A DNA stretch of 64,000 nucleotides from Candidatus Omnitrophica bacterium UBA6215 (lineage in GTDB: Bacteria > Omnitrophota > Gorgyraeia > Pluralincolimonadales > Pluralincolimonadaceae). The stretch covers positions 245,109-309,108 of the forward strand of contig DISH01000004.1 in assembly GCA_002421665.1 (NCBI GenBank), written 5' to 3'. Positions within the stretch are counted from its first letter, which is position 1. Each line of letters begins with the position of its first letter. The notes below the pieces were generated by a model, which was not told the origin of the DNA, ran no database searches, and saw only the letters and a program-made list of their open reading frames with translations. Positions 1 to 64,000 of the stretch are shown here, piece by piece. The translations under genes and the position numbers were made by a program.

Positions 1-209
1 CGGGCTCCGGTATCTCTTACGCGGGTTACGGGATAGACAGCGTTACCACTTTCCTTGGGGATGTACTGGATATAGAGGAGGGAAAGAGGAGAGTATCGTG
101 GTTTGAAGGCAGGAGGCCTACTTTCAAGGATTCGATAGTTTCGACCAAAGTCCTTGAGGCCGTTAACAGGAGCCTTAAGACGGACGGTAAATGGGTGGAG
201 ATAAAGTAG
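1..209 (+). CDS. 3' end of an upstream gene (partial, unknown function)
   Basis: Frame 3 is open from the window edge to TAG at 207-209 (...VLEAVNRSLKTDGKWVEIK*). Protein-like composition, no recognisable motif. Confidence 0.35.
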   Translation, partial: GSGISYAGYGIDSVTTFLGDVLDIEEGKRRVSWFEGRRPTFKDSIVSTKVLEAVNRSLKTDGKWVEIK

Positions 210-211
210 CG

Positions 212-1267
212 ATGGGCGGCGTAAAGATATCCGGGAAAAAACTGCACTGCTTCATTAACAAGACCCTTATTAAGGCCGGCGCAAGGAAAGACGTGGCCGG
301 CTATGTGTCCGGAGGGTTGATACAGACTTCCCTGCGCGGTGTTGATTCGCACGGTGTGAGGTTACTGCCCCATTACATTGCTTCGATGAAAGCCGGCAGG
401 ATCAACCCCGATCCGAAATACAGGTTCAGGAAGACATCTTTTTCCACGGGGACCCTGGACGGCGACCATACCTTCGGTCATGCCGCAGGAATGGAAGCGG
501 CAAGGAAGGCCGTAGAGTTGGCTCGAAAATCCGGCACCGGCCATGTAGCGGTCTGTAATTCCACGCATTTCGGGGCAGCCGCATATTATTCCCTCGAAAT
601 AGCGAAGCATGACATGATAGGCCTGAGTTTTACCCATGCTGATTCGCTTATGAAGACCTACGCGGGCAAAAGGGCTTTCCTCGGCACGAACCCCATCTCG
701 TTCACCGCGCCGATACAGGGCGAAGGTCCGCTTTGCCTGGATATGGCAACAACCCTGTATAACTTCAACAAGGTTAAGCAGCTTAGGGAACATGGGCTTG
801 ACGCGCCTGAAGGTGTAGGGGCGGATGAGGGCGGTTTTGACACTACGGACCCCCACAAGATCTCAATGCTTTTGCCGATAGGCGGATACAAGGGTTACGG
901 TTTGAGCCTTATGGTCGAGGTCCTGTGCGGTATCCTTACGGGTATGCCTTATGGTCCTCATATATCCAGTATGTTCAAGGCGCCTCTTAGCCAGAAGAGG
1001 TTCTTGGGTCATTTTATATGCGCTATAAAGATCGATTGTTTCCAGGACAAGAAGGTTTTTAAGAAAAGGATGGCCGCCCTGGTAAGGGAGCTGCGCAGGG
1101 AGCCGTCCATAGAAAAAGGCCGTCAAGTCCAGGTTGCCGGGGATCCGGAGAAGAAGACCTTTGCGCGAAGGATGAAAGAGGGTATTCCTTTGAGTGCGGC
1201 TGAATTCGAGGATTTCAACAGGCTATCGGATGAATATGGTGTTAAATTGGAGATCATATCGGATTGA
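212..1267 (+). CDS. Ldh_2 family (malate/L-lactate/sulfolactate-type) 2-hydroxyacid dehydrogenase
   Basis: Family-typical N-terminus ...LRGVDSHGVRLLPHY..., then TGHVAVCNSTHFGAAAYY and GTNPISFTAP. Alternative ATG at 191 overlaps the upstream stop. Confidence 0.8.
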   Translation: MGGVKISGKKLHCFINKTLIKAGARKDVAGYVSGGLIQTSLRGVDSHGVRLLPHYIASMKAGRINPDPKYRFRKTSFSTGTLDGDHTFGHAAGMEAARKAVELARKSGTGHVAVCNSTHFGAAAYYSLEIAKHDMIGLSFTHADSLMKTYAGKRAFLGTNPISFTAPIQGEGPLCLDMATTLYNFNKVKQLREHGLDAPEGVGADEGGFDTTDPHKISMLLPIGGYKGYGLSLMVEVLCGILTGMPYGPHISSMFKAPLSQKRFLGHFICAIKIDCFQDKKVFKKRMAALVRELRREPSIEKGRQVQVAGDPEKKTFARRMKEGIPLSAAEFEDFNRLSDEYGVKLEIISD

Positions 1268-2934
1268 TTCCTGCGGCCATAAGTAAAGCCGATTTCGTCA
1301 TCATAATACCTCCTGCGGGAGTTAAGAATACCGTCTATCCGCCTTACGGGGCAATGTACATAGCCGGCGCAGTCAGGAGGATGGGACTTATCCCGGCGAT
1401 AATCAACGTCGACACCGAGAGGATATCGAACGAAGCTATAATCGACCGGGTCAGGCAGATCTCCCCGAAATATATAGGTTTCAGCGGGATAGTCGCGCCG
1501 TCGTATAAATATATAAAGGCTTTGAGCCGTCAGATAAAGTCCGCGTTCCCGGACAGGGTCCAGATACTCGGCGGCGGCCTTTCCAGCGCTGCAGGTCCGG
1601 TATTAAAGAACACCCCGATAGATTACGTTGTTGCCGGGGAAGGCGACAGGACAATAGTAGAGCTTCTAGCTGCCCTTGAGAATGGGGTCTCCGCCGACGG
1701 TGTCGCCGGGATGTATATCAGGGACGGGGAAAATTTCAGGCATACCGGCACCAGGAGACTGATAGCCCGCTTAGACGAGATCCCGTATCCGGCCTTTGAC
1801 CTTGTCGATATGGACAGGTATATGCCCGACGGCGTTGAGTTCATACGCAATTTTATCCCGGGTATCAGGGATAAGAGGATACTTGATCCGCGCAGGAAGA
1901 GTAAGATGATGACCATTCCCACGAGCAGGGGCTGTTTCGGGAAATGTTCTTTCTGTTTCAGGGCTTATCCCGGGATAAGGATCAATTCGATAAAGTATGT
2001 CTTTGACCTGATAGAATATTGTATGGACAAGTTCGGGGCAGGTTTCTTCTCGCTGGGAGATGAATGTTTCGCCCCGAATAAGGAGAGGAACTGGGAATTC
2101 ATTGAGGAATACAAGAGAAGGAAGATGGATTTTGTTTTCAGGATACTCGGGATGCGGGTGGATACCGTTGACAAGGAGATACTGAAGGCTTACAGAGAGA
2201 TAGGCTGCTGGATGATCGAGTACGGTTTTGAGGCCGGTAACCAGAAGATGCTTAACGTAATAGATAAGCGTGTTACGGTCGAACAGAACAGGCAGACTGC
2301 GCTCTGGACCAGCCAGGCCGGGATATACACTTCTCCGACGCTTGTCCTCGCGATGCCGGGAGAGACGGACAAGACGGTATCCGAATCCGCCGATTTCATC
2401 AAGTCCCTGGGGCTCGGTTATAAGCAGTACCAGTGGTCATACGCCTTGCCTATACCCGGTTCGCCCCTGTATGAGTTCGCGCGGCTTTCAGGTGCTATTG
2501 AGGATGAAGATGAGTATCTTGATTCTATTGACGGCAAGGTTGCAGGTGCTGGCGTCTTCCACGTCAACCTTACGGATGAGCCTGATGCCGTGGTGGCTTC
2601 ATGGGCGGACAGGATAAAGACCGAGATAGACGATGATTGCCTCAGGCGCCGATACGGATCACGTGTTTTGGCGGCTTTCATGGCGCTTGTCAAAAAAATA
2701 GGTATTCACTTGGCCAACGGGGATTTAGGCGCGGTGATAGCCGATAAAATGCGTTCACTTGCTTCCCCTGCGTCTCCGGTTAAAACGCCGGAAGGGTCCG
2801 TAATCAGGTTCAGGAAGAAGAGAGAGATGGTTTTTGAGGATCTAATAAAGGATATGGATTATAAGGCGATAAACAGGCAGATGGCGCTTTGCGAAGTCAA
2901 TGCGCGGCTCAGGGAGAGGCGGAATGGGGCTTAG
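1264..2934 (+). CDS. B12-binding domain radical SAM protein (class B rSAM, methyltransferase-like)
   Basis: N-terminal cobalamin-binding-like region (VVAGEGDRTIVELL), then rSAM cluster motif TSRGCFGKCSFC. TTG start overlapping the upstream stop (TTGA). Confidence 0.85.
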   Translation: MIPAAISKADFVIIIPPAGVKNTVYPPYGAMYIAGAVRRMGLIPAIINVDTERISNEAIIDRVRQISPKYIGFSGIVAPSYKYIKALSRQIKSAFPDRVQILGGGLSSAAGPVLKNTPIDYVVAGEGDRTIVELLAALENGVSADGVAGMYIRDGENFRHTGTRRLIARLDEIPYPAFDLVDMDRYMPDGVEFIRNFIPGIRDKRILDPRRKSKMMTIPTSRGCFGKCSFCFRAYPGIRINSIKYVFDLIEYCMDKFGAGFFSLGDECFAPNKERNWEFIEEYKRRKMDFVFRILGMRVDTVDKEILKAYREIGCWMIEYGFEAGNQKMLNVIDKRVTVEQNRQTALWTSQAGIYTSPTLVLAMPGETDKTVSESADFIKSLGLGYKQYQWSYALPIPGSPLYEFARLSGAIEDEDEYLDSIDGKVAGAGVFHVNLTDEPDAVVASWADRIKTEIDDDCLRRRYGSRVLAAFMALVKKIGIHLANGDLGAVIADKMRSLASPASPVKTPEGSVIRFRKKREMVFEDLIKDMDYKAINRQMALCEVNARLRERRNGA

Positions 2935-3703
2935 GATCGAAGCTGTCGGGATGATAAGGAGCGCGCTAACGCTGCTTCCGAAAGGAGCCTCATGCCTCGT
3001 TATGGGCGCCCTCGATTGTGATTTCAGCCTGAAGGACCTCATACGCAAGTACCCGGAATACGGGAAGGTGTTTAAGCCTGCCGCGGGGGATCCGCGCTCC
3101 TGCGAACTTAAGGCCGTCCTCGGGGCGCTAGGGTGCGGGGATGTCAATACGATCGATATTAACGAAAGGGCCGATATCAAGACAGACCTTTCATCAACCG
3201 TCGAAAGTTCTTTAACGGGGAAGGCCGATCTCATACTGGATTGCGGGACCCTGGAGCACATATTTGACACCAAGTCCGCCGTTGTAAATATGAACCTTAT
3301 GCTCAAGAAAGGCGGGATAATAATACATATGAGCCCTGTGTCGTTTTACGGGCACGGATTCGTAAATTTTAACCCCTCATATTTCGATTCTCTATACGCG
3401 GGATCCGGATATGACCAGATTTTTAGGATGATGAACGTGACCGTATATAATCCTTTTTTCGTGATAGACACTTCGCGGTTGTCCGCGTTCCCGGCATTTA
3501 TATGCAAGGCCGTTAATAAAATTATGGTAAGGGCCCCGCTCTTCAGGTTTAACGTAAATTTGCCGTTGCGAGGGCAGAAGAAGAGATTTTCGTTATTTGA
3601 GTCCGCCATATCGCAGTTCGGCATGCCGAAGAACCTGGTGTATTGCTGCGTGTACAGGAAGACGACGGAGGCGCTTAAGATACCCTATGACGTGTGGGAG
3701 TGA
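2924..3703 (+). CDS. putative class I SAM-dependent methyltransferase
   Basis: DLILDCGTLEHIFD ... LMLKKGGIIIH resembles post-motif-I/II regions of class I MTs. Start uncertain (the ORF is open from 2900). Confidence 0.5.
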   Translation: MGLRIEAVGMIRSALTLLPKGASCLVMGALDCDFSLKDLIRKYPEYGKVFKPAAGDPRSCELKAVLGALGCGDVNTIDINERADIKTDLSSTVESSLTGKADLILDCGTLEHIFDTKSAVVNMNLMLKKGGIIIHMSPVSFYGHGFVNFNPSYFDSLYAGSGYDQIFRMMNVTVYNPFFVIDTSRLSAFPAFICKAVNKIMVRAPLFRFNVNLPLRGQKKRFSLFESAISQFGMPKNLVYCCVYRKTTEALKIPYDVWE

Positions 3704-3705
3704 AC

Positions 3706-4743
3706 ATGCGCGTCGCTAAGAACTTATTGGGTCCCGACTACTGCTATGACCCGTCAAGGACAGCGGATACGCTCAACCCGGGGCAGAAAGAGGCGAGAGA
3801 GGAGTTCTTGAGGGAGATAGACTCAAAGGGACTTTATACAGTACTCGAGAGGTGCCCTTTTTGCGGCAATGAAGCGTGTACACAGATCTCCGAAACGGAT
3901 GCCAGGGGTCTTCCCTGCGCTATCGCGGTATGTGACAGGTGCGGCGGTTGTTTTAAGCTTAAGGTTTTTACGCCTGAGGCCGCCGCGTTTCATTATGGAA
4001 AGATATCATACCGGCTAAGGGGTAAAGACCCGTGCACGCGGGCGGTTGAGAAGCTGTTTTGGGACAGGGTGAAGATGTTCGCCTGTCCGCGCTACAATTT
4101 CATAAGGCGTTTCGTAAAACTTGAGCCCGGCAGGGACCTGGTTGCGGAGTTCGGGTGCGGTGACGGCGCGAACCTGATGCCATGGAAGAAGAACGGGTTC
4201 GATGTGCTCGGGATCGAATATGATCCGGCTATGTGCAGGTTCGGGCGCGAAAAAGGGATGGACCTGGTACCGGCTGACTTTATGACCTATGAATTCGGAG
4301 ACAGGAAGCCGAATCTGGTGATACTCTCCCATTTTCTCGAGCATGTGCCGGATATATCTGCGGTGCTCAGCCGATTGCGTTCGGTAGCCGGGCCTAAGGG
4401 AAAAGTTTTTATCGAGGTACCGGGCGCAAGGGTCCACGGGATAAGGAAACCTCTGTCGGGATTCGACGTGGAGCATAACTATTATTTTGATCTGGGCTCG
4501 CTCTCAGGAGTTCTGGAAAAGAACGGGTTTAGTAAGGATTACGGCGATGAGTTCATCCGGGTTATGTGCTCCTCGACTTGCGCCCGGCCGGCAGCCTTCC
4601 CTGCAAAACCGGGTTACAGAAGGCTCGGTGATATCATGAGAGATGCAGAGGAAGGCAGATTGAGGATAAAGCTGCTTGATAAATTCAATAATGTATATTA
4701 CAGGCTGCGCTACGCGGCCATATCCGCAGGAGCCAAATTATGA
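3706..4743 (+). CDS. SAM-dependent methyltransferase with N-terminal Cys4 zinc-ribbon (sugar C-methyltransferase-like architecture)
   Basis: CPFCGN...CDRCGG zinc ribbon followed by MT motif I EFGCGDGANL. The ATG at 3706 lies 3 nt past the upstream stop (a GTG at 3694 is also possible). Confidence 0.7.
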   Translation: MRVAKNLLGPDYCYDPSRTADTLNPGQKEAREEFLREIDSKGLYTVLERCPFCGNEACTQISETDARGLPCAIAVCDRCGGCFKLKVFTPEAAAFHYGKISYRLRGKDPCTRAVEKLFWDRVKMFACPRYNFIRRFVKLEPGRDLVAEFGCGDGANLMPWKKNGFDVLGIEYDPAMCRFGREKGMDLVPADFMTYEFGDRKPNLVILSHFLEHVPDISAVLSRLRSVAGPKGKVFIEVPGARVHGIRKPLSGFDVEHNYYFDLGSLSGVLEKNGFSKDYGDEFIRVMCSSTCARPAAFPAKPGYRRLGDIMRDAEEGRLRIKLLDKFNNVYYRLRYAAISAGAKL

Positions 4744-5471
4744 AAAAGGCAGGGACTATAGCGATGATACCCGCGAGGATGGGCAGTACGAGATTGGCCA
4801 TGAAGAACCTCGCTTTGGTAGCCGGAAAGCCTATGATCTATTACGCGATAAAGGCCGCGAAGGATTCACGCGTTTTCGACAGGATAGTAGTTAACTCGGA
4901 GAGCGATGTTTTTGCGCGAATAGCGAAACGCTACGGTGTGGATTTCTATAAAAGGCCGGAACAGTGGGCCGGTTCGACGGTCAAATCTGATTTTGTGGTC
5001 TACGATTTTATTTCAAATAACCCGTGCGATATGGTAGCCTGGGTGAACCCGACGTCGCCGTTGCAGCAAGCCGATGAGGTAAGGCGCGCGGTTGAGCATT
5101 TCAAGAAAGAAAAGCTCGATTCGATGATAACGGTCAAGGATGAGCAGGTCCATTGCGTTTACCGCGGTAAACCGGTCAATTTTGACATTAAAAAGGTGTT
5201 TGCACAGACCCAGGACCTACTTCCCGTACAACCTTTCGTGTATTCGGTGATGATGTGGAAATCTGATATATTCAGGAGCGAGTTCGAGAAGAGAGGTCGA
5301 GCTTTCTTTTGCGGAAAGACGGGATATTTTCCCGTAAGCAAGCTCTCGGCCGTCATAATAAAAAGACAGGAGGACCTTATGCTTGCGGATTACCTGTTGA
5401 AGTCATTGTCAAGAGGCGCTGCTTACAGGGTCCGTTACGATAAACTCGCCGTAAAAGGCAGGAGAGGTTAA
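4740..5471 (+). CDS. acylneuraminate/Kdo-type cytidylyltransferase (CTP_transf_3 family, CMP-sugar synthetase)
   Basis: Hallmark N-terminus IAMIPARMGSTRLAMKNL...GKPMIYYAI and ~240 aa size. ATGA overlap with the upstream gene. Confidence 0.85.
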   Translation: MKKAGTIAMIPARMGSTRLAMKNLALVAGKPMIYYAIKAAKDSRVFDRIVVNSESDVFARIAKRYGVDFYKRPEQWAGSTVKSDFVVYDFISNNPCDMVAWVNPTSPLQQADEVRRAVEHFKKEKLDSMITVKDEQVHCVYRGKPVNFDIKKVFAQTQDLLPVQPFVYSVMMWKSDIFRSEFEKRGRAFFCGKTGYFPVSKLSAVIIKRQEDLMLADYLLKSLSRGAAYRVRYDKLAVKGRRG

Positions 5472-5472
5472 A

Positions 5473-6819
5473 GTGGGAAAGCTTGTATCTATCATAATAA
5501 GGACTAAAGACGAGGAACGTTGGATAACGCAATGCCTTAACAGCGTATTTGAACAGGAATATAAGGATTTTGAGGTCATACTTGTCGATAATGAGAGCCA
5601 GGACAAAACGCTGGAGAAGGCGAGACAGTTCAAGCTGGCGAAAGTGGTCAAATGCAGCGACTACCTTCCGGGCAAAGCGCTCAACATCGGCATAAATGAA
5701 GCCAGGGGAGAGCTTATCGCCTGCCTGTCAGGGCACTGCATCCCGGTAAACGGCAATTGGCTGGGCAGCCTGGTCAGGGACTTTGATGACGACAAGGTCG
5801 CGGGCGTATACGGTCGCCAGGAACCTATGAGCTTTACCCCTGACATGGACAAACGGGACTTGGCGCTTGTGTTCGGGCTGGACAGGAGGGCGCAGGTCAA
5901 GGACAGTTTTTTCCATAACGCGAACAGCATGATACGCAGGGATATCTGGCAGAAGGAACCCTTCGATGAATCGGTGACGAACATCGAAGACAGGGTCTGG
6001 GCGCAAAAGGTGCTGCAGGCGGGTTACCGTATTATCTACGAGCCCGACGCGAGCGTTTACCATTATCACGGTATCCACCAGGACGGCAACAGGGAAAGGT
6101 GCGCGAATGTCGTGAGGATACTCGAGAACCTGCACGCGGGTTATAATTATAAGTCCATCGATGCCGCCAAGCTTAATACCGTCGCCGTTATACCGGTAAA
6201 GGGCGAGATTAAATATCTTGCCGGTAAGCCGCTGGCGGAATATACGATAAGGCGCGCGCTTGAATCTAAATACATAAAAAACGTAATCATTTCAACCGAC
6301 AACCCGGAATTGGCGAAAATAGCCCGCGATATGGGGGCCAAGGCTCCTTTCCTCAGGGATGCCTCGATGTCCAAGGAATATATAGACATCGGGCGGGTCC
6401 TGCAGTATTCCCTGGGCAGGATCGAGGAGGGAGGTATATTCCCCGACCTCATTGTGAGTCTTGAGATAACTTTTCCGTTCAGGCCCGAAGGCCTGCTTGA
6501 TGACATGATCCTGCAGTTGACGCAGAAAGGCCTCGACAGCGTCATCGCGGTCAAGCCGGAGAATAAGACCGTATGGAAAGAGAATGACGGCAGGCTCATG
6601 CAGATCGAAGGGAGCCTTACTCCCAGGCAGTTCAAGGAACCGAGTTTCCTTGAACTTAAGGGAATAGGCTGTGTTACGCATCCTGAGTTCTTGCGCGAGG
6701 GCAGTCTTTTGGGGGAAAAGGTCGGTATATATGAAATTGACAACCCGTATTCATCCATAGAGGTCAGAGGTGATGAGGATTTCAAGCTGGCGGAAAAACT
6801 CATAAAGGGGTGGTTCTAA
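5473..6819 (+). CDS. bidomain protein: N-terminal GT2 glycosyltransferase fused to C-terminal acylneuraminate-type cytidylyltransferase
   Basis: N-terminal VSIIIRTKDEERWITQCL...VILVDNESQD is a GT2 fold. The C-terminus from ~residue 235 (VAVIPVKGEIKYLAGKPL..., ISTDNPELAKIA) is CTP_transf_3-like. GTG start preceded by GGAGAGG. Confidence 0.8.
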   Translation: MGKLVSIIIRTKDEERWITQCLNSVFEQEYKDFEVILVDNESQDKTLEKARQFKLAKVVKCSDYLPGKALNIGINEARGELIACLSGHCIPVNGNWLGSLVRDFDDDKVAGVYGRQEPMSFTPDMDKRDLALVFGLDRRAQVKDSFFHNANSMIRRDIWQKEPFDESVTNIEDRVWAQKVLQAGYRIIYEPDASVYHYHGIHQDGNRERCANVVRILENLHAGYNYKSIDAAKLNTVAVIPVKGEIKYLAGKPLAEYTIRRALESKYIKNVIISTDNPELAKIARDMGAKAPFLRDASMSKEYIDIGRVLQYSLGRIEEGGIFPDLIVSLEITFPFRPEGLLDDMILQLTQKGLDSVIAVKPENKTVWKENDGRLMQIEGSLTPRQFKEPSFLELKGIGCVTHPEFLREGSLLGEKVGIYEIDNPYSSIEVRGDEDFKLAEKLIKGWF

Positions 6820-6820
6820 A

Positions 6821-7819
6821 GTGAATGTTTTCATAGGCCGCGAATTCGAGAAGTACTATGAGTCTTCTCCCCTGGTCCTGGTTGACGCAGGCGCCAGGGG
6901 AGGTCTCCAGAAGAATTGGAAGCGTGCGCGTAAACATCTTGAGATGATAGGATTTGAGCCCGACACCGCGGAATTTGAAAGACTTTCCGCTTCAAAGCCG
7001 CGCGCGGTGAGATATATAAATACCGCGCTGTACAGCAGGAAAGCGCGGATAAAATTATTCCTGACGAGGAACAGGGGTGTTTCTTCGATATACAGGCCCG
7101 ACGCAGCCTTTCTTGGAAAGTTCCCCGATAAAGAGCGTTATGATATAACCGGCGAGATCGAGACAGATGCGGAACCTCTTGACGGTGTCCTTGCTTTGAA
7201 TGGCATACCTGATGCGGATTTCTTGAAACTGGATACTCAGGGGAGCGAACTTGATATACTTAAGGGAGCTTCCGTGACCGTTGATAAAAAACTTTTTGGC
7301 ATAGAGGCGGAAGCCGAAACCGCACCTGTATATGAGAATCAGCCTCTCCTGGCGGATGTAGACGCTTTCATAAGGTCCAGGGGTTATTTTCTTTTCGATA
7401 TAAGACCGTTTTACTGGAAGAGATCCGCAGGGGTTTTTTACGGCGGTTCTAAGGGGCAAATGATCTTCGCGGACCTGCTCTATCTCAGGGAGCCGGCAAG
7501 CCTTGCGTCGATCATCTCAGGCATACCGGGCGAGGACGCGCGGAGGTCAAAAGTGATGAAAGCCGTCTCCATCTGTGTATTATACGGTTACATTGATTAT
7601 GCTATGGAGATATTCGATTCTTTCGGAGATATGTTCGGCGCCAGGGAAAGAAAGGCTTTCGAGCGCTGCACTCGCGGGAGAGTAACTATAGGAAGAATTA
7701 TACCGGGTTTCAGGGGAAGGGGCAGGCTGGCTGACGCCATACATGCCGTATACAGGATAGTCCATCCTGAATCCAGGGGATGGGTCAAACAAGGCCGCGC
7801 GCTCGGCAATACGGAATAA
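6821..7819 (+). CDS. FkbM-family methyltransferase
   Basis: VLVDAGARGG ... IGFEPD ... FLKLDTQGSELDILKGA matches the FkbM (Methyltransf_21) pattern. GTG start. Confidence 0.8.
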   Translation: MNVFIGREFEKYYESSPLVLVDAGARGGLQKNWKRARKHLEMIGFEPDTAEFERLSASKPRAVRYINTALYSRKARIKLFLTRNRGVSSIYRPDAAFLGKFPDKERYDITGEIETDAEPLDGVLALNGIPDADFLKLDTQGSELDILKGASVTVDKKLFGIEAEAETAPVYENQPLLADVDAFIRSRGYFLFDIRPFYWKRSAGVFYGGSKGQMIFADLLYLREPASLASIISGIPGEDARRSKVMKAVSICVLYGYIDYAMEIFDSFGDMFGARERKAFERCTRGRVTIGRIIPGFRGRGRLADAIHAVYRIVHPESRGWVKQGRALGNTE

Positions 7820-7834
7820 TCAACGGAGATCTTG

Positions 7835-8659
7835 ATGGAAAAATATGAATGCTGGCAAACCGGAGACCATCCGGTCCTTTTTGATTCAAAGGTCTATTAT
7901 CCTTCTTTCTGCCTTGGCAGGGTTTATTCGTTATTCAATGAGTTCAGATTGATGGAGCGCTTTATCGGGCAAGCCGCGTCCGGGACATTGTTAGAGGTCG
8001 GATGTGCAGGAGGGGAGCTCTACAGGTATTTTAAGAATGTATACCCCGGGCTTAAGTATACCGGCGCCGATGTCTCCAAGACTGCGGTTGAGATGGCCGG
8101 GAAGAAATATCCCGAAGGCAGGTTTATCGCCACGGATACCGACCTCGCCGCCCTTAAAGGAACCGGGCCGGAATACCTGTTCTCCAGGGATGTTGTACTG
8201 CATCAGGATAAACCTTTTGATTTTCTCGGGAAATTATGTTCGCTGCCATCAAAAGGGCTCTTTATCAGGTTGAGGACCAGGGACAAGGGACCTACCGAGA
8301 ACGACCCGGAGAAGTCTTGCCAGCGTTACCTGGGAAGCTGGATCCCTTACATGATAATGAATTGCGATGAGCTCATGAATTATATACGTTCACTCGGGGT
8401 TGCTTCCGAAGTCCATATCGTAAAGAACTATATGGTGCTTGGCGGACGAAACAACCGTTATCTTTCGAAAGACTGTTACCTGGAGTCGACGGGGACCTCC
8501 GAGACAGCGCTGTATATTAAGATCGGCAGATCCGCCGGGACGTCTTTTAGCGCGACATCGGCGAAAGAGGATGCGCCCATACCGGTCGTTGACAGGGCCC
8601 TCTATAAATTCATGAAACACGTCGTCAGACCGAAACCTGACGCCAAGGTTTGGTGGTGA
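7835..8659 (+). CDS. class I SAM-dependent methyltransferase
   Basis: Motif I LLEVGCAGGELY. GGAG lies 6 nt upstream of the ATG at 7835 (a TTG at 7832 is also possible). Confidence 0.75.
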   Translation: MEKYECWQTGDHPVLFDSKVYYPSFCLGRVYSLFNEFRLMERFIGQAASGTLLEVGCAGGELYRYFKNVYPGLKYTGADVSKTAVEMAGKKYPEGRFIATDTDLAALKGTGPEYLFSRDVVLHQDKPFDFLGKLCSLPSKGLFIRLRTRDKGPTENDPEKSCQRYLGSWIPYMIMNCDELMNYIRSLGVASEVHIVKNYMVLGGRNNRYLSKDCYLESTGTSETALYIKIGRSAGTSFSATSAKEDAPIPVVDRALYKFMKHVVRPKPDAKVWW

Positions 8660-9441
8660 GCGGCCGCAGGTACTTATGCGGCCTTGGCAGGAAAGTTTTC
8701 CTGCCGTCGAAAGACGACGGTATACTGTCCAGGATCTCGAGGAAGATCTTTGACCTGCGCTTTGTTCTTTTGGACCAAAAGTCCAAAGACCGCCTGAGCA
8801 GGGAAATCTGGAGCGGTGATGCCGGCGGAAGCTGGATAGAGTTCAAGCGCGTAAAATACTTAAAAGGAGAGATGGGCGGTTTCCTGCGCGATGTCCGCGG
8901 GCCGCTGGAGGCTATGGCGACGGATTACTTGAAGAATAACATGCGTTGCGGGAATGTCATTGATATCGGTACCGGCAGCGGTGAATTTTGTTTTGCCCTT
9001 GCGGGGAAGATCCCGAACGTATTATTTACGGGGCTTGACCTTAACCGCGAGGCCGTAACAAAAAACATGGCTGATGCCTGCTCTAAGGGTCTCATGGACA
9101 GGATCGGGTTCGAGTGCGCGGATGCCGTTGAATGGTTCAAGTCCCGGCCCGGGGCAGGAGAATTCCTGGCGTTATCGGTCGGCACACTAAAATTCTTCGT
9201 CCCGGCGCGGCTGAAAGAGCTGATAAAGGCGATGAAGATGTCATCAGGAAAGTTCGCTTTGGGCATCTGTGAAGAATCTGCCCCCGGTTCAACGCGTTCA
9301 ACATATTCCGGTACCATGGGTTACAGGCATGATTATATCTCGCTCTTTAAGCGCGAAGGTCTCGTTCTCGTTTCCGAGAAGAGGTTTTTTGCGGGCGGAA
9401 CGCCCATATTGTGTGCACTTGCCCGCTACGAGGGAAGATGA
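8650..9441 (+). CDS. class I SAM-dependent methyltransferase
   Basis: Motif I VIDIGTGSGEF. Start uncertain: candidates are TTG 8650, ATG 8872 or ATG 8914. Confidence 0.6.
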   Translation: MVVSGRRYLCGLGRKVFLPSKDDGILSRISRKIFDLRFVLLDQKSKDRLSREIWSGDAGGSWIEFKRVKYLKGEMGGFLRDVRGPLEAMATDYLKNNMRCGNVIDIGTGSGEFCFALAGKIPNVLFTGLDLNREAVTKNMADACSKGLMDRIGFECADAVEWFKSRPGAGEFLALSVGTLKFFVPARLKELIKAMKMSSGKFALGICEESAPGSTRSTYSGTMGYRHDYISLFKREGLVLVSEKRFFAGGTPILCALARYEGR

Positions 9442-10496
9442 TGATTTCTGCTGATTTCAGACACGAGGTCCTTGGAGTTAATAATGCTGAAGACTGGCTA
9501 AATGTCGCCGGCGAGTGCGCTTATGCCCCGTATAATGTCTTTGACCCGGATTTTATAGAACGAAACACGCGGGAGGGCTCTAACGCGTTGAGCGTGATAG
9601 TCTATGAAACCTCAAGCGGGAAACCGGCGGCCATATTCCCCGCCGAACTCTATACGAAATCGGCATCGTTGATAATTATCAGGATCGCTAAATCTTCCGC
9701 GTACGGAGGACTTATGATCGCCGGCGGGTATATGCGCGAGGCCGGTTCGATAAAGAGATATTTTTATGAAAATATCATATCAGGTTATTACCGATGTAAG
9801 GCTATTGACATGGTTGAGGTTATCCCGTCCCCTCTGCTGGAGATAGATTTTCCTGGGCTTACGCATGCTGCGGTGCCGTTCTATCGGGCGGAGGCTGAAA
9901 TAAATTCTTTGCTGTATACCGACCTGAAAGGCGATTTTACCGAAAAACTCGGTTATAACGTCAAGAGGGAATCGTTTAAGGGTATGGATGCCCTGAAAAG
10001 CCTTAAGGTGATGACAGGTTCTGAAGAAGGCGCTTTTGGGCTGTTGAAAGGGCTTGAATGCGGGAAAGCCGCGACGTTAAATGTTGAACCTATACCTGGG
10101 CGGGTCCTTGAAAAAATGCTGGGTTCACGGATGGTGGCGACAGTTATCGCGGTTTCCGGTGGTAAGGCGCTGGCCGCCGTATCTTACAGCTGCCGCGGGA
10201 AACTGGCCACTTTGCATTATAACGCGAGCACTCCGGAGGGGAAGAAGTCATTTGTCAACAAGGGTCTTATGCTTTGGTGTATTCAGGATTGCAAAAATAA
10301 GGGCGCTGACTATTTTGTGCTCGGCAACGGATGGGAACAGGGAAGGGATAAGAAAGAGAGCGAGCAACTCGAAAGGATGGCTTTTTTCAAAAAGAGTTTT
10401 TCCACTTCCGAGTCTTCCACCTTCAGGTTCAGCATGCCGCTTACTCTTAAAGGTCTCCTGGCGCAGGCGGGCAACCGCGCGATAAAGAGACGATGA
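9438..10496 (+). CDS. FemAB/CelD-like GNAT (Acetyltransf_6, BioF2-like) protein
   Basis: C-terminal ...KGADYFVLGNGWEQG... and overall FemABX-like layout. ATGATGA overlap with the upstream gene. Confidence 0.6.
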   Translation: MMISADFRHEVLGVNNAEDWLNVAGECAYAPYNVFDPDFIERNTREGSNALSVIVYETSSGKPAAIFPAELYTKSASLIIIRIAKSSAYGGLMIAGGYMREAGSIKRYFYENIISGYYRCKAIDMVEVIPSPLLEIDFPGLTHAAVPFYRAEAEINSLLYTDLKGDFTEKLGYNVKRESFKGMDALKSLKVMTGSEEGAFGLLKGLECGKAATLNVEPIPGRVLEKMLGSRMVATVIAVSGGKALAAVSYSCRGKLATLHYNASTPEGKKSFVNKGLMLWCIQDCKNKGADYFVLGNGWEQGRDKKESEQLERMAFFKKSFSTSESSTFRFSMPLTLKGLLAQAGNRAIKRR

Positions 10497-12400
10497 TGGA
10501 AAAAAAGAAAATGGAAACGGTATTTCTTGCTACGGCTTCCGAAGCCTCTCAATTCCTTGCCCCCGGAGAGTCGGACGCGGGCAGTTCCATAATTGCCATG
10601 AGCCCTTCCGTAAAGGTTTTATTGGAGAAGAACGGGCTCAAACCCGGAAGCTCGGGCTGCTATTTCGATACAGGCTCCCATAAAAAACTGCTTGAGAAGT
10701 CCGATGAGATAGTAAGATGGATAAAAGAGAACGCCAGGTTCGAGGATATGGGCCTGGGCACGGCGGAAGGATACGAAAGCTCCTTTATCTATTGGACGAG
10801 GTTCTCGGTACATCATTGTATGTGGGCAATAGAGGTGGTCTCAAGGGCGGTTGAGGACCTCAAACCGGATTCGCTTGCCGCGTTCGGTATCCCGGAAGTG
10901 CCCGTACCGAGTTTATATTTGGAGAAGGAAGATAAGGTGGCCGGCAGGCTGGCGGAAAGGGTGGCCTCTAAAAACGGACTTACCTTCAGGGAATTATCCC
11001 GCAAACCCCGCAGGTTCACCCGGCAGGTTTTGTCATGTTCTATTTACATAAATTCCGCTGTCAGGTTCCTGCTTGAGACATTCAGGTTTTACGCCTGGCT
11101 TTTAAAGAATTCATACGGCAAGGGAAAAAAGACGGCGGTTTTTACCACCTCATCCTACCAGATGGATAAGACTGCGCAAGAGATGGTAAAGGAGCGTCCC
11201 GGCCTGCGTTGTGTTATGCTCATCTATCCGATAGATACGCTTTTTTATATCCCAGGACCGCTTTTTTTTCTGGACTCTCCGACCGCAGGCATGTATATAA
11301 AACGACAAAGGGAACATTTTGCTGCGCTCGCAGAGAAAATCGAATCCGATAAGGGTATCTTTTCTTACAGGGGGATATTCTTCGGTGATATAGTGGCCCA
11401 AAGGCTCAGGATGAGCGTTTTTAACTATATTACAGGTCTTCAGATGTGGACGCTTAAACTTAATACGGCTATAAGGACTATCAACCCCGGCATTGTGGTA
11501 TCCAACGGCAATCGTGACGATGATATAATAACCGCGAAACTTTGTTCGGGGATGGGCATCGAGTCTTTAATAATCAGCCATGGTTCTCATGTAAAGCCGG
11601 GGAATTTTTACGAGAGGACGGAATGGTCTGAGCTTGGGGCAAAGCTTATAGGCGGGCCTTTTTCCTTGGTTGCCATGCAGTCCCCGTTGGCGGAGGGTTA
11701 TCTCGGGGAGTTTCCGCCGCGCGGCAGACCGGTAAAGACCGGTCCTTTGATATGGGGCAAGCCCGTTGACAGGAGCTCCGGAGAGTCTTTTGCCGCTCAG
11801 GTATTGGGGGATAAGTATGTGAAGGGGAAGACCAGGATCATCGTTCATGCCGGTACCCCAAAGCCAAGCAAGAGCCTGAGACTTTATGTTTATGAAACCC
11901 CTGAGGAATATATTAATGCCATTAGGGAATTGGCGGACGCGGTCGAACGGGTATCGGACGCGGTCCTGATAGTGAAGTTCCGTCCAAGCCCGGAGATAAG
12001 CATAGAGGATATTAAGGCGTCGGTGCCTTTTTCGAAAAAGGTTATATTGAGTGTAGGGGAGCCTTTCCTTAAGGTTCTGGCTATGGCCGACCTTCTGGTA
12101 AGTTTCTCGTCTACTACGATCGAGGAGGCCGTACAGAACGGGGTGCCGGTCCTGCTGTACGGCGGGCAGGGGAGGTATTCGCACATCCCGGCTTATGAGG
12201 TTGAAGACAGTTCTGCGCCTGTCGAAAGGAGCGCGGCGTATCATGTACGCGGCCCGGGCGGACTGCTGCCGGCCCTCGATGGCATCCTTCGTCTGGGCAT
12301 AGACGGACAGGGAAGGGACAAAGGGCTTTTTGACAAGTTCATATACCCGGAAGGGGAACGCATCCCATTGGAGAAGATAATAGATGAAGTCAGCCGATAA
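10493..12400 (+). CDS. large protein with TagF-like (glycosyl/glycerophosphate transferase, GT-B) C-terminal domain; N-terminal region of unknown function
   Basis: C-terminus LIVKFRPSP ... ADLLVSFSSTTIEEAVQNGVPVL resembles the Glyphos_transf (KPHP ... DYSS) pattern. The N-terminal ~400 aa are unrecognised. Confidence 0.5.
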   Translation: MMEKKKMETVFLATASEASQFLAPGESDAGSSIIAMSPSVKVLLEKNGLKPGSSGCYFDTGSHKKLLEKSDEIVRWIKENARFEDMGLGTAEGYESSFIYWTRFSVHHCMWAIEVVSRAVEDLKPDSLAAFGIPEVPVPSLYLEKEDKVAGRLAERVASKNGLTFRELSRKPRRFTRQVLSCSIYINSAVRFLLETFRFYAWLLKNSYGKGKKTAVFTTSSYQMDKTAQEMVKERPGLRCVMLIYPIDTLFYIPGPLFFLDSPTAGMYIKRQREHFAALAEKIESDKGIFSYRGIFFGDIVAQRLRMSVFNYITGLQMWTLKLNTAIRTINPGIVVSNGNRDDDIITAKLCSGMGIESLIISHGSHVKPGNFYERTEWSELGAKLIGGPFSLVAMQSPLAEGYLGEFPPRGRPVKTGPLIWGKPVDRSSGESFAAQVLGDKYVKGKTRIIVHAGTPKPSKSLRLYVYETPEEYINAIRELADAVERVSDAVLIVKFRPSPEISIEDIKASVPFSKKVILSVGEPFLKVLAMADLLVSFSSTTIEEAVQNGVPVLLYGGQGRYSHIPAYEVEDSSAPVERSAAYHVRGPGGLLPALDGILRLGIDGQGRDKGLFDKFIYPEGERIPLEKIIDEVSR

Positions 12401-14213
12401 ACGTTCGTCAGCCATGTGGTTCTTCCTGAAACGTTACAAAAGGATATATGTCGCCCTTTTCCTGGTTACCATTACTTATGCGGTCCTCGAGAGCATAAAT
12501 ATATCCATACTGCTGCCCCTGTTCGATACGGTCCTTAATAATACCGGCCGGGAAGGAAGACTTTTCGCGTTCATAGATGCCGTTATTTCGCATATGCCGT
12601 TCAAACAGCCTTTTATGAATGTCTTTTTGCTGGCGATCCTGCTCGTAATTTTCAAGGAGATTGCCGCTTTCGTAAGGATAAAACTTGTCGGGTACGGTGT
12701 AGGGAAGGTCGTATGCGACGTCAAAGAGGAGGTATTCGATAAATTCGCGTTTTCCGATTACCAGTTCTTCCTGGATAATAAACAAGGGAAGTTGATCTAT
12801 GACCTGCTGACCGCTTCGGGCAGGCTGGGCAATTGCCTTCAATTCTTCCCGGACCTCGTTACCGCCGTTTTGATGACGGTCACCATAGGCGTGCTTCTTT
12901 TCTCCATATCCGTCAAGATGACCATCTTCCTTATGATCGTAGGGGTGATTTACAGCGTAGCAATGCATTTCCTCGCGCAGAGGGTTTCGTACAATATAGG
13001 GGCCGAGAGGGCCATGGTCAGCACCCAGGCCAACGTGATAGCTAATGAGCTTATAGACGGCGTAAAACATATCAAGGTCTCCGGCTCATTCGATATATGG
13101 AGGGGTAATTTCCGCAGGGCGGTAAGGAAGTTCAAAGACCTGGTAATAAGGGATTTTATCTGGGTCAACGTTCCCGACAGGATGATACAGGTAATACCCG
13201 TCGTGATACTTACTGCCATCGCGTTCTACCTTTACAAGAGGGCGGATGCGGTGGAATTCCTGACCGGGAACCTGGTGACCATGGGTGTATACATATATGC
13301 GTTTTACAGGGTCAGCCCGTACCTGGCTTCTTTCGGAAGGCTCAGGATGCAGATAATGGGTTCCTTGCCGGACGTGGAACTTCTTTATGAGGACCTGTTA
13401 AAAGAGACCAATTTTATAAAGGACGGCACGCTCGACATAAGGGATTTCCGCAGGGAGATAAGGTTTAGCAGGGTCAACTTTGCCTACAAAGGCAGTAAGG
13501 AAGTGTTAAGGGACATCGACCTGAGCGTGGAAGCGGGCAAGACTACGGCTGTAGTCGGTTCTTCGGGCAGCGGTAAGACTACATTGATCAACCTAATGGT
13601 ACGGCTCTTCGACCCGGATAGCGGCAGTATCACGATAGACGGGGTTGACCTCAAGGATATCAGGCATTCCTCCCTTATACACCTTATAGGCATGGTCAGC
13701 CAGGACACGTTCATATTCAACGGGACCATAAGGGACAATATTGTCTTCGGCCTTGAAGGTATCGCGGAGGACAAATTGGTCGCGGCATCCAAGCTTGCCA
13801 ACGCCCACGGTTTTATCGAAAGTTTCCCGTCGAAATATGATACGGTCGTCGGGGATAAAGGTCTTAAGTTATCCGGAGGTCAAAGGCAGAGGATAGCCAT
13901 AGCCAGGGCGATATTGCGCGACCCGAAGATACTGATACTCGACGAGGCCACGAGCTCGCTTGACTACCACTCAGAGGTAACGGTCCAGCAGGCGATAAAC
14001 ACGGTATCCAAGAACAGGACGGTGGTAGTTATAGCCCATCGGTTGTCCACCATCATAAACGCGGATAAGATAATCGTCCTTGACAGGTTCAGGATAGCGG
14101 ACCAGGGCACGCATGCCGAACTCATGGGCCGCGAAGGGATATACAAATCACTTTATGAAAGCCAGGGGAAATTGCATAATATACAAACCGGAGGTAATGC
14201 CAGCGATGAGTGA
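12384..14213 (+). CDS. ABC transporter, fused permease/ATPase (MsbA/PglK-type exporter)
   Basis: Six predicted TM helices N-terminally; Walker A GSSGSGKTT, signature LSGGQRQRIAIARA, Walker B ILILDEATS. No C39 peptidase domain. Confidence 0.9.
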   Translation: MKSADKRSSAMWFFLKRYKRIYVALFLVTITYAVLESINISILLPLFDTVLNNTGREGRLFAFIDAVISHMPFKQPFMNVFLLAILLVIFKEIAAFVRIKLVGYGVGKVVCDVKEEVFDKFAFSDYQFFLDNKQGKLIYDLLTASGRLGNCLQFFPDLVTAVLMTVTIGVLLFSISVKMTIFLMIVGVIYSVAMHFLAQRVSYNIGAERAMVSTQANVIANELIDGVKHIKVSGSFDIWRGNFRRAVRKFKDLVIRDFIWVNVPDRMIQVIPVVILTAIAFYLYKRADAVEFLTGNLVTMGVYIYAFYRVSPYLASFGRLRMQIMGSLPDVELLYEDLLKETNFIKDGTLDIRDFRREIRFSRVNFAYKGSKEVLRDIDLSVEAGKTTAVVGSSGSGKTTLINLMVRLFDPDSGSITIDGVDLKDIRHSSLIHLIGMVSQDTFIFNGTIRDNIVFGLEGIAEDKLVAASKLANAHGFIESFPSKYDTVVGDKGLKLSGGQRQRIAIARAILRDPKILILDEATSSLDYHSEVTVQQAINTVSKNRTVVVIAHRLSTIINADKIIVLDRFRIADQGTHAELMGREGIYKSLYESQGKLHNIQTGGNASDE

Positions 14214-15135
14214 GCGAGGATACACGATACAGAACAAGGAGATAAGGTTCGAGGTTACCAACATGTGCAACGCGAACTGCGTTATGTGCCCCAGGGAGAA
14301 GATGACGCGCCCGCAGGGCATACTGGACATGGGCCTCTATATTAGGACGCTGGATGAAGCCTGTTCCATGGGCGCTACGGTCGTCAGCCTCGAGAATTTC
14401 GGTGAGACCTTCATGGATCCGCTGTTCTTCGAAAGGGCCGCGTATGCCAAGGGCAAGGGTATGAAAGTCCTTACCATTACCAACGGTTCGCTCTTCAACA
14501 AAAAGGCCGCGGAAAGGTCCCTGTATTTCATAGATAAAATAAGGTTCAGCGTTTACGGCACCACAAAGGAAGTATACGAGTCCATACACAGAGGCCTCAA
14601 GTACGACGCGGTGGTAGAGAATATCGAATACCTCCTTGACCTGAAAAAGAGGACCGGCAGCGCCGCCCCGAAGGTTGAGGTCTATTTCCTGTATATGGAC
14701 CAGAATAAACACCAGGCGGAGGAGTTTAAGGAGAAGTGGCTCGGCCGGGTCGATGACATAGCGATGTGGAAGCCCCACAATTGGAGCGACGGGCGCTCAT
14801 ACAGGCAACTCGATGGTGATAAGAAAAAGGTTACCTGCGGCAGGCCTTCCAGGGGGCCTATACAGGTGCAGTGGGACGGTCTTGTGGTCCCGTGCTGCTT
14901 CGATTACAATTCCAGCATTGTTCTCGGCGACCTGAATAAGCAGACGTTAAGGCAGGTTCTGGAAAGCAAAGATTATGATGACTTCAGGAAAGCTCACGCA
15001 AAAGCTGAATTCTCGCTCTACCCGTTCTGTGACAGCTGCGACCAGTTGAGGAAAAGGGAAGACGTCCTTGTCTTTACCACCATAAAAGACGCCAAGGTAG
15101 GGGCGGTCAATACGACCTACGAAAAAGTGGACTGA
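14206..15135 (+). CDS. radical SAM protein with C-terminal SPASM/twitch Cys-rich domain
   Basis: CNANCVMC (CxxxCxxC) near the N-terminus; C-terminal cysteines CGRP...PCCFD...CDSCDQ. Start at ATG 14206 (GGAGG 11 nt upstream) or ATG 14197; overlaps the ABC gene end. Confidence 0.85.
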   Translation: MSERGYTIQNKEIRFEVTNMCNANCVMCPREKMTRPQGILDMGLYIRTLDEACSMGATVVSLENFGETFMDPLFFERAAYAKGKGMKVLTITNGSLFNKKAAERSLYFIDKIRFSVYGTTKEVYESIHRGLKYDAVVENIEYLLDLKKRTGSAAPKVEVYFLYMDQNKHQAEEFKEKWLGRVDDIAMWKPHNWSDGRSYRQLDGDKKKVTCGRPSRGPIQVQWDGLVVPCCFDYNSSIVLGDLNKQTLRQVLESKDYDDFRKAHAKAEFSLYPFCDSCDQLRKREDVLVFTTIKDAKVGAVNTTYEKVD

Positions 15136-16742
15136 TGCCTGACTCGGCCGGCGGCACAATACTCTTCAACCCGGTAAGCGTTGTCCATTACAGGAACGTC
15201 CCGCGTTTTGCCGGGGGGCTTCCCGGTTGGAAGGTCAAGAAGATAGTCAACCCGGACATGCCCTGGTCGTCAAAGATGATCGATGATGACGATATCCGGT
15301 TCGAGCGCGGAATACTTCCCCGGAAGGCGCTTGACGGTGTCAGCGCCGTAGTAGTATTTTCCTCGCAGCCCAGGGTTCCTTCCGCTTCGCTGATAACCGG
15401 GGCTGCCGTCAGGGGCATACCCGTTATTGCGGTAGAGGAAGTGCTGCAGATGATGCTTGAACAGGGGTATGTTAACGAGTATTTCCTTCCCGTGGACAGG
15501 CTTTACGCGGGTTCCGATTACGAAAAGAATGGTTTTACGGATTTTGGGATCCCCGGTGAGGCGGTGGAATCGGCTGGTAATGTCTTCGGGCATGTGGAGC
15601 CGGGGGAAGTCCCGGAAGAAAAGAAGGACGCGATCAGGCGCAGGTTAGGCATATCTCCGGGCAGGAAGGTCGCGGTATTGAGCCTTGCTTACCAGACGCC
15701 GAGCGGAGAAACGCTCGAGGTCAGGAGGCGCCTTATCGAGACCGTATCCCGCGGGTTGCCGGCGGATTATGTTCTTGTAGTAAAGCCTCACCCTGCGGAA
15801 CAAGATGCGGGGGTATGTGATTTTATAAAAGAGTGCGCCCCTTCGGCCGCGGCGGCGGACCGCTTTACCCCTATAGGGGACATACTGGCGATAGCAGATG
15901 TCCTCTTAAACCGGGGGAATTCGCAGGTAGTTATCGACGCCTTTAACAGGAGAGTGCCGGTAATTGTTGTCCCGTTGGGGAGGAGGACATTTTTCCACGG
16001 GTTGCTGGACGGCGTGATAGCGGATGATGAGCAGGGGATAAAGAAAGCGATCGAACTGATAGGCCGTGAGGGTTTCAAGCTTTACGGAGTTGTTACATCG
16101 CTCTACGCCGGGTCTTCAGCCGATGATGTCCTGCGGAATGTTTGTGCGGGGATAGCGCAGGCCGCGCGATCACGGCAGGTATTTGAGCGGACGCAAAGGC
16201 TCTGCGACCTTGCAGTGTATTGGGCATGGATGGGATATCCCTCGCAGGCGGCCAGGATATTGCGCGAATGCGGCCATATAAGCGCCCGGCCGGCCCTGTC
16301 GAGGCTAATAGCGTCCAGGGCAACGACGGCGGATTTCGAGACGCTTAGGGATACTTGGGCTTCACGAAGATACAGGGCATGGCTGCTTAAAAGCATGCGG
16401 ATAAAGCAGGCTTTTGATTCAGGAGAACGCCTGGATGACAACCAGACGGGGTGGCTGGCCGACTATCCTCCGCGGATGAACAGGGAGTATTTCGTGGATT
16501 TTGCCTGTATGCTCTGCTGGTGCCTGCTCGGGTCCGGCAGGACGGCGGAATGTGCGGATATATTCGACAAGATAAGGGAAGAATACGGATATTTGAAGTT
16601 CGTGCGTTGTATTGGGGCCGCTTGCGCCCGCGGCAAGGCGGCGCCCGATCTCTCGTTATGGAAGACCTGCGCGGTCTCCGGACTGAAACGTAGCGCAAGG
16701 AATGCATTGTTTGAGATGAGGATGGCGATAAAAAATATATGA
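15135..16742 (+). CDS. putative TagF-like GT-B transferase (Glyphos_transf-like), otherwise unknown function
   Basis: VLVVKPHP ... ADVLLNRGNSQVVIDAFNRRVPVI resembles the TagF-family core. The C-terminal ~200 aa are an unrecognised helical region. Confidence 0.45.
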   Translation: MPDSAGGTILFNPVSVVHYRNVPRFAGGLPGWKVKKIVNPDMPWSSKMIDDDDIRFERGILPRKALDGVSAVVVFSSQPRVPSASLITGAAVRGIPVIAVEEVLQMMLEQGYVNEYFLPVDRLYAGSDYEKNGFTDFGIPGEAVESAGNVFGHVEPGEVPEEKKDAIRRRLGISPGRKVAVLSLAYQTPSGETLEVRRRLIETVSRGLPADYVLVVKPHPAEQDAGVCDFIKECAPSAAAADRFTPIGDILAIADVLLNRGNSQVVIDAFNRRVPVIVVPLGRRTFFHGLLDGVIADDEQGIKKAIELIGREGFKLYGVVTSLYAGSSADDVLRNVCAGIAQAARSRQVFERTQRLCDLAVYWAWMGYPSQAARILRECGHISARPALSRLIASRATTADFETLRDTWASRRYRAWLLKSMRIKQAFDSGERLDDNQTGWLADYPPRMNREYFVDFACMLCWCLLGSGRTAECADIFDKIREEYGYLKFVRCIGAACARGKAAPDLSLWKTCAVSGLKRSARNALFEMRMAIKNI

Positions 16743-18292
16743 AAAAGAACAAGATAATCCTGGTCAACCCCGGAGTGCATTTCCTCGAGCCGGTGGGATA
16801 CGGCATGTATCCCAACACGGCTATAATGATATTGGCAACTGTACTTAAAAATGCCGGGTTCCTTGTGAAGGTGATTGACGGCAGGTACCATCCGATAGAT
16901 AAAGCCGTCGGGCTTATCCGCTCGGAGATCGATGATGACCTGGCGTTCGTGGGTTTTTCAGTCATGACCGTCCAGGTGCCGTGGGCTTATTATGTATCAC
17001 AAGCGATAAAGGCCGAGGACCCCGGCTGTAAGATAGTGTGGGGGGGTGTACACCCTACACTCTTCCCGGACCAGACCGTGGAGGATCCCGCTATTGACGC
17101 CGTTGTAATAAACGAGGCGGCTTCTACGTCCGCGTCCCTGGCGGCCGCCTATGCCGAGGGACGGATGCCTTCCGGCATACCCGGCGTATATTACAAGGAG
17201 GGCTCGAGGGTATTCAGGAACAGTCCTAACCGTGAAGGCGATACCTTCGATAACATACCATACATAGATTTTAACCTTATAGACCACAGGCGTTATTCGA
17301 GGAATAACAACATAGCTATCGAAGAGTTCTACGCCGAGAAATATAAGGATTGCAGGGTATACCCGATCATTACATCGCTTAGTTGCACATACAAATGCAC
17401 GTTTTGCATAAACGTGATACTGGACAGGAAGTACTGCTTCAGGTCGGCGCCGGAAATAGTTGACAGGATCAAGTTCCTTAAGTCCTCGTACGGCGCGGAT
17501 TTCATACAGCCGATGGACGAGAATTTCTTCATAAACAAGAAGAGGACCTTCGAGTTCCTCGATATGCTGGAAAAGGAGGACCTGGGTATCAAATGGCGCC
17601 CGCAGGTCCGCGCGGATTATTTTAACGAGAATTACATAGATGTCGAGACAGCCAGGAGGCTAAGCCGTTCCGGGATGATCGTAGCGGCAATGGGTGTCGA
17701 GAGCGCCTCGCAGGATATACTTGATAAACTAAAGAAGCAGATGAAGGTCGAGAGCATCATGAAGGCGGTTGAGGTGCTTTCAAAGACGGACATTGTTCCC
17801 AAGATGAATTTCATGGTAGGCCTACCCGGAGAGACAAGAGAAGAGATAGAAAAGACCTATAAACTTGCCGTAGAGATACGCAAGAAGGCAAAGAAGAGCT
17901 GTGTTACTATCTCGCCTTTCAGGCCGTACCCGGGCTCGCAGCTTTATGAACAGTGCATAAACGAATACGGATATAAACCGCCTTCGAGCCTGGCCGAATG
18001 GGCCGCGCTTTCACGGGACGACCTGGTTGAGGGCAGGGGATATGAGTCTTTTGAGAATTACAAGTGGATAAAGGACCCGGTACGGCTCAAGGCCATGCAG
18101 GGCATATATGAGGAGATAGCCTGGTACAGGCCGCAGAGGGACGAGAGGTGGCACGGGAAACTGCGCAACCTGATAGCGTATTGGAGGTTCAAGACGGGTT
18201 ATTTCGGCCTCGTGCGACTTGAAAAAGGGTTTTTTGATATGTTGTCATCGTTAAAACGGTTGTTGTCGCGCGGGAGGGCCGGTGTTGCCTGA
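16739..18292 (+). CDS. B12-binding domain radical SAM protein (second copy)
   Basis: N-terminal B12-binding-like domain (VWGGVHPTLFP), rSAM motif SCTYKCTFC. ATGA overlap with the upstream gene. Confidence 0.85.
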   Translation: MKKNKIILVNPGVHFLEPVGYGMYPNTAIMILATVLKNAGFLVKVIDGRYHPIDKAVGLIRSEIDDDLAFVGFSVMTVQVPWAYYVSQAIKAEDPGCKIVWGGVHPTLFPDQTVEDPAIDAVVINEAASTSASLAAAYAEGRMPSGIPGVYYKEGSRVFRNSPNREGDTFDNIPYIDFNLIDHRRYSRNNNIAIEEFYAEKYKDCRVYPIITSLSCTYKCTFCINVILDRKYCFRSAPEIVDRIKFLKSSYGADFIQPMDENFFINKKRTFEFLDMLEKEDLGIKWRPQVRADYFNENYIDVETARRLSRSGMIVAAMGVESASQDILDKLKKQMKVESIMKAVEVLSKTDIVPKMNFMVGLPGETREEIEKTYKLAVEIRKKAKKSCVTISPFRPYPGSQLYEQCINEYGYKPPSSLAEWAALSRDDLVEGRGYESFENYKWIKDPVRLKAMQGIYEEIAWYRPQRDERWHGKLRNLIAYWRFKTGYFGLVRLEKGFFDMLSSLKRLLSRGRAGVA

Positions 18293-19214
18293 ATTCAGCG
18301 TCCAGGTCTGCTGTTATAATTCCGAAAGGTACCTGGATGAGACCATAAGGAGCGTGATCGCCCAGACATTCAAAGACTGGGAGATGGTCATAGTCAATGA
18401 CGGTTCCACCGATGCTACCGAGTCCATAGTAAGGCATTATATGGATAAAGGTGTCCCGATAACGTATTTCAGGCAGGAGAACAGGGGTTTTGCCGCTGCC
18501 AGGAACAAAGCCGTTGAGCTTTCCAGGGGAAGGTGGATCGCCATACTCGACCATGACGACGTGTGGTATCCGGGCAAGCTTAAGGCGCAGAGCGAGGCGA
18601 TAGACCGTTATCCCGGGGCCAAGCTGCATTTTGCCAATTCCGAATGGTTCCTTGATTCCGGAAGGACGGTCAGGACTACCGTGGAGGGCGGCAGGTTTAA
18701 AAGCGGCATCCTGGACAGCGCTTTTACGAGGCTGCTTACCGAAGGGTGTTTCATAGATTCGGAGACGGCGGTAATAGATAAGCAAGCCTTGCTTGAGTGC
18801 GGCGGATTCAATGAAAGGTATGCTTATATAGTCGATTACGATGCGTTCATAAAGATATCGAGGTCGAACCCCGTTTGTTATGAAGATGACATACTTGCCA
18901 GGTGGAGGATGCACGAGCGCCAGGCAAGCAGCGTAATGAAAGCGACGATGTTCGAGGAGTACGTTCTCATGTTCGAGGAGATACTCGACAGGTATGACCT
19001 GCCCGGCGATGTGCGCAGGCGCATCAGGGACGAGATCACGAGCAACTCGGTTAAATATTCGGCGTTGAGGTTAGGCGAAGGCAGGATAGGAAAATCTCTC
19101 TCGTTCGCGATAAAGAGGCTCGATCCTTATTCGATGGCGCGCTTCGCGGCGATAAAAGCGCCAAGGGCCGCCTATCGTAAGATCAAAAGTATCACGAGAA
19201 GGAAGTGGGAATAG
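18282..19214 (+). CDS. GT2 family glycosyltransferase
   Basis: FSVQVCCYNSERYLDETIRSV...VIVNDGSTD...ILDHDD (DXD). GTG/TTG start overlapping the upstream stop. Confidence 0.8.
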   Translation: MLPEFSVQVCCYNSERYLDETIRSVIAQTFKDWEMVIVNDGSTDATESIVRHYMDKGVPITYFRQENRGFAAARNKAVELSRGRWIAILDHDDVWYPGKLKAQSEAIDRYPGAKLHFANSEWFLDSGRTVRTTVEGGRFKSGILDSAFTRLLTEGCFIDSETAVIDKQALLECGGFNERYAYIVDYDAFIKISRSNPVCYEDDILARWRMHERQASSVMKATMFEEYVLMFEEILDRYDLPGDVRRRIRDEITSNSVKYSALRLGEGRIGKSLSFAIKRLDPYSMARFAAIKAPRAAYRKIKSITRRKWE

Positions 19215-19274
19215 CAATGGAAACAAAAAAAGTATTCGAAGCTGGAGGTGGCGGTTTAAATTAGGCCTCATTTG

Positions 19275-20456
19275 ATGAATTGGTTATATTTACGGGGCAT
19301 GAGCTGCAAAATGCATATTAGGACAGTTGTTATAATAATATTTATTTGTGCGGCAATTTTTGCGTTATTTCCCTTCGCGATGCTAGCGAACAAGAGCACG
19401 GCGTATTTCGCGTATAAAGAGATAACATATAAGACGATGGCCGATAGGATTGCCTGCGGCTCCAAGGCGCCGGAAGAGACAGTGCTGCGCATAGGCGAAT
19501 ATTTCCATCGATATTTGTTCACGCCTTACGGGGCAAAAGCCGTCGATAAGGACACTTATAATGACTTAATCAGGGGTATAGCATATTGTGACCAGAAGGC
19601 ATGGGGTATGTCGGCGTTCATTGCTAAAAAGGGAATTGACAGCAGGATGATAATGACAGTGAATCCCAATGGCCAGTCAAACCATACCGCATTGGAAGCG
19701 TATATTGGAGGAAAATGGAGGTATCTCGACCCGCAATACGCGCTTGTCATGCGTAAAAAGGACGGCGAACTAGCCTCATATTTGGAGGTATGTGAAAACC
19801 CGTCGCTTTTGGTTGATTCTCCAAGGATGCGCCTGATGAGGAAGGTTTGCCCGGGAGAGTTCGAGGCCGTAAGCAGGTACCTCGCAAGGAACGTTTATAA
19901 TCGAGGATCAAGACCGGTTATATGGAATAGCCCTGGCAGAAGCAAGGGGAATATAAAACGCGCCATATCTCGCGTATTAGACGCATATGTCACGCTCTTC
20001 GGAAGGAGATTCTCCTATCTTTACCAGGACGCGTACATGGGTATCTATTCCGCGGAAGGCGGCCATAATACAGATTATCTTCTGGCAAGGAATTACGATA
20101 TCTACGGAAGATACGACAGGTCGGTTTATTATTACAGGAGATTCCTCGAAAGTTCCCCTTCGGACGACAAAAGGTATCCCGCGATGCTGTACCTATCGAT
20201 AATATATACAAATAACAGGGACAATAAAGCTGCGATAGAAATTCTCCGGGTTATGATGGCAGACCCGGAGTCATCAGAATGGGCGCCATACGTATATTAT
20301 TGGCTCGGTTATAATTATGAGGCACAGAATGATGCGGGAAAGTCGGCCGACTGCTTCAGGGCCTCCATAATGGAAAGCACGAAGGCGGAGGAACCTTCTG
20401 CCAAAATAAAATTACTGGAACTTGATTCATTCGAAGGGTTTGCCAAATATAAATGA
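19275..20456 (+). CDS. membrane-anchored transglutaminase-like domain protein with TPR-like C-terminus
   Basis: N-terminal TM helix; Cys (IAYCDQKAWGM) ... His/Asp (HTALEAYIGGKWRYLDP) arrangement typical of transglutaminase-like cores. Lies in a lower-GC segment; start ambiguous (19272/19275/19311). Confidence 0.6.
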   Translation: MNWLYLRGMSCKMHIRTVVIIIFICAAIFALFPFAMLANKSTAYFAYKEITYKTMADRIACGSKAPEETVLRIGEYFHRYLFTPYGAKAVDKDTYNDLIRGIAYCDQKAWGMSAFIAKKGIDSRMIMTVNPNGQSNHTALEAYIGGKWRYLDPQYALVMRKKDGELASYLEVCENPSLLVDSPRMRLMRKVCPGEFEAVSRYLARNVYNRGSRPVIWNSPGRSKGNIKRAISRVLDAYVTLFGRRFSYLYQDAYMGIYSAEGGHNTDYLLARNYDIYGRYDRSVYYYRRFLESSPSDDKRYPAMLYLSIIYTNNRDNKAAIEILRVMMADPESSEWAPYVYYWLGYNYEAQNDAGKSADCFRASIMESTKAEEPSAKIKLLELDSFEGFAKYK

Positions 20457-20553
20457 AGATTAAATCGCTCGACATGTCTTCTTTGGTATATGCTATGACT
20501 ATTATGAGGACGGTACGGTCACGGCGCTCTTCAAGGACTGGTACCGTTTTACG

Positions 20554-20646
20554 ATGATCCCGTTCACGCATGTGTTCATGGGGGCCGGGATTGCGTGGTT
20601 GATATCGAAGGCGCGTGACGCAAAAACAGGGAAGGCAAAAGCATGA
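20554..20646 (+). CDS. possible 30-aa small membrane peptide (or remnant), translationally coupled to the downstream epimerase
   Basis: MIPFTHVFMGAGIAWLISKARDAKTGKAKA: hydrophobic helix plus basic tail. Its TGA overlaps the ATG of the next gene (ATGA). The frame is open further upstream without a start codon. Confidence 0.2.
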   Translation: MIPFTHVFMGAGIAWLISKARDAKTGKAKA

Positions 20647-21602
20647 TAAAAGGCAGCAGCATATTCATGACGGGCGGGGCCGGATTCATCGGCTCGGCAC
20701 TGATAAGGCGGCTTATCGAGAATAACAGGGTTACAGTATATGATAACCTGCACCGCGACGCGTTAAAGCATACGGGGCTCGCGGAACACCCTAACCTGAA
20801 GTTCGTGCACGGGGACGTGCTCGACGCGGCGAGCGTCGACAGGAGCATCGGCGATTCTGATATCGTGGTGCACCTGGCGGCTATCGCGGGGGTCGATACG
20901 GTGCTTTCGATGCCGGTCAGGACGATGGAAGTGGCGCTCATAGGCTCGTATAACATGCTTAAGGCGTGCGCCGGCCGCAAGGGGATAAAGAGGTTCATCG
21001 ATTTTTCCACGAGCGAAGTATACGGCGCGGTAGCGAGGGATGTGAAGGAGAGCGACGCGACACCGGTCGGCGCCGTAGGCGAGGCGAGATGGACATACGC
21101 GGTAAGCAAGCTTGCCGCCGAGCACCTCGCGTTCAGCTATTATTTACAGCAGAAATTGCCGGCCGTATCGATAAGGCCTTTTAACATATTCGGACCCATG
21201 CAGGTCGGGATAGGCGCCATACACCTGTTTGTCAAAAGCGCCCTTAAAGGAGAGACCCTGCGCTTGAACAACGGCGGAAGCCAGGTAAGGTCGTGGTGTT
21301 ATATAGACGACATTGCGGACGCGGTCCTGCTATGCATGGAGAAGGAGGCCGCCGTCGGAGAAGCGTTCAATATAGGCAACCCGCGGAACACCCTGAGTAT
21401 CAAAGAGCTCGCCGGGATGGTGGTCAGGATATCGGGCTCCTCCTCCGGGATAGTCGACGAAAAGAAGGATGCGCCGGATGTCGAGATCAGATGCCCAGAC
21501 ATATCCAAGGCAGAACGCATCCTGGGGTTCTCGCCTAAGGTCGGATTGGAGGAAGGGCTTAAGAGGACTATCGATTGGTACAGGGAGAACTTAAATGGTT
21601 AA
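20643..21602 (+). CDS. NAD-dependent sugar-nucleotide epimerase/dehydratase (extended SDR)
   Basis: TGGAGFIGS Rossmann motif and YAVSK (YxxxK). Confidence 0.85.
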   Translation: MIKGSSIFMTGGAGFIGSALIRRLIENNRVTVYDNLHRDALKHTGLAEHPNLKFVHGDVLDAASVDRSIGDSDIVVHLAAIAGVDTVLSMPVRTMEVALIGSYNMLKACAGRKGIKRFIDFSTSEVYGAVARDVKESDATPVGAVGEARWTYAVSKLAAEHLAFSYYLQQKLPAVSIRPFNIFGPMQVGIGAIHLFVKSALKGETLRLNNGGSQVRSWCYIDDIADAVLLCMEKEAAVGEAFNIGNPRNTLSIKELAGMVVRISGSSSGIVDEKKDAPDVEIRCPDISKAERILGFSPKVGLEEGLKRTIDWYRENLNG

Positions 21603-22116
21603 GAAGCCTAAGAGCCACGGGACAGGAAGATTCAGGAAAAAGGATTTCGCCAAGATAGGCAGGAATGTGGTTTTTGAAGAAGGCGCCCTCGTATTCCACC
21701 CGGAAAATGTCGAGATCGGCGACAATGTCTATATAGGCCATTATGCCGTCATAAAAGGTTATTATAAGAACAGGATGAAGATCGGCGGCGGGACATGGAT
21801 AGGCCAGCATGTGTTCCTTCACAGCGCCGGCGGGCTTGAAATTGGCAGGGATGTGGGCATAGGCCCCCATGCAGTTATAATCACATCCGTGCATAAGAGC
21901 GGGAACAAAAAACGTCCGGTCATGCATAACGAACTGGATTTTAAACCGGTGGTCATAGGTGACGGCTGCGATATAGGTATTGGCGCCATGGTCCTCCCCG
22001 GAGTGAAGATCGGAATGAACTCTATAATCGGAGCCGGGGCTGTTGTAACAAGGGATATTCCCGCGTATTGCGTAGCGGCCGGAAACCCGGCAAAGGTCAT
22101 AAAGAAGAGGATATGA
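21595..22116 (+). CDS. hexapeptide-repeat (LbH) sugar N/O-acetyltransferase
   Basis: Repeated [LIV]G-x4 hexapeptides (IGDNVYIG, IGRDVGIG, IGDGCDIGIGAMV, IGMNSIIGAGAVV). Confidence 0.8.
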   Translation: MVKKPKSHGTGRFRKKDFAKIGRNVVFEEGALVFHPENVEIGDNVYIGHYAVIKGYYKNRMKIGGGTWIGQHVFLHSAGGLEIGRDVGIGPHAVIITSVHKSGNKKRPVMHNELDFKPVVIGDGCDIGIGAMVLPGVKIGMNSIIGAGAVVTRDIPAYCVAAGNPAKVIKKRI

Positions 22117-22799
22117 AGCCTGTCTTATCGGTCTTCCTGATGGCGTATAATGAAGCCGGGTCCATAGAAGCGACGGCTTCGGAGATGATCGGCGGGTTGC
22201 TCAGCCTTGGACAGCCGTTCGAGTTCATTATAGTAGATGACGGCAGTACGGATGAGACCCCGGAGAAGGCGGAGATTATCGCATCCTCGTACGAAAATAC
22301 CCGAGTAGTGCGCCATGGCAATAATATGGGCCTGGGAGGCGTGTATCGTACCGGTTTCTCCGAGGCGGAGGGGGAATTCGTGACGTTCTTTCCCGCTGAC
22401 GGGCAATTTCCCGCGTCGATAATCGGAGAGTTCTTCGGAGCGATAAAAGATAACGATATGGTTTTAGGATACATCCCGGGACGGAAGAGCTCTATTTTGG
22501 CGAAGGGATTGTCTGCGGTCGAGAAAGCCATATATGGGATGCTCTTCGGAAGACTGCCTAAATTCCAGGGCATATTGATGTTCAGGCGGAGCCTTCTCGA
22601 CGAATTCACTCTCGTCTCGTCCGGCAGGGGATGGGCCGTCCTGATGGAGCTTATAATCAGGACCAAAAGGGCAGGCAAAAGTATCAAATGTATGCCGACG
22701 TCTATGAGGCAAAGGGGGAGCGGCGTGTCCAAAGTCAATAACCTCCCTACGATATTCGACAATTTAAAACAGGTTATAGCCTTGCGCAGGTATTTATGA
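22113..22799 (+). CDS. GT2 polyprenol-phosphate sugar synthase-like glycosyltransferase (DPM1/ArnC-like, soluble form)
   Basis: LSVFLMAYNEAGSI...FIIVDDGSTDET ... FFPADGQ. ATGA overlap; followed directly by two polytopic membrane proteins. Confidence 0.7.
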   Translation: MKPVLSVFLMAYNEAGSIEATASEMIGGLLSLGQPFEFIIVDDGSTDETPEKAEIIASSYENTRVVRHGNNMGLGGVYRTGFSEAEGEFVTFFPADGQFPASIIGEFFGAIKDNDMVLGYIPGRKSSILAKGLSAVEKAIYGMLFGRLPKFQGILMFRRSLLDEFTLVSSGRGWAVLMELIIRTKRAGKSIKCMPTSMRQRGSGVSKVNNLPTIFDNLKQVIALRRYL

Positions 22800-24316
22800 G
22801 GAGCATTTCAGTAAAGAAGAGGATATTCTTTGTTGCGGCGTTACTTGCAATCGGCCTGGCGGCGCATTTTCTGCCGTTCGAGAGAGCGGCCCTTGCTCCG
22901 GATGATTACGCTTCGCTGGTCAGGTCGCTTGGTCCGGGTTCCGGTTCTGCGGCATACGATGAAAGACCCCTGAACAGGCTTTTTCTTATGGCGCAGTCGG
23001 CTGCGGCAGGGGATAATGCCAACGCAGGGTTCGCGCTCCTGCTCCTGTCGGATGCCTTGCTGGTCATATCGGTCTATATGCTTTTGGACAAGCTGCTTAA
23101 GGATCCCTCGCTGTCTTTCCTCGCTTCGGCTTTCTTTTGCGTCATGCCCAATACATTGGAGATATACCAGTCGGCAATATACGCCAACATCGCCGTCGTT
23201 TCCGCTGTTTACGTCCTGTGCCTGCACCTGTTCCTTAAGTATATCGACGGCGGGAACGCATGGCTGCTGGTGTTTTCCGCAGCCCTTTATACCGCGGGGA
23301 TATTCTGGTACGAGACAGGATTTTTTACTCCTGCGATCGCTGCCGTTGCGGCTTTAGGGACCAAAGGCGGAAGGAAGCATTCCTGGCTTGTGTATATACC
23401 CTTAATGGCCGTTTACGCGGTCTACCGAGTTGCATCGGGGACAGCATCCTCTGCCGGTGTTGAGGCGCATGCGGTTTCGGTATCAATGGTCCCTTTCAAT
23501 ATAATGGAAACGATCCGGCATTATGCGGGAAGGTATATTGCGCGTTCGGTCATATACGGGTTTTACCGATTTGCGGCCATGGGGTTACCGCTATTGGCGT
23601 TATCTTCATTGCTGGCGCTGGCGTTTGGATATCTTGCGGCAAAGATCTCGGGTGCATGTGAAATGTCCCGTCTTAACCGCAGGCAATTACTCCTTTCTTT
23701 TGCCATGGCGGTATTTTGGCTGCTGCCGATACTGCTTAATTCCAGCGGGGGAGTGGGAGGAAGGCATCTCCTGCTGCCGTCGGTCGGAGTATCCGTGCTG
23801 GGTATCGCCGTGCTGGGTTTTTCCGGCCGCTACAGAAAGGTTATGACCGCAACGGCGTTCATATTGTTGATGGTAATTTCGCAGGGGAACGCCTGGTCTC
23901 AGGCTGTTGCTTGCAGGATAAACGCTGCCGTATACGATTACCTTAAGGAGAACCGCGCTGCGCTTTCCAATGCGAAGTGCGTGGTGATAGATACGAAGAG
24001 TTTTGCGGAGAAGATCCCTTTTACTCTCGTGAAAGGCGGTTATAATGTCCTGAACACTTATTACGGTGCGCAGGCTTTCGAGGACTGGGGACTCAAGAGC
24101 ATGGTGAAGCTTGCCTCCGGGCAGAAGGACAAGGCGGTCTATATTGCCATAACAAGGCCTGAGCGTTCGCCCGAGGGCACTTTTTTTGATATAGGCGGGT
24201 ATAAGGGTTACCGTACGATAGAGCCGGAGCATGTAGATATAAAAGGGGATTGTTTTATAGTTGATTATGCAAACGTATACGACAAGGGTTTCAGGGATGG
24301 GTTGAACGCGAGATGA
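22796..24316 (+). CDS. polytopic membrane protein, putative GT-C-fold glycosyltransferase
   Basis: More than 10 predicted TM helices; acidic motif APDDYA in the first extracytoplasmic loop after TM1. ATGA overlap. Confidence 0.45.
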   Translation: MRSISVKKRIFFVAALLAIGLAAHFLPFERAALAPDDYASLVRSLGPGSGSAAYDERPLNRLFLMAQSAAAGDNANAGFALLLLSDALLVISVYMLLDKLLKDPSLSFLASAFFCVMPNTLEIYQSAIYANIAVVSAVYVLCLHLFLKYIDGGNAWLLVFSAALYTAGIFWYETGFFTPAIAAVAALGTKGGRKHSWLVYIPLMAVYAVYRVASGTASSAGVEAHAVSVSMVPFNIMETIRHYAGRYIARSVIYGFYRFAAMGLPLLALSSLLALAFGYLAAKISGACEMSRLNRRQLLLSFAMAVFWLLPILLNSSGGVGGRHLLLPSVGVSVLGIAVLGFSGRYRKVMTATAFILLMVISQGNAWSQAVACRINAAVYDYLKENRAALSNAKCVVIDTKSFAEKIPFTLVKGGYNVLNTYYGAQAFEDWGLKSMVKLASGQKDKAVYIAITRPERSPEGTFFDIGGYKGYRTIEPEHVDIKGDCFIVDYANVYDKGFRDGLNAR

Positions 24317-25620
24317 AGATCAAAACATTTTTACTCTTGACGCTTGTATTGTCGGTTTCTATCATGTTACCCGGATTTGCCGCTGCCGTTATCTCGACTT
24401 GGATCCTGTTTATCCTGATAAGGCGAGCTACGCCGGAACGCGACAGGGGGACGTTGACCGGGCTGCTTAGCGCCGCTCTTCTTATGCGGCTGGCGCTTTT
24501 CATAATACTCCAATACCTCGTTTTTTCCAGGGGCATGACGGACATATTCGGCGATGCCAGGGATAATATCATCCAGGGGACCATCTTTGCCGATTACTTC
24601 AGGGGTGAATTCGATATAGGCAGGGTCCTGTCCGTGGACAGGTATAATACCCACAGCATGAGCGTATTCAACGGCCTTTATTTTCTGATATTTGGCATGG
24701 ATATAATATTCTTAAAGTATATCAATATGCTTGCTATGCTGGCGGCAGGCTGGCTGATATACGATTTCCTCAGGCGTACGTATTCCGCTACAGCAGGACT
24801 GACTGCTTGCGCAATAGTACTTTTTTGGCCGACGCTGGTATTCTGGTCGATAACCGGTTTGAAGGAGGCGCACCTGATCTTTTGCCTTGCAGCCATATTC
24901 TGGGTGATCAGGAGATTGGCAGACGGATTGCGGTGGACCGAAAAGTTACTGTATTTGCTGGCGCTTGCGGCATGCACAGGTTATACCGTACTCCTGAAAT
25001 ACAAGATGATGTTCCCTATATTGTTTTTGGAACTTGTGTTACTCGCCTGCTATTACATTTTGCGTAATCGCCGGACGGCGAGGGCAAGGGGGAGGCTGGT
25101 ATTCTTTGCATCGGTTCTTTTTGCGGCCGGGGTGTTGACCTTCCACGGCCTTGTCTTCCAGAAACTGAAAGATCTCTACGGGGTAGTATTCAGCTATTAT
25201 GTGGGGTCCTTGAATACTCTCGGATGGAATTATGTTATAGTCCCGCCGGACAGCTCCCAGATGTATAACCCTGCGTTCATAGTAAAGTACTTCGCCGGGG
25301 CATGGTTGCATTTTCTTGCGGAACCATTTCCGTGGCATATGTATTCCCCCAGCCTTCTGTCAACCGTGCCGGAGATGGCGGTTTGGTACATGCTGCTCCT
25401 GTTCTCGGCAGCGGGCCTTATTAAGCTTAAGCGCCGCGGCAAGATAGCAGATTTCGTCCCGATGCTCATATTTTTTGTCTTGTATGTCTCCTCGCTGGGA
25501 ATGTCGGTTGCGAATATAGGTACGGTCATCAGGTTCAGGGACGCCGTCATGCCGATAACGGCCATACTTGCGGCTTGCGCTTTCTTTGAACCTTCGGGAA
25601 GGACGGCGGATGGAGATTAG
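24313..25620 (+). CDS. polytopic membrane protein, putative GT-C-fold glycosyltransferase (ArnT/PMT-like)
   Basis: About 11 TM helices; DIFGDARDN loop motif. ATGA overlap. Confidence 0.45.
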   Translation: MKIKTFLLLTLVLSVSIMLPGFAAAVISTWILFILIRRATPERDRGTLTGLLSAALLMRLALFIILQYLVFSRGMTDIFGDARDNIIQGTIFADYFRGEFDIGRVLSVDRYNTHSMSVFNGLYFLIFGMDIIFLKYINMLAMLAAGWLIYDFLRRTYSATAGLTACAIVLFWPTLVFWSITGLKEAHLIFCLAAIFWVIRRLADGLRWTEKLLYLLALAACTGYTVLLKYKMMFPILFLELVLLACYYILRNRRTARARGRLVFFASVLFAAGVLTFHGLVFQKLKDLYGVVFSYYVGSLNTLGWNYVIVPPDSSQMYNPAFIVKYFAGAWLHFLAEPFPWHMYSPSLLSTVPEMAVWYMLLLFSAAGLIKLKRRGKIADFVPMLIFFVLYVSSLGMSVANIGTVIRFRDAVMPITAILAACAFFEPSGRTADGD

Positions 25621-26746
25621 CGAGCGTTTTCCCGGGAAGAAAGTATTTCTTTTTGCCCTTGGCCGGAATGCGATGTATGCGGCGTGTACTTCTGCCGGGC
25701 TGAAGGAGGGCGATAAAGTGCTTACTCCTGCCTTTGACTGTGACGGCTCCTTGCAGCCGTTCAGGGTATTGGGCCTGGAACCCGTTTTTTACAAATCCGA
25801 CCCCCGCACCTTCAGGGTCGATATGGAAGACCTGGCTGCGAAACTAAAATGCGGGGTTAGGATCGTCCACGTGATAAACCATTTCGGGTTTCCCCAGCAA
25901 TGGGAAGATATCATGCCGTTGTGCCGTAAAGCAGGTTTGCCGGTCCTCGAGGATAATGCGTATTCGTTGTTTTCGGAACATAACGGTTCGGTCTTCGGTT
26001 CATTCGGAGATTTTTCTATCTTCTCCCTCAGGAAGAACCTGCCGGTCATCGATGGCGGGATGCTGGTAATAAATAACGACAAGTACAGTTTTTCGCCGGA
26101 AAGAAAAACCGTCCCGCTCTTTTACCGGGCCGAGTGGGCTAACGTCCTTACCCTTATAAAGTCGTCGCTCGGTTATTATAAGGCCCCGGAGGGGCTCAGG
26201 CGGATCATGAGGATGGCGAACCCGGCAGTAGAGCCTCCCGTGCCGTTGTACTCGGAGGGGGATAAGGGCCATCCGGATTGGCCGTTGCGCGATCGAATAG
26301 GCGAAGAGTTCATGTGCGATTACCTAAGGCCCATGTCCAGGCTGGCGCTGCGCCAGCTGAACGGTCTGCCCGGCGGTTATCTTGGCGAGGTTTCGCTGGC
26401 AAAGCGGGCATACTATTCGCAGATCGCCTCTGCCCTTGAAGGAGCGCAGGGTATAAGCCTGCTGTGGCGGGAACTTCCTTCGGGGATTGTCCCGTTCTGT
26501 GTGCCATTGTTCCTTGAGGCAGGCAGGGACAGGATCTTTGGCCGTCTGAGGAAGAGATATGATGTCATGGTATGGCCTACGCTGCCCGGGGCCGTGCTCG
26601 ATGAACTTGGGAAGTATCCGGATGTTGAGATGCTTGGCAGGAAACTGCTCCAGGTTAACCTGCCGGCATCGAAGGTATTGAGAAAGGATTTCCTGTCATA
26701 TGTCATGCGGCTTACGGAAGAATTGAAATCCTTGGCGGGGGAATAG
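25610..26746 (+). CDS. DegT/DnrJ/EryC1-family PLP-dependent sugar aminotransferase
   Basis: Family-like FSLRKNLPVIDGGMLV (Lys in S-x-x-K-N-L context) and overall size/layout. Confidence 0.65.
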   Translation: MEISERFPGKKVFLFALGRNAMYAACTSAGLKEGDKVLTPAFDCDGSLQPFRVLGLEPVFYKSDPRTFRVDMEDLAAKLKCGVRIVHVINHFGFPQQWEDIMPLCRKAGLPVLEDNAYSLFSEHNGSVFGSFGDFSIFSLRKNLPVIDGGMLVINNDKYSFSPERKTVPLFYRAEWANVLTLIKSSLGYYKAPEGLRRIMRMANPAVEPPVPLYSEGDKGHPDWPLRDRIGEEFMCDYLRPMSRLALRQLNGLPGGYLGEVSLAKRAYYSQIASALEGAQGISLLWRELPSGIVPFCVPLFLEAGRDRIFGRLRKRYDVMVWPTLPGAVLDELGKYPDVEMLGRKLLQVNLPASKVLRKDFLSYVMRLTEELKSLAGE

Positions 26747-27844
26747 ATGGATTACCGTTGGATAGAGGATATCGATGAGTTCTCCGGGATAGCGGATGAG
26801 TGGGATGCGCTTGTTGCTTCAAGTGATCCCCAGCCGTTCCTGCTGTCGGATTTCATAATAACATGGTGGAAGCATTTTGGTAAAGGCAGGAAGCTCAGGA
26901 TATTCGTGTTGCATGAAGGAGCAAAGATAAAAGGGGGGCTTGCGCTCTGCATTGAGAGGGGCGGCGCAAGGGAGGGTTTTGCGAATATCCTCCGTCACAT
27001 CGGGGGCGTGGCCGCTAACTATACAGAACCGCTGTATGCTTGCGAAGACGCTCCGGTCCTTGCCAGGCTCGTTGGCGCTCTTTCCCTGCGCAGGGATTGG
27101 GATGTCCTTTGTCTTACGGATATAAGGGAAGGCAGCAAGCTGCTTGCCGAGATAGCCGCCCCTGCCGGCGGCAAAAAATTTCCGGTATCCGCCGTCAACG
27201 ACCATATGAATTACGCCATAGACCTAAGTATGGGGCTTGATAGATATCTCTCGGGCCTGTCGCCTAAGCTCAGGAGGGACCTCAGGTCCAAGAGGAAGCG
27301 CCTTACGGAAAAATTCGGGCAGGTCAGGCTTTCGGAGGTGAAGGGCAGAGAGGAAGTCGACAGGTGTGCGGACCTTTACAGGGATTTTTCACGGGCCGCT
27401 TTCGCCGCAAGGAACAGGAAAAGTAATTTTGAGAATGACAGGTATGCGGATTTTTTCAGGGAATTCCTTATTCTTATGGACGGCGCGGGCAGGCTGGATG
27501 CGCATCTCCTTGAGGCCGGTGATAAAGCTATTGCAATAAGTTTCGCGTACAGGTTCGGGAAAGGGTTTAACTGGGTGCTGACCGCTTTCGATTATGAGTA
27601 TAAATATTACAGGCCGGGCTATATCCTTATAGAGGAGCTGCTGAAAATGATATCGGCCAGGGGAGAGGCCTGCTATAACTGGTACGGACACGGCCGGTTT
27701 TACAAGGACCAGTTGTGCAACCGGTTGACTCCGTTATACAAGGTAGTCATGGCAAGGAAGACGCCGGGAGGGTTATCGTTCATCCTTGCGCAGAGGATCA
27801 AAGATATGCTTAAATCCGTAAGAAAGGCGGCGGATGCTAAATAG
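26747..27844 (+). CDS. FemAB/CelD-like GNAT (Acetyltransf_6) protein, second copy
   Basis: N-terminal W..L......PF.S..W...W pattern (DEWDALVASSDPQPFLLSDFIITWWKHF) and C-terminal FemAB-like core. Confidence 0.6.
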   Translation: MDYRWIEDIDEFSGIADEWDALVASSDPQPFLLSDFIITWWKHFGKGRKLRIFVLHEGAKIKGGLALCIERGGAREGFANILRHIGGVAANYTEPLYACEDAPVLARLVGALSLRRDWDVLCLTDIREGSKLLAEIAAPAGGKKFPVSAVNDHMNYAIDLSMGLDRYLSGLSPKLRRDLRSKRKRLTEKFGQVRLSEVKGREEVDRCADLYRDFSRAAFAARNRKSNFENDRYADFFREFLILMDGAGRLDAHLLEAGDKAIAISFAYRFGKGFNWVLTAFDYEYKYYRPGYILIEELLKMISARGEACYNWYGHGRFYKDQLCNRLTPLYKVVMARKTPGGLSFILAQRIKDMLKSVRKAADAK

Positions 27845-28805
27845 TGCCTTGCGGAATTTTGCCAGGGTAAACTACCACGGGATAAGGCGCGCGGTCCGGC
27901 ACGCTAAAAATAAATTTACCGACCGCGCCCCTAAGCTTATAGTTCTGGCTTACCATAGGGTCCTTCCGGAGACCGGAGATAACCTGCTCAATACGGCGGT
28001 CTCAGTAAAGACTTTCTCGAAACAGATCGAGAGCATATCCAAGAACATGAAGATACTTCCCTTGTCGGAGGCCGCCGCGAAATCCGGGGGCCGTTTGCCG
28101 GGCGACGGGATTATCGCTGCCTTGACTTTTGATGATGCCTATTCGGACAATTATTCCGTTGTGTTCCCCTTATTGAAGAAGAAAGGTATCAGCGCCTCTT
28201 TCTTCGTGCCGACCGGTTATGCCGGCAAGGACATACCCATGTGGGATTACGAGGTCGTAGAGCGGATATCGCGCAGCGGGGTCGAACGTATAGAGGCAGG
28301 TGATTACAGGCAGCAAAGGCGCGTGAATGAATCCGGGCTTTCCTTTGCCTTCAGGGTTTTTAATGACCTTAAGTCGAGAGATTTCCATATTATTGATGAA
28401 GCGTTGACCTTTCTCAGGCGCAAAACCCCCGGGATAGGCCCCGGTATGGGCCGCTGTATGTCCTGGGAAGAGATAAAAGAACTTTCCGAGGCGGGCATGG
28501 AAATAGGTTCACACGCGGTAACGCACAGGTCCCTGGCGAGGATACCTTTACCTGAGGCTGCCGGGGAGATAAGAAGGAGCAAGGCGGATATAGAAGAGAA
28601 GACAGGTGCCGCGTGCCTGCACTTTGCTTTTCCCTTCGGAAGCCGTCTGGATTATAACAGTGCCCTGGTAGATGAGGTGAGGAAGGCCGGATATTCCACC
28701 TGTATCTTGAATATCCACGGTTATAACAGGGCAGATCCCGGGATATTCACTTTTAAGAGGATCATCATGGAAGAACATACCGATACCAGGTTCATACTGG
28801 GTTGA
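27834..28805 (+). CDS. polysaccharide deacetylase (NodB homology domain, CE4)
   Basis: NodB motif 1 ALTFDDAYSDNY; His-containing motifs (IGSHAVTH). Confidence 0.8.
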   Translation: MLNSALRNFARVNYHGIRRAVRHAKNKFTDRAPKLIVLAYHRVLPETGDNLLNTAVSVKTFSKQIESISKNMKILPLSEAAAKSGGRLPGDGIIAALTFDDAYSDNYSVVFPLLKKKGISASFFVPTGYAGKDIPMWDYEVVERISRSGVERIEAGDYRQQRRVNESGLSFAFRVFNDLKSRDFHIIDEALTFLRRKTPGIGPGMGRCMSWEEIKELSEAGMEIGSHAVTHRSLARIPLPEAAGEIRRSKADIEEKTGAACLHFAFPFGSRLDYNSALVDEVRKAGYSTCILNIHGYNRADPGIFTFKRIIMEEHTDTRFILG

Positions 28806-28813
28806 GCGGATAT

Positions 28814-29869
28814 ATGTTTCCGGAGATAGATATAATAGTGCTCAGCTACCTGGAATCCGACCGCCTGATCAAATGCGTCGACTCGGTGCTTATGTCCACC
28901 TATCCGAACATACGGGTCTTTATAGTGGATAACGGATCAGGGCCTGAGGTCACGGCGAGGATAAAGGACAGGTACTCGGGCCGGGCCAAAGTGGTCCTGA
29001 TAGAGAACGGCAGGAACCTGGGTTACGCCGGAGGAAATAACATAGCCTTGAAGATAGCCGAGGGCAGGTATTGCGTAATGCTCAACAACGACGCGATTGT
29101 CGACTGCAACTGGCTGGAACCTATGGTTGAGCTTATGGAGAAGAACCCCGGTGCCGGCGCCTGCCAGCCGAAGATACTGAATATAAATGACCCCGGAAGG
29201 TTCGAATATGCCGGCGCGGCAGGGGGCTATATCGATATATACGGTTATCCTTTTATGAGAGGCAGGATTTTTGACACAATAGAATCTGACAACGGACAAT
29301 ACGATGATAATGCCGAATTAGACTGGTGTTCGGGAGCCGCTTTTATGGTAAGGACAGACGTTTTTAAAAAGACGGGATTTTTTGATCCGGCTTTTTTTAT
29401 GTATGCGGAAGAGATAGATCTCTGCTGGAGAATAAGGCGATGCTCATATCGCATCCTGTTTGTCCCAAGGTCAAAGGTATATCACGAGGGGATGGGGTCC
29501 ATAAAGAACAGGCAGATATTTAAACTGCATCTGAATTACAGGAACAACTTGATATTGCTGCTAAAGAACTACAGTTTTATGCATTTACTTAGCAGGATGC
29601 CGGTGAGGATGATTTTGGATTGCGTGAGCGCGGTTTATTTCCTGCTGAATAAGCCTGCGAAGATGCGTTTTCTCGCCATATTGTGGGCCTACGGCGAACT
29701 TATCATCATGCTGCCAAGGATCATCTATGCGAGATATTCCGTTCAGCGGTTGTTCAAAGATCGCTGTCCTGAACCCGTGAAGTACCCGCTTTTTGACGTG
29801 AACATAACGTTTCAGTACTTCATTTTAGGTAAAAAGAAGTTCAATGAATTGATCTTAAGGAGGAGATGA
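28814..29869 (+). CDS. GT2 family glycosyltransferase
   Basis: IDIIVLSYLESDRLIKCVDSV...VFIVDNGS ... MLNNDA (DXD-like) ... CSGAAFMVR. A TTG at 28802 is also possible. Confidence 0.8.
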   Translation: MFPEIDIIVLSYLESDRLIKCVDSVLMSTYPNIRVFIVDNGSGPEVTARIKDRYSGRAKVVLIENGRNLGYAGGNNIALKIAEGRYCVMLNNDAIVDCNWLEPMVELMEKNPGAGACQPKILNINDPGRFEYAGAAGGYIDIYGYPFMRGRIFDTIESDNGQYDDNAELDWCSGAAFMVRTDVFKKTGFFDPAFFMYAEEIDLCWRIRRCSYRILFVPRSKVYHEGMGSIKNRQIFKLHLNYRNNLILLLKNYSFMHLLSRMPVRMILDCVSAVYFLLNKPAKMRFLAILWAYGELIIMLPRIIYARYSVQRLFKDRCPEPVKYPLFDVNITFQYFILGKKKFNELILRRR

Positions 29870-29870
29870 G

Positions 29871-30821
29871 ATGGGTAGTTTTATGTCCTTGGTTATCCCC
29901 GTTTATAACGAACAGGACAACCTGCAGTATTTGTATGAGAGGATAGTGAAAACGCTCGATCCGCGTAAAAGTATTTTTGAGATAATTTTTGTCAATGACG
30001 GCAGCACAGACGGTTCATTGGATATATTGAAGGACCTTCACGGGAAAGATGCGCGCGTTAAAATAGTGGACCTGTCAAGGAATTTTGGACACGAGATAGC
30101 CACGAGCGCCGGGTTGAGATATGCAAAAGGAGATGTTGTAGTTGTAATGGAATCCGATCTCCAAAGGCCTCCGGAATTCATTCCCGTGCTTTTATCAAAA
30201 TATGAAGAAGGGTTCGACGTAGTCTGCGCTTTGAGGAAGCAGCGAAGGGCGGAATCGTTTTATAAAGTGGTGGTATCCAAACTGTTCTACAGGCTGATCA
30301 ACAGGATAATAGAGATCCGGTTGCCGCAGGATTCTACGGAATTTATATTGCTTAACAGGAAGGCGGTTGATGCGATATTGAGGTTTGACGAAAACATCCG
30401 ATTCTTTAGGGGGATCGTATCGTGGATCGGGTTCAAATCCGCGGTTGTATACTACGAAGAGGATTCGCGCTACAAGGGGCGGTCAAAGTATGATCTTTCA
30501 GGCCTTTTGAAATTGGCGGTTGATATTATAACGGGCTATTCCATCAAGCCGCTGGCTTTCGTTACATATACCGGTTTCACGGTATTTTTGGCCAGTTTCG
30601 TCATGATCCTGTATTATTTTATCAAGACCATAGTGAGCGGGATATCCTTTCCCGGTTATGCCTCTCTTATGATCACGATATTGATGATAGGCGGAGTTCA
30701 ATTGCTTTCCATAGGTATAATAGGACAATATATCGGCAGGATTTATACGGAAACGCAGAGAAGGCCGCTTTATCTTGTAAATGATCTTATAGGGATAAAT
30801 GATAAAGATAATGCGCGTTAA
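29871..30821 (+). CDS. GT2 polyprenol-phosphate glycosyltransferase (ArnC/GtrB-like, C-terminal TM helices)
   Basis: SLVIPVYNEQDNL...IFVNDGSTDGS ... two C-terminal TM helices. Strong SD AAGGAGGAG upstream. Confidence 0.8.
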   Translation: MGSFMSLVIPVYNEQDNLQYLYERIVKTLDPRKSIFEIIFVNDGSTDGSLDILKDLHGKDARVKIVDLSRNFGHEIATSAGLRYAKGDVVVVMESDLQRPPEFIPVLLSKYEEGFDVVCALRKQRRAESFYKVVVSKLFYRLINRIIEIRLPQDSTEFILLNRKAVDAILRFDENIRFFRGIVSWIGFKSAVVYYEEDSRYKGRSKYDLSGLLKLAVDIITGYSIKPLAFVTYTGFTVFLASFVMILYYFIKTIVSGISFPGYASLMITILMIGGVQLLSIGIIGQYIGRIYTETQRRPLYLVNDLIGINDKDNAR

Positions 30822-32529
30822 AAAGGCGTTCTTTGTTCTTGCGGCCGTAGCTGTGTTGGCTGCCCTGCACTTTGCTTCCGTTGTGTCCAAGATGCCCAAT
30901 AAGTTTGACAATGAGCCTTCTGCCGGCGCCTTCGGAGGTATCCGCCTGCATTACTTGAACGTACTTAATTTTGACTTTTCGCGCGGCGTCTCTTCCCCGG
31001 AGGGGACTTCGCACATACTGGATAATTTTTTCAAATCGGCCGTAAGCGGGACCCATGGCCTCCTGGATTTCGCGCACTGGTATATCTATTCGGGAATATA
31101 CGACATGTTTGGGATACCCGTGAACGAGTTTTGGATGATTATGGCCCAGGCCATCGCGATGTTCACAGGTGTGCTTATCATGTCGTTCTTGGTTTATAAA
31201 GTTTATGATAGTGGAATTATAGCGTTGTTCTTTCTGGCTATGTCGTCGGCATTGTTTGTGCATCATTCGATAAATTTCTATATAATACCGGTTAACACCT
31301 TTTACGAAGGCCTGTTGTTGCTGGTCCTGTATTATTATGATTGGAAGGGACCTTCGGCCCGGGCCAGGTTGTTTTTACTGTTCACGCTCCTCGTAAATTC
31401 AGCATCGGGTAACGTAATCAAGCTTCCCTTATATGCCTATTTTGCCTGGTCGGCCGCCTATAAGCGCGACGGGTATGGGATCGTCCGTTCTTGCGGCGAA
31501 TACCTGGTAAAGAGGGCCGCGAACCTCATTGTGTTATTCCCGGTCGGGTTGGCCGTTGCCGCACATCTTTATGTTTACAAGCGCATCGGAGACAGCAACC
31601 TGGGGCTTCTCGGGTGGGTATCCCAGAAGGTGGGGATAGGGGCGCCTATGGTCTCAAGGTTTTCAGCTTTTGGAAACACCATCTCGAGCATGATATTCAA
31701 CAAGACCTGGCAATGGTGGGTATTTGTCGTGGCAGCGGTCTTCTATGCCCTGGCCGTCATCAGGGGAAGAAGGAAAGCGCCTCTGCTGCTCTTTCCTTTC
31801 CTTTACTATGCTTATATAATAAATTTCGAGCCGAATTCGGCTCTTCTGCCGCTGCTGGTCCTCATGAGCATAGGATCGGCCCAGATGTTCGTTATGGCCC
31901 GCGGCATAAACAGGCAAGGGGCCCTGAGATCCCTGTGTATTGCCTTTTGCATGATATTTACCGTCTATATGATCGCGGCGCCGATAGTATCGGATATATA
32001 TTCCATGAAGGCGGCGGGGAACCGTACACCTAATTATCTTAAGGCGGCCGGATACTTCCTCAGGGAGCATATGTCTGCAGGCGACAAGATCGCCAGCCTT
32101 CTTGATGAGAAGCAGAATATCCTGAACGAATATTATTACGGAAAGAATTTCTTCAAAAGCCCGGTTTACGGTAAGTATATATACGACATGAGGAACATTA
32201 CTGAGCCATTCTCGCCTTCGAACCCGGTTGAGCGCGGAGAGATCCCCGGGACATTCGCTTTCTATGTGATATCTCCGTACCTTTACGCCTCCGACGGCGG
32301 TTACCGGGCGTTTGTGGACAATGAGATAAGGGCTCATTCTCTGAAGAAAGCCGCGGATATAGCCGACGGGAAAACGGTATACCTTTGGATCTATTCGTCA
32401 GGGAAACCGGGCTATGAAAGGGTGGAAGTCTCTGAAGCCAACAGGTTATTTGACAGCGAGTACGCCAACCTGAAGAACCTATTCTATAACAGGCACGTGG
32501 GCGTTGCCTCTACCTGGGGGTTCTATTGA
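30811..32529 (+). CDS. large polytopic membrane protein, putative GT-C-fold glycosyltransferase
   Basis: More than 12 TM helices plus a large C-terminal soluble domain. Immediately follows the polyprenol-P GT, giving an ArnC/ArnT-like gene pair. Confidence 0.5.
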   Translation: MRVKKAFFVLAAVAVLAALHFASVVSKMPNKFDNEPSAGAFGGIRLHYLNVLNFDFSRGVSSPEGTSHILDNFFKSAVSGTHGLLDFAHWYIYSGIYDMFGIPVNEFWMIMAQAIAMFTGVLIMSFLVYKVYDSGIIALFFLAMSSALFVHHSINFYIIPVNTFYEGLLLLVLYYYDWKGPSARARLFLLFTLLVNSASGNVIKLPLYAYFAWSAAYKRDGYGIVRSCGEYLVKRAANLIVLFPVGLAVAAHLYVYKRIGDSNLGLLGWVSQKVGIGAPMVSRFSAFGNTISSMIFNKTWQWWVFVVAAVFYALAVIRGRRKAPLLLFPFLYYAYIINFEPNSALLPLLVLMSIGSAQMFVMARGINRQGALRSLCIAFCMIFTVYMIAAPIVSDIYSMKAAGNRTPNYLKAAGYFLREHMSAGDKIASLLDEKQNILNEYYYGKNFFKSPVYGKYIYDMRNITEPFSPSNPVERGEIPGTFAFYVISPYLYASDGGYRAFVDNEIRAHSLKKAADIADGKTVYLWIYSSGKPGYERVEVSEANRLFDSEYANLKNLFYNRHVGVASTWGFY

Positions 32530-32530
32530 T

Positions 32531-33484
32531 ATGGCAAAGATAAGCGTAATCATACCTACTTACAACAGGGCCGCTTACATAAAAGAAGCCATAGACAGCG
32601 TGCTTGCCCAAATTCACGAGGATATCGAGGTCATAGTCGTTGACGACAGCTCCCGCGACGGCACCGCCGGGATCGTCTCCGCTTACGGGGACAGGGTCAG
32701 GTATATACTCCAGGATAACAGGGAGAGGGGCGCGGCAAGGAATACCGGCATAAGGAATTCTACGGGCGAGTATATAGCGTTCCTCGATTCGGATGATTCA
32801 TGGCTTCCCGGACACCTGGCATCCTGCCTTGAGACGCTTTTGCGCGTTCCCGGCGCGGGCGCGGCTTATTCGGGCTCGTACATGACGGATGAGACCGGAA
32901 AGATAATCGGGAAACTGCCCGCAGCGGCTTTCGGCGACGACCCGCTCAGGGAGATCGTTTCGGGTTTTTCCTCGCGCGGATGCAATGCATCATCCGTGCT
33001 TGTCAGGAGGCAGGTCTTCGAAAATGCCGGTATGTTCAGCGAGGTCAGGGATCTCTCGGGTTCCGAGGACTGGGAGATGTGGACCAGGATAGCGGCCTGT
33101 TCGAAATTGGCATTCAGCGGGAATTTTACGGCGAAGATACGGTTCCACGGCGGGAAATCTTCAATAGATCCGGTCAGGATGGAGAAGTCCATGAAACTTG
33201 CCATGCACCTGGTTTTTGCGAACCCATGCATCGCCCCGAAGGCAGAATCCTTAAAAGGAAAAGCCTATTCCGGCCTTTATACCATAATAGCCGTGAATTA
33301 TTATGCGGCAGGGAGGATGAAGGATGCCAGGCATAACCTCATGATGGCCCTTAAAGCGCGGCCGTCGTCATTATTGAGCAATCCGTTGTTGGCCTATACA
33401 TTCCTGAGGAGCCTGACAGGCCGCGGGGTATCTGCAACCATGAGGAAGATGAAATGGGGATTAGGGGCGAGGCTGGGAAGATGA
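32531..33484 (+). CDS. GT2 family glycosyltransferase
   Basis: ISVIIPTYNRAAYIKEAIDSVLAQ...VIVVDDSSRDGT ... FLDSDD. Confidence 0.8.
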   Translation: MAKISVIIPTYNRAAYIKEAIDSVLAQIHEDIEVIVVDDSSRDGTAGIVSAYGDRVRYILQDNRERGAARNTGIRNSTGEYIAFLDSDDSWLPGHLASCLETLLRVPGAGAAYSGSYMTDETGKIIGKLPAAAFGDDPLREIVSGFSSRGCNASSVLVRRQVFENAGMFSEVRDLSGSEDWEMWTRIAACSKLAFSGNFTAKIRFHGGKSSIDPVRMEKSMKLAMHLVFANPCIAPKAESLKGKAYSGLYTIIAVNYYAAGRMKDARHNLMMALKARPSSLLSNPLLAYTFLRSLTGRGVSATMRKMKWGLGARLGR

Positions 33485-34713
33485 AAACCTTATTCATAAC
33501 ATATAACGGGGCTACCGAACCCCTGATAAGGTCCCAGGGCATCCCGTATCTAAAGGGCCTCTCGAAAAACGGGATAAATTGTGTTATCATGAGTTTCGAG
33601 AAAACCTCTGCCGACAAGAAAGTCCAGGAAGAGATAGAGAAAGAATTACATGAGGCAGGTATCGAATGGGTAAGTTTGCGTTATCATAAGAGCCCTTCGC
33701 TGCCGGCCACGTTTTTTGATATTATCTGCGGCGTCGTCTACGGTACCGGACTGGCAGTTTCCAGGGGCGTGGACGTTATACACGCAAGGGCTACGGTCCC
33801 GGCAGTAATGGCTTTTTTCATATCCCGGCTTTCACGTAAGAAGTTCATATACGATGAAAGGGGATTGATGGCCGAGGAATACGCCGACGGCGGCATGTGG
33901 AAGCGAGGCGGTCTCCTGTACAAGGCGGCAAGATATATAGAAAGAAGGTTGCTTGTAGGAGCCGATTCGGTCATTGTCCTGACGCAGAACATAAAGAAGT
34001 TCCTGACGGAAGGCAGTTACCTTCCGAGTGTACGCCGTTTGCCGCCGATAGATGTCATAGCCTGTTGCGTGGACCTGGGGAGGTTCTCCTACCGGCCTGA
34101 ATATAAGCGCCAGGCGAGGGAATCTGTGGCGCCAAGCCTGGGGGACGGGTTTGTGTTCATATATACGGGTTCCCTCGGGACGTGGTACATGCTTGATGAA
34201 ATGCTTGATTTCTATGCCGTCGCGAGGCGGGTTATTCCGGGAGCGCGCCTGCTTATCGTTACGCATAGCGACCGCAAGACGGTAGCCGCTTCGGCGGCCA
34301 AGCGGGGGTTTGCTCCGGATGAGGTAATTGCGGTCTCCGCCGGTTTCGACGAGATGTCTGTGTATCTTAATGCCGCCGACGCAGGCCTGTTCTTTATAAA
34401 ACCGGTACTTTCCAAGAGGTCGTCATGTCCCATAAAGTTTGCGGAATATCTTGCCTGCGGACTTCCCGTGGTAATCAATTCCGGCATAGGGGATACGGCT
34501 GCCGTCGTCAATGACGGTCCGCTCGGCGCGGTGGTTAAAGGTTTCTCGCGCGCGGAATATGAAAAGGCGGCGCTTGAAATCGTAAAACTTACCGGGGACG
34601 GCAATACCCCGCGTCTTTGCCGCTTGGCCGCTGAAAGGATGTTTTCGCTGGATTCGGGTATAGAGAAGTACCAAGAGGTCTATAACAGGTTGTCGATCAC
34701 GGGAAAGGGATAG
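33481..34713 (+). CDS. GT4 family (GT-B) glycosyltransferase
   Basis: Glycos_transf_1-like C-terminus (FAEYLACGLPVVINSGIGDTAAVVNDG). ATGA overlap. Confidence 0.75.
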   Translation: MKTLFITYNGATEPLIRSQGIPYLKGLSKNGINCVIMSFEKTSADKKVQEEIEKELHEAGIEWVSLRYHKSPSLPATFFDIICGVVYGTGLAVSRGVDVIHARATVPAVMAFFISRLSRKKFIYDERGLMAEEYADGGMWKRGGLLYKAARYIERRLLVGADSVIVLTQNIKKFLTEGSYLPSVRRLPPIDVIACCVDLGRFSYRPEYKRQARESVAPSLGDGFVFIYTGSLGTWYMLDEMLDFYAVARRVIPGARLLIVTHSDRKTVAASAAKRGFAPDEVIAVSAGFDEMSVYLNAADAGLFFIKPVLSKRSSCPIKFAEYLACGLPVVINSGIGDTAAVVNDGPLGAVVKGFSRAEYEKAALEIVKLTGDGNTPRLCRLAAERMFSLDSGIEKYQEVYNRLSITGKG

Positions 34714-34717
34714 ATAC

Positions 34718-35590
34718 ATGGCAAAGAAAGTGCTTGTTACCGGCGCCAACGGTATGTTGGCGGACGCGCTGTGTCCGTTGCTAAGGAAGGCCGGTTATGA
34801 TGTAGCCGCTACCGATATAAACGGGGACAGCGGTATCATCAAAAGCGACATCAGGCAGGTCAACAGCATGCTCTCAGTTGTAAAGGAACACCGGCCGGAG
34901 ATAATATTCCATCTTGCCGCCGAGACCGACGTCGATAAATGCGAGTTACAACCCGAGCACGCATATAATACGAACTGGCAGGGCACGGAGAACATAGCCA
35001 CCATATGTAAGGAACTCGACTTGACGATGGTGTATATAAGTACCGGCGCAGTATTTGACGGAGGGAAGGAGGGCGGTTACATAGAAACGGACAAGCCGGA
35101 TCCCATAAGCATATACGGCATGAGCAAGCTTAAAGGGGAAGAGGCGGTACGCAGTCTTTTGAGTAAATACTACATAGTCCGGGCCGGGTGGATGATAGGC
35201 GGGCATAACAAGGACAAGAAATTCGTGTGGAAGATCGTGCAACTGCTCAACTCCAAGCCGGAGATATCTGTTGTTACCGACAAGACGGGCAGCCCGACGT
35301 TCACATCCGATTTTTCCCGGGGAATAGTTGACATCGTAGGCAGCGGAAAATACGGCCTTTACCATTGCGTCAATAAAGGGATATGCACCCGTTACGATAT
35401 AGCCGTCAAGATAGCGGAGTTCCTGGGAAAGAAAGAGGTCGTGATAAAGCCGGTTACTTCGGATGCCTTCCCTTTGCCTGCGCCAAGAGGCAAGTCCGAA
35501 GCTATGCTCAACCACAACCTGTCCAAACTCGGGCTCGACAAGGCCAGGCCTTGGCAGGAAGCCCTGAAGGAATACCTGAAAAACATATAA
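34718..35590 (+). CDS. rfbD: dTDP-4-dehydrorhamnose reductase
   Basis: VLVTGANGMLA, YGMSKLKGE (YxxxK), RAGWMIG; about 290 aa as for RmlD. Confidence 0.85.
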   Translation: MAKKVLVTGANGMLADALCPLLRKAGYDVAATDINGDSGIIKSDIRQVNSMLSVVKEHRPEIIFHLAAETDVDKCELQPEHAYNTNWQGTENIATICKELDLTMVYISTGAVFDGGKEGGYIETDKPDPISIYGMSKLKGEEAVRSLLSKYYIVRAGWMIGGHNKDKKFVWKIVQLLNSKPEISVVTDKTGSPTFTSDFSRGIVDIVGSGKYGLYHCVNKGICTRYDIAVKIAEFLGKKEVVIKPVTSDAFPLPAPRGKSEAMLNHNLSKLGLDKARPWQEALKEYLKNI

Positions 35591-36672
35591 TGAAGATATT
35601 ATTCCTGGAGCCGTATCCTACGCAAGGCCCTAGCAGCAGGTACAGGGTGGAACAGTATATCCCTTACCTGAGATCAATGGGTATAGAATGCCTGGTGAGC
35701 CCTTTCATCAGCCCTTCATTTTACAGGATCCTGTATAAAAAAGGTATGTATGCCAGAAAATGCGCCTATTTTTGCGCAGGGGTCCTGAGAAGGGTCGTAG
35801 ACCTGTTCAGGGCCGTTACCTGTGACGCCGTTTTTATACATCTTGAGGCCTTTCCGCTCGGGCCTCCCGTAATGGAATGGCTGTTATCTGCCATGGGCAA
35901 GAAGATAATATATGACCTGGATGACGCGATATATCTCGGAGTGGCCAGCCAGAACAACAGCTTCCTGAAAAAGCTGAAGTGCCCCTGGAAGATACCCGTT
36001 ATAATATCCATGAGCAGGCACGTGATAACCTGCAACGAACACCTCGCGCAATATTCCCGGAAATTCAACAAGAACGTAACTATAATACATACATCCGTCG
36101 ATACGGACAGGTTCAAGCCTTCAAGCGGCGTTTCGCCCGGGCCGTTGACGATCGGCTGGATAGGAAGCCATAGCACGGCAAAATATTTCGAATCGCTTAA
36201 AGAGGTTTTTGCGGCGCTCCATGCCCGCGGGCTTGGATTCAGGGTAAAGGTAATAGGGGCCTTTCGTAAGGTCTTTGAGATCCCCGGCGTGGAGATAATT
36301 TACAAGGACTGGAGCCTTGAGGATGAGATAACCGAGTTCCAGTCACTGGATATCGGGGTCTATCCGCTTCCTGACGATGAATGGACCGCAGGGAAGACGG
36401 GTTTCAAGACGATACAGTACATGAGCGTGGCGGTCCCTTGCGTGGCCTCGAACGCCGGCCCTAACCGTATGATAATAGAAGAGGGGATCAACGGTTTCCT
36501 GGCAAAGGACACGGGGGAATGGGTCGATAAATTATCGGCTTTGATCAGCGATACCGGTTTGAGGGGCAGGATAGGCCGTGAGGGGCGAAAGACGGTCCTG
36601 GAGAAATATTCGCTCCAGGTGAACGCGCCAAAGATATTGGAGATAATACGTTCGGCGGCGGAGGCGAAATAG
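35590..36672 (+). CDS. GT4 family (GT-B) glycosyltransferase
   Basis: IGWIGSHSTAKYF ... EGINGFLA. The ATG at 35590 overlaps the rfbD stop (TAATG); the longer ORF from 35383 is an in-frame upstream extension. Confidence 0.75.
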   Translation: MKILFLEPYPTQGPSSRYRVEQYIPYLRSMGIECLVSPFISPSFYRILYKKGMYARKCAYFCAGVLRRVVDLFRAVTCDAVFIHLEAFPLGPPVMEWLLSAMGKKIIYDLDDAIYLGVASQNNSFLKKLKCPWKIPVIISMSRHVITCNEHLAQYSRKFNKNVTIIHTSVDTDRFKPSSGVSPGPLTIGWIGSHSTAKYFESLKEVFAALHARGLGFRVKVIGAFRKVFEIPGVEIIYKDWSLEDEITEFQSLDIGVYPLPDDEWTAGKTGFKTIQYMSVAVPCVASNAGPNRMIIEEGINGFLAKDTGEWVDKLSALISDTGLRGRIGREGRKTVLEKYSLQVNAPKILEIIRSAAEAK

Positions 36673-36673
36673 A

Positions 36674-38563
36674 TTGTGCGGGATATGCGGTATAGTCGAT
36701 TATAGCGGAAAGCCCGTTGAGAAAGGCGCCGTAGGGAGGATGTGCATGGCCCTTGAGCACAGAGGTCCTGACGGCGAGGGGATATATATAGACCCTCCGG
36801 GTTCAGTCGGCCTGGGGCACAGGAGATTGAGTATAATAGACCTTTCTGACGAAGCTTCACAGCCCATGCATAACGAGGACAGCAGCGTATGGCTTGTCTT
36901 CAACGGCGAGATATATAATTTCCATGAATTGCGTCCCGGATTGGAGAAGAAAGGGCACCGCTTTGTGTCCCACTCGGATACGGAGACGATAGTGCATTTA
37001 TACGAGGAATACGGGGAAGATTGCGTGAACCGTCTGCGCGGGATGTTCGCTTTCGCCATCTGGGATGCCGGCAAGAAGAAGATTTTTGCCGCAAGGGACA
37101 GGGCAGGCAAGAAACCTTTCCTATATTCGTGGGATGGGCAGCGTTTTGTGTTCGCTTCGGAATTTTGCGCGATGCTTGAGAGCGGCAGCGTCCGCAGGGA
37201 CATAGAGGAGAACGCTGTCAGCTATTACATGAGCCTCGGGTATATACCGGCGCCTATGACGATATTCAAGGGTATAAGGAAGCTCATGCCTGCGCATACC
37301 CTTATCGCCGATGCTTCGGGCGTCAGGACCCGGAAATATTGGGACCTCGATTATACCTCTAAATTGCGCATAGGAGAGGACGAAGCTGCGGAGAGGTTCC
37401 TGGAACTTTTCAGGGAAGCGGTAAAGATAAGGCTCTATAGCGATGTGCCGCTCGGGGCTTTCCTAAGCGGCGGCGTAGATTCAAGCTGCGTTGTCGCGAT
37501 GATGAGCGAGTTTACCAGGGTAAAGACCTTCTCGATAGGTTTCGAGGAACAGGATTACAGCGAGATAGAGTACGCGCGCCAGGTATCACGCATCTTCGGG
37601 ACAGAACACCGCGAATTCATAGTAAAGCCCGACGCCCTGGATATAATAAGCCTTCTTACGCAAAGGTACGGCGAGCCGTACGCCGATTCCTCGTGCATAC
37701 CTACGTATTACGTGTCGCAGGAAACAAGGAAATTCGTAACAGTTGCCTTGAACGGTGACGGAGGCGATGAATCGTTCGGCGGATATGAGCGCTACCAGGC
37801 GATGAATGCGGCGGATAAGATAGGCAGGCCGGGCCTTAGGGATATTTCGAGGGTTGTTTCCGGCCTGTTGCCGGATTCGACGGAACCCAAGAGTTTTTCT
37901 AGAAGGGTAAAGCGTTTCCTTGGGAATGCCGGGCTTCCTGCGGCAGAAAGATACCTAAGGTGGGTCGGTATATCCGGCGACATACGGTTGGCAGACCTCT
38001 ATTCGCGTGACTTTGCGGCAAAGACGGATATTAACGCTCCCCTGGAGTTATTGAAGCCGTATTTTTCTATGCCGGGAAAGATGGACCTGCTGGACAGGCT
38101 TCTCAAGGCCGACGTGAACACCTATCTTCCTAACGATTTGCTCGTGAAAGTGGATATTGCAGCCATGGCCAATTCACTGGAAGGGCGATCTCCTTTCCTG
38201 GACCATATGGTCATGGAGTTCGCGGCCGGGCTGCCGTCGTCATACAAGATAAGGGGTTCGATCAAAAAATATATAGTAAAGAAAGCCTTTTCAAACAAGC
38301 TCCCGGGCGCTATACTGGGCAGGAGGAAGATGGGCTTCGGCTTGCCCGTAGGCAGGTGGTTCAGGGGAGAACTGAAAGATTACCTGCGCCAGACATTGCT
38401 TTCGGAAACTTCGTTGGGCAGGGGATATTTTGACCGGGACAAGGTCAGGTCGATGGTCGATTCCCATACGGAAGGCCGCCGCGACCTGTCTTTCCAGTTA
38501 TGGGCCATGCTTATGCTTGAGCTCTGGCATAAAAAATTCATCGACGAGAGGACCGTATGCTGA
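36674..38563 (+). CDS. asnB: asparagine synthase (glutamine-hydrolysing) family amidotransferase
   Basis: N-terminal MCGICGI nucleophile Cys2 (needs the TTG start at 36674), then SGGVDSS PP-loop. Confidence 0.9.
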   Translation: MCGICGIVDYSGKPVEKGAVGRMCMALEHRGPDGEGIYIDPPGSVGLGHRRLSIIDLSDEASQPMHNEDSSVWLVFNGEIYNFHELRPGLEKKGHRFVSHSDTETIVHLYEEYGEDCVNRLRGMFAFAIWDAGKKKIFAARDRAGKKPFLYSWDGQRFVFASEFCAMLESGSVRRDIEENAVSYYMSLGYIPAPMTIFKGIRKLMPAHTLIADASGVRTRKYWDLDYTSKLRIGEDEAAERFLELFREAVKIRLYSDVPLGAFLSGGVDSSCVVAMMSEFTRVKTFSIGFEEQDYSEIEYARQVSRIFGTEHREFIVKPDALDIISLLTQRYGEPYADSSCIPTYYVSQETRKFVTVALNGDGGDESFGGYERYQAMNAADKIGRPGLRDISRVVSGLLPDSTEPKSFSRRVKRFLGNAGLPAAERYLRWVGISGDIRLADLYSRDFAAKTDINAPLELLKPYFSMPGKMDLLDRLLKADVNTYLPNDLLVKVDIAAMANSLEGRSPFLDHMVMEFAAGLPSSYKIRGSIKKYIVKKAFSNKLPGAILGRRKMGFGLPVGRWFRGELKDYLRQTLLSETSLGRGYFDRDKVRSMVDSHTEGRRDLSFQLWAMLMLELWHKKFIDERTVC

Positions 38564-40416
38564 AGAACAACGACATCATATGCATATCATCAATAGATTG
38601 GGATTTTATCTGGCAGGGCCACCAGGAGATAATGTCGGTTTTTGCCGCCAATGGCAACCGTGTCCTCTTCATAGAGAACACCGGGGTCAGGTCCCCGGGC
38701 ATAAGGGATATATCCAGGCTTGGCAAGAGGTTCAGTAATTACTTCAGGGGTGTCAAAGGGATACGCAGGGAATCCGAAAACCTCTACGTATATTCCCCGA
38801 TAGTCCTTCCTTTCCCGTATTCAAGGATAGCCAGGTGGATAAACAAGCAAATACTGCTTTCGGTTATAAAAAGGTGGATGAAGGCGGTCCGGTTCTCCGA
38901 TCCGATAATATGGACGTTCCTGCCTACAGGTACCGCCCTCGATATTATAGAGAACATAAACAGGAAACTCCTTGTCTATTATTGTATAGACAGTTTTGCG
39001 GCCAGCTCTTCATCTGCCAAAAAGATAAAAGCATACGAGAAGAAGCTGATCTCATCCGCTGACCTTGTCTTCGTGACATCGCAGGCTTTGCATGATTATT
39101 GCTCGCAGTTCAGCTCCAGCGTGAGCATGTTCCCGTTCGGCGTTAATATCACGAGTTTCGAGGAAGTCAGGAACCGCGATACCGTTGCACCCCAGGGGAT
39201 GGAAGGGATAAATGGTCCGGTCATAGGCTATGTAGGCGGTATACATAAATGGATAGACCAGCGCCTCGTCAGGGAAGCTGCCCTGAAGCATCCCGAACAT
39301 ACTTTTGTTTTCGTCGGGCCTGTTCAAACCGATGTATCGGAGCTTTCTTCCCTTGCGAATGTAAGGTTCCTGGGGGGCAAGAAACATTCCGAGCTGCCGT
39401 ATTACGTGAAATACTTTTCGGTTTGTATCATACCCTACCTTATGACCGAATATACAAAGAACGTATATCCCACGAAACTGAATGAGTATTTGTCAATGGG
39501 CAAACCGGTCGTTTCCACGGCGCTCCCCGAGGTAATAAGGTTCAACAATGAGAACGGCGGTATAGTCTCCGTAGGCGATGGTACGGACGGGTTCATATCC
39601 AGTATAGAGGAGGCGCTTTTGCCCGGGGCTTCCGCGCTTACAGGCAGGCGCATGGAAGCAGCCGCCCTCAACAGTTGGAACAGGAGGATAGAGGATATGA
39701 GCGGGCTTATAAATGCCCGCATGGAGAGCAAAACCTCCTTGAACGCGAACAGATGGAGAGAGGAGCTGGTATCCTTCTATAAGTCGGCTCGCAGCAGGTT
39801 TATAAAGATCGCCGCGGCCATCGCGGTCCTTTATGTCGCGGTCTTTTACACCCCGCTGGTATGGTACGTGGCCGAGCCCCTGAAGGTCTCGGATGCTCTC
39901 GGGAAGTCTGATGCCATAGTCGTGTTTGCGGGAGGCGTAGGAGAATCCGGACGGGCCGGACAGGGTTCGATGGAGAGGCTCGGCTATGCGGTGAGCCTCT
40001 ACCATGAGGGTTATGCGCCTTACCTTGTGTTCTCATCCGGCTATACCAACGTGTATAGGGAGGCGGATGTGATGAAGGCCGTAGCGGTATCCCTGGGCGT
40101 TCCTTCCTCGCGCATAATCCTCGATGAGGACGCAAGCAATACTTATGAGAACGTCGAGTCCGCCGATGAGATCGCCCGTAAGATGTCCTGGCGAAGGATC
40201 ATGGTGGTCAGTTCGCCTTACCATATGAGGCGCGTTGTCCTGACTTTCAGCAAAAGCGCACCGGGGCTGGATGTAATATGTGCACCGGTACCTCAGAGTT
40301 CTTTTTATTCGCACCGCATGATAGAAGGGCTTCGGCAGACGAACATCAGGCAGATTAAAGCTATTTTACACGAATACCTTAGTATAGTATATTATTGGGC
40401 GAAGGGTTATATTTAA
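38557..40416 (+). CDS. fusion protein: N-terminal GT4-like glycosyltransferase, TM helix, C-terminal DUF218 (SanA/YdcF/ElyC-like) domain
   Basis: GT-B region (IGYVGGIHKWID...GKPVVST), TM helix (FIKIAAAIAVLYVAVFY), then DAIVVFAGG...ENTYENV...VVSSPYHMRR typical of DUF218. Confidence 0.7.
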   Translation: MLKNNDIICISSIDWDFIWQGHQEIMSVFAANGNRVLFIENTGVRSPGIRDISRLGKRFSNYFRGVKGIRRESENLYVYSPIVLPFPYSRIARWINKQILLSVIKRWMKAVRFSDPIIWTFLPTGTALDIIENINRKLLVYYCIDSFAASSSSAKKIKAYEKKLISSADLVFVTSQALHDYCSQFSSSVSMFPFGVNITSFEEVRNRDTVAPQGMEGINGPVIGYVGGIHKWIDQRLVREAALKHPEHTFVFVGPVQTDVSELSSLANVRFLGGKKHSELPYYVKYFSVCIIPYLMTEYTKNVYPTKLNEYLSMGKPVVSTALPEVIRFNNENGGIVSVGDGTDGFISSIEEALLPGASALTGRRMEAAALNSWNRRIEDMSGLINARMESKTSLNANRWREELVSFYKSARSRFIKIAAAIAVLYVAVFYTPLVWYVAEPLKVSDALGKSDAIVVFAGGVGESGRAGQGSMERLGYAVSLYHEGYAPYLVFSSGYTNVYREADVMKAVAVSLGVPSSRIILDEDASNTYENVESADEIARKMSWRRIMVVSSPYHMRRVVLTFSKSAPGLDVICAPVPQSSFYSHRMIEGLRQTNIRQIKAILHEYLSIVYYWAKGYI

Positions 40417-40436
40417 ACAGGTAACCGGAGGTTCCG

Positions 40437-40937
40437 ATGGTAATTGACGAAAGAGGAAGGTTGTTCGGAAAATTCAACGTGATAGATATTGCCGTTGTCC
40501 TGATCGTATTTGCGATGGTTCCGATGTTTATCATCGGAGGTAAGATAATGGGGGCCAAGAAGGTTGAGTCCGAGGTCAAGCATGAGACCCTTACGGTCGC
40601 TGTCAAGTTCACGAAGATAATTCCCGAGCTTGCCGGTGTCATGAAGGAAGGGGACGTAGAGAAGGCCGAAAACAATAAGCCTATAGGTAAGCTGGTAAAG
40701 ATAATTAGTAATGAGCCCCAAAAGTTGCTGGCGATAGACGTGAACATGAGCGGCGACAAGCTGGGACTTGCCACCGACATGAGTTATCGCGAGATAAAAG
40801 CCCTTTTCGAGTTGGATTGCGTTGTGGATAAAAGGGCGCCTGTCTACCGCGGTTACGTGGTCAAAATAGGCAATTCGCTTACTTTTTCCACGGACTTGTA
40901 CAGCCTTCAGGGAACGATAACCGAAATAAGGAAATGA
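40437..40937 (+). CDS. DUF4330-like small membrane-anchored protein
   Basis: N-terminus ERGRLFGKFNVIDIAVVLIVFAMV (signal-anchor) resembles the DUF4330 family. GGAGG SD upstream. Confidence 0.5.
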   Translation: MVIDERGRLFGKFNVIDIAVVLIVFAMVPMFIIGGKIMGAKKVESEVKHETLTVAVKFTKIIPELAGVMKEGDVEKAENNKPIGKLVKIISNEPQKLLAIDVNMSGDKLGLATDMSYREIKALFELDCVVDKRAPVYRGYVVKIGNSLTFSTDLYSLQGTITEIRK

Positions 40938-41328
40938 CATCCTGTGTTCTGCTCCGACAGAAGCACTTCCATAAGCATCCTTGTTTTCTTAAAAGCTAAG
41001 TACCTTTCAGCCGAAGAGACGCTGGTATCTTGCTGCCATTCAAGCGCCGCAGGCGCTTTGGCGAAGTCGCTGGCGGCGATATCGGCAAAAACTTTTTACG
41101 GCTGTTTCCTTAGCATACTTTCCGAGGAACGCAGGTATTCCGAGTTCTTCTCGGGCAGTCTGGCAGTTCAAAAGTTAAGAGCATTGTTTTCCCGGACGGC
41201 AGGTATCCTCAAAGCTGCCTGCGTATCAAGTAAGGCATGCGGCATGGTATCTTCCGCGAACCGGGCGGTGGGCGCCGTGGGTTGGAAAAAAGCCGTGAAT
41301 GAAAGTTTTTTCTTAGGCTGGTTATACC

Positions 41329-42522
41329 GTGTCTGACGGCAAAACCAGGATACTCAGGATCATCGCGCGTCTCAATGTGGGCGGCCCGGCCATACATACC
41401 ATCCTTTTGACTTCCGCCTTGAACGACGACGCATATGAATCCGTTCTCCTTTGCGGCAGGGTGGAAGATGATGAAAAAGATATGTCGTACCTTGCCGAAA
41501 CAAAGGGCGTGAAGCCTGTCATGATAAGCGGGCTGGGCAGAAAGATAGACCCGATGGGCGATATCAGGGCTTTCGTGCAGATATACAGGTATATAAGGGA
41601 TTTTAAACCGGATATAGTACATACGCATACCGCTAAAGCCGGTGCCTTAGGCCGTATTGCCGCGGTCCTGGCAGGCGTGCCGGTAAGGGTCCACACTTTT
41701 CACGGGCATATCTTCGACGGTTATTTCGGCAGGGTAAAGACATCGATTTTCCTATCGATCGAGAGGGTACTCGCGTTCTTTACCCGTTATATTATAGTCG
41801 TAAGCGACGCGCAAAAACGCGATATATCAGGTAAATACGCGATCGCCGGAGGGGATAAAGTAAGGGTAATAAACCTGGGGCTGGAACTTGAGGAGTTCGC
41901 CGATGACGATTATCCCTCCGGGATAAGAAAAAAATTTGGGATAGGCGCCGGCTCAATAGTGGTGTCCATCGTAGGCCGGCTTGTCCCCATAAAGAACCAC
42001 AGGATGTTCCTTGATGCGGCGCGCAGGTTGGTTGCACAGGCCCCGGGCTTGGATGTAAAATTCCTCGTGGTAGGCGACGGCGAACAAAGACCGTTTCTCG
42101 AGAGATATTCATCGGAGATAGGGCTTGGCGACAGGGTCATATTTTGCGGCTGGGTAGAGGACATGCGGGAAGTATATTCAAGCTCGGATATAATAGCTCT
42201 GACATCTTTGAATGAAGGCACACCGGTCGCCGTGATAGAAGCCATGGCGTCAGGCAGGCCGGTGGTCGCTACCGATGTAGGCGGGGTCAGGGATGTCGTG
42301 GAAGATTCTGTTACGGGTTATCTCGTGCGCTCCGGCGATGACTCCGTTCTTTCCGAGAAGATCATGGAGCTGGCTTCCGACAAGTGCAAGAGGGAATCGT
42401 TCGGAAAGGCAGGCAGGTCGTCAGTAATAAGAAGATATTCGAAAGAACGGTTGGTAGATGACATAAAACGGCTTTACAGGGAAGCGCTTATAGACTATAA
42501 TAAGTGCAAAAAAGGAGTCTAA
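41329..42522 (+). CDS. GT4 family (GT-B) glycosyltransferase
   Basis: KPDIVHTHTAKAG ... EGTPVAVIEAMASGRPVVATDVGG (E-x7-E region). GTG start. Confidence 0.8.
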   Translation: MSDGKTRILRIIARLNVGGPAIHTILLTSALNDDAYESVLLCGRVEDDEKDMSYLAETKGVKPVMISGLGRKIDPMGDIRAFVQIYRYIRDFKPDIVHTHTAKAGALGRIAAVLAGVPVRVHTFHGHIFDGYFGRVKTSIFLSIERVLAFFTRYIIVVSDAQKRDISGKYAIAGGDKVRVINLGLELEEFADDDYPSGIRKKFGIGAGSIVVSIVGRLVPIKNHRMFLDAARRLVAQAPGLDVKFLVVGDGEQRPFLERYSSEIGLGDRVIFCGWVEDMREVYSSSDIIALTSLNEGTPVAVIEAMASGRPVVATDVGGVRDVVEDSVTGYLVRSGDDSVLSEKIMELASDKCKRESFGKAGRSSVIRRYSKERLVDDIKRLYREALIDYNKCKKGV

Positions 42523-42525
42523 ATA

Positions 42526-43491
42526 GTGCATTATCTTATAACCGGCGGAGCCGGTTTTATCGGTTCCCACCTTTCTGACAGGCTGATAAGCGAAGGCCAT
42601 AAGGTTACCGTTCTTGATAATTTTTCCACCGGCAAGTCCGATAACGTAAAGCATCTCGAGAATAAAGCCGGGTTTGAACTGGTCGTGGGCTCTATACTTA
42701 ACGAATTCCTGGTGGATAAGCTCGCGGAACGCTGCGACGCTATTTTTCACCTGGCAGCTGCTGTCGGTGTCGAGTTGATAGTCAACCATCCTTTGGAATC
42801 ACTTACCACGAATATTAAGGGCAGCGAGATAGTCCTTAACATGGCATTCCGTTATCACAAGAAGGTCCTTATAACCTCGACCTCCGAGATATACGGAAAG
42901 AACACGCAAGGGCCCCTTAAGGAGGACCAGGACCGGATACTCGGTTCACCGCTGAAATCAAGATGGAGCTATTCCACCGCTAAGGCCGTCGATGAGATGC
43001 TTGCCTATGTCTACTGGAAGACAAAGGACGTGCCTACGGTCATCGTGCGTCTTTTTAATACCGTTGGTCCCAGGCAGTCCGGCGCCTACGGCATGGTAGT
43101 GCCCAGGTTCGTCAGGCAGGCCCTCGAAGGAAAGGACATAACTGTATACGGTTCCGGCAAGCAGTCGAGGTGTTTCCTGCACGTGAAAGATGTGGTGTCA
43201 GCGCTGCCAAAACTCATAGAGAATCCCAAGGCCTATGGCCAGGTCTTTAATATCGGAAGTCAGGAGGAAGTAACGATAGAAGACCTCGCCCGCAAGGTGA
43301 TCGAAATAACCAAGAGTAAATCGAAGTTGGTCAATATACCGTATGAGAAGGCGTATGAAGAAGGATTCGAGGACATGGAGAGAAGGATCCCGGACACTTC
43401 CAAGATACGCGACCTTATAGGGTTCAAGCCCACGGCCGACCTCAAGGCTATCATAGAAGACGTGGTAAGCTACACGAGGGAAAACAAGTAA
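42526..43491 (+). CDS. NAD-dependent sugar-nucleotide epimerase/dehydratase (GalE/WbpP-like SDR)
   Basis: ITGGAGFIGSHL and YSTAK; about 320 aa. GTG start. Confidence 0.85.
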   Translation: MHYLITGGAGFIGSHLSDRLISEGHKVTVLDNFSTGKSDNVKHLENKAGFELVVGSILNEFLVDKLAERCDAIFHLAAAVGVELIVNHPLESLTTNIKGSEIVLNMAFRYHKKVLITSTSEIYGKNTQGPLKEDQDRILGSPLKSRWSYSTAKAVDEMLAYVYWKTKDVPTVIVRLFNTVGPRQSGAYGMVVPRFVRQALEGKDITVYGSGKQSRCFLHVKDVVSALPKLIENPKAYGQVFNIGSQEEVTIEDLARKVIEITKSKSKLVNIPYEKAYEEGFEDMERRIPDTSKIRDLIGFKPTADLKAIIEDVVSYTRENK

Positions 43492-43493
43492 CC

Positions 43494-45284
43494 GTGAATC
43501 ATGTTTACCTTTTTATCTCCGCATTCCTGTTGTCTTTTCTCGCCACTCCCGCCGTCAAGGCTGTAGCGGGAAGCCTCGGCATAGTAGCAAAGCCCAAAGA
43601 GGACAGATGGCATAAGAAGGTGATTCCCCTTATGGGCGGTATAGCCATATACCTTGCCTTTACGGCTGTTTATGTTGTTTCGACCTGGGGCGGCAAGATG
43701 AACCCGGGTCTCCTGATAGGCGCTACCTCCATATTCATCCTCGGGGTTATCGATGACATAAGAGGCCTGAGCCCGCAAACCAAGCTGATCGGCCAGATCG
43801 TGTGCGCGTCCCTTGCCGTAATTTTCGGCGTTACCATAAAGGTCATACCTTTTGCCGCTATATCCGTGCCTGTTACCATTTTGTGGATGGTAGGGATAAC
43901 CAATTCGTTCAATCTGCTAGATAATATGGACGGCCTTTCTGCGGGTGTTGCGGCGATAGCTTCGATGACGCTCTTCGCCTGTGCCGTGGCCTTGAACAGC
44001 CCGGAGACGGCTGCGGTATCGGTCATACTGGCCGGGGCGGCCACGGGTTTCCTTCCGCACAATTTCCATCCGGCCAAAATATTCATGGGCGATTGCGGCG
44101 CGATGTTCCTGGGTTTTTCGCTTTCGGCCCTGACCATAATGGGTACATGGAAAGAGGCCTCGCACCTGTTTATGGTCCTGCTTATACCGGTGCTAGCATT
44201 GGCGGTGCCTATATTCGATACGCTTTTCGTTGCTATAACCAGGACCATTGACGGCAGGTCTGTAGCAAAAGGGGGGAAGGACCATACCTCGCACAGGATG
44301 GTCTTCCTTGGCTGGCAGGAAAAGAAAGCCGTAACGGCCCTTTATCTCATATCCATACTTTTCGGCGCGGCCGCGTATATATCTCTCCATGTCAAGGTCT
44401 ATGTCAGCGCGATAATAATGTCATTGCTGGTAATGGTGGTATCCGCTTTTGCCATGTTCCTGAACCACTACACCAAGGCTAAGCGCACGCAAAAGGACGG
44501 GATGTCAAAGGATGTCTCGTATTATAAGAACGAATCGGACCTGATCGAGGCGTTGATAAAATACAAGAGAGTGATCTTTGAGGTCGTCTGCGATTTCGTG
44601 CTCATATGTATTGCCTATATCTCCAGTTACATAATTCGTTACGACGGCGTCGTCGACCATTACAATTTCGGGCTTATTGCCAAGTCCCTCCCGATCATTA
44701 TCGTGATCAAGCTGACGGCGTTTTCGGTCAGCGGTGTCTACGGTAATATATGGAGATATATAGGGCTTAACGAACTGCTTAATATAGTAAAGGGGATCCT
44801 CATCGGTTCCGTTACTTCAGTGGTCGCCCTGCTGGTTGCATACAGGTTTGTGGGTTTCTCAAGGATGATATTCATCCTTGATGCAATGGTCCTGCTGATA
44901 CTTATGTCCTCCGTGAGGATAGCTTTCAGGATATTCAGGGAACAGGTCTTCGTCTCCTTCGACGACGGCGGCAGAAGGGTATTGATCTTCGGCGCCGGCG
45001 ATGCGGGCGACGCCTTCCTGAGGGAAGTCAGGAAGAACAGGTCCCTTAGCTATCGTCCCGTGGGTTTTATCGATGACGATATCTCCAAGCAGGGTAGGAG
45101 GATACAGGGTATACCGGTCATAGGAGTTCGTTCGGATATACCCAGGCTTTCCGTAGAGAAGAAGATCGACGAGATAATATTGGCTATTCCCTCGGCTGAC
45201 CGCAAGACAAAGGATGATATTGAGGCCATATGCAGGGAGAGCGGGGTGGAATATCACCAGATAAGCGGGATATACCTTAAGTGA
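43494..45284 (+). CDS. polyprenol-phosphate N-acetylhexosamine-1-phosphate transferase (WecA/MraY family) fused to C-terminal TM + CoA_binding_3-like Rossmann domain
   Basis: VIDDIRGLSP, NSFNLLDNMDGL, FMGDCGAMFLG are the PNPT hallmarks. The C-terminal ~240 aa carry 4 TM helices plus VLIFGAGDAG...YRPVGFIDDD, as in the N-termini of WbaP/CapD-type proteins. Confidence 0.8.
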   Translation: MNHVYLFISAFLLSFLATPAVKAVAGSLGIVAKPKEDRWHKKVIPLMGGIAIYLAFTAVYVVSTWGGKMNPGLLIGATSIFILGVIDDIRGLSPQTKLIGQIVCASLAVIFGVTIKVIPFAAISVPVTILWMVGITNSFNLLDNMDGLSAGVAAIASMTLFACAVALNSPETAAVSVILAGAATGFLPHNFHPAKIFMGDCGAMFLGFSLSALTIMGTWKEASHLFMVLLIPVLALAVPIFDTLFVAITRTIDGRSVAKGGKDHTSHRMVFLGWQEKKAVTALYLISILFGAAAYISLHVKVYVSAIIMSLLVMVVSAFAMFLNHYTKAKRTQKDGMSKDVSYYKNESDLIEALIKYKRVIFEVVCDFVLICIAYISSYIIRYDGVVDHYNFGLIAKSLPIIIVIKLTAFSVSGVYGNIWRYIGLNELLNIVKGILIGSVTSVVALLVAYRFVGFSRMIFILDAMVLLILMSSVRIAFRIFREQVFVSFDDGGRRVLIFGAGDAGDAFLREVRKNRSLSYRPVGFIDDDISKQGRRIQGIPVIGVRSDIPRLSVEKKIDEIILAIPSADRKTKDDIEAICRESGVEYHQISGIYLK

Positions 45285-46759
45285 ACACGCGCGGTAACAG
45301 GATCTGTTCGGGTTGCGACAAGTTCATAGAATACCTCCTTTATACGCTTTTCTTCTTCATATCTTCTTCAAAGAGCGTCCTGGAGGTATTTGCCACCATA
45401 GCCATACTGCTTTGGTTCGTAAAGAAATTCATAGAGTTCAGGGATTTGGCGGCGGTAAGGATATCGGAGTATAAGCCTTCCGCTACGGGAATCAGGTCTT
45501 ACGCGGTTTTCCTGGCCTCGGGGCTAGCTACAATGGTGATGGTCTACGCCGCCATAGTCATGACCATGGGCGTGGTGTCTAAGCATGTTGAGCATGGCTA
45601 TAACCTTTTCGCCCCGCATGTGTTCATACCAATAGTGCTGGCGAGCGCCCTGCTTCTTTCGCTATTCTGCCTTACCATATTTTCGATGGTACACTCCAGA
45701 CAGTTAGGCGCTAACTTAAAGTTGGCTTCCCTGGCGTTCCTCGCGGTAAGCGTTATTACCGCTGGTTTTACGACTTCCAATATAACCATAAGCGGCGGGA
45801 CCCTGATATTCAAGACGATGGAATATTTCCTGCTGTTTTTGGTTATAGTAGATGTCATCAACACACGAGAGAAAGTGGCCAAGGCTGCCATAGCGTTCAT
45901 TGCGCAGGTTTTTATCGTAGGCCTGGACGGGATATACCAGTATTTTTCCGGTCACGATATCTTCAGGCATTTCCCTTTATTCGAGAACATAAAGGTGACC
46001 GCTACCTTCAAGTTCTCCAACAGCGCGGGCACTTTTTTTGCAACCGTCTTGCCGGTCCCTCTATCGCTGGTGCTTTTTAATGCTGTTGGCCGCAGGAAGA
46101 AATTGCTGTTGCTGCTGGTATCGTTTGTCGTTTTTGTTTCCCTTCTTTTGACACAAGCCAGGGCGGCTTGGTTAGGATTTTTTGTCGCGTTCCTTTTTAT
46201 GTGCGTTCTGGCGGGCAGGAAGAAGTTCTTTTCTATTATAGGTGTGTTATCCCTGGTCGTTGTTTTAACGGCCCTATTCGGACCCCAGGGCATAAAGGAC
46301 CAGCTTAAGTCTTTTGCGGAAATAGGCAAGGACCAGTCGAGCCAGGACAGGCTGATAATTTGGGATACGGGGTGGCGGATGTTCACGGACAAGCCTTTGT
46401 TCGGCCTTGGCCTGGGTACTTTCATGAACGAATTCGAAAGATACCGGCCAGCCGGGTATTCGGAGATAGTATATGCCCATAATTGCCTGTTACAAACAGC
46501 CGTCGAGACCGGAATAACTGGTGTGGCCGTGTCTTTGTGGATCGCAGCAGGCATTTTCCTATCGGCCCTAAGGAGATACTTCAGCCAGAAAGATGTTTTT
46601 GTGAAAGCTGTTTCCATAGGTTTCTTGGCGGGAGTGGCAGCGACTCTCGTTAACAGTCTTTTTGACACTAACCTTTATTCCCTTCCTTTGGCCGTTCTCT
46701 TTTGGTCGGTCGCGGGATTGTCGGTGACTAAAATACAAGATAAGCTGCCTGACAATTGA
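45281..46759 (+). CDS. Wzy_C-domain membrane protein (O-antigen ligase WaaL / polymerase / O-oligosaccharyltransferase family)
   Basis: Polytopic; LLTQARAAWLG and periplasmic loop GLGLGTF...YAHNCLLQTAVETGITG typical of Wzy_C. GTG start overlapping the upstream stop. Confidence 0.75.
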   Translation: MNTRGNRICSGCDKFIEYLLYTLFFFISSSKSVLEVFATIAILLWFVKKFIEFRDLAAVRISEYKPSATGIRSYAVFLASGLATMVMVYAAIVMTMGVVSKHVEHGYNLFAPHVFIPIVLASALLLSLFCLTIFSMVHSRQLGANLKLASLAFLAVSVITAGFTTSNITISGGTLIFKTMEYFLLFLVIVDVINTREKVAKAAIAFIAQVFIVGLDGIYQYFSGHDIFRHFPLFENIKVTATFKFSNSAGTFFATVLPVPLSLVLFNAVGRRKKLLLLLVSFVVFVSLLLTQARAAWLGFFVAFLFMCVLAGRKKFFSIIGVLSLVVVLTALFGPQGIKDQLKSFAEIGKDQSSQDRLIIWDTGWRMFTDKPLFGLGLGTFMNEFERYRPAGYSEIVYAHNCLLQTAVETGITGVAVSLWIAAGIFLSALRRYFSQKDVFVKAVSIGFLAGVAATLVNSLFDTNLYSLPLAVLFWSVAGLSVTKIQDKLPDN

Positions 46760-47739
46760 ACCCTAAAAAAATCTTGCTCATAAGGACAGACAGGATCGGC
46801 GAATTGATCTTGACGGCGCCAGCCATAAACTCTGTCCGCGCCGCGTTCCCGGAAGCGGAGATATCGCTTATAGTCTCGGCCTCTTCATTCGAGGCGGTTG
46901 AGGGGATGCGCTCAGTAGATAAGGTCTTGGTTATCGATCCTGCCTCTGAATTCTCGTCCTTAAGGAAAGTGTTGGAGTTCGTTCTCGGCCTGAGAAAGAA
47001 GAACTTCGACATGGCCGTGATATTCAATCCTTCCAAGCTTATGAACTTGGCCGTATTCCTGGCAGGTATCCCTGTAAGGGCGGGATACGACCGGAAGCTC
47101 GGTTTTTTGCTTAACAGGCGTATAGCCGACAGGAAATTCCTTTGCGAAAAGCATGAGGTTGAATACAACCTGGACCTTATAAAGGCGTCCGGCATAGAAC
47201 CTTTGGGCAAAGACCTTTCTTTCGATGTCTTTCCGGCTGATGAGGAAACTGCCGGAGTGATTGCCCGTACCGCAGGACTGTGTTCCCGGAAAAAGTTCAT
47301 TGTCGTGCATGCGGCTACCAGCAACCCCGAGAAAGTCTGGCCTGCCGACCGTTTTGCGACACTATGTAATATGGTTGAAGCCGGGCTGGGAGTGAAGGTG
47401 GTTTTGGCGGGAGGGAAGGATGAGGAGCGGGTATCGCAGGAAGTCAAGGATAAGGCAGGGAACCCTTTTTGTGACCTTACAGGTAAATTGGATTTGAAGG
47501 AATTTGCCGCTCTTTTGAGGATGGCGATCCTGCTGGTCTCGTGTGATTCCGGCCCGGTGCATGTCAGCGTGGCCGTTGGGACGCCGGTAGTCGCACTGTT
47601 CGGCGAATCCAGGCCCGGAGGTTCGTCGCGCAGGTGGGGACCATACGGCACCGGACATACGGTTGTAGGAAAGCCTGCGGTGATCGATATATCCGTTGAA
47701 GAAGTCTTCGAGGCCGTAAAAGCAAGGATATTACAATGA
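46756..47739 (+). CDS. GT9 family LPS heptosyltransferase
   Basis: KILLIRTDRIGELILTAPAINSVR (N-terminal GT9 signature) and C-terminal ...VSCDSGPVHVSVAVGTPVVALFG. TTG start, TTGA overlap. Confidence 0.85.
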   Translation: MNPKKILLIRTDRIGELILTAPAINSVRAAFPEAEISLIVSASSFEAVEGMRSVDKVLVIDPASEFSSLRKVLEFVLGLRKKNFDMAVIFNPSKLMNLAVFLAGIPVRAGYDRKLGFLLNRRIADRKFLCEKHEVEYNLDLIKASGIEPLGKDLSFDVFPADEETAGVIARTAGLCSRKKFIVVHAATSNPEKVWPADRFATLCNMVEAGLGVKVVLAGGKDEERVSQEVKDKAGNPFCDLTGKLDLKEFAALLRMAILLVSCDSGPVHVSVAVGTPVVALFGESRPGGSSRRWGPYGTGHTVVGKPAVIDISVEEVFEAVKARILQ

Positions 47740-48815
47740 GCGGCGGCGGGTACCTTATAATCAATCCTTTCGGGATAGGCGACGTTCTTTTTACTACTCC
47801 CGTGATAGAGTCAATAAAGGAAAGCGGACGGGACAGGAAGATAGGCTACCTCTGCAACCGTAGGACGGAGCCGCTGTTGAGGGCGAACCCTAATGTCAGC
47901 CGGGTATTTGTGTATGAAAAAGACGAGCTCAGGCAGCTCTGGAAGGCGTCGAAACTTAGATTTGTCTCGAAAATGCTGTCGTTTATATCTGAAATAAGGC
48001 GCGAGAATTTTGAAACGGCCATAGACCTTTCCCTCAACAGGGAATACGGTTTCATATGTGTTTTAGCCGGGATAAAGAACAGGATAGGTTTTAATTACAG
48101 GAATAGGGGTATATACCTGACCAAGAAAATAGATACAGAAGGTTACTCCGGAAAACATATAATAGAACATTACCTTGAATTGCTCGAATTAGCCGGCATA
48201 AAGCCTTCAGGGAAAGAGGCCCGTCTTTACATACCTGATGCGGATATGAAATGGGCGCGGGATTTCCTTATGCTCAATAATGTCTCCGAAGACCGGATAC
48301 TTGTCGGCCTGGCACCGGCAGGCGGTGCCAGCTGGGGAAAGGATGCGCGTATCAAGCACTGGCGAATAGACGGTTTCGCCGAAGTAGCCGACAGGATAGC
48401 CGACTCCTTCGGCGCCCGCATAATTCTATTCGGCAGCCCAACTGAGGCCAAAGCCTGCGAGAACATGGCCTCTGTCATGCGTAATAGCCCCATAAATGTT
48501 TGCGGGAAAACGTCGCTGATGCAAGCGGCGGCGCTTTTGAGTAGATGCAGGCTGGTTATAGCTAATGATGGCGGCCTGTTGCATCTAGCGGCGGCAGCCG
48601 GGGCAGGGACGGTGGGTATATTCGGGCCGGTTGACGAAAAGGTCTACGGACAGTATCCCTGCGGCCCCGCCCACAGGACCGTAAGGGAGGAGGTCTCGTG
48701 CCGTCCGTGTTACGTGAATTTCAGGATGAAAGATTGCCCGGACAGGATATGCTTGAGCAGGATAGAACCGGACATGGTCTTTAAAGAGGCATCGGAGGTC
48801 ATTTTACTGAAATGA
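47736..48815 (+). CDS. GT9 family LPS heptosyltransferase (second copy)
   Basis: YLIINPFGIGDVLFTTPVIESIK ... VIANDGGLLHLAAAAGAGTVGIFGP. ATGA overlap. Confidence 0.85.
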   Translation: MSGGGYLIINPFGIGDVLFTTPVIESIKESGRDRKIGYLCNRRTEPLLRANPNVSRVFVYEKDELRQLWKASKLRFVSKMLSFISEIRRENFETAIDLSLNREYGFICVLAGIKNRIGFNYRNRGIYLTKKIDTEGYSGKHIIEHYLELLELAGIKPSGKEARLYIPDADMKWARDFLMLNNVSEDRILVGLAPAGGASWGKDARIKHWRIDGFAEVADRIADSFGARIILFGSPTEAKACENMASVMRNSPINVCGKTSLMQAAALLSRCRLVIANDGGLLHLAAAAGAGTVGIFGPVDEKVYGQYPCGPAHRTVREEVSCRPCYVNFRMKDCPDRICLSRIEPDMVFKEASEVILLK

Positions 48816-49645
48816 AGCTGGCGTTGATATTCAATAAAGACAGGGAAGATACCATAGGCTGTTATTTCGAGAACGCCGCCGGCGCCCTCAAGCTGGATTA
48901 CGGCCATTTTTGGACGAATGATCCGGCAATACCCGCAGGTTATGACCTTTATCTGCGCATAGACCACGGGGATTACAAATACGACATACCGGATCATCTC
49001 AAACCTTGCGCGTTCTATGCCATAGATACCCATCTGGAAAAACCTTACCGCAAGATCCGCGCCCAGGCTGCCCACTATGACTACCTGTTCTGCGCCCAGA
49101 AGTCAGGCGCAGAGAAGATAAGCCGTGACACAGGCAAGAAGGCTTGCTGGGTACCTATAGCCTGTGACCCCGAAACGCATAAGGATCTCGGGATAAAAAG
49201 GCGCCTCGACCTGGCTTTCGTGGGGACGGAGGGAAAAAAGAACCCGCGGGGGGAATTACTTAAGGCGTTGTCCCGCAGGTATACGAACAGTTTCATAGGC
49301 AGGGCCGAGTCGCGGCTTATGTCCAATATATACAGCAGCGCAAAAATAGGGTTCAATTATTCGATAAATAACGATATAAACATGAGGATGTTCGAAGTCA
49401 TGTCGTGCGGTGCGCTCCTGGTGACCAACAGGATCAGTGACAACGGTTTCGAGGAGCTTTTTTCCGAGGACGAGAACGTGATCGTATATGACAACAAAGA
49501 TAGTCTGTTCGCCAAGATAGACCGTTTCCTTTCCGATGACAAGGCCAGGGAAAAGATAGCCGGGGCGGGCAAGCGCCTGGCTGTATCCAGGTATACGTAT
49601 ACGGACAGGTTAAAGATGATGCTGGAGGCTTGCGGATGGAAGTAA
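48812..49645 (+). CDS. CgeB-like glycosyltransferase (Glyco_trans_1_2 C-terminal domain)
   Basis: RMFEVMSCGALLVTN...ENVIVYDNKDSLFAKIDRFLSDDKAREKIAGAGKRLAVSRYTYTDR matches the CgeB/DUF3880-associated GT pattern. Confidence 0.6.
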   Translation: MKLALIFNKDREDTIGCYFENAAGALKLDYGHFWTNDPAIPAGYDLYLRIDHGDYKYDIPDHLKPCAFYAIDTHLEKPYRKIRAQAAHYDYLFCAQKSGAEKISRDTGKKACWVPIACDPETHKDLGIKRRLDLAFVGTEGKKNPRGELLKALSRRYTNSFIGRAESRLMSNIYSSAKIGFNYSINNDINMRMFEVMSCGALLVTNRISDNGFEELFSEDENVIVYDNKDSLFAKIDRFLSDDKAREKIAGAGKRLAVSRYTYTDRLKMMLEACGWK

Positions 49646-50667
49646 AATGCGACCTTATACTCTTGAGTTGGAATAACCTGGATATCCTAAAAAGATGCGT
49701 CGGGTCCGTGCTCAACTGCACTCGGGAACGCTGCCGCCTCATCATTGTCGATAATGCTTCTTCGGAGCGCGGAATCAGGGAATATCTTTGTTCGCTGAAA
49801 GGGAGCCGAACGGTTGATATAGAGGTAATGTTCAATACGGTAAATGAAGGTTTCGCGCGCGGCATGAACAAAGGGCTCATGGCTTCAAGAGCGCCGTTCG
49901 CCTGTATAATGAACAACGACCTTATTGTGACGGACAGCTGGCTTACCGAGATGATAAAGGTAGCGGAGAGCGATTTTTCCATCGGGCTGGTCAACCCCTC
50001 GTCGAACAATTTCGGCCTGAGACCGCCCAAAGGATCGAGCCTTGAGAAATTTGCCTCCGGACTGGCAGGGGAGTCCGGACGGTGGACCGAGATGAATGCC
50101 TGCGTCGGGTTTTGCATGCTGATAAAGAGGGAAGTGATAGATAAGATAGGTTACCTGGACGACGAGTTCGGGTACGCGTATTTCGAGGATACCGACTACA
50201 GCAGGAGGGCGCAGGCCTCCGGTTATAAATGCGTCCTTGCAAGAGGCTGCTATGTGTTCCACGAGGAAGGAAGATCGGGCGTGTTCCTCAGGAGCAAGAA
50301 GGATACCTTTGACAGGAGCGCGAACATATTTGCGAAAAAATGGGGTAAGGTATTACGTGTCGCGTATGTGCTTACAAAAGTCGGTCCCGACCTTCCGGTA
50401 AAAGCTATGAACAGCATAAAGGGCGAGTTGGACGGGCATAATCGCGTCTGGCTATTTGTAGGGAAAGGCCTGGATACAGGTTCTTTGCCGGATCACCTGG
50501 ACCTTATGGTAGAGTCGAAGCCCATTAATTTCTTTAAGTTGAGGTCGTTTTGGAATATCATAGTAAAGAAGAAAAAGTTCGATAGGATATATTGTGCGGA
50601 CCCCGTCCTGAAAACGGCGCTTTCGGGCTACGGGTTCCTGCGAAAAACGCAGATAAAGAGGATATGA
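49636..50667 (+). CDS. GT2 family glycosyltransferase
   Basis: LILLSWNNLDILKRCVGSV...LIIVDNASS ... MNNDL ... CVGFCMLIKREV. Confidence 0.8.
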   Translation: MEVKCDLILLSWNNLDILKRCVGSVLNCTRERCRLIIVDNASSERGIREYLCSLKGSRTVDIEVMFNTVNEGFARGMNKGLMASRAPFACIMNNDLIVTDSWLTEMIKVAESDFSIGLVNPSSNNFGLRPPKGSSLEKFASGLAGESGRWTEMNACVGFCMLIKREVIDKIGYLDDEFGYAYFEDTDYSRRAQASGYKCVLARGCYVFHEEGRSGVFLRSKKDTFDRSANIFAKKWGKVLRVAYVLTKVGPDLPVKAMNSIKGELDGHNRVWLFVGKGLDTGSLPDHLDLMVESKPINFFKLRSFWNIIVKKKKFDRIYCADPVLKTALSGYGFLRKTQIKRI

Positions 50668-51437
50668 TCATGCCTTCAATAAAGTCACCGCTTTCCGTGG
50701 TGGTCATCGTCAGGAACGAGGAGAAGAAACTTGATGCTTGCCTCGGGAGCGTTACATGGGCCGATGAAATAATCGTGGTCGATGATATGAGCACGGATAA
50801 CACCATCGCTATAGCGCGGCGTTATACCGACATGATATTCACGCGCAAGATGGATAATGAAGGCCGGCATAGGAATTGGGCGTATGCCCAGGCGAAGAAT
50901 AAATGGGTTTTAAGCCTCGACGCCGATGAGGTTGTGACCCCTGAACTGAAGGATGAGATAGCGTCAGTACTTTCCGCGGATCCCGTAGAGAACGGTTTTA
51001 CAATCCCGAGAAGGAACTATATCGGGAGCCACTGGGTCAAATACGGCGGGTGGTATCCGAGCCCGCAATTGAGGCTTTTTAAGAAGGACAATTTCAAGTA
51101 TGAGGAGGTTGGTGTTCATCCGCGGGCTATAATGCCCGGCCCCTGCGGCCACCTGAAAAGCGATATGCTTCATTTCTCCTATGATGATATCGCCGAACTC
51201 GTGAGGTCGCTTAACGGGCAAACGACCAAGGAAGCCGAAAAATGGATATCCGGCGGCAGGAAGATGCGGATGTCTAAGGCCATTTGGAGGGCTATTGACA
51301 GGTTTTACAGGGCTTATATAGGCAAAAAAGGCCGTCGTGACGGGGTCATCGGACTTATCGTTGCCGTTAACGGCGCGATGTATCAGGTGCTTAGCTATGC
51401 GAAATATAGGATAAAAAATGCAGAACCAAAAACTTAG
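50664..51437 (+). CDS. GT2 LPS-core-type glycosyltransferase (WaaE/KdtX-like)
   Basis: LSVVVIVRNEEKKLDACLGSVTWADEIIVVDDMSTDNT ... LSLDADE. ATGA overlap with the upstream gene. Confidence 0.75.
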   Translation: MIMPSIKSPLSVVVIVRNEEKKLDACLGSVTWADEIIVVDDMSTDNTIAIARRYTDMIFTRKMDNEGRHRNWAYAQAKNKWVLSLDADEVVTPELKDEIASVLSADPVENGFTIPRRNYIGSHWVKYGGWYPSPQLRLFKKDNFKYEEVGVHPRAIMPGPCGHLKSDMLHFSYDDIAELVRSLNGQTTKEAEKWISGGRKMRMSKAIWRAIDRFYRAYIGKKGRRDGVIGLIVAVNGAMYQVLSYAKYRIKNAEPKT

Positions 51438-52188
51438 CGTAGTCATACTGACTAAGAACGCCCAAGATTGCGTGGAAGCCTGCCTCGAGAGCGTAAAATG
51501 GGCCGACGAGATCGTCGTAATAGACGGATTCTCTACCGATAAGACCTTTGAGATATGCAGGAGGTACACCGACAGGATAATCAGAAGCGAATTCGAGGGT
51601 TTTGCCCTTGAAAGGAACAAAGGGATCGATAACTCTACAGGCGATTGGATACTGCAACTCGACGCCGATGAGGTCGTTACCCCCCGGCTTACCTCGGCGC
51701 TTAAAGAGGCGATGGCTTCCGGTTCAAGCGCCGTCGGGTACAAGTTCAGGAGAAAGAACTATTTCCTGGGCCACCCCATGAAATACGGCGGGTGGTACCA
51801 TTATTCAGCCCATTTTTTTAAGAGAGGCTGCGGCAGGTATGAGGGCCTTATACATGAAAGGCTCAAGCTTACCGGGCCTCAGGGGGTCATCGAAGCGGAG
51901 ATAGAGCACAGGCCGTTCAACTCCATGGAGCAATTCCTGGAAAGGCAGAACAGGTATACGGGTTACGAGGCAAAGGACATTTTTAACGAGAAAGGCGTTC
52001 TGCCGCTGAAAATAGTACTATATAACCTTAAGGTCAAGCCGCTTAAATTGTTCTGGAAGCTCTATATAAAGAAACAGGGTTTCAGAGAAGGCAGGATAGG
52101 CTTCATATTCTGCATAATGTTCGCATATGTGCATTTCATGAAATGGGCAAAATATTGGGAGCTCACCTATGGTGAAAAGGCAGGATAA
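51418..52188 (+). CDS. GT2 LPS-core-type glycosyltransferase (WaaE/KdtX-like), tandem paralog
   Basis: LSVVILTKNAQDCVEACLESVKWADEIVVIDGFSTDKT ... LQLDADE; clearly paralogous to the preceding gene. Confidence 0.75.
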   Translation: MQNQKLSVVILTKNAQDCVEACLESVKWADEIVVIDGFSTDKTFEICRRYTDRIIRSEFEGFALERNKGIDNSTGDWILQLDADEVVTPRLTSALKEAMASGSSAVGYKFRRKNYFLGHPMKYGGWYHYSAHFFKRGCGRYEGLIHERLKLTGPQGVIEAEIEHRPFNSMEQFLERQNRYTGYEAKDIFNEKGVLPLKIVLYNLKVKPLKLFWKLYIKKQGFREGRIGFIFCIMFAYVHFMKWAKYWELTYGEKAG

Positions 52189-52762
52189 GGTAATATTCCT
52201 CGACAGGGACGGCGTAATAAATGTCGATCCCGAATTCATAAATGATTACAGGTATGTCACTAAGTGGAATGAGTTCAGGTTCCTGCCGAGGGTAAAACGC
52301 GCCATCCGCCGTCTTTCCGGGAACGGGTATGCAATATATATCATATCGAACCAGGCGGGCATCGGAAAGGGGTATTTTACGTTAAAGGACCTTAAGGACG
52401 TGACGGACAGGATGAAGAGGCAGATCGAAAAGGCGGGAGGCAGGATCGCGGATGCTTTTTACTGTCCGCATCGGCAGGAAGACAACTGCGCCTGCAGGAA
52501 GCCTAAGGCCGGCCTTTTTAAGAAAGCTCTCAAACGCGGTAAGATAGATTTCAGCAAGACATATTTCATAGGGGATAATATACGGGATGTCGAAGCAGGC
52601 CATGCCATAGGTTGCAGGACAATCCTGGTGTTGTCCGGGAAGACCAGGAAGAGTGACATAAGCAAGAGGGCGTGGAATGCAGGATCGAAGCCGGATTTCA
52701 TAAAACAAGACCTGTTCGATGCTGTCGACCTGGTACTCAAGGGAGATAAAAAGAACCGATGA
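52169..52762 (+). CDS. gmhB: D-glycero-D-manno-heptose 1,7-bisphosphate 7-phosphatase (HAD family)
   Basis: FLDRDGVIN (HAD motif I) and Zn motif CPHRQEDNCACRKPK characteristic of GmhB. Confidence 0.8.
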   Translation: MVKRQDKVIFLDRDGVINVDPEFINDYRYVTKWNEFRFLPRVKRAIRRLSGNGYAIYIISNQAGIGKGYFTLKDLKDVTDRMKRQIEKAGGRIADAFYCPHRQEDNCACRKPKAGLFKKALKRGKIDFSKTYFIGDNIRDVEAGHAIGCRTILVLSGKTRKSDISKRAWNAGSKPDFIKQDLFDAVDLVLKGDKKNR

Positions 52763-53883
52763 AAATATTCATTGTTCACGCGCCGGCAGGGGCCGGCCAT
52801 AAGAGCGCGGCATTCGCGATAAAAGATGCTTTTGATAAGGCAAAGACCGGACATGACGTGAGGGTGATAGACTCCCTCGAATATACCAACGGGCTCTTCC
52901 GCTGGATGTATATATGGGGATACAATTTTATGGTATCGAAAGCTTCGTTCCTTTGGAGCTTCTCGTTCTATATTACCGACTTCAAGCCTATAAGACCGCT
53001 TATCAGGTCATTCAGGCGTATGGTGAATTTCGTCAACGGATACGCTTTTTACCGCCTGGTGAGGAAGGAGAGGCCTGATTGTATCGTGACCACGCATTTT
53101 TTTGCTACGGAGATAGTATCGAACCTTAAACTTTCCAAGATGTACGCCGGCGAACTGGTCACCGTCATTACCGATTACGGCGTGCATGATTTCTGGATAT
53201 CTTCCCAGGTTGACATATATGCGGTTGCCTCCGAATATACGAAAAAAGAACTTATCTCAAAAGGGATACCTTCCGAGAAGATAAGGGTGCTTGGCATACC
53301 CGTACAGGAGAAATTCACCCGCAGGTGGGAAAGGACGGAAGCGGCCCGTAACCTGGGCCTTGAGGAAGGTTTGTTCACGGTGTTGATCATAGGCGGAGGT
53401 CTTGGGGTCGGGCCGATAGCACAGATGGTCGAGACCATAGCGCATACACAGGAGCCTTTCCAGCTAATGGTGGTATGCGGCAAGAACGAATCCCTTAAAA
53501 AAGAGATAGAAGAGATAGCCTCTAAAGCCAGGACCCCCATGAAGGTATACGGTTTTGCGGATAATGTCAACGAGCTCATGGATGCTTGTGACGTCATGAT
53601 ATCCAAACCGGGAGGGCTGAGCATATCCGAGGCTATGGTAAAAGGGGTCCCGGTAATAGTGAACACCTTTATCCCCGGCCAGGAAGAGAATAACCTGAAC
53701 TTCCTGGAAAAGAACGGCGTCGGCGTGGGTACGAAGACGATCGCCCAAACCCTGGACAAACTCGAATATCTTTTCAGACATAAGGAACTTCTCGACGGAA
53801 TGAGGGCAAAGGCCAAGCAGCTTGGCAAGCCGTCTTCGGCCAGTGATATTGTCCTGCTGGTATTGGAGACCGTAGAAAAATGA
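52759..53883 (+). CDS. GT28 family glycosyltransferase (MGDG synthase / UgtP-like diacylglycerol glycosyltransferase)
   Basis: N-terminus KIFIVHAPAGAGHKSAAFAI (MGDG_synth-like), C-terminus MISKPGGLSISEAMVKGVPVIV (GT28 C-terminal). Confidence 0.7.
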   Translation: MKIFIVHAPAGAGHKSAAFAIKDAFDKAKTGHDVRVIDSLEYTNGLFRWMYIWGYNFMVSKASFLWSFSFYITDFKPIRPLIRSFRRMVNFVNGYAFYRLVRKERPDCIVTTHFFATEIVSNLKLSKMYAGELVTVITDYGVHDFWISSQVDIYAVASEYTKKELISKGIPSEKIRVLGIPVQEKFTRRWERTEAARNLGLEEGLFTVLIIGGGLGVGPIAQMVETIAHTQEPFQLMVVCGKNESLKKEIEEIASKARTPMKVYGFADNVNELMDACDVMISKPGGLSISEAMVKGVPVIVNTFIPGQEENNLNFLEKNGVGVGTKTIAQTLDKLEYLFRHKELLDGMRAKAKQLGKPSSASDIVLLVLETVEK

Positions 53884-54560
53884 GTTCTCAGGAGCATAAG
53901 AAGGAGTTGATGTCCATACTTAAAGATATCAGGGCATATGTGGGTTCCGAAAAAGCCTGCGGCATAGAGATGCTCACGATATCGGGAAGCACTGGATGCA
54001 AGAAGGGTGTTGACCGTATTTCGGCGTTGAAGGAAGAAGTTCTCTCATGCCGCGCCTGCCCGCTTCACCGGACTAAAAAGAATTATGTCTTCTCGGACGG
54101 AGACCCCCGCGCCAAGCTTATGTTCGTCGGGGAAGCCCCCGGAGAGGACGAAGATATCCAGGGCAGACCTTTTGTCGGACGCGCAGGCCAGCTGCTTACA
54201 AAGATGATAGAAGCGATGGGCCTCAAGAGGCAGGAAGTCTATATCTGCAATGTTCTCAAATGCAGACCCCCCAATAACAGGAGCCCGCAACCCGAAGAGG
54301 TATCTGCGTGCAAAGGCTTCCTTTTGCGCCAAATTGATATAGTTTCACCCAGAATTATCTGCTGCCTTGGCAAGCATGCCGCCCAGGCTTTACTTGATAT
54401 GGAAGTCCCTATAACTAAGATCAGGGGAAAGGAGATGGATTTTTACGGCAGGATAATGATACCTACATACCATCCCGCTTATCTGCTCAGGAACCCTTCA
54501 GCCAAGAAAGAAGCCTGGGACGACCTTAAGAAGATCATGAAGATGCTATCGGAGGTTTGA
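53880..54560 (+). CDS. uracil-DNA glycosylase, family 4 (Fe-S)
   Basis: CRACPL, FVGEAPGEDEDIQGRPFVGRAGQLL, YHPAYLLRNP. Confidence 0.85.
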   Translation: MSSQEHKKELMSILKDIRAYVGSEKACGIEMLTISGSTGCKKGVDRISALKEEVLSCRACPLHRTKKNYVFSDGDPRAKLMFVGEAPGEDEDIQGRPFVGRAGQLLTKMIEAMGLKRQEVYICNVLKCRPPNNRSPQPEEVSACKGFLLRQIDIVSPRIICCLGKHAAQALLDMEVPITKIRGKEMDFYGRIMIPTYHPAYLLRNPSAKKEAWDDLKKIMKMLSEV

Positions 54561-56569
54561 TCTTGTCCGAAAAAGATTACGTTGAGATCGCTATCGGGCT
54601 TCCGGTAAGGAAGCCTTTTCATTACAGGGTGCCCGAGGGCCTTAAAGAGAAGGCCTTCCTGGGCAAAAGGGTACTTGTACCGTTCGGCCCCCGAAAGGTT
54701 GTGGGTTATATCGTCGGGTTCCCCGGGAATACGGACGTGGAGACGGTCAAGGACATCATAACCGTGATAGATGAGGCCGAGCCTGTCCTTGATGCTGAAA
54801 TGTTGTCTTTAACGAAGTGGATATCAGACCGGTACCATTCTTCATGGGGTGAGGCGATCGAGGCAGCCCTTCCCGGACCGATAAAGAAAGGAAAGATAAA
54901 AGCCGCTCCCAGGCATCCCGAGCCGGAAGATAACTACCGGCCGACCAGGCGGCATGAGCCTACCGGAGAGCAAGCCGCAGCACTAAAACCGATTATAGCC
55001 TCTCTGTCAAAGGATGGCGGCGATATCTTTCTGTTACACGGAATAACGGGAAGCGGGAAGACCGAGGTGTACCTGCAGGCGATCGAGGCGGTTCTGAAGA
55101 TGGGCAGGTCATCGATAGTCCTTGTCCCTGAGATATCGCTTACCCCGCAGACCGTCGAATGGTTCAAATCCAGGTTTGGGGGGATCGTTGCAGTGCTGCA
55201 CAGCCGGCTTCTGGATACCGAAAGGTTCGTAGAGTGGAAAAAACTCAAGGACGGTAAGGCCCGTATAGCGGTCGGGGCGCGCTCAGCGGTCTTTGCGCCC
55301 GTTAAAGACCTGGGCCTGATAGTTATCGATGAAGAACAAGAGACCTCTTATAAACAGGACGAGACCCCCCGCTATAACGCCAGGGATGTGGCGGTCGAGA
55401 GGGCGAGGATTTCCGGGGCTACCGTCATATTCGGCGGGGCAACCCCTTCGATAGAGACTTACAAGAAGGCCCTTGACGGTGAATACAAATTGCTCAGGAT
55501 GACGGAGAGGATAGAAAAGCGTTCTCTTCCGAAGGTAAGTATCATAGACATGCGTCAGGAGATGATAGACGTAAAGGGATCGAGGGTATTTTCCAGAGCC
55601 CTCGAACACGCGGTCTCTCAGGTACTAAGGAAAAAGGGACAAGTCATGTTGTTCATGAACCGCAGGGGTTTTTCGACTTTCATAAATTGCAAGAAATGCG
55701 GCCATGTTGTCAGGTGCAAAAATTGCAATGTCTCGCTTACCTATCATTTTGACACCAAGAAGTTGAGCTGCCATTATTGCGGTTATCAGGCCGACCCTCC
55801 GCTAAAATGCCCCAGATGCAAGAGCGAAGATATCCGTTATTTCGGCGCCGGCACCCAGAAGATAGAGAGTGAGGCCGCCAGGCTCTTCCCCGAAGCGCGA
55901 ATTGCCAGGATGGATACGGATGCCACGGCAAAGAGGGGCTCGCATAAGCAGATACTGGGGGATTTCAGGAAGCACAAGATCGATATCCTTATCGGGACGC
56001 AGATGATAGCCAAGGGCCATGATTTTCCGTGTGTCATGCTCGTCGGCGTCATATCGGCGGATACGGCCTTGAACCTTCCCGATTTTCGGGCCGGAGAGAG
56101 GACATTTAACCTGCTTACGCAGGTAGCCGGAAGGGCCGGAAGGGGTGAAGAACCCGGTAAGGTGATAATCCAGACTTTTTCGCCGGCGCATTATGCCATC
56201 GAAAAGAGCGTGAACCATGACTACAAGGGATTTTTTGATGAGGAGATAAAGTTCAGGGAAGAATTAGCGTATCCTCCTTTTACGAGGATCGTTGAGGTGA
56301 AATTAAAGGGGAGAAATGAGGAGAAGCTTATAAAGTCTGCCCATGACCTGGCATCGTTGATATCGGCGCTTATCCCCGGAACGGATACCGAACTTGTCGG
56401 TCCGGCGCCCGAGTTTATATCCAGGATGAAGGGACAGTTCAGGTGGGCTATGATGCTTAAAGGCAAAGACCCGCGTGCCATGTGCGAGGTTATAGATAAA
56501 GCGCTTGGTTCATTGAAGGGGAGGTCCGGCGTTACGATAACGATCGACGTGGACCCGCTCGGGCTTTAG
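54557..56569 (+). CDS. priA: primosomal protein N' (replication restart helicase)
   Basis: HGITGSGKTEVYL (Walker A), DEEQE, and zinc-binding cysteines CKKCGHVVRCKNCNVSLTYH...CHYCG. TTG start, TTGA overlap. Confidence 0.95.
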   Translation: MILSEKDYVEIAIGLPVRKPFHYRVPEGLKEKAFLGKRVLVPFGPRKVVGYIVGFPGNTDVETVKDIITVIDEAEPVLDAEMLSLTKWISDRYHSSWGEAIEAALPGPIKKGKIKAAPRHPEPEDNYRPTRRHEPTGEQAAALKPIIASLSKDGGDIFLLHGITGSGKTEVYLQAIEAVLKMGRSSIVLVPEISLTPQTVEWFKSRFGGIVAVLHSRLLDTERFVEWKKLKDGKARIAVGARSAVFAPVKDLGLIVIDEEQETSYKQDETPRYNARDVAVERARISGATVIFGGATPSIETYKKALDGEYKLLRMTERIEKRSLPKVSIIDMRQEMIDVKGSRVFSRALEHAVSQVLRKKGQVMLFMNRRGFSTFINCKKCGHVVRCKNCNVSLTYHFDTKKLSCHYCGYQADPPLKCPRCKSEDIRYFGAGTQKIESEAARLFPEARIARMDTDATAKRGSHKQILGDFRKHKIDILIGTQMIAKGHDFPCVMLVGVISADTALNLPDFRAGERTFNLLTQVAGRAGRGEEPGKVIIQTFSPAHYAIEKSVNHDYKGFFDEEIKFREELAYPPFTRIVEVKLKGRNEEKLIKSAHDLASLISALIPGTDTELVGPAPEFISRMKGQFRWAMMLKGKDPRAMCEVIDKALGSLKGRSGVTITIDVDPLGL

Positions 56570-56574
56570 ATGTT

Positions 56575-57183
56575 TTACTGCTGGTTGTCGAAGCTGCCCT
56601 TAAGGGTCTTTATGGCATCGAGTTCTTTTATCCCGTGCTCGGCATCCATGTCGTTCGGGTTTACTTTAAGGGTTGCGCTGAAGAAAGCCCTGGCTTTATC
56701 GTAATTCTCTATACTCTTGTAAAGCTCCCCAAGCCTCTTTAAAGCCGCGAAATTCTTGTTATCCATTATAGGAACGCCCTCAATGATCTTGATCGCTCCC
56801 ATAGTATCCCCTTCACTTATAAGGCAGTCGGCTATGGCGTTCAGGATGGCAGGGTTTGAAGGGTCTGCCCTCATAGCTTTTTCATATTTGTATACAGCCT
56901 GGGATGTCTTTCCCGTTTTTTGAAGGGAGAACGCCTGCATCATGATTATAAAGCCGGTGACCTTACCTATCAGCATGGATATGACGTTGGAATGGCGCTT
57001 GCTGTTCTCCCAAAGCGAAAGCCAAAGATAATAACGGGCTTCTGCAAAATCCTCTTTCAGGGCCAGGGCGGCGCCGAAGAGTTCTATGGCATACGCAAAA
57101 TTCTCTCTCTGTATTGCCGCTATGCCTTTGTCGTAATAGTCTTTGATCTGTTTTGGAAGGGCATTGAGGGAACCTTCTTCCAT
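56575..57183 (-). CDS. TPR-repeat protein
   Basis: The only clear minus-strand gene. Repeated TPR-like helices (AYAIELFGAALALKEDFAEARYYLWLSL; ALKRLGELYKSIENYDKARAFF). AAGGAGA SD 7 nt upstream of the ATG on the minus strand. Confidence 0.7.
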   Translation of the reverse strand: MEEGSLNALPKQIKDYYDKGIAAIQRENFAYAIELFGAALALKEDFAEARYYLWLSLWENSKRHSNVISMLIGKVTGFIIMMQAFSLQKTGKTSQAVYKYEKAMRADPSNPAILNAIADCLISEGDTMGAIKIIEGVPIMDNKNFAALKRLGELYKSIENYDKARAFFSATLKVNPNDMDAEHGIKELDAIKTLKGSFDNQQ

Positions 57184-57240
57184 CGGAGTTCTCCTTTTTT
57201 AGAATTATAGAGCATAGGTAAGCAAGGTGTCAATCCTTTT

Positions 57241-57270
57241 TTGGATTTGGAATTTATCGCCGTTTATAGT
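57241..57270 (+). promoter_or_regulatory. candidate sigma70-like promoter for def-fmt in the divergent intergenic region (TTGGAT-N18-TATAGT)
   Basis: Hexamers read directly from the sequence. The -10 ends ~12 nt before the def ATG (57282), implying a very short leader. Confidence 0.25.
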
Positions 57271-57281
57271 AAAATAATGCC

Positions 57282-57776
57282 ATGGCAACACTAAAGATAC
57301 GTAAATATCCCGAGCCTGTTCTCAGGAAGAGGGCGGCCGAGGTAAAAGCTTTGTCCGATGCCGACAGGAAGCTCATCGATGACATGATCGAGACGATGAA
57401 GACCTCCGACGGCGTGGGGCTTGCAGCAAACCAGGTTGGGGTCCTCAAGAGGATCATAACCTATAATCCTTCGACAGACGGTTGGCGTGCGGACGCGCTG
57501 ATCAATCCTTGCATAGTAAAGAGGCGCGGGAGCGAGACGAAGGAAGAGGGTTGCCTGAGCCTTCCGGGAATTAACGGGTCGGTCCGTCGCAGCCTTTCCG
57601 TGGTCGTCGAAGGTATCGATATCAAAGGCAAGCCTGTCTGCTACGAGGCGACAGGGCTTCTTGCCAGGGTGTTCCAGCATGAGATAGACCATCTTGACGG
57701 TATCCTTTTTATAGACAGGCTGAATCCGTTGAAACGCATGATGGCAAAGCGCAATCTCAAGAAAGAGTCTAAATGA
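57282..57776 (+). CDS. def: peptide deformylase
   Basis: GLAANQVG, EGCLSLPG, HEIDHLDG metal-binding motifs. Confidence 0.95.
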   Translation: MATLKIRKYPEPVLRKRAAEVKALSDADRKLIDDMIETMKTSDGVGLAANQVGVLKRIITYNPSTDGWRADALINPCIVKRRGSETKEEGCLSLPGINGSVRRSLSVVVEGIDIKGKPVCYEATGLLARVFQHEIDHLDGILFIDRLNPLKRMMAKRNLKKESK

Positions 57777-58708
57777 AGATAGTTTTCTTCGGTACTTCGG
57801 GATTCGCGGTGCCGAGCCTTGAGAGGCTAAGCCAGTTCCACGGTATCGAGGCGGTAATAACAAAGCCGGACAAGCCCCGGGGCAGGCGGCTTATAAGCGC
57901 TCCTTCGCCTGTAAAAAAAGCGGCCGCGGGTTTGGGCATTCCAGTAATGTCGATCGAGGGGCTGCCGCTTGCCGAATCCGAGAAGCTGTTAAAGGATTAT
58001 TGCGCCGACCTGTTTGTAGTAATAGCTTACGGCCGGATCCTTCCGCTTAAGCTACTTTGCCTCCCAAAGGTATATTCGATAGGCCTGCATGCGTCGCTGC
58101 TTCCCGCTTACAGGGGGGCTTCTCCCATAAACTGGGCCTTGATAAACGGCGAGAAGGAGAGCGGGGTCAGCGTATTCCGCCTTAACGAGAAGATGGACGC
58201 GGGCGAGGTCGTGATGCAGAAAAGGACGGATATATCGCAGGACGACAACGCCGAGACTCTTTCCGGCAGACTTGCAGCCATAGGTTCGGACCTGCTGGTA
58301 GAAGCGGTAGATGCCATTGCCGCAGGTACAGCCGTGCTGTCATTGCAGGACGAATCGAGGGCAACGGTGACCCCAAAGCTAAAGAAGGATGACGGCAGGA
58401 TAGATTGGGAAAGATCGTCGGGCGAGATACATAACCGTATAAGGGGCATGTATGGCTGGCCGGGGGCCTTCTCAAATCTCGGGAACAAGACCATTAAGAT
58501 ATGGTCATCAATCCCTGATGATACCTCGGATAAGGGGAGAGCAGTCCCCGGGGAGATAACTGCGGCAGGCTCGGGTGTAATAAAAGTCGCTTGCGGCAGG
58601 GGGACCCTCGATATACTGGAGATACAGGCCGAAGGCGGAAAGAGGATGAAGGCTTCAGAATACGCTCTCGGACATGCGATACGGCCGGGATCAAAATTTG
58701 TCAAATGA
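57773..58708 (+). CDS. fmt: methionyl-tRNA formyltransferase
   Basis: MKIVFFGTSGFAVPSLERL N-terminus, HASLLPAYRGASPI (formyltransferase core), and position immediately after def (ATGA overlap). Confidence 0.95.
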   Translation: MKIVFFGTSGFAVPSLERLSQFHGIEAVITKPDKPRGRRLISAPSPVKKAAAGLGIPVMSIEGLPLAESEKLLKDYCADLFVVIAYGRILPLKLLCLPKVYSIGLHASLLPAYRGASPINWALINGEKESGVSVFRLNEKMDAGEVVMQKRTDISQDDNAETLSGRLAAIGSDLLVEAVDAIAAGTAVLSLQDESRATVTPKLKKDDGRIDWERSSGEIHNRIRGMYGWPGAFSNLGNKTIKIWSSIPDDTSDKGRAVPGEITAAGSGVIKVACGRGTLDILEIQAEGGKRMKASEYALGHAIRPGSKFVK

Positions 58709-58709
58709 C

Positions 58710-58737
58710 TTGCATTGACGCCCGTATATGATATAAT
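58710..58737 (+). promoter_or_regulatory. candidate sigma70 promoter TTGCAT-N16-TATAAT upstream of the CBS-protein/galT/gap operon
   Basis: TTGCAT at 58710-58715, TATAAT at 58732-58737, in the 58-nt gap after fmt; the ATG follows at 58767. Confidence 0.4.
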
Positions 58738-58766
58738 ATCAAACTGTTTATCCTAGACCTACTTAT

Positions 58767-60095
58767 ATGATCAATAATAAAGTCGCGCCAAGCGAATTAA
58801 TTCGTCGGGATTTCCAGCATCTTAAGGAGACCGAGGAATTATATACTACAGATGAGATAGCGGACCTTCTATTCGTCCAGTCGCTGGAGGGAAGGGCCCA
58901 CAATGGGGCCGGTGCCTTCCAGAAGAGTTTTTATGTAAACACGACGATAGATGATATCGTGCGTGCCCTTAAACTCGACCCGGACGACGTGAAGACGCGC
59001 CGCCAGATGCTGATAGACGACATCGCGGTTTTCGTGGATGATACTATAAAGGGTAAACCCCGCAAGAGGCTGGTTAACGCGAAGGGAGAACCGTTCATAG
59101 GCGTACCGGCCCTGCGCGATATAGAAGTCGATGCCGGGGATGTGCTCAAGGGTATCTATATAGGCGGCCTTAGGGATGATCCCGGCCCCCGTGCCGCAGC
59201 GGAAAAGAAATACGGTATCACCATCGGTTACGGTAAATGTTACCCCGTTAATATCGAGGTCATGGAGAGGATGTCCCTTGACGGGGAGATACTCGCCCAC
59301 CGCGAGAATGCCGGGTCGATAGAGGCCTTCAAGAGGGCCGGATTGATCCTGGCGGAAGAGAACCTCAGGTCAATTCCCGCAGATAAGGTGAGGTACCTTT
59401 ATATCAGGCATAAGATCGGACCGGGACAGTCCGACGACGGCGCTATAGTAGCCAGCGGGATGGTCTATAATAAGGACGTTGCACTTGGCATATTCCTTGC
59501 AGATGCCATTGATACGCTTGAGAAATATGTGCACGTATACAGGGACCAGGATGACGATCTTGGCTACAGGATCCAGAAAGAATACCCTGACCTCGGGGTT
59601 ACAATGGACCAGGTCCTTGAGATAACATACCTGGCGGCGGTCCCGGAGGAGCTTGATGCGCAGACCCCGGACAGTTCATTGAGATATTTTCTTACAATAG
59701 ACAGGCAGGTAGGCCAATGTGCTTTGCAAAGCCATTTTAACTTTATCGAAAAGAAGCCGTATTTCCCTATGTTCCTGAGCTTTAACAGGTCGTTGTCAAC
59801 GGATTTTTATGCTTATATAAGGAATAAGGTCGCCGGACTCAAGAACTTGCAGGCGGTAGTGACCTCCGACGTAGTCCTTAAAGGTTTGGAGGCGCCGGTA
59901 GATAATTTCCTTAAAAGGCCCGCTGTAATAGTAAAGCCTGGCGTTTCGCTTAAGGATGCTGTCGCTAAGATGCGTTCCAGCGGCGCGGAGTTCCTTATAA
60001 TCCAGGATGACTGTAATTCGGTCCAGGGCGTTATATCGATGAATGATCTTCTTAAGCTGATGATGGAGAACGGCAGAAGAGAGAATAATGCCTGA
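58767..60095 (+). CDS. hypothetical protein with C-terminal CBS domain
   Basis: C-terminus PAVIVKPGVSLKDAVAKMRSSGAEFLIIQDDCNSVQGVISMNDLLKLM is CBS-like. The N-terminal ~370 aa are unrecognised. Confidence 0.55.
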   Translation: MINNKVAPSELIRRDFQHLKETEELYTTDEIADLLFVQSLEGRAHNGAGAFQKSFYVNTTIDDIVRALKLDPDDVKTRRQMLIDDIAVFVDDTIKGKPRKRLVNAKGEPFIGVPALRDIEVDAGDVLKGIYIGGLRDDPGPRAAAEKKYGITIGYGKCYPVNIEVMERMSLDGEILAHRENAGSIEAFKRAGLILAEENLRSIPADKVRYLYIRHKIGPGQSDDGAIVASGMVYNKDVALGIFLADAIDTLEKYVHVYRDQDDDLGYRIQKEYPDLGVTMDQVLEITYLAAVPEELDAQTPDSSLRYFLTIDRQVGQCALQSHFNFIEKKPYFPMFLSFNRSLSTDFYAYIRNKVAGLKNLQAVVTSDVVLKGLEAPVDNFLKRPAVIVKPGVSLKDAVAKMRSSGAEFLIIQDDCNSVQGVISMNDLLKLMMENGRRENNA

Positions 60096-61119
60096 ATTCA
60101 GGAAGGATCCTATCATAGGCAGGTGGGTTATTGTAGCGACCGAGAGGGCGCGCAGGCCGAGCGATTTTGTGCCCCATTCCGTTTCGGACGAGAGGTCCGC
60201 GGAGATACCTTGTCCGTTCTGCGAGGGTAAGGAAGACCAGACGCCCCCGCCGGAAATATTTGCCATCAGGTCCCAGGGCAGCAAGCCGAATACGCCAGGT
60301 TGGCAGGTAAGGGTCGTACCCTCCGTTTCGCCGGCGCTCAAGATCGAGGGCAAGATAGAGCGGCGCGGAAGAGGAGTATACGACGTCATGAACGGCATCG
60401 GCGCGCATGAGATAATAATCGAGACCCCTCATCATATATATAATTTAGCCGATCTTCCGGAAGAACAGATATCTGCTTCGGTGAACGCCTATATCGAACG
60501 CATGACCGACCTGAGCAAAGACCCCAGGTTCAAATATGCGCTCTTGTTCAAGAATTATGGTTTGGCCGCCGGGGCAGGCAGGATCTTCCACGCCCATTCT
60601 CAGCTTATAGCTATGCCCGTAAATCCCATAAGGCTTAAGGATGAGTTGGTCGGTTCAAGGCAGTATTTCGAGTATAAGGAGCGCTGTATTTTTTGCGATA
60701 TCATAAGGCAGGAGATGGATTCAGGAAAGAGGATAATCGCCGATGTGGACGGGTTCATAGCCTTTGCTCCGTTCGCGTCCAGGTTCCCGTTCGAGATCTG
60801 CGTTTTGCCGAAAAAGCATAGCGCGGATTTTACGAGCCTGCCTAAGGACAAGAGGCTGGATTTCGCCAGGATCCTGAAAGTTGTCCTATCCAAACTTAAG
60901 AAGGCCCTGGTAGACCCGCCTTATAATATCATATTGCATACGGCGCCTTTCAGGGTCCCAAAGGCGGGCTACTGGAAGACTATTGACGAGGATTTCCACT
61001 GGCATATGGAGATCATGCCGCGGCTTACGCGCGTTGCCGGTTTTGAATGGGGCAGCGGGTTCTACATAAATCCCACGCCGCCGGAAGACGCTGCTAAATA
61101 CCTCAGCGAGATGGAGTAA
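60088..61119 (+). CDS. galT: GalT-like HIT-family nucleotidyltransferase (galactose-1-phosphate uridylyltransferase family), copy 1
   Basis: DPIIGRWVIVATERARRP, zinc site CPFCEG, active-site HAHSQLIA (variant of HPHGQ), second half-site C..C..H. Confidence 0.8.
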   Translation: MPEFRKDPIIGRWVIVATERARRPSDFVPHSVSDERSAEIPCPFCEGKEDQTPPPEIFAIRSQGSKPNTPGWQVRVVPSVSPALKIEGKIERRGRGVYDVMNGIGAHEIIIETPHHIYNLADLPEEQISASVNAYIERMTDLSKDPRFKYALLFKNYGLAAGAGRIFHAHSQLIAMPVNPIRLKDELVGSRQYFEYKERCIFCDIIRQEMDSGKRIIADVDGFIAFAPFASRFPFEICVLPKKHSADFTSLPKDKRLDFARILKVVLSKLKKALVDPPYNIILHTAPFRVPKAGYWKTIDEDFHWHMEIMPRLTRVAGFEWGSGFYINPTPPEDAAKYLSEME

Positions 61120-61122
61120 CGT

Positions 61123-62121
61123 ATGGCCGAGCTCAGGCGAGACCCTATAACAGGCAGGTGGGTCATAATCGAGATAGATAAGGCGAAGAACCCGTCCGAT
61201 TATCCGGCCGAAGAACATACGAAGAGGGGAGGCATCTGTCCTTTTTGTCCCGGGAACGAACGTATGACGCCCCCGGAGATATTCGCCTACCGCGACGAAA
61301 AAACGAAGGCGAATACTCCCGGCTGGCAGACACGCGTAATACCCAACAAGTTCCCCGCCCTGAGGGTCGAAGGCAACCTCGACAGGATCGGCATCGGGAT
61401 GTACGACATGATGAACGGCATCGGCGCGCACGAGGTCATTATCGAGAACCCGGACCATGACAGGGAGCTCTGTGACCTGATGGACGAGGAAGTGGAGCGG
61501 GTTATATGGGCATACCGCAACAGGTGTCTTGACCTTAAAGGCGACAAGAGGTTCAAGTATATCCTCGTTTTCAAGAATTTCGGGCTTTCGGCCGGGGCCT
61601 CGCTTGAACACCCGCATTCGCAGCTGATCGCCCTGCCGATCATTCCCAAGAGGGTGATAGAAGAGTTGCGCTGGTCGGAGAAATATTACGATTACAGGGA
61701 AAGGTGTGTTTTTTGCGACGTTATACACCAGGAGATCGAGGAGAGGGAGAGGGTCATCACGGAGAACAAGAGCTTCATAGCCTTCGCGCCTTTCGTATCG
61801 AGGTTCCCGTTCGAGTACTCGATATTCCCGAAGATGCACTCAGCGGATTTCAGCAATATACAGAAGGAGGAGGTCACCGACCTCGCGAGGATACTTAAGG
61901 AGACGCTCATGAGGATGAAGCTTGCCCTTAATAATCCTTCATATAATTTCATAATTCATACTGCCCCCCTGGATTCCAGCGAGAGGGCGGATTACCACTG
62001 GCATATAGAAGTAATGCCCAGGATGGGACGGACCGCCGGATTCGAATGGGGGACGGGATTCTATCTTAACCCCACTCCCCCGGAGATAGCGGCTTGGGCT
62101 TTGAGGGAAGTATCACTTTAA
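61123..62121 (+). CDS. galT: GalT-like HIT-family nucleotidyltransferase, copy 2 (tandem paralog)
   Basis: [32 protein letters not shown]; same layout as copy 1. Confidence 0.8.
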
Positions 62122-62161
62122 CGAAAAGACAAAACAAATAAACAGAAAGGGAGGGTTAGAA

Positions 62162-63214
62162 ATGGCTGTAAAAGTCGGTATCAATGGTTTTGGAAGGATA
62201 GGTCGTCTTGTGGCGAGAGCCATTCTTGAAAAGAAGAGCAAAGATCTTGAACTCGTAGCGATCAACGATATCACCGATGCGAAGACCAATGCATACCTTT
62301 TCCAGTATGATTCCGTTCATGGAAGGTTCCCCGGCGTGGTAAAGGCCGTTTCGGACGATACGATCTCCGCAGACGGGAAAACGATCAAGGTCCTTGCGAA
62401 GAGGGACCCGGGTGAGCTTCCCTGGAAGGAACTGGGTGTTGAGATAGTTGTGGAGTCGACGGGCCTCTTCACGATAAAGAAGGACGGCGTGAACAAGAAG
62501 GGCAAAGAAGTGAAAGGCGCCGAGAACCATATAACCAAAGGCGGGGCAAAGAAGGTCATTATATCTGCGCCCGCGCAGGACGAGGACATCACGATAGTCA
62601 TGGGTGTGAATGAGGACAAATACGATCCGAAGAACCACAACGTCGTATCCAACGCATCGTGTACGACCAACTGCCTCGCGCCTGTGGCAAAAGTCCTTCA
62701 CGAGAAATACGGTATCGTCAAAGGTCTCATGACGACGATACACGCATATACGAACGACCAGAGGGTCCAGGACCAGGCGCATTCGGACCTGCGTCGTTCG
62801 CGTGCCGCCGCAGTATCCATGATACCGACAACGACCGGCGCCGCGAAAGCTATATCGCTGGTCATCCCTGAGCTTAAAGGTAAGCTTGACGGATTCTCAA
62901 TGCGGGTCCCGGTAGCGAACGTCTCGGTTGTGGACCTTTCCTGCTCGCTCGGCAAGAAAGCCACTGCCGAAGAGATCAATGCCGCCATGAAAGAAGCCTC
63001 TGAGGGCAAACTCAAGGGCATACTCGGCTATACCGAAGACCCGGTCGTCTCGGTAGATTTCAACCATTGCTCGCTAAGTTCTATTGTTGACGCGAAGAGC
63101 ACCAAGGTTATCGGTGATGATTTCGTCAAGGTCCTTTCGTGGTATGACAACGAATGGGGCTACTCCAACAGGGTCGTTGACCTCTGCGAGTATATGGTAA
63201 AGAAGGGTCTTTAA
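62162..63214 (+). CDS. gap: glyceraldehyde-3-phosphate dehydrogenase (type I)
   Basis: [21 protein letters not shown] catalytic Cys. SD GGGAGGG upstream. Confidence 0.97.
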
Positions 63215-63232
63215 GGAAAGGAGTCCTGCGAT

Positions 63233-64000
<768 letters not shown>

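What the first reader, a model, noticed from the sequence alone, without database searches (positions are those of the whole stretch)
38557..40416. GT4-like glycosyltransferase fused through a TM helix to a DUF218 (SanA/YdcF/ElyC) domain
From established knowledge, DUF218 proteins (ElyC/YdcF/SanA) are implicated in envelope biogenesis and undecaprenyl-phosphate homeostasis, but their biochemical function is unknown. Here a DUF218 domain is covalently linked to a GT-B glycosyltransferase in a lipid-linked glycan pathway. That gives a concrete functional context for the domain and a hypothesis that it acts on the polyprenol-linked product of the fused GT.
Basis: partly seen in the sequence, partly recalled or inferred. 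Interest (0 to 1): 0.6.

Follow-up and report, generated by a model that had tools for sequence, protein, structure and literature searches.

The report
Glycosyltransferase fused to periplasmic DUF218 domain
One membrane protein joins a cytoplasmic sugar-adding enzyme to a periplasmic SanA/ElyC-type domain of unknown activity; the fusion is real and conserved in over 200 uncultured bacterial species, which ties this domain to lipid-carried sugar-chain assembly without showing what it does.

Summary
Window 38557-40416 (+) is one uninterrupted 619-aa ORF. It has a GT-B glycosyltransferase (res 1-373), a long linker helix, one TM helix (~415-440) and a DUF218 domain (Pfam E=1e-28).

It is not an assembly artefact. 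Well over 100 full-length homologues have the same architecture. At least 204 species-representative genomes encode it (Omnitrophota, Acidobacteriota/Vicinamibacterales, Nitrospinota), and representatives diverge to ~28% identity. Both halves are under purifying selection. Charge bias places the GT in the cytoplasm and DUF218 outside.

The DUF218 half is of the periplasmic SanA/ElyC type. All five residues shown to be essential in E. coli SanA map to conserved R474, T529, H556, R559 and E606; cytoplasmic YdcF lacks the Thr and His. One Omnitrophota subclade has Asn in place of the His.

The conserved neighbours are a WecA-like initiating transferase, a GT4, an SDR sugar enzyme, an AsnB-like amidotransferase, Wzy_C and DUF4330.

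Most likely the periplasmic pocket binds, or possibly processes, the flipped polyprenyl-PP-glycan of the pathway that the fused GT serves. That step is inferred, not shown. No paper in the searched library describes the fusion; databases name it automatically. I rate it a new variant of a known kind, of moderate interest.

The parts
38557..40416 (+). Complete 619-aa ORF: GT-B glycosyltransferase, linker helix, TM helix and DUF218 domain
   Evidence: ORF list. Pfam domains. Nearly all of the 120 best database hits are full-length homologues. 204 species-representative genomes encode a relative.
38557..39675 (+). Cytoplasmic GT-B glycosyltransferase domain (res 1-373); the nearest named family is TuaH
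   Evidence: Pfam Glyco_trans_1_4, residues 221-354, E=2.9e-12. NCBIfam TuaH, E=2.7e-34 but 118.7 bits against a cut-off of 550. AF2 secondary structure. Foldseek hits to MshA, WaaG, BshA, PimA, HepE and GumK. Invariant residues include D14, D16, H22, G224, G227, G228, K307 and E310.
39676..39798 (+). Linker helix (res 374-414), continuous with the TM helix in the model; its membrane-proximal end is basic
   Evidence: AF2 predicts one helix over 374-431. W374 and M381 are invariant; R377, I378 and W400 are nearly invariant. The N-side flank is net +4.3.
39799..39876 (+). Single transmembrane helix (res ~415-440), N-in/C-out
   Evidence: Kyte-Doolittle 19-mer maximum of 2.07 at 418-436. 30 of 40 family members have exactly one segment above 1.6, and the charge bias is positive-inside.
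39892..40413 (+). Periplasmic SanA/ElyC-type DUF218 domain (res 446-619), with conserved pocket residues E463, R474, T529, H556, R559 and E606
   Evidence: Pfam PF02698, residues 452-608, E=1e-28. Domain model pLDDT 89.5. Profile alignment to SanA and ElyC. The E-R-T-H-R-E pattern is intact in 61 of 75 loci. Counts over 73 divergent representatives.
36674..38563 (+). AsnB-like glutamine amidotransferase (XrtA/PEP-CTERM-type amidotransferase-like); it overlaps the fusion's start by 7 nt
   Evidence: Pfam Asn_synthase and GATase_7. NCBIfam TIGR03108, 626 bits, below its cut-off. Directly upstream in 29 loci by tblastn; found in 24 loci by clustering.
40437..40937 (+). DUF4330 single-TM protein directly downstream; a possible periplasmic partner
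   Evidence: Pfam DUF4330, E=7e-19. One N-terminal TM segment. A homologue is present in 25 of 74 loci, 19 of them at position +1.
41329..42522 (+). GT4 glycosyltransferase (stp2-like), the most frequently conserved neighbour
   Evidence: Pfam. NCBIfam TIGR03088-like. Present in 47 loci and in 51 by tblastn.
42526..43491 (+). SDR-family nucleotide-sugar epimerase/dehydratase
   Evidence: Pfam Epimerase and GDP_Man_Dehyd. Present in 27-37 loci at about 70% median identity.
43494..45284 (+). WecA/MraY-family polyprenyl-phosphate sugar-1-P transferase with a C-terminal WbaP-N-terminal-like/CoA_binding_3 region; the likely initiating enzyme of the pathway
   Evidence: Pfam Glycos_transf_4 and CoA_binding_3. 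NCBIfam WecA-like and EPS_sugtrans N-terminal region. Present in 31-40 loci.
45281..46759 (+). Wzy_C (O-antigen ligase/polymerase family) polytopic membrane protein
   Evidence: Pfam Wzy_C, E=1.6e-24. About 13 TM-like segments. Present in 15-17 loci, downstream of the fusion.

Best explanation
Shown: this is a bitopic inner-membrane protein of a polyprenyl-phosphate-linked glycan pathway. Its N-terminal 373 residues form a cytoplasmic GT-B (GT4-type, TuaH-like) glycosyltransferase. A long helix runs into a single TM helix. The C-terminal 175 residues form a DUF218 domain that, by predicted topology, lies in the periplasm. It is of the SanA/ElyC type and retains the polar pocket that E. coli SanA needs for function.

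Inferred: the GT adds a sugar from a nucleotide sugar to a polyprenyl-PP-oligosaccharide started by the co-clustered WecA-like transferase. After the intermediate is flipped, its pyrophosphate-sugar head group is bound by the DUF218 pocket (R474, T529, H556, R559, E606) at the outer face of the membrane. The covalent link through one continuous helix couples the state of the periplasmic lipid-linked pool to the cytoplasmic transferase step. The coupling could be feedback control of the GT, or it could hold the GT at the site where the intermediate is consumed. This would be a hard-wired version of the flux-limiting roles assigned genetically to ElyC (ECA) and SanA (lipid II). Whether the pocket only binds or also chemically alters the intermediate is open; I lean to binding or regulation.
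For: Architecture and topology:
- ORF, domains, structural model and charge bias all agree.

The fusion is selected for, not accidental:
- Nearly all of the 120 best database hits are full-length.
- 204 species representatives in at least three phyla encode it.
- Full-length representatives go down to 28-30% identity.
- Purifying selection acts on both halves and on the junction.
- 995-aa versions add a further GT4 in front of the same module.

SanA/ElyC-type pocket:
- SanA R69, T125, H149 and R152 map onto R474, T529, H556 and R559 by profile alignment. E182 maps onto E606 by motif context only.
- R474, R559 and E606 are invariant, T529 is 35/40 and H556 is 30/40 among 40 close relatives.
- Among 73 divergent representatives they are kept in 62-71.
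- The intact pattern occurs in 61 of 75 genome loci.
- These residues are required for SanA function, and SanA's pocket is predicted to face the membrane (PMC12176290; PMC13251401).
- YdcF, the cytoplasmic paralogue, has Cys and Met at the Thr and His positions.

Pathway context:
- WecA-like transferase, GT4, SDR enzyme, amidotransferase, Wzy_C and deacetylase recur next to the fusion.
- A 29%-identical member sits in a WecA/Wzx/Wzy/UDP-sugar-dehydrogenase cluster.

Regulatory precedent:
- Loss of ElyC raises ECA-PG and loss of SanA raises PG synthesis or lipid II availability (PMC8609368; PMC12176290; PMC13251401).

Binding rather than His catalysis:
- The His is Asn in 11 of 75 loci while the rest of the pocket stays intact.
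Against: - No biochemical activity or ligand is known for any DUF218 protein, so both the ligand and the coupling are inferred.
- I had no model coordinates, so I could not verify that the pocket faces the membrane in this protein.
- The conserved Thr/His/Glu plus two Arg could equally be a catalytic site.
- True stand-alone homologues of the GT exist without an adjacent DUF218 (P0148), so the GT does not need the domain.
- Flippase genes were seldom detectable within 10 kb of the fusion.
- The donor sugar and the acceptor of the GT are unknown. The score against TuaH is far below its family cut-off.
- A tentative alignment suggests the GT4 EX7E motif reads NX7E here.
Confidence: 0.5

Rival explanations
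1. The DUF218 domain is a periplasmic enzyme. It would act on the flipped polyprenyl-PP-glycan made with the help of the fused GT, for example as a phosphodiesterase, pyrophosphatase or hydrolase that releases or trims the glycan or recycles stalled carrier lipid, or as a transferase. The fusion would then simply co-localise two catalytic steps of one pathway.
For: - The conserved polar constellation Thr/His/Glu plus two Arg and a Gly-rich loop after the first strand (GGVGESG) resembles an active site.
- Alanine substitutions at the SanA equivalents abolish function without loss of protein, and the authors propose a catalytic triad (PMC12176290).
- The fold class (adenine-nucleotide alpha-hydrolase-like, weak matches) is typical of phosphate- or nucleotide-handling enzymes.
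- Fusions of two enzymes of one pathway are common.
Against: - His556 is Asn in 11 of 75 genome loci and in 10 of 40 close homologues, sometimes together with Ala or Ser at the Thr position. The rest of the pocket is unchanged and the protein is otherwise conserved.
- No enzymatic activity has been shown for any DUF218 protein.
- No characterised enzyme is a close structural relative.
- The E. coli loss-of-function phenotypes are increases in flux, which fit a brake as well as an enzyme.
Confidence: 0.3
2. The DUF218 domain is mainly a scaffold. It would anchor the GT in a membrane-spanning assembly complex by contacting periplasmic or membrane partners (Wzy_C protein, DUF4330 protein, polysaccharide deacetylase) and would have no small-molecule ligand of its own.
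For: - A DUF4330 single-TM protein lies directly downstream in 19 of 68 loci, and a polysaccharide deacetylase directly upstream in 12.
- Wzy_C recurs downstream.
- ElyC has been proposed to contact the ECA machinery physically (PMC8609368).
Against: - No single partner is conserved in most loci; DUF4330 is present in only about one third.
- The most strongly conserved residues of the domain are the same buried polar pocket residues that matter in SanA, not a surface patch.
Confidence: 0.1
3. The fusion carries no pathway-specific meaning. A general Und-P/cell-wall homeostasis factor (a SanA orthologue) became attached to a neighbouring GT gene by loss of a stop codon, and the two halves work independently. 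At the extreme, the fusion would be an assembly or frameshift artefact.
For: - Stand-alone GT homologues exist.
- Some apparent variants are fragments or IS-associated remnants.
- SanA itself acts on peptidoglycan rather than on a surface polysaccharide.
Against: - The artefact version is excluded. The same uninterrupted architecture occurs in independent assemblies, including a single-cell genome (L024) and a 5.4-Mb long contig (L076), in 204 species representatives.
- There are no indels against a 91%-nucleotide-identical relative.
- The linker is itself conserved: W374 and M381 are invariant, and R377, I378 and W400 are nearly invariant.
- Retention of the fusion down to about 28% identity and across phyla is hard to explain without functional coupling.
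- Scores against the SanA and ElyC equivalog models are far below their cut-offs, so it is not a SanA orthologue.
Confidence: 0.1

Closest known systems
E. coli SanA (periplasmic DUF218 protein that limits peptidoglycan synthesis and lipid II availability)
   Same: - A single TM helix followed by a periplasmic DUF218 domain.
- The essential pocket residues R69, T125, H149 and R152 align with R474, T529, H556 and R559; E182 corresponds to E606 by motif context.
- A link to a polyprenyl-phosphate-dependent pathway.
   Different: - SanA has only a few cytoplasmic residues, whereas this protein has a 373-residue GT plus a 40-residue linker helix on the cytoplasmic side.
- Sequence similarity is low: 33 bits to the family profile, and 11.6 bits against the NCBIfam SanA model with its cut-off of 363.
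- The context is a surface-glycan cluster, not peptidoglycan.
- The organisms are Omnitrophota, Acidobacteriota and Nitrospinota rather than Enterobacterales.
E. coli ElyC (periplasmic DUF218 protein that restrains ECA-PG synthesis and affects Und-P allocation)
   Same: - A periplasmic DUF218 domain with the same Arg/Thr/His/Arg positions.
- Functionally tied to a WecA-initiated, Und-P-linked surface glycan, which parallels the WecA-like gene conserved next to the fusion.
   Different: - ElyC has two TM helices and no enzymatic domain.
- The NCBIfam ElyC score is 37.8 bits against a cut-off of 205.
- ElyC acts in trans on an unidentified step, whereas here the candidate partner enzyme is in the same polypeptide.
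E. coli YdcF (PDB 3CA8), the only solved DUF218 structure
   Same: - Same Pfam family and fold class. It is the best PDB sequence match to the family profile, at a marginal E=0.04.
   Different: - YdcF is cytoplasmic and reported to bind S-adenosylmethionine.
- It has Cys and Met where the fusion, SanA and ElyC have the pocket Thr and His.
- It was not among the top 50 Foldseek matches of the domain model.
B. subtilis TuaH and GT4-type GT-B enzymes acting on lipid-linked or membrane acceptors (WaaG, PimA, GumK)
   Same: - TuaH is the best NCBIfam match for the N-terminal domain, covering nearly its whole length (E=2.7e-34).
- The GT-B fold matches GT4 structures and GumK.
- The conserved Gly-rich loop and K307/E310 resemble donor-binding elements.
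   Different: - The score is far below the TuaH equivalog cut-off (118.7 against 550).
- None of these enzymes carries a TM helix plus a periplasmic domain.
- The tentative WaaG alignment reads NX7E rather than EX7E.
- The donor and acceptor are unknown.
Feedback control of MraY by externalised lipid II (as summarised in PMC13251401)
   Same: - In concept, the amount of flipped lipid-linked precursor at the outer face of the membrane controls a cytoplasmic-face enzyme of the same pathway.
   Different: - In MraY the sensing site lies within the polytopic enzyme itself and no DUF218 is involved.
- For the fusion the analogy is purely inferential.

Membership tests
Pfam DUF218 (PF02698) | Score above the curated gathering threshold of the family HMM over most of the model | tested here: met
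   100.3 bits against 27.6, E=1e-28, model positions 1-132 of 133, residues 452-608.
SanA/ElyC-type (periplasmic) DUF218 proteins | Membrane anchor immediately N-terminal to the domain, with the domain on the periplasmic side | tested here: met
   Prediction only. There is a single TM helix at about 415-440. The positive-inside bias is N-side net +4.3 against C-side +0.3 over 40 sequences. The nucleotide-sugar-dependent GT-B must be cytoplasmic. No experimental topology exists.
SanA/ElyC-type (periplasmic) DUF218 proteins | Pocket residues required for SanA function (R69, T125, H149, R152, E182) | tested here: met
   These correspond to R474, T529, H556, R559 and E606 in the window protein. 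The E182-E606 equivalence rests on motif context because the profile alignment ends before it. The family pattern is intact in 61 of 75 loci, with His replaced by Asn in 11 of 75.
SanA orthologue (NCBIfam NF008092) / ElyC orthologue (NCBIfam NF007794) | Score above the equivalog cut-off | tested here: not met
   SanA: 11.6 bits against 363. ElyC: 37.8 bits against 205. The protein is the same domain type but is not an orthologue of either.
SanA/ElyC-type (periplasmic) DUF218 proteins | Negative control of flux through an Und-P-linked pathway (genetic phenotype) | not testable with these tools
   This needs genetics or reconstitution, and all carriers found are uncultured.
GT-B glycosyltransferase, Glycos_transf_1/GT4 type | Pfam Glycos_transf_1-clan model above its gathering score | tested here: met
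   Glyco_trans_1_4 scores 47.5 bits against 27. Glycos_transf_1 itself scores 23.8 against 26.4, just below.
GT-B glycosyltransferase, Glycos_transf_1/GT4 type | Two-Rossmann-domain GT-B fold | tested here: met
   The AF2 model has pLDDT 87.4. Foldseek probability is 1.00 to MshA, sucrose-phosphate synthase, WaaG, BshA, PimA and HepE, with target-normalised TM-scores of 0.6-0.75.
GT-B glycosyltransferase, Glycos_transf_1/GT4 type | EX7E motif of GT4 enzymes | tested here: inconclusive
   hhalign to E. coli WaaG is weak (probability 0.64%, E=0.09). It aligns WaaG E281-X7-E289 with N302-X7-E310. E310 is invariant and N302 nearly invariant. CAZy family assignment was not testable here.
TuaH (teichuronic acid glycosyltransferase, NCBIfam NF047676) | Score above the equivalog cut-off | tested here: not met
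   118.7 bits against 550. TuaH is the nearest named family only, and no teichuronic-acid context is present.

The most novel reading that the evidence does not exclude
The fusion is a natural, hard-wired transmembrane feedback device. The periplasmic DUF218 pocket would read the level of flipped polyprenyl-PP-glycan, or of free carrier lipid, and signal through the continuous linker-TM helix to throttle the cytoplasmic GT. If so, DUF218 is a lipid-linked-glycan sensor domain, and SanA and ElyC are the split versions that act in trans. The fusion protein would then be a direct biochemical handle for identifying the DUF218 ligand, which has been unknown for decades.
Probability: 0.25. Interest if true: 0.75.

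Novelty: new variant of a known kind. Interest (0 to 1): 0.45.

Why it matters
DUF218 is one of the most widespread bacterial domains still lacking a biochemical function. Three recent E. coli studies (ElyC 2021, SanA 2025 and 2026) place it genetically at the point where pathways compete for the undecaprenyl-phosphate carrier, but they could not say what it binds or does.

A conserved natural fusion adds three things:
- It gives independent evidence, from outside Enterobacterales, that this domain works together with lipid-linked glycan assembly.
- It names a candidate partner reaction, the fused GT step in a WecA-initiated pathway.
- It offers a single polypeptide in which effects of the periplasmic pocket on a measurable cytoplasmic enzyme activity could be assayed.

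It also shows that the SanA/ElyC-type pocket is not confined to Enterobacterales, contrary to the impression given in PMC12176290.

The limits are that every carrier found is uncultured and that the functional link remains guilt by association.

Tried and rejected
- **Artefact or frameshift:** rejected.
- **Direct PDB sequence search with the domain:** only chance hits. The profile search found YdcF only marginally.
- **Fold search of the DUF218 model against the PDB:** only weak adenine-nucleotide alpha-hydrolase-like, USP and RecA-like matches (TM 0.3-0.5), and no informative enzyme relative.
- **Split versions (GT next to a separate DUF218 gene):**
  - P0135 turned out to be a contig-end truncation.
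  - P0148 is a true stand-alone GT on a 2-kb contig with no DUF218 visible.
  - No split pair was found, and the search was shallow.
- **P0259 (CoA_binding_3 + DUF218):** it looked like a second kind of fusion but lies among IS elements, so I discounted it as a probable rearrangement remnant.
- **Possible truncation of the DUF4330 gene:** rejected. The 95%-identical relative has the same 166-aa gene.
- **Flippase co-occurrence:** a PglK-like ABC in only 3 loci, and Wzx not detected by BLAST. Uninformative.
- **Organism names for divergent members:** none available; all are metagenomic.
- **RNA, promoter and terminator scans around the gene:** nothing above chance.
- **Four-sequence alignment with the E. 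coli paralogues:** too noisy to place the Glu, so I replaced it with profile alignments.

Full report

Window 38557-40416 (+) is a single open reading frame of 619 codons, from ATG to TAA. A GAGAGGA Shine-Dalgarno-like sequence lies just upstream, and the start overlaps the end of the preceding gene by 7 nt.

Pfam places Glyco_trans_1_4 at residues 221-354 (E=2.9e-12, 47.5 bits against a gathering score of 27). It places DUF218 at residues 452-608 (E=1e-28, 100.3 bits against 27.6, nearly the whole model). NCBIfam's best matches are TuaH for residues 94-382 (E=2.7e-34, but 118.7 bits against a cut-off of 550) and ElyC for residues 470-582 (E=1.4e-9, 37.8 bits against 205).

The only strongly hydrophobic segment is 415-440, with a 19-residue Kyte-Doolittle mean of 2.07. 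It is preceded by KSARSRFIK. That stretch encodes the end of the linker helix, just before the TM helix.

**2. Is it more than chance or artefact?**

- A search of about 5.8 billion proteins returned 3547 hits. Nearly all of the best 120 are 594-647 aa, cover 96-100% of the query at 52-66% identity and carry both Pfam domains; one is a 429-aa fragment. The named ones are Candidatus Omnitrophota proteins, automatically called 'ElyC/SanA/YdcF family protein', 'YdcF family protein' or 'glycosyltransferase'.
- A scan of one genome per GTDB species found 204 genomes encoding a relative. By record title, the 80 best loci are 45 Omnitrophota, 23 Acidobacteriota (mostly Vicinamibacterales) and 2 Nitrospinota. 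The other 10 are third-party assemblies whose labels (Planctomycetia and others) I treat with caution. The set includes a single-cell genome (L024) and a 5.4-Mb contig (L076).
- L004 is 95% identical in protein and 91% in DNA to the window gene. It has no indels, with 130 synonymous against 29 non-synonymous codon differences. Synonymous changes predominate in the GT, in the linker plus TM, and in DUF218 alike.
- An exhaustive HMMER search of 1.84 billion 50%-identity cluster representatives found 2221 proteins at E<=1e-30. About 50 of the best 150 are full-length fusions of 598-642 aa, at identities down to 28-30%.

The fusion is therefore an old, selected architecture.

**3. Anatomy**

An AlphaFold2 model built on 40 homologues has a mean pLDDT of 87.4. 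It shows two Rossmann-like halves (res 1-373), one helix running from 374 to 431, a kink at T432-P433, a short helix at 434-442, and an alpha/beta domain from 446 to 619 that ends in a long C-terminal helix at 597-618.

Foldseek against the PDB matches the N-terminal part to GT4-type GT-B enzymes: MshA, sucrose-phosphate synthase, WaaG, BshA, PimA and HepE. It also matches the polyprenyl-PP-glycan glucuronosyltransferase GumK. E-values go down to 1e-14 at 12-18% identity.

The GT half is highly conserved in the family. Invariant residues include D14, D16, H22, G224, G227, G228, K307 and E310, so it is very probably active. A weak hhalign alignment to E. coli WaaG (probability 0.64%) places WaaG's E281-X7-E289 on N302-X7-E310. 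If that is right, the second Glu of the GT4 signature is kept and the first is Asn. I treat this as tentative.

**4. Topology**

Over 40 family members, the 16 residues before the TM helix carry a mean of 5.25 Lys+Arg (net charge +4.3). The 16 after it carry 2.1 (net +0.3). Thirty of the 40 have exactly one strongly hydrophobic segment.

A nucleotide-sugar-dependent GT-B must be cytoplasmic. Together with the charge bias this gives N-in/C-out, with the DUF218 domain in the periplasm. This is the topology of SanA and the one predicted for ElyC and YgjQ (PMC3879167; PMC12176290; PMC13251401). It is a prediction, not a measurement.

**5. What kind of DUF218?**

Two recent papers define what matters in SanA.
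- T125A, H149A and E182A abolish function without loss of protein, and a soluble periplasmic SanA is active (PMC12176290).
- A larger mutant panel shows that a conserved pocket, predicted to face the membrane, is required. Its residues include R69, R152 and E182. [quoted passage not shown]

A profile built from the fusion family aligns as follows:

| E. coli SanA | Window protein | Motif in window protein |
|---|---|---|
| R69 | R474 | |
| T125 | T529 | NTYEN |
| H149 | H556 | SSPYHMRR |
| R152 | R559 | SSPYHMRR |

ElyC carries the same Arg, Thr, His and Arg at these positions. SanA E182 (R-E-F) lies just beyond the aligned block. By context it corresponds to the invariant E606 (H-E-Y) in the C-terminal helix, and I mark this one equivalence as probable rather than shown.

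Conservation of these positions:
- Among 40 close homologues, R474, R559 and E606 are invariant. T529 is Thr in 35 of 40, and H556 is His in 30 of 40 and Asn in 10 of 40.
- Among 73 divergent representatives the counts are R474 65, T529 63, H556 62, R559 71 and E606 65.
- Among 75 fusion ORFs in the genome loci, the pattern E463-R474-T529-H556-R559-E606 is intact in 61. The His is Asn in 11, all within loci L014-L037 and including both paralogues of one MAG.

Cytoplasmic YdcF is the only solved DUF218 structure (3CA8) and is only a marginal profile match (E=0.04). It has Cys and Met at the Thr and His positions. So the fused domain belongs to the periplasmic SanA/ElyC type. It is not an orthologue of either protein, because both equivalog scores are far below their cut-offs.

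The domain-only model (pLDDT 89.5, pTM 0.87) has only weak structural neighbours: argininosuccinate synthase, universal stress proteins and RecA-like proteins, with TM-scores of 0.3-0.5. This agrees with the published description of the YdcF fold as adenine-nucleotide alpha-hydrolase-like, and it gives no clue to an enzyme.

**6. Genomic context**

The window is a one-strand glycan-biosynthesis island of about 60 kb. It holds many GT2 and GT4-type transferases, nucleotide-sugar enzymes, B12-radical-SAM and other methyltransferases, a PglK/MsbA-like ABC transporter, a PMT_2-type GT-C, a deacetylase, a Wzy_C protein and two heptosyltransferases.

Immediately around the fusion are these genes:
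- an AsnB-like amidotransferase, upstream and overlapping the fusion's start
- a DUF4330 single-TM protein
- a GT4 (stp2-like)
- an SDR epimerase/dehydratase
- a WecA/MraY-family phosphotransferase
- a Wzy_C protein

Unbiased clustering of all ORFs within six genes of the fusion in the 80 loci gave these recurrent neighbours:

| Neighbour | Loci |
|---|---|
| GT4 (stp2-like) | 47 |
| WecA-like protein | 31 |
| SDR enzyme | 27 |
| DUF4330 | 25 of 74 (19 at position +1) |
| Amidotransferase | 24 |
| B12-radical-SAM protein | 22 |
| Polysaccharide deacetylase | 21 (12 at position -1) |
| Wzy_C | 15 |

A 29%-identical family member sits between a Wzx flippase and an epimerase, in a cluster that also has WecA-like, Wzy_C and UDP-sugar dehydrogenase genes. 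A 42%-identical member sits with GT4, epimerase and AsnB-like genes. The constant theme is a polyprenyl-phosphate-linked, WecA-initiated glycan. No single neighbour is universal.

Variant architectures support the theme. Two 995-aa representatives carry an extra GT4 in front of the same GT-TM-DUF218 module, and another representative fuses a Wzx-type flippase to this GT family.

**7. Mechanism**

*Shown:* the architecture, the conservation, the type of pocket and the pathway context.

*Inferred:* the GT extends a polyprenyl-PP-oligosaccharide on the cytoplasmic face. After flipping, the head group of that intermediate, or of the carrier lipid, is bound by the DUF218 pocket on the periplasmic face.

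In E. coli, loss of ElyC raises ECA-PG and loss of SanA raises PG synthesis or lipid II availability. The two halves here are joined by one continuous helix. Asn naturally replaces the putative catalytic His in a whole subclade. For these reasons I favour a binding or regulatory role, either feedback on the GT or tethering of the GT at the site where the intermediate is consumed. I put 0.5 on that overall coupling model.

A pure scaffold role gets about 0.1, and functional independence of the two halves about 0.1. An assembly artefact is excluded.

**8. Comparison with what is known, and novelty**

The two domains are known families, and public databases already hold thousands of these fusion proteins under automatic names.

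Full-text searches for DUF218 with undecaprenyl, with glycosyltransferase and fusion, and alone (57 papers) found no description of a GT-DUF218 fusion. The closest remark is a gene-neighbourhood association of ElyC-like DUF218 with VanZ-1 and exopolysaccharide genes (PMC12419801). The ElyC and SanA papers do not mention fusions.

I therefore class it as a new variant of a known kind: a SanA/ElyC-type periplasmic DUF218 protein with a glycosyltransferase on its cytoplasmic end.

It is moderately interesting. It does not reveal the activity of DUF218. It does extend the link between DUF218 and lipid-linked glycans to at least three phyla outside Enterobacterales, and it names a candidate partner reaction. 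It also provides a protein in which the effect of the periplasmic pocket on a cytoplasmic enzyme could be measured directly.

**9. Limits**

- All carriers found are uncultured.
- The donor and acceptor of the GT are unknown.
- The search for split GT plus DUF218 gene pairs was shallow.

Noticed in passing
window 43494-45284 (+): The WecA/MraY-family phosphotransferase (Glycos_transf_4, res 72-217) has a C-terminal ~230 residues that match the N-terminal, non-catalytic half of WbaP/WcaJ-type phosphoglycosyl transferases, including CoA_binding_3. I did not expect this chimeric architecture. The same ~596-aa form recurs in 31 of the fusion loci.
   Followed up: partly
window 40437-40937 (+): A DUF4330 protein with one N-terminal TM segment lies directly downstream of the fusion. 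Homologues of 163-423 aa occur in 25 of 74 loci, 19 of them at position +1. Its function is unknown, and it may be a periplasmic partner.
   Followed up: partly
window 40938-41328: A 390-nt gap with no convincing gene sits in an otherwise tightly packed, often overlapping operon. It contains only an unsupported 130-aa GTG ORF. There is no Rfam match and no above-chance promoter or terminator signal.
   Followed up: partly
window 1-64000: Essentially all credible genes are on the + strand, and GC skew is positive throughout. The window is one very large glycan-biosynthesis island. It includes three B12-binding radical-SAM enzymes (1264-2934, 16739-18292 and relatives), a SPASM radical-SAM enzyme (14113-15135), several methyltransferases, cytidylyltransferases and a PglK/MsbA-like ABC transporter (12384-14213).
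   Followed up: partly
window 22796-24316 and 30799-32529 (+): Two large polytopic membrane ORFs (at least 6 and about 8 hydrophobic segments) have no Pfam or NCBIfam match. They are candidates for an unrecognised flippase, polymerase or GT-C. The soluble ORFs 10493-12400 (635 aa) and 15135-16742 (535 aa) also have no family match.
   Followed up: no
loci L014-L037 (e.g. L016:10001-11842, L021:4708-6555): A subclade has Asn instead of the pocket His (SSPYNMRR), together with a changed Gly-rich loop (GGVGETGSPGKST). One MAG (PEUD01, CG02_land_8_20_14_3_00__42_8) carries two paralogous fusion genes, both of the Asn type.
   Followed up: partly
P0123, P0126 (995 aa), P0229 (854 aa): These are larger relatives. 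Two have an additional N-terminal GT4 in front of the same GT-TM-DUF218 module, and one fuses a Wzx-type flippase (Polysacc_synt) to this GT family.
   Followed up: no
L087:2984-4198: A 404-aa protein joins a CoA_binding_3 fragment to the linker-TM-DUF218 module. It is flanked by several transposase genes (rve, DDE_Tnp_ISL3) and a group II intron-type reverse transcriptase, so it is probably a rearrangement remnant rather than a functional architecture.
   Followed up: partly
window 35383-36672 (+): The longest ORF for this GT4-type gene starts 208 nt inside the preceding RmlD-like gene. The conserved protein probably starts at the ATG at 35590 (MKILFLE...), which abuts the stop codon of the RmlD-like gene.
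   Followed up: no

What the first reader, a model, noticed from the sequence alone, without database searches (positions are those of the whole stretch)
43494..45284. Chimeric initiating transferase: WecA-family PNPT catalytic domain followed by the TM + Rossmann (CoA_binding_3-like) module normally found at the N-terminus of WbaP/CapD-type proteins
Residues 1–~350 contain all the PNPT signatures (DDxxG, NxxNxxDGxDGL, FMGDxG). The next ~240 aa consist of four TM helices plus VLIFGAGDAG...YRPVGFIDDD...IPVIG. In known systems that module precedes either a PHPT catalytic domain or a 4,6-dehydratase domain, but here it ends the protein. A domain shuffle between the two unrelated initiating-transferase superfamilies is unusual.
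Basis: seen in the sequence. Interest (0 to 1): 0.6.

Follow-up and report, generated by a model that had tools for sequence, protein, structure and literature searches.

The report
Sugar-priming enzyme carrying a borrowed accessory module
This gene encodes a membrane enzyme that starts cell-surface glycan synthesis (a WecA/WbpL-like transferase) fused to a four-helix plus nucleotide-binding module that normally heads a sugar dehydratase; the fusion is real, conserved in several bacterial phyla and unstudied, and it suggests the module serves the priming step itself.

Summary
ORF 43494-45284 (596 aa) has an intact PNPT/polytopic-PGT domain (11 TM helices, all catalytic motifs), a disordered linker, four more TM helices and a Rossmann-like PF13727 domain, and then stops. 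It is not an assembly artefact: the identical ORF lies on 23 independent contigs, and more than 110 homologue clusters share the architecture.

The module is not WbaP-type: pairwise similarity to WcaJ and WbaP is insignificant. It is the N-terminal module of PglF/WbpM/CapD-type dehydratases (E 3e-40). None of the 150 closest representatives among 1.84 billion proteins is a large PHPT.

The architecture is not rare either. It occurs in Omnitrophota, Acidobacteriota, Desulfobacterota, Bacillota, Salinivenus, Chloroflexia and Fibrobacterales. Unfused PNPT / module-dehydratase gene pairs exist, as do triple fusions, four of five with a degenerate dehydratase. This points to fusion of neighbouring genes followed by dehydratase loss.

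The module is as conserved as the catalytic domain. By analogy with WbaP, I infer it dimerises the enzyme and/or senses uridine nucleotides. New variant of a known kind; moderate interest.

The parts
43494..45284 (+). Whole ORF, 596 aa: PNPT + linker + 4-TMH + nucleotide-binding-like domain. The GTG start lies 2 nt after the stop of the upstream SDR; the stop TGA overlaps the GTG of the next gene.
43494..44474 (+). PNPT (polytopic phosphoglycosyl transferase, MraY/WecA/GPT fold) domain, residues 1-327, 11 TM helices, C-terminus predicted cytoplasmic.
   Evidence: Pfam PF00953 E 1.6e-35; PDB MraY E 2e-11; Foldseek MraY/GPT with target-normalised TM-score 0.73-0.77; hydropathy; AF2 helices.
43752..43766 (+). 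DDIRG (D87 D88 ... G91), the Mg2+/catalytic Asp-Asp motif of PNPTs. D87 and D88 are invariant in 116 homologues.
43902..43937 (+). NSFNLLDNMDGL (residues 137-148), PNPT signature loop. N137, N140 and D143-D146 are invariant.
44082..44099 (+). FMGDCG (residues 197-202), PNPT signature. F197-D200 and G202 are invariant.
44280..44297 (+). DHTSHR (residues 263-268) in the basic cytoplasmic loop between TM9 and TM10. D263, H264, S266, H267 and R268 are invariant. This corresponds to the His-rich nucleotide-sugar recognition loop of PNPTs (assignment from general knowledge of MraY/WecA).
44475..44558 (+). Lys/Arg/Glu-rich linker, residues 328-355. Poorly conserved (13 % identity among distant members) and predicted disordered (pLDDT < 50 for 327-349). 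This is the fusion junction.
44559..44945 (+). Four-TM-helix bundle, residues 356-484 (AF2 helices 347-382, 389-412, 425-450, 457-483), with invariant K358, D367, G414, Y416, W420, Y422 (GxYxxxWRY cytoplasmic loop), S456, R475, R479 and E483.
44946..45281 (+). Soluble Rossmann-like alpha/beta domain (PF13727 'CoA_binding_3', the DUF / nucleotide-binding domain of WbaP and PglF), residues 485-596. It carries the invariant G500-A-G502-x-x-G505 loop (nt 44991-45008) and F525-x-D527-D528 at the end of strand 2 (nt 45066-45080).
   Evidence: Pfam; 3nkl E 5e-8; Foldseek 3nkl rmsd 1.2-1.3 A over 98 columns at 33 % identity, and WbaP 8t53 over 253 columns; conservation.
42526..43491 (+). Upstream extended-SDR gene, UXS/ArnA-like (STSEIYG...YSTAK). 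A homologue (344-516 bits) lies upstream of the PNPT-module gene in 10 of 20 examined loci from four phyla (with a GT4 gene between in L003), and a partial copy lies upstream in one more (L009). It is the probable supplier of the UDP-sugar donor.
41329..42522 (+). GT4-family glycosyltransferase, a frequent upstream neighbour of the PNPT-module gene in other phyla.
45281..46759 (+). Wzy_C (O-antigen ligase/polymerase-like) membrane protein, translationally coupled downstream. A homologue lies downstream in 6 other loci.
46756..48815 (+). Two GT9 (heptosyltransferase-family) genes, indicating an LPS-core-type context.

Best explanation
The gene encodes a functional initiating phosphoglycosyl transferase of the polytopic (PNPT, WecA/WbpL-like) superfamily. 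It transfers a UDP-activated (probably N-acetyl-hexosamine-type) sugar-1-phosphate to polyprenyl phosphate, releasing UMP, and so primes an LPS/O-antigen-like glycan in a Candidatus Omnitrophota bacterium. Its C-terminal 240 residues are the 4-TM-helix + nucleotide-binding module that normally forms the N-terminus of membrane-bound PglF/WbpM/CapD-type UDP-GlcNAc 4,6-dehydratases. The architecture most probably arose when a PNPT gene fused with the module-dehydratase gene next to it (the wbpL-wbpM arrangement) and the dehydratase domain then decayed and was lost. The module was kept under purifying selection as strong as that on the catalytic domain. Inferred mechanism: the module sits beside the PNPT in the membrane with its Rossmann-like domain in the cytoplasm, and acts as an accessory unit that (a) promotes oligomerisation and/or (b) binds uridine nucleotides (UMP is the product of the PNPT reaction too) to tune priming activity, as was shown for the homologous module of WbaP. 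Shown here: the domain composition, topology, conservation, affinity of the module, phyletic spread, the existence of unfused and triple-fused forms, and gene context. Inferred: enzymatic activity, donor sugar, the direction of evolution, and the regulatory/dimerising role.
For: Identity and integrity: (both Pfam domains above threshold, all PNPT motifs invariant, MraY/GPT fold, 3nkl/WbaP-like soluble domain). Topology is coherent: the PNPT has 11 TM helices with all catalytic loops and the basic linker on one side, followed by an even number (4) of helices. Not an artefact. The module is PglF/WbpM-type. Fusion-then-loss: (i) an unfused adjacent PNPT (357 aa) and module+dehydratase (649 aa) lie 4 bp apart in Ampullimonas aquatilis, with the same order in a P. 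aeruginosa O-antigen locus and in Acinetobacter KL4 (qnr-itrB-gdr, PMC3628348); (ii) there are five PNPT+module+dehydratase proteins; (iii) four of them have lost the PglF catalytic signature (STDK...TKR becomes STSK, SIEK, SSIK or SSMK, with TRR in three of the four) while P0264 keeps it; (iv) in a PNPT-domain tree, 89 of 91 fused proteins, including the four degenerate triple fusions, form one clade with no plain PNPT inside (bootstrap 65), whereas P0264 groups with the unfused Ampullimonas PNPT (bootstrap 100) and is collinear with both Ampullimonas genes. Selection on the module: information content is 3.10 (4-TMH) and 2.93 (alpha/beta) bits per column against 3.04 (PNPT) and 2.06 (linker), and the GAGxxG and FxDD motifs are invariant. 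Functional analogy: in WbaP the homologous DUF mediates dimerisation, binds UMP/UDP/UTP, and UMP inhibits the enzyme with IC50 4.1 uM; the same 4-TMH+DUF is noted in PglF and Cap5D (PMC10942596). PglF lacking residues 1-130 is catalytically active (PMC11257628), so the membrane part of the module is accessory. Context: GT4, UXS-like SDR, Wzy_C and GT9 genes, translationally coupled.
Against: No experiment exists on any member, so activity, donor sugar and any nucleotide binding by this module are inferred. The WbaP dimer relies on a beta-hairpin after the DUF; here the protein ends right after the DUF, so a WbaP-like domain swap cannot occur. The module is only remotely related to the WbaP module, so transfer of the UMP-binding result is a long extrapolation, and no ligand is known for PglF-type modules. 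The module tree is unresolved (bootstraps mostly below 30), and the position of the degenerate triple fusions inside the main clade is unresolved, so 'dehydratase lost' versus 'dehydratase regained' rests on parsimony and on the degenerate state of those domains. The closest plain PNPTs (Chloroflexota/Wallbacteria clade), and 60 of the 62 plain-PNPT loci, have no module-dehydratase neighbour within 6 kb. The WecA equivalog score is far below cut-off (107.7 vs 326), so the substrate cannot be assigned.
Confidence: 0.6

Rival explanations
1. Scaffold or 'Rosetta-stone' reading. The module's real job, in WbpM/PglF as well, is to dock UDP-sugar-modifying enzymes to the PNPT so that the modified donor is channelled to the priming step. 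In this protein it recruits the soluble UXS-like SDR encoded immediately upstream (and/or the GT4), replacing the lost covalently attached dehydratase.
For: Recurrent independent fusions of PNPT with module-dehydratase proteins are classic evidence of physical or functional coupling. An SDR homologue (344-516 bits) lies upstream of the fused gene in 10 of 20 loci from four phyla (a partial copy in one more), often together with the GT4. The SDR stop and the PNPT start are 2 nt apart.
Against: Operon adjacency is expected for any donor-synthesis enzyme and does not require contact. The invariant GxGxxG...DD pocket argues for a small-molecule ligand, not only a protein-docking surface. About half of the loci lack the SDR next to the gene. 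This reading is not exclusive of the regulatory one.
Confidence: 0.2
2. One reading: a chimera made by shuffling the N-terminal module of a WbaP-type PHPT (monotopic PGT) onto a PNPT, that is, an exchange between the two initiating-transferase superfamilies.
For: NCBIfam PHPT models (EPS_sugtrans 82.5 bits, WcaJ_sugtrans 78.3 bits) match residues 366-591 through their N-terminal halves. The module fold matches WbaP 8t53. All PF13727 modules are homologous.
Against: Pairwise similarity to WcaJ and WbaP is not significant, versus E 3e-40 to a PglF-type module. There are 0 large PHPTs among the 150 nearest representatives of 1.84e9 proteins and none among the annotated plasmid hits listed. Triple fusions carry a PglF-type dehydratase, not a PHPT, after the module.
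Confidence: 0.04
3. Evolutionary relic: the module is a non-functional leftover of a PNPT-WbpM fusion, on its way to being lost like the dehydratase domain.
For: The dehydratase domain did decay in related proteins. One Chloroflexia homologue has a truncated module and one Blastocatellia MAG has the gene split.
Against: The module is as conserved as the catalytic domain across 116 sequences, while the linker is free to vary. There are 25 invariant positions in the module, including the nucleotide-binding signature. It is retained at full length in at least six phyla.
Confidence: 0.04
4. The four-helix bundle handles the lipid carrier. It binds or presents polyprenyl phosphate, or hands the Und-PP-sugar to the next enzyme or flippase, and the soluble domain is secondary.
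For: Invariant charged residues lie within or at the ends of the module helices (K358, D367, R475, R479, E483), and the 4-TMH part has the highest information content of the whole protein (3.10 bits per column). The module accompanies three different enzymes that all act at the polyprenyl-phosphate priming step or just before it.
Against: There is no experimental or structural evidence for lipid binding by this bundle. PNPTs have their own polyprenyl-phosphate site. In PglF the bundle is dispensable for catalysis.
Confidence: 0.1
5. Assembly or annotation artefact: two genes joined by a mis-assembly or a sequencing frameshift.
For: None, beyond the rarity of the architecture in characterised proteins.
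Against: The identical ORF lies on 23 contigs from independent samples and assemblers. 116 collinear homologues of 581-609 aa exist, and the same architecture occurs in many phyla.
Confidence: 0.01

Closest known systems
WecA / WbpL / TagO-type PNPTs (polytopic phosphoglycosyl transferases, Pfam PF00953)
   Same: Residues 1-327: same fold (MraY/GPT-like), 11 TM helices as I recall for WecA, all catalytic motifs present, and an O-antigen/LPS-type gene context.
   Different: Characterised members stop after the last TM helix (about 340-370 aa); this one continues for 270 residues into a 4-TMH + Rossmann-like module. It scores far below the WecA equivalog cut-off (107.7 vs 326 bits) and is only 30 % identical to P. 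aeruginosa WbpL over 191 aa, so the donor sugar is unknown.
WbpM / PglF / CapD (Cap5D) / Gdr-type membrane-bound UDP-GlcNAc 4,6-dehydratases (PF13727 + PF02719)
   Same: Residues 356-596 are homologous, end to end, to their N-terminal 4-TMH + DUF module (E 3e-40 to P0207; 73 bits to WbpM; 3nkl rmsd 1.2-1.3 A). In classical loci these genes sit immediately downstream of the PNPT gene.
   Different: The SDR dehydratase domain (Polysacc_synt_2) is absent, and the module is at the C-terminus of another enzyme instead of at the N-terminus of its own.
WbaP / WcaJ / CpsE-type large monotopic PGTs (PF13727 + PF02397)
   Same: An initiating transferase carrying a 4-TMH + nucleotide-binding accessory module; UMP is the reaction product in both. 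This is the only family in which the module has been studied experimentally (dimerisation, UMP/UDP/UTP binding).
   Different: The catalytic domain is unrelated (monotopic Bac_transf versus polytopic PNPT). The module precedes the catalytic domain there and follows it here. There is no beta-hairpin after the DUF. Sequence similarity of the modules is not significant in pairwise comparison.
PNPT + module + dehydratase triple fusions (P0105, P0123, P0130, P0131, P0264) and small-PHPT + module + dehydratase fusions (P0226 and others), uncharacterised metagenomic proteins
   Same: Same PNPT-linker-module junction. The first four belong to the same PNPT clade as the window protein.
   Different: They retain a C-terminal PglF-like SDR domain (degenerate in four, apparently intact in P0264). 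The small-PHPT fusions use the other PGT superfamily at the N-terminus.

Membership tests
PNPT / polytopic PGT superfamily (PF00953; MraY, WecA, WbpL, GPT) | Profile match above the curated threshold | tested here: met
   PF00953 122.9 bits against a cut-off of 27.
PNPT / polytopic PGT superfamily (PF00953; MraY, WecA, WbpL, GPT) | Catalytic motifs DDxxG, NxxNxxDxxDGL, FMGDxG and the His-containing cytoplasmic loop | tested here: met
   D87 D88, N137...L148, F197-G202 and D263 H264 S266 H267 R268 are present and invariant in 116 homologues.
PNPT / polytopic PGT superfamily (PF00953; MraY, WecA, WbpL, GPT) | 10-11 TM helix MraY-like fold | tested here: met
   AF2 model (pLDDT 81); Foldseek hits to MraY and GPT with target-normalised TM-score 0.73-0.77, E about 1e-9.
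PNPT / polytopic PGT superfamily (PF00953; MraY, WecA, WbpL, GPT) | Transfer of sugar-1-phosphate from a UDP-sugar to polyprenyl phosphate | not testable with these tools
   Requires an enzyme assay.
WecA proper (UDP-GlcNAc:Und-P GlcNAc-1-P transferase, TIGR02380 equivalog) | Score above the equivalog cut-off | tested here: not met
   107.7 bits against a cut-off of 326.05. It is a PNPT but not demonstrably a WecA orthologue.
PF13727 4-TMH + DUF ('CoA_binding_3', nucleotide-binding) accessory module | Profile match above threshold, preceded by four TM helices | tested here: met
   PF13727 49.8 bits against a cut-off of 25; helices 347-382, 389-412, 425-450 and 457-483.
PF13727 4-TMH + DUF ('CoA_binding_3', nucleotide-binding) accessory module | Rossmann-like soluble domain superposable on solved members | tested here: met
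   3nkl rmsd 1.2-1.3 A over 98 columns at 33 % identity; WbaP 8t53 over 253 columns, E 8e-4.
PF13727 4-TMH + DUF ('CoA_binding_3', nucleotide-binding) accessory module | Binding of uridine nucleotides and allosteric effect on the attached enzyme (shown only for WbaP) | not testable with these tools
   The GAGxxG and FxDD signatures are invariant, which is compatible with nucleotide binding but does not prove it.
PF13727 4-TMH + DUF ('CoA_binding_3', nucleotide-binding) accessory module | Beta-hairpin after the DUF that mediates the domain-swapped dimer (WbaP) | tested here: not met
   The protein ends at residue 596, directly after strand 586-589 and helix 590-595. This feature is also absent in EpsZ according to PMC12802240.
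Large monotopic PGT (WbaP/WcaJ type) | Bac_transf (PF02397) catalytic domain C-terminal to the module | tested here: not met
   No PF02397 hit; the ORF stops after the module.
Large monotopic PGT (WbaP/WcaJ type) | Module most similar to those of other large PHPTs | tested here: not met
   WcaJ E 1.3 and WbaP E 0.35; 0 of the 150 nearest representatives are of this type.
PglF/WbpM/CapD-type membrane dehydratase | N-terminal 4-TMH + DUF module of this subtype | tested here: met
   134 bits, 30 % identity over 238 aa with P0207; 73 bits with WbpM; all annotated plasmid hits listed are of this type.
PglF/WbpM/CapD-type membrane dehydratase | Polysacc_synt_2 SDR domain with the catalytic S/T-D-K ... 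K signature | tested here: not met
   The domain is absent. The protein is therefore not a member, although its module derives from this family.

The most novel reading that the evidence does not exclude
[quoted passage not shown] In classical WbpM/PglF/CapD proteins its true role would then be to dock onto and control the neighbouring initiating transferase (a WbpL-WbpM complex), not to serve the dehydratase. The PNPT-module proteins would be the Rosetta-stone proof: once fused, the PNPT kept the module and discarded the dehydratase.
Probability: 0.3. Interest if true: 0.7.

Novelty: new variant of a known kind. Interest (0 to 1): 0.45.

Why it matters
The role of the 4-TMH + DUF module has been an open question for WbaP-type transferases and for PglF/WbpM/CapD dehydratases. 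The 2024 WbaP cryo-EM study calls its presence in two functionally unrelated enzyme classes 'puzzling'. A third host, the polytopic PGT superfamily, changes the picture: the module is kept under strong selection after its original dehydratase partner was lost. This indicates that the module's function is tied to the polyprenyl-phosphate priming step and not to dehydratase chemistry. It also predicts a physical WbpL-WbpM-type partnership in classical O-antigen and capsule loci of pathogens (Pseudomonas, Acinetobacter, Staphylococcus, Campylobacter). Finally, it offers natural constructs (with an intact, degenerate or absent dehydratase domain) for dissecting what the module does. If the module is only a dimerisation aid, the finding is a modest addition to the catalogue of PGT architectures.

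Tried and rejected
(1) Assembly or frameshift fusion: rejected.

(2) Lost downstream domain: rejected. The stop codon overlaps the start of the next gene, and no dehydratase or PHPT remnant exists anywhere in the 64-kb window.

(3) WbaP-type origin of the module: rejected.

(4) NJ tree of the module to polarise evolution: the backbone is unresolved (bootstraps mostly below 30). It was used only for the well-supported groups.

(5) The upstream SDR as an orthologue of the WbpK/WbpV/Qnr 4-reductases, which would have made the locus a straight wbpJ-K-L-M equivalent: rejected. It is only 20 % identical (36 bits) to the P. aeruginosa SDR at that position, and it is UXS/ArnA-like instead. GT4 and PNPT similarity to the Pseudomonas genes is at family level only.

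(6) The expectation that the nearest plain PNPTs would have a module-dehydratase neighbour: not met. Only L019 does, among 62 plain-PNPT loci.

(7) Context of the triple fusion P0105: uninformative.

(8) AFDB50 fold search, to find named UniProt members: the library was unavailable.

(9) Literature searches for the PF00953+PF13727 architecture, polyPGT fusions and the Pfam names found no description. The library covers only open-access papers and bioRxiv.

(10) Homodimer or complex modelling was not possible with the single-chain predictor.
Full report
1. THE OBSERVATION

- Pfam finds Glycos_transf_4 (residues 72-217, E 1.6e-35) and CoA_binding_3 (residues 437-585, E 5.3e-13), both above their gathering scores.
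- NCBIfam matches the WecA model over residues 7-330. It matches only the N-terminal half of the large-PHPT models (EPS_sugtrans positions 2-222 of 445) over residues 366-591.
The one detail to correct is that the second PNPT motif reads NSFNLLDNMDGL, not ...DGxDGL.

The membrane topology is coherent.
- Hydropathy and the AlphaFold2 model (pLDDT 81, pTM 0.71) give 11 TM helices for the PNPT part.
- All catalytic loops and a Lys/Arg-rich, disordered linker (328-355) lie on the same side of the membrane.
- Four more helices follow (347-483), then a five-stranded alpha/beta domain (494-595).
- The arrangement is topologically consistent: an 11-helix PNPT ends in the cytoplasm, and a four-helix bundle returns the chain there. 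A 10-helix MraY could not accept the module in this way.

The ORF is not an artefact.
- The identical protein is called on 23 contigs from independent ENA, Logan and NCBI assemblies, with the same neighbours.
- 116 full-length homologues (581-609 aa, 43-81 % identity) are collinear.
- The stop TGA overlaps the GTG of the next gene, so nothing was lost downstream.

2. WHAT THE TWO HALVES ARE

The N-terminal part has the MraY/GPT fold (Foldseek target-normalised TM-score 0.73-0.77; MraY E 2e-11 by sequence). All PNPT catalytic residues are invariant in the family. It scores far below the WecA equivalog cut-off (107.7 vs 326 bits), so it is a PNPT of unassigned donor specificity.

The soluble C-terminal domain superposes on 3nkl at 1.2-1.3 A (33 % identity over 98 columns). 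3nkl is the isolated N-terminal domain of a Vibrio fischeri protein that I take to be WbpM-like, from its deposited name (UDP-D-quinovosamine 4-dehydrogenase) and its similarity to this module. The whole module aligns with WbaP 8t53 over 253 columns.

3. WHICH KIND OF MODULE

All PF13727 modules are homologous, but this one belongs to the PglF/WbpM/CapD subtype, not the WbaP subtype.

Pairwise comparisons of the module (residues 355-596):

| Compared with | Result |
|---|---|
| P0207 (module + Polysacc_synt_2) | 134 bits, 30 % identity over 238 aa, one gap, E 3e-40 |
| P. aeruginosa WbpM | 73 bits, E 1e-17 |
| 3nkl | E 5e-8 |
| E. coli WcaJ | E 1.3 (not significant) |
| S. enterica WbaP | E 0.35 (not significant) |

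An exhaustive phmmer search of the module against 1.84 billion representatives gave 12,009 hits at E <= 1e-3. I classified the best 150 with local domain probes and Pfam:

| Architecture | Representatives |
|---|---|
| PNPT + module | 79 |
| PNPT + module + dehydratase | 4 |
| module + dehydratase | 17 |
| small PHPT + module + dehydratase | 4 |
| module only (mostly fragments) | 46 |
| module + PHPT (WbaP type) | 0 |

A tblastn of the module against 72,556 plasmids gave 392 records. Every annotated hit in the top 40 and in 45 rows spread down the ranking (61 annotated hits in all) is an 'NDP-sugar epimerase/dehydratase' or 'polysaccharide biosynthesis protein'. They include P. aeruginosa and the Shigella sonnei pINV O-antigen locus, and none is a sugar transferase.

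4. HOW COMMON IT IS

In the 5.8-billion-protein collection, 116 of the best 120 clusters are full-length homologues (581-609 aa) that carry both Pfam domains, mostly from Candidatus Omnitrophota. The window protein is identical to MAG protein WC512_04975.

A scan of one genome per GTDB species found single ORFs of 583-647 aa with PNPT + module and no dehydratase. They occur in:
- Omnitrophota
- Acidobacteriota (Pyrinomonadaceae, Blastocatellia, Terriglobales)
- Desulfobacterota
- Bacillota (Heliomicrobium)
- Salinivenus
- Fibrobacterales
- Chloroflexia, as a truncated version of 526 aa

No paper in the searchable library describes the architecture.

5. ORIGIN

Three states of the same parts exist.

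(i) Unfused. In Ampullimonas aquatilis LMG 28208, a 357-aa PNPT gene is followed 4 bp later by a 649-aa module+dehydratase gene. A P. aeruginosa O-antigen locus has the order glycosyltransferase - SDR - PNPT (339 aa) - module+dehydratase (665 aa). Acinetobacter KL4 has qnr, itrB and gdr in proximity (PMC3628348).

(ii) Triple fusions of PNPT + module + dehydratase: P0105, P0123, P0130, P0131 and P0264.

(iii) PNPT + module, as in the window.

The dehydratase domain of P0105 is a clear PglF homologue (5bju, E 3e-37). Aligned to PglF and to intact relatives, four of the five triple fusions have lost the catalytic signature:
- PglF and intact relatives read STDK...MG.TKR.
- P0123 reads STSK...TRR.
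- P0130 reads SIEK...SKR.
- P0131 reads SSIK...TRR.
- P0105 reads SSMK...TRR.
- Only P0264 (SSDK...TKR) looks intact.

The positions concerned are among those varied in the deposited PglF mutant structures. From my own knowledge, they are the catalytic Thr/Asp/Lys.

In a bootstrapped NJ tree of the PNPT domain (149 sequences), 89 of 91 fused proteins form one clade with no plain PNPT inside it (bootstrap 65). That clade includes the four degenerate triple fusions. Its sister (bootstrap 93) is a small clade of plain PNPTs from Chloroflexota and Wallbacteria.

P0264 instead groups with the unfused Ampullimonas PNPT (bootstrap 100). It is collinear with both Ampullimonas genes, at 33 % and 42 % identity. 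The Fibrobacterales protein is a further outlier. Fusion has therefore happened at least two or three times.

The simplest history of the main clade is: PNPT gene + neighbouring module-dehydratase gene, then a triple fusion, then decay of the dehydratase, then its loss.

Caveats:
- The module tree is unresolved.
- The position of the triple fusions within the main clade is unresolved.
- The closest plain PNPTs have no module-dehydratase neighbour within 6 kb.

6. IS THE MODULE FUNCTIONAL?

Yes, by the criterion of selection:

| Region | Information (bits/column) | Mean identity to the window protein, 84 distant members |
|---|---|---|
| PNPT | 3.04 | 48.7 % |
| 4-TMH bundle | 3.10 | 43.6 % |
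| alpha/beta domain | 2.93 | 46.4 % |
| linker | 2.06 | 13.1 % |

Twenty-five positions in the module are invariant. They include G500-A-G502-x-x-G505 and F525-x-D527-D528, which form the classical glycine-rich loop plus the acidic end of strand 2 of a nucleotide-binding Rossmann fold. They also include a GxYxxxWRY cytoplasmic loop in the bundle.

7. HOW IT MOST LIKELY WORKS

Shown: an intact PNPT active site facing the cytoplasm, and an attached, conserved 4-TMH + Rossmann-like module also facing the cytoplasm.

The operon context consists of:
- a GT4 glycosyltransferase;
- a UXS/ArnA-like SDR (E 7e-56 to human UXS), with 2 nt between its stop and the PNPT start;
- a Wzy_C ligase/polymerase-like protein whose start overlaps the PNPT stop;
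- two GT9 enzymes.

The SDR and GT4 homologues accompany the fused gene in several phyla.

Inferred: the enzyme primes a polyprenyl-diphosphate-linked glycan for an LPS/O-antigen-type structure, using a UDP-sugar supplied or modified by the SDR, and releases UMP.

For the module, the only experimental data are on S. enterica WbaP. There the DUF forms most of the dimer interface, binds UMP/UDP/UTP, and UMP inhibits the enzyme with IC50 4.1 uM. The authors propose a 'one-size-fits-all' feedback by the common product UMP, and note the same module in PglF and Cap5D (PMC10942596). PglF without residues 1-130 is active (PMC11257628), so the membrane part is accessory.

Because PNPTs also release UMP, I consider the following the most likely mechanism: the module acts as an oligomerisation and/or uridine-nucleotide-sensing unit that tunes priming activity.

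Points against:
- The WbaP beta-hairpin that makes the swapped dimer is absent here.
- The modules are only distantly related.
- No ligand is known for the PglF subtype.

The main rival, which is not exclusive, is a scaffold role: docking the soluble SDR or GT4 to the PNPT. Recurrent PNPT-dehydratase fusion is Rosetta-stone-type evidence for a physical partnership. Relic, artefact and WbaP-shuffle readings are disfavoured (sections 1, 3 and 6).

8. COMPARISON WITH WHAT IS KNOWN, AND NOVELTY

- The protein is a member of the PNPT superfamily (all sequence and fold criteria met; activity untested), but not demonstrably WecA.
- It carries a genuine PF13727 module of the PglF/WbpM subtype.
- It is not a large monotopic PGT (no Bac_transf domain).
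- It is not a PglF-type dehydratase (no SDR domain).

The architecture is already visible in precomputed Pfam annotations of public proteins, so it is not a new sequence discovery. I found no description or experiment, and the evolutionary route and its implication for the module's role appear unreported. I rate it a new variant of a known kind, with interest 0.45. It is not categorically new, but it bears directly on an open question about the 4-TMH+DUF module and it yields testable predictions.

Noticed in passing
P0164 (744 aa; homologue found, Pfam): A PglF-type module+dehydratase protein with a C-terminal response-regulator receiver domain. [quoted passage not shown]
   Followed up: no
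P0226, P0237, P0247, P0261 (825-890 aa): Tri-domain proteins with a small PHPT (Bac_transf) at the N-terminus followed by the module and a PglF-type dehydratase. The same module-dehydratase unit has therefore also fused to the other PGT superfamily, on the same side.
   Followed up: partly
P0105, P0123, P0130, P0131: The dehydratase domains of these PNPT+module+dehydratase proteins keep the GxxGxxG NAD motif but have lost the catalytic Asp and, in three of the four, the Lys of TKR. They may be pseudo-enzymes or nucleotide-binding relics.
   Followed up: partly
window 42526-43491 and homologues in L002-L005, L008, L010, L011, L016, L018, L032 (partial in L009): A UXS/ArnA-like extended SDR (STSEIYG...YSTAK; 7e-56 to human UDP-glucuronate decarboxylase; best NCBIfam hit is the LegB-type 4,6-dehydratase, below cut-off) is co-conserved upstream of the fused PNPT across phyla. 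Its product, and hence the primed sugar, is unknown.
   Followed up: partly
window 38557-40416: A 619-aa fusion of a GT1 (TuaH-like) glycosyltransferase with a DUF218/ElyC-like domain, conserved in another Omnitrophota genome (L003, 742 bits).
   Followed up: no
L032 1389-3273 (Blastocatellia MAG) and L017 5986-7566 (Chloroflexia MAG): In L032 the PNPT and the module lie in two overlapping ORFs (frameshift, pseudogene or sequencing error). In L017 the protein is 526 aa with a truncated module. These are possible cases of ongoing module loss.
   Followed up: no
window 1-64000: About 51 of 55 long ORFs lie on the + strand, tightly packed or overlapping, and GC skew is positive in every 2-kb window. 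The whole 64 kb looks like one co-oriented glycan/envelope biosynthesis region.
   Followed up: no
window 40944-41336: A 130-aa GTG ORF between the DUF4330 gene and the GT4 gene. It has no Pfam hit but is called as a gene in independent assemblies.
   Followed up: no
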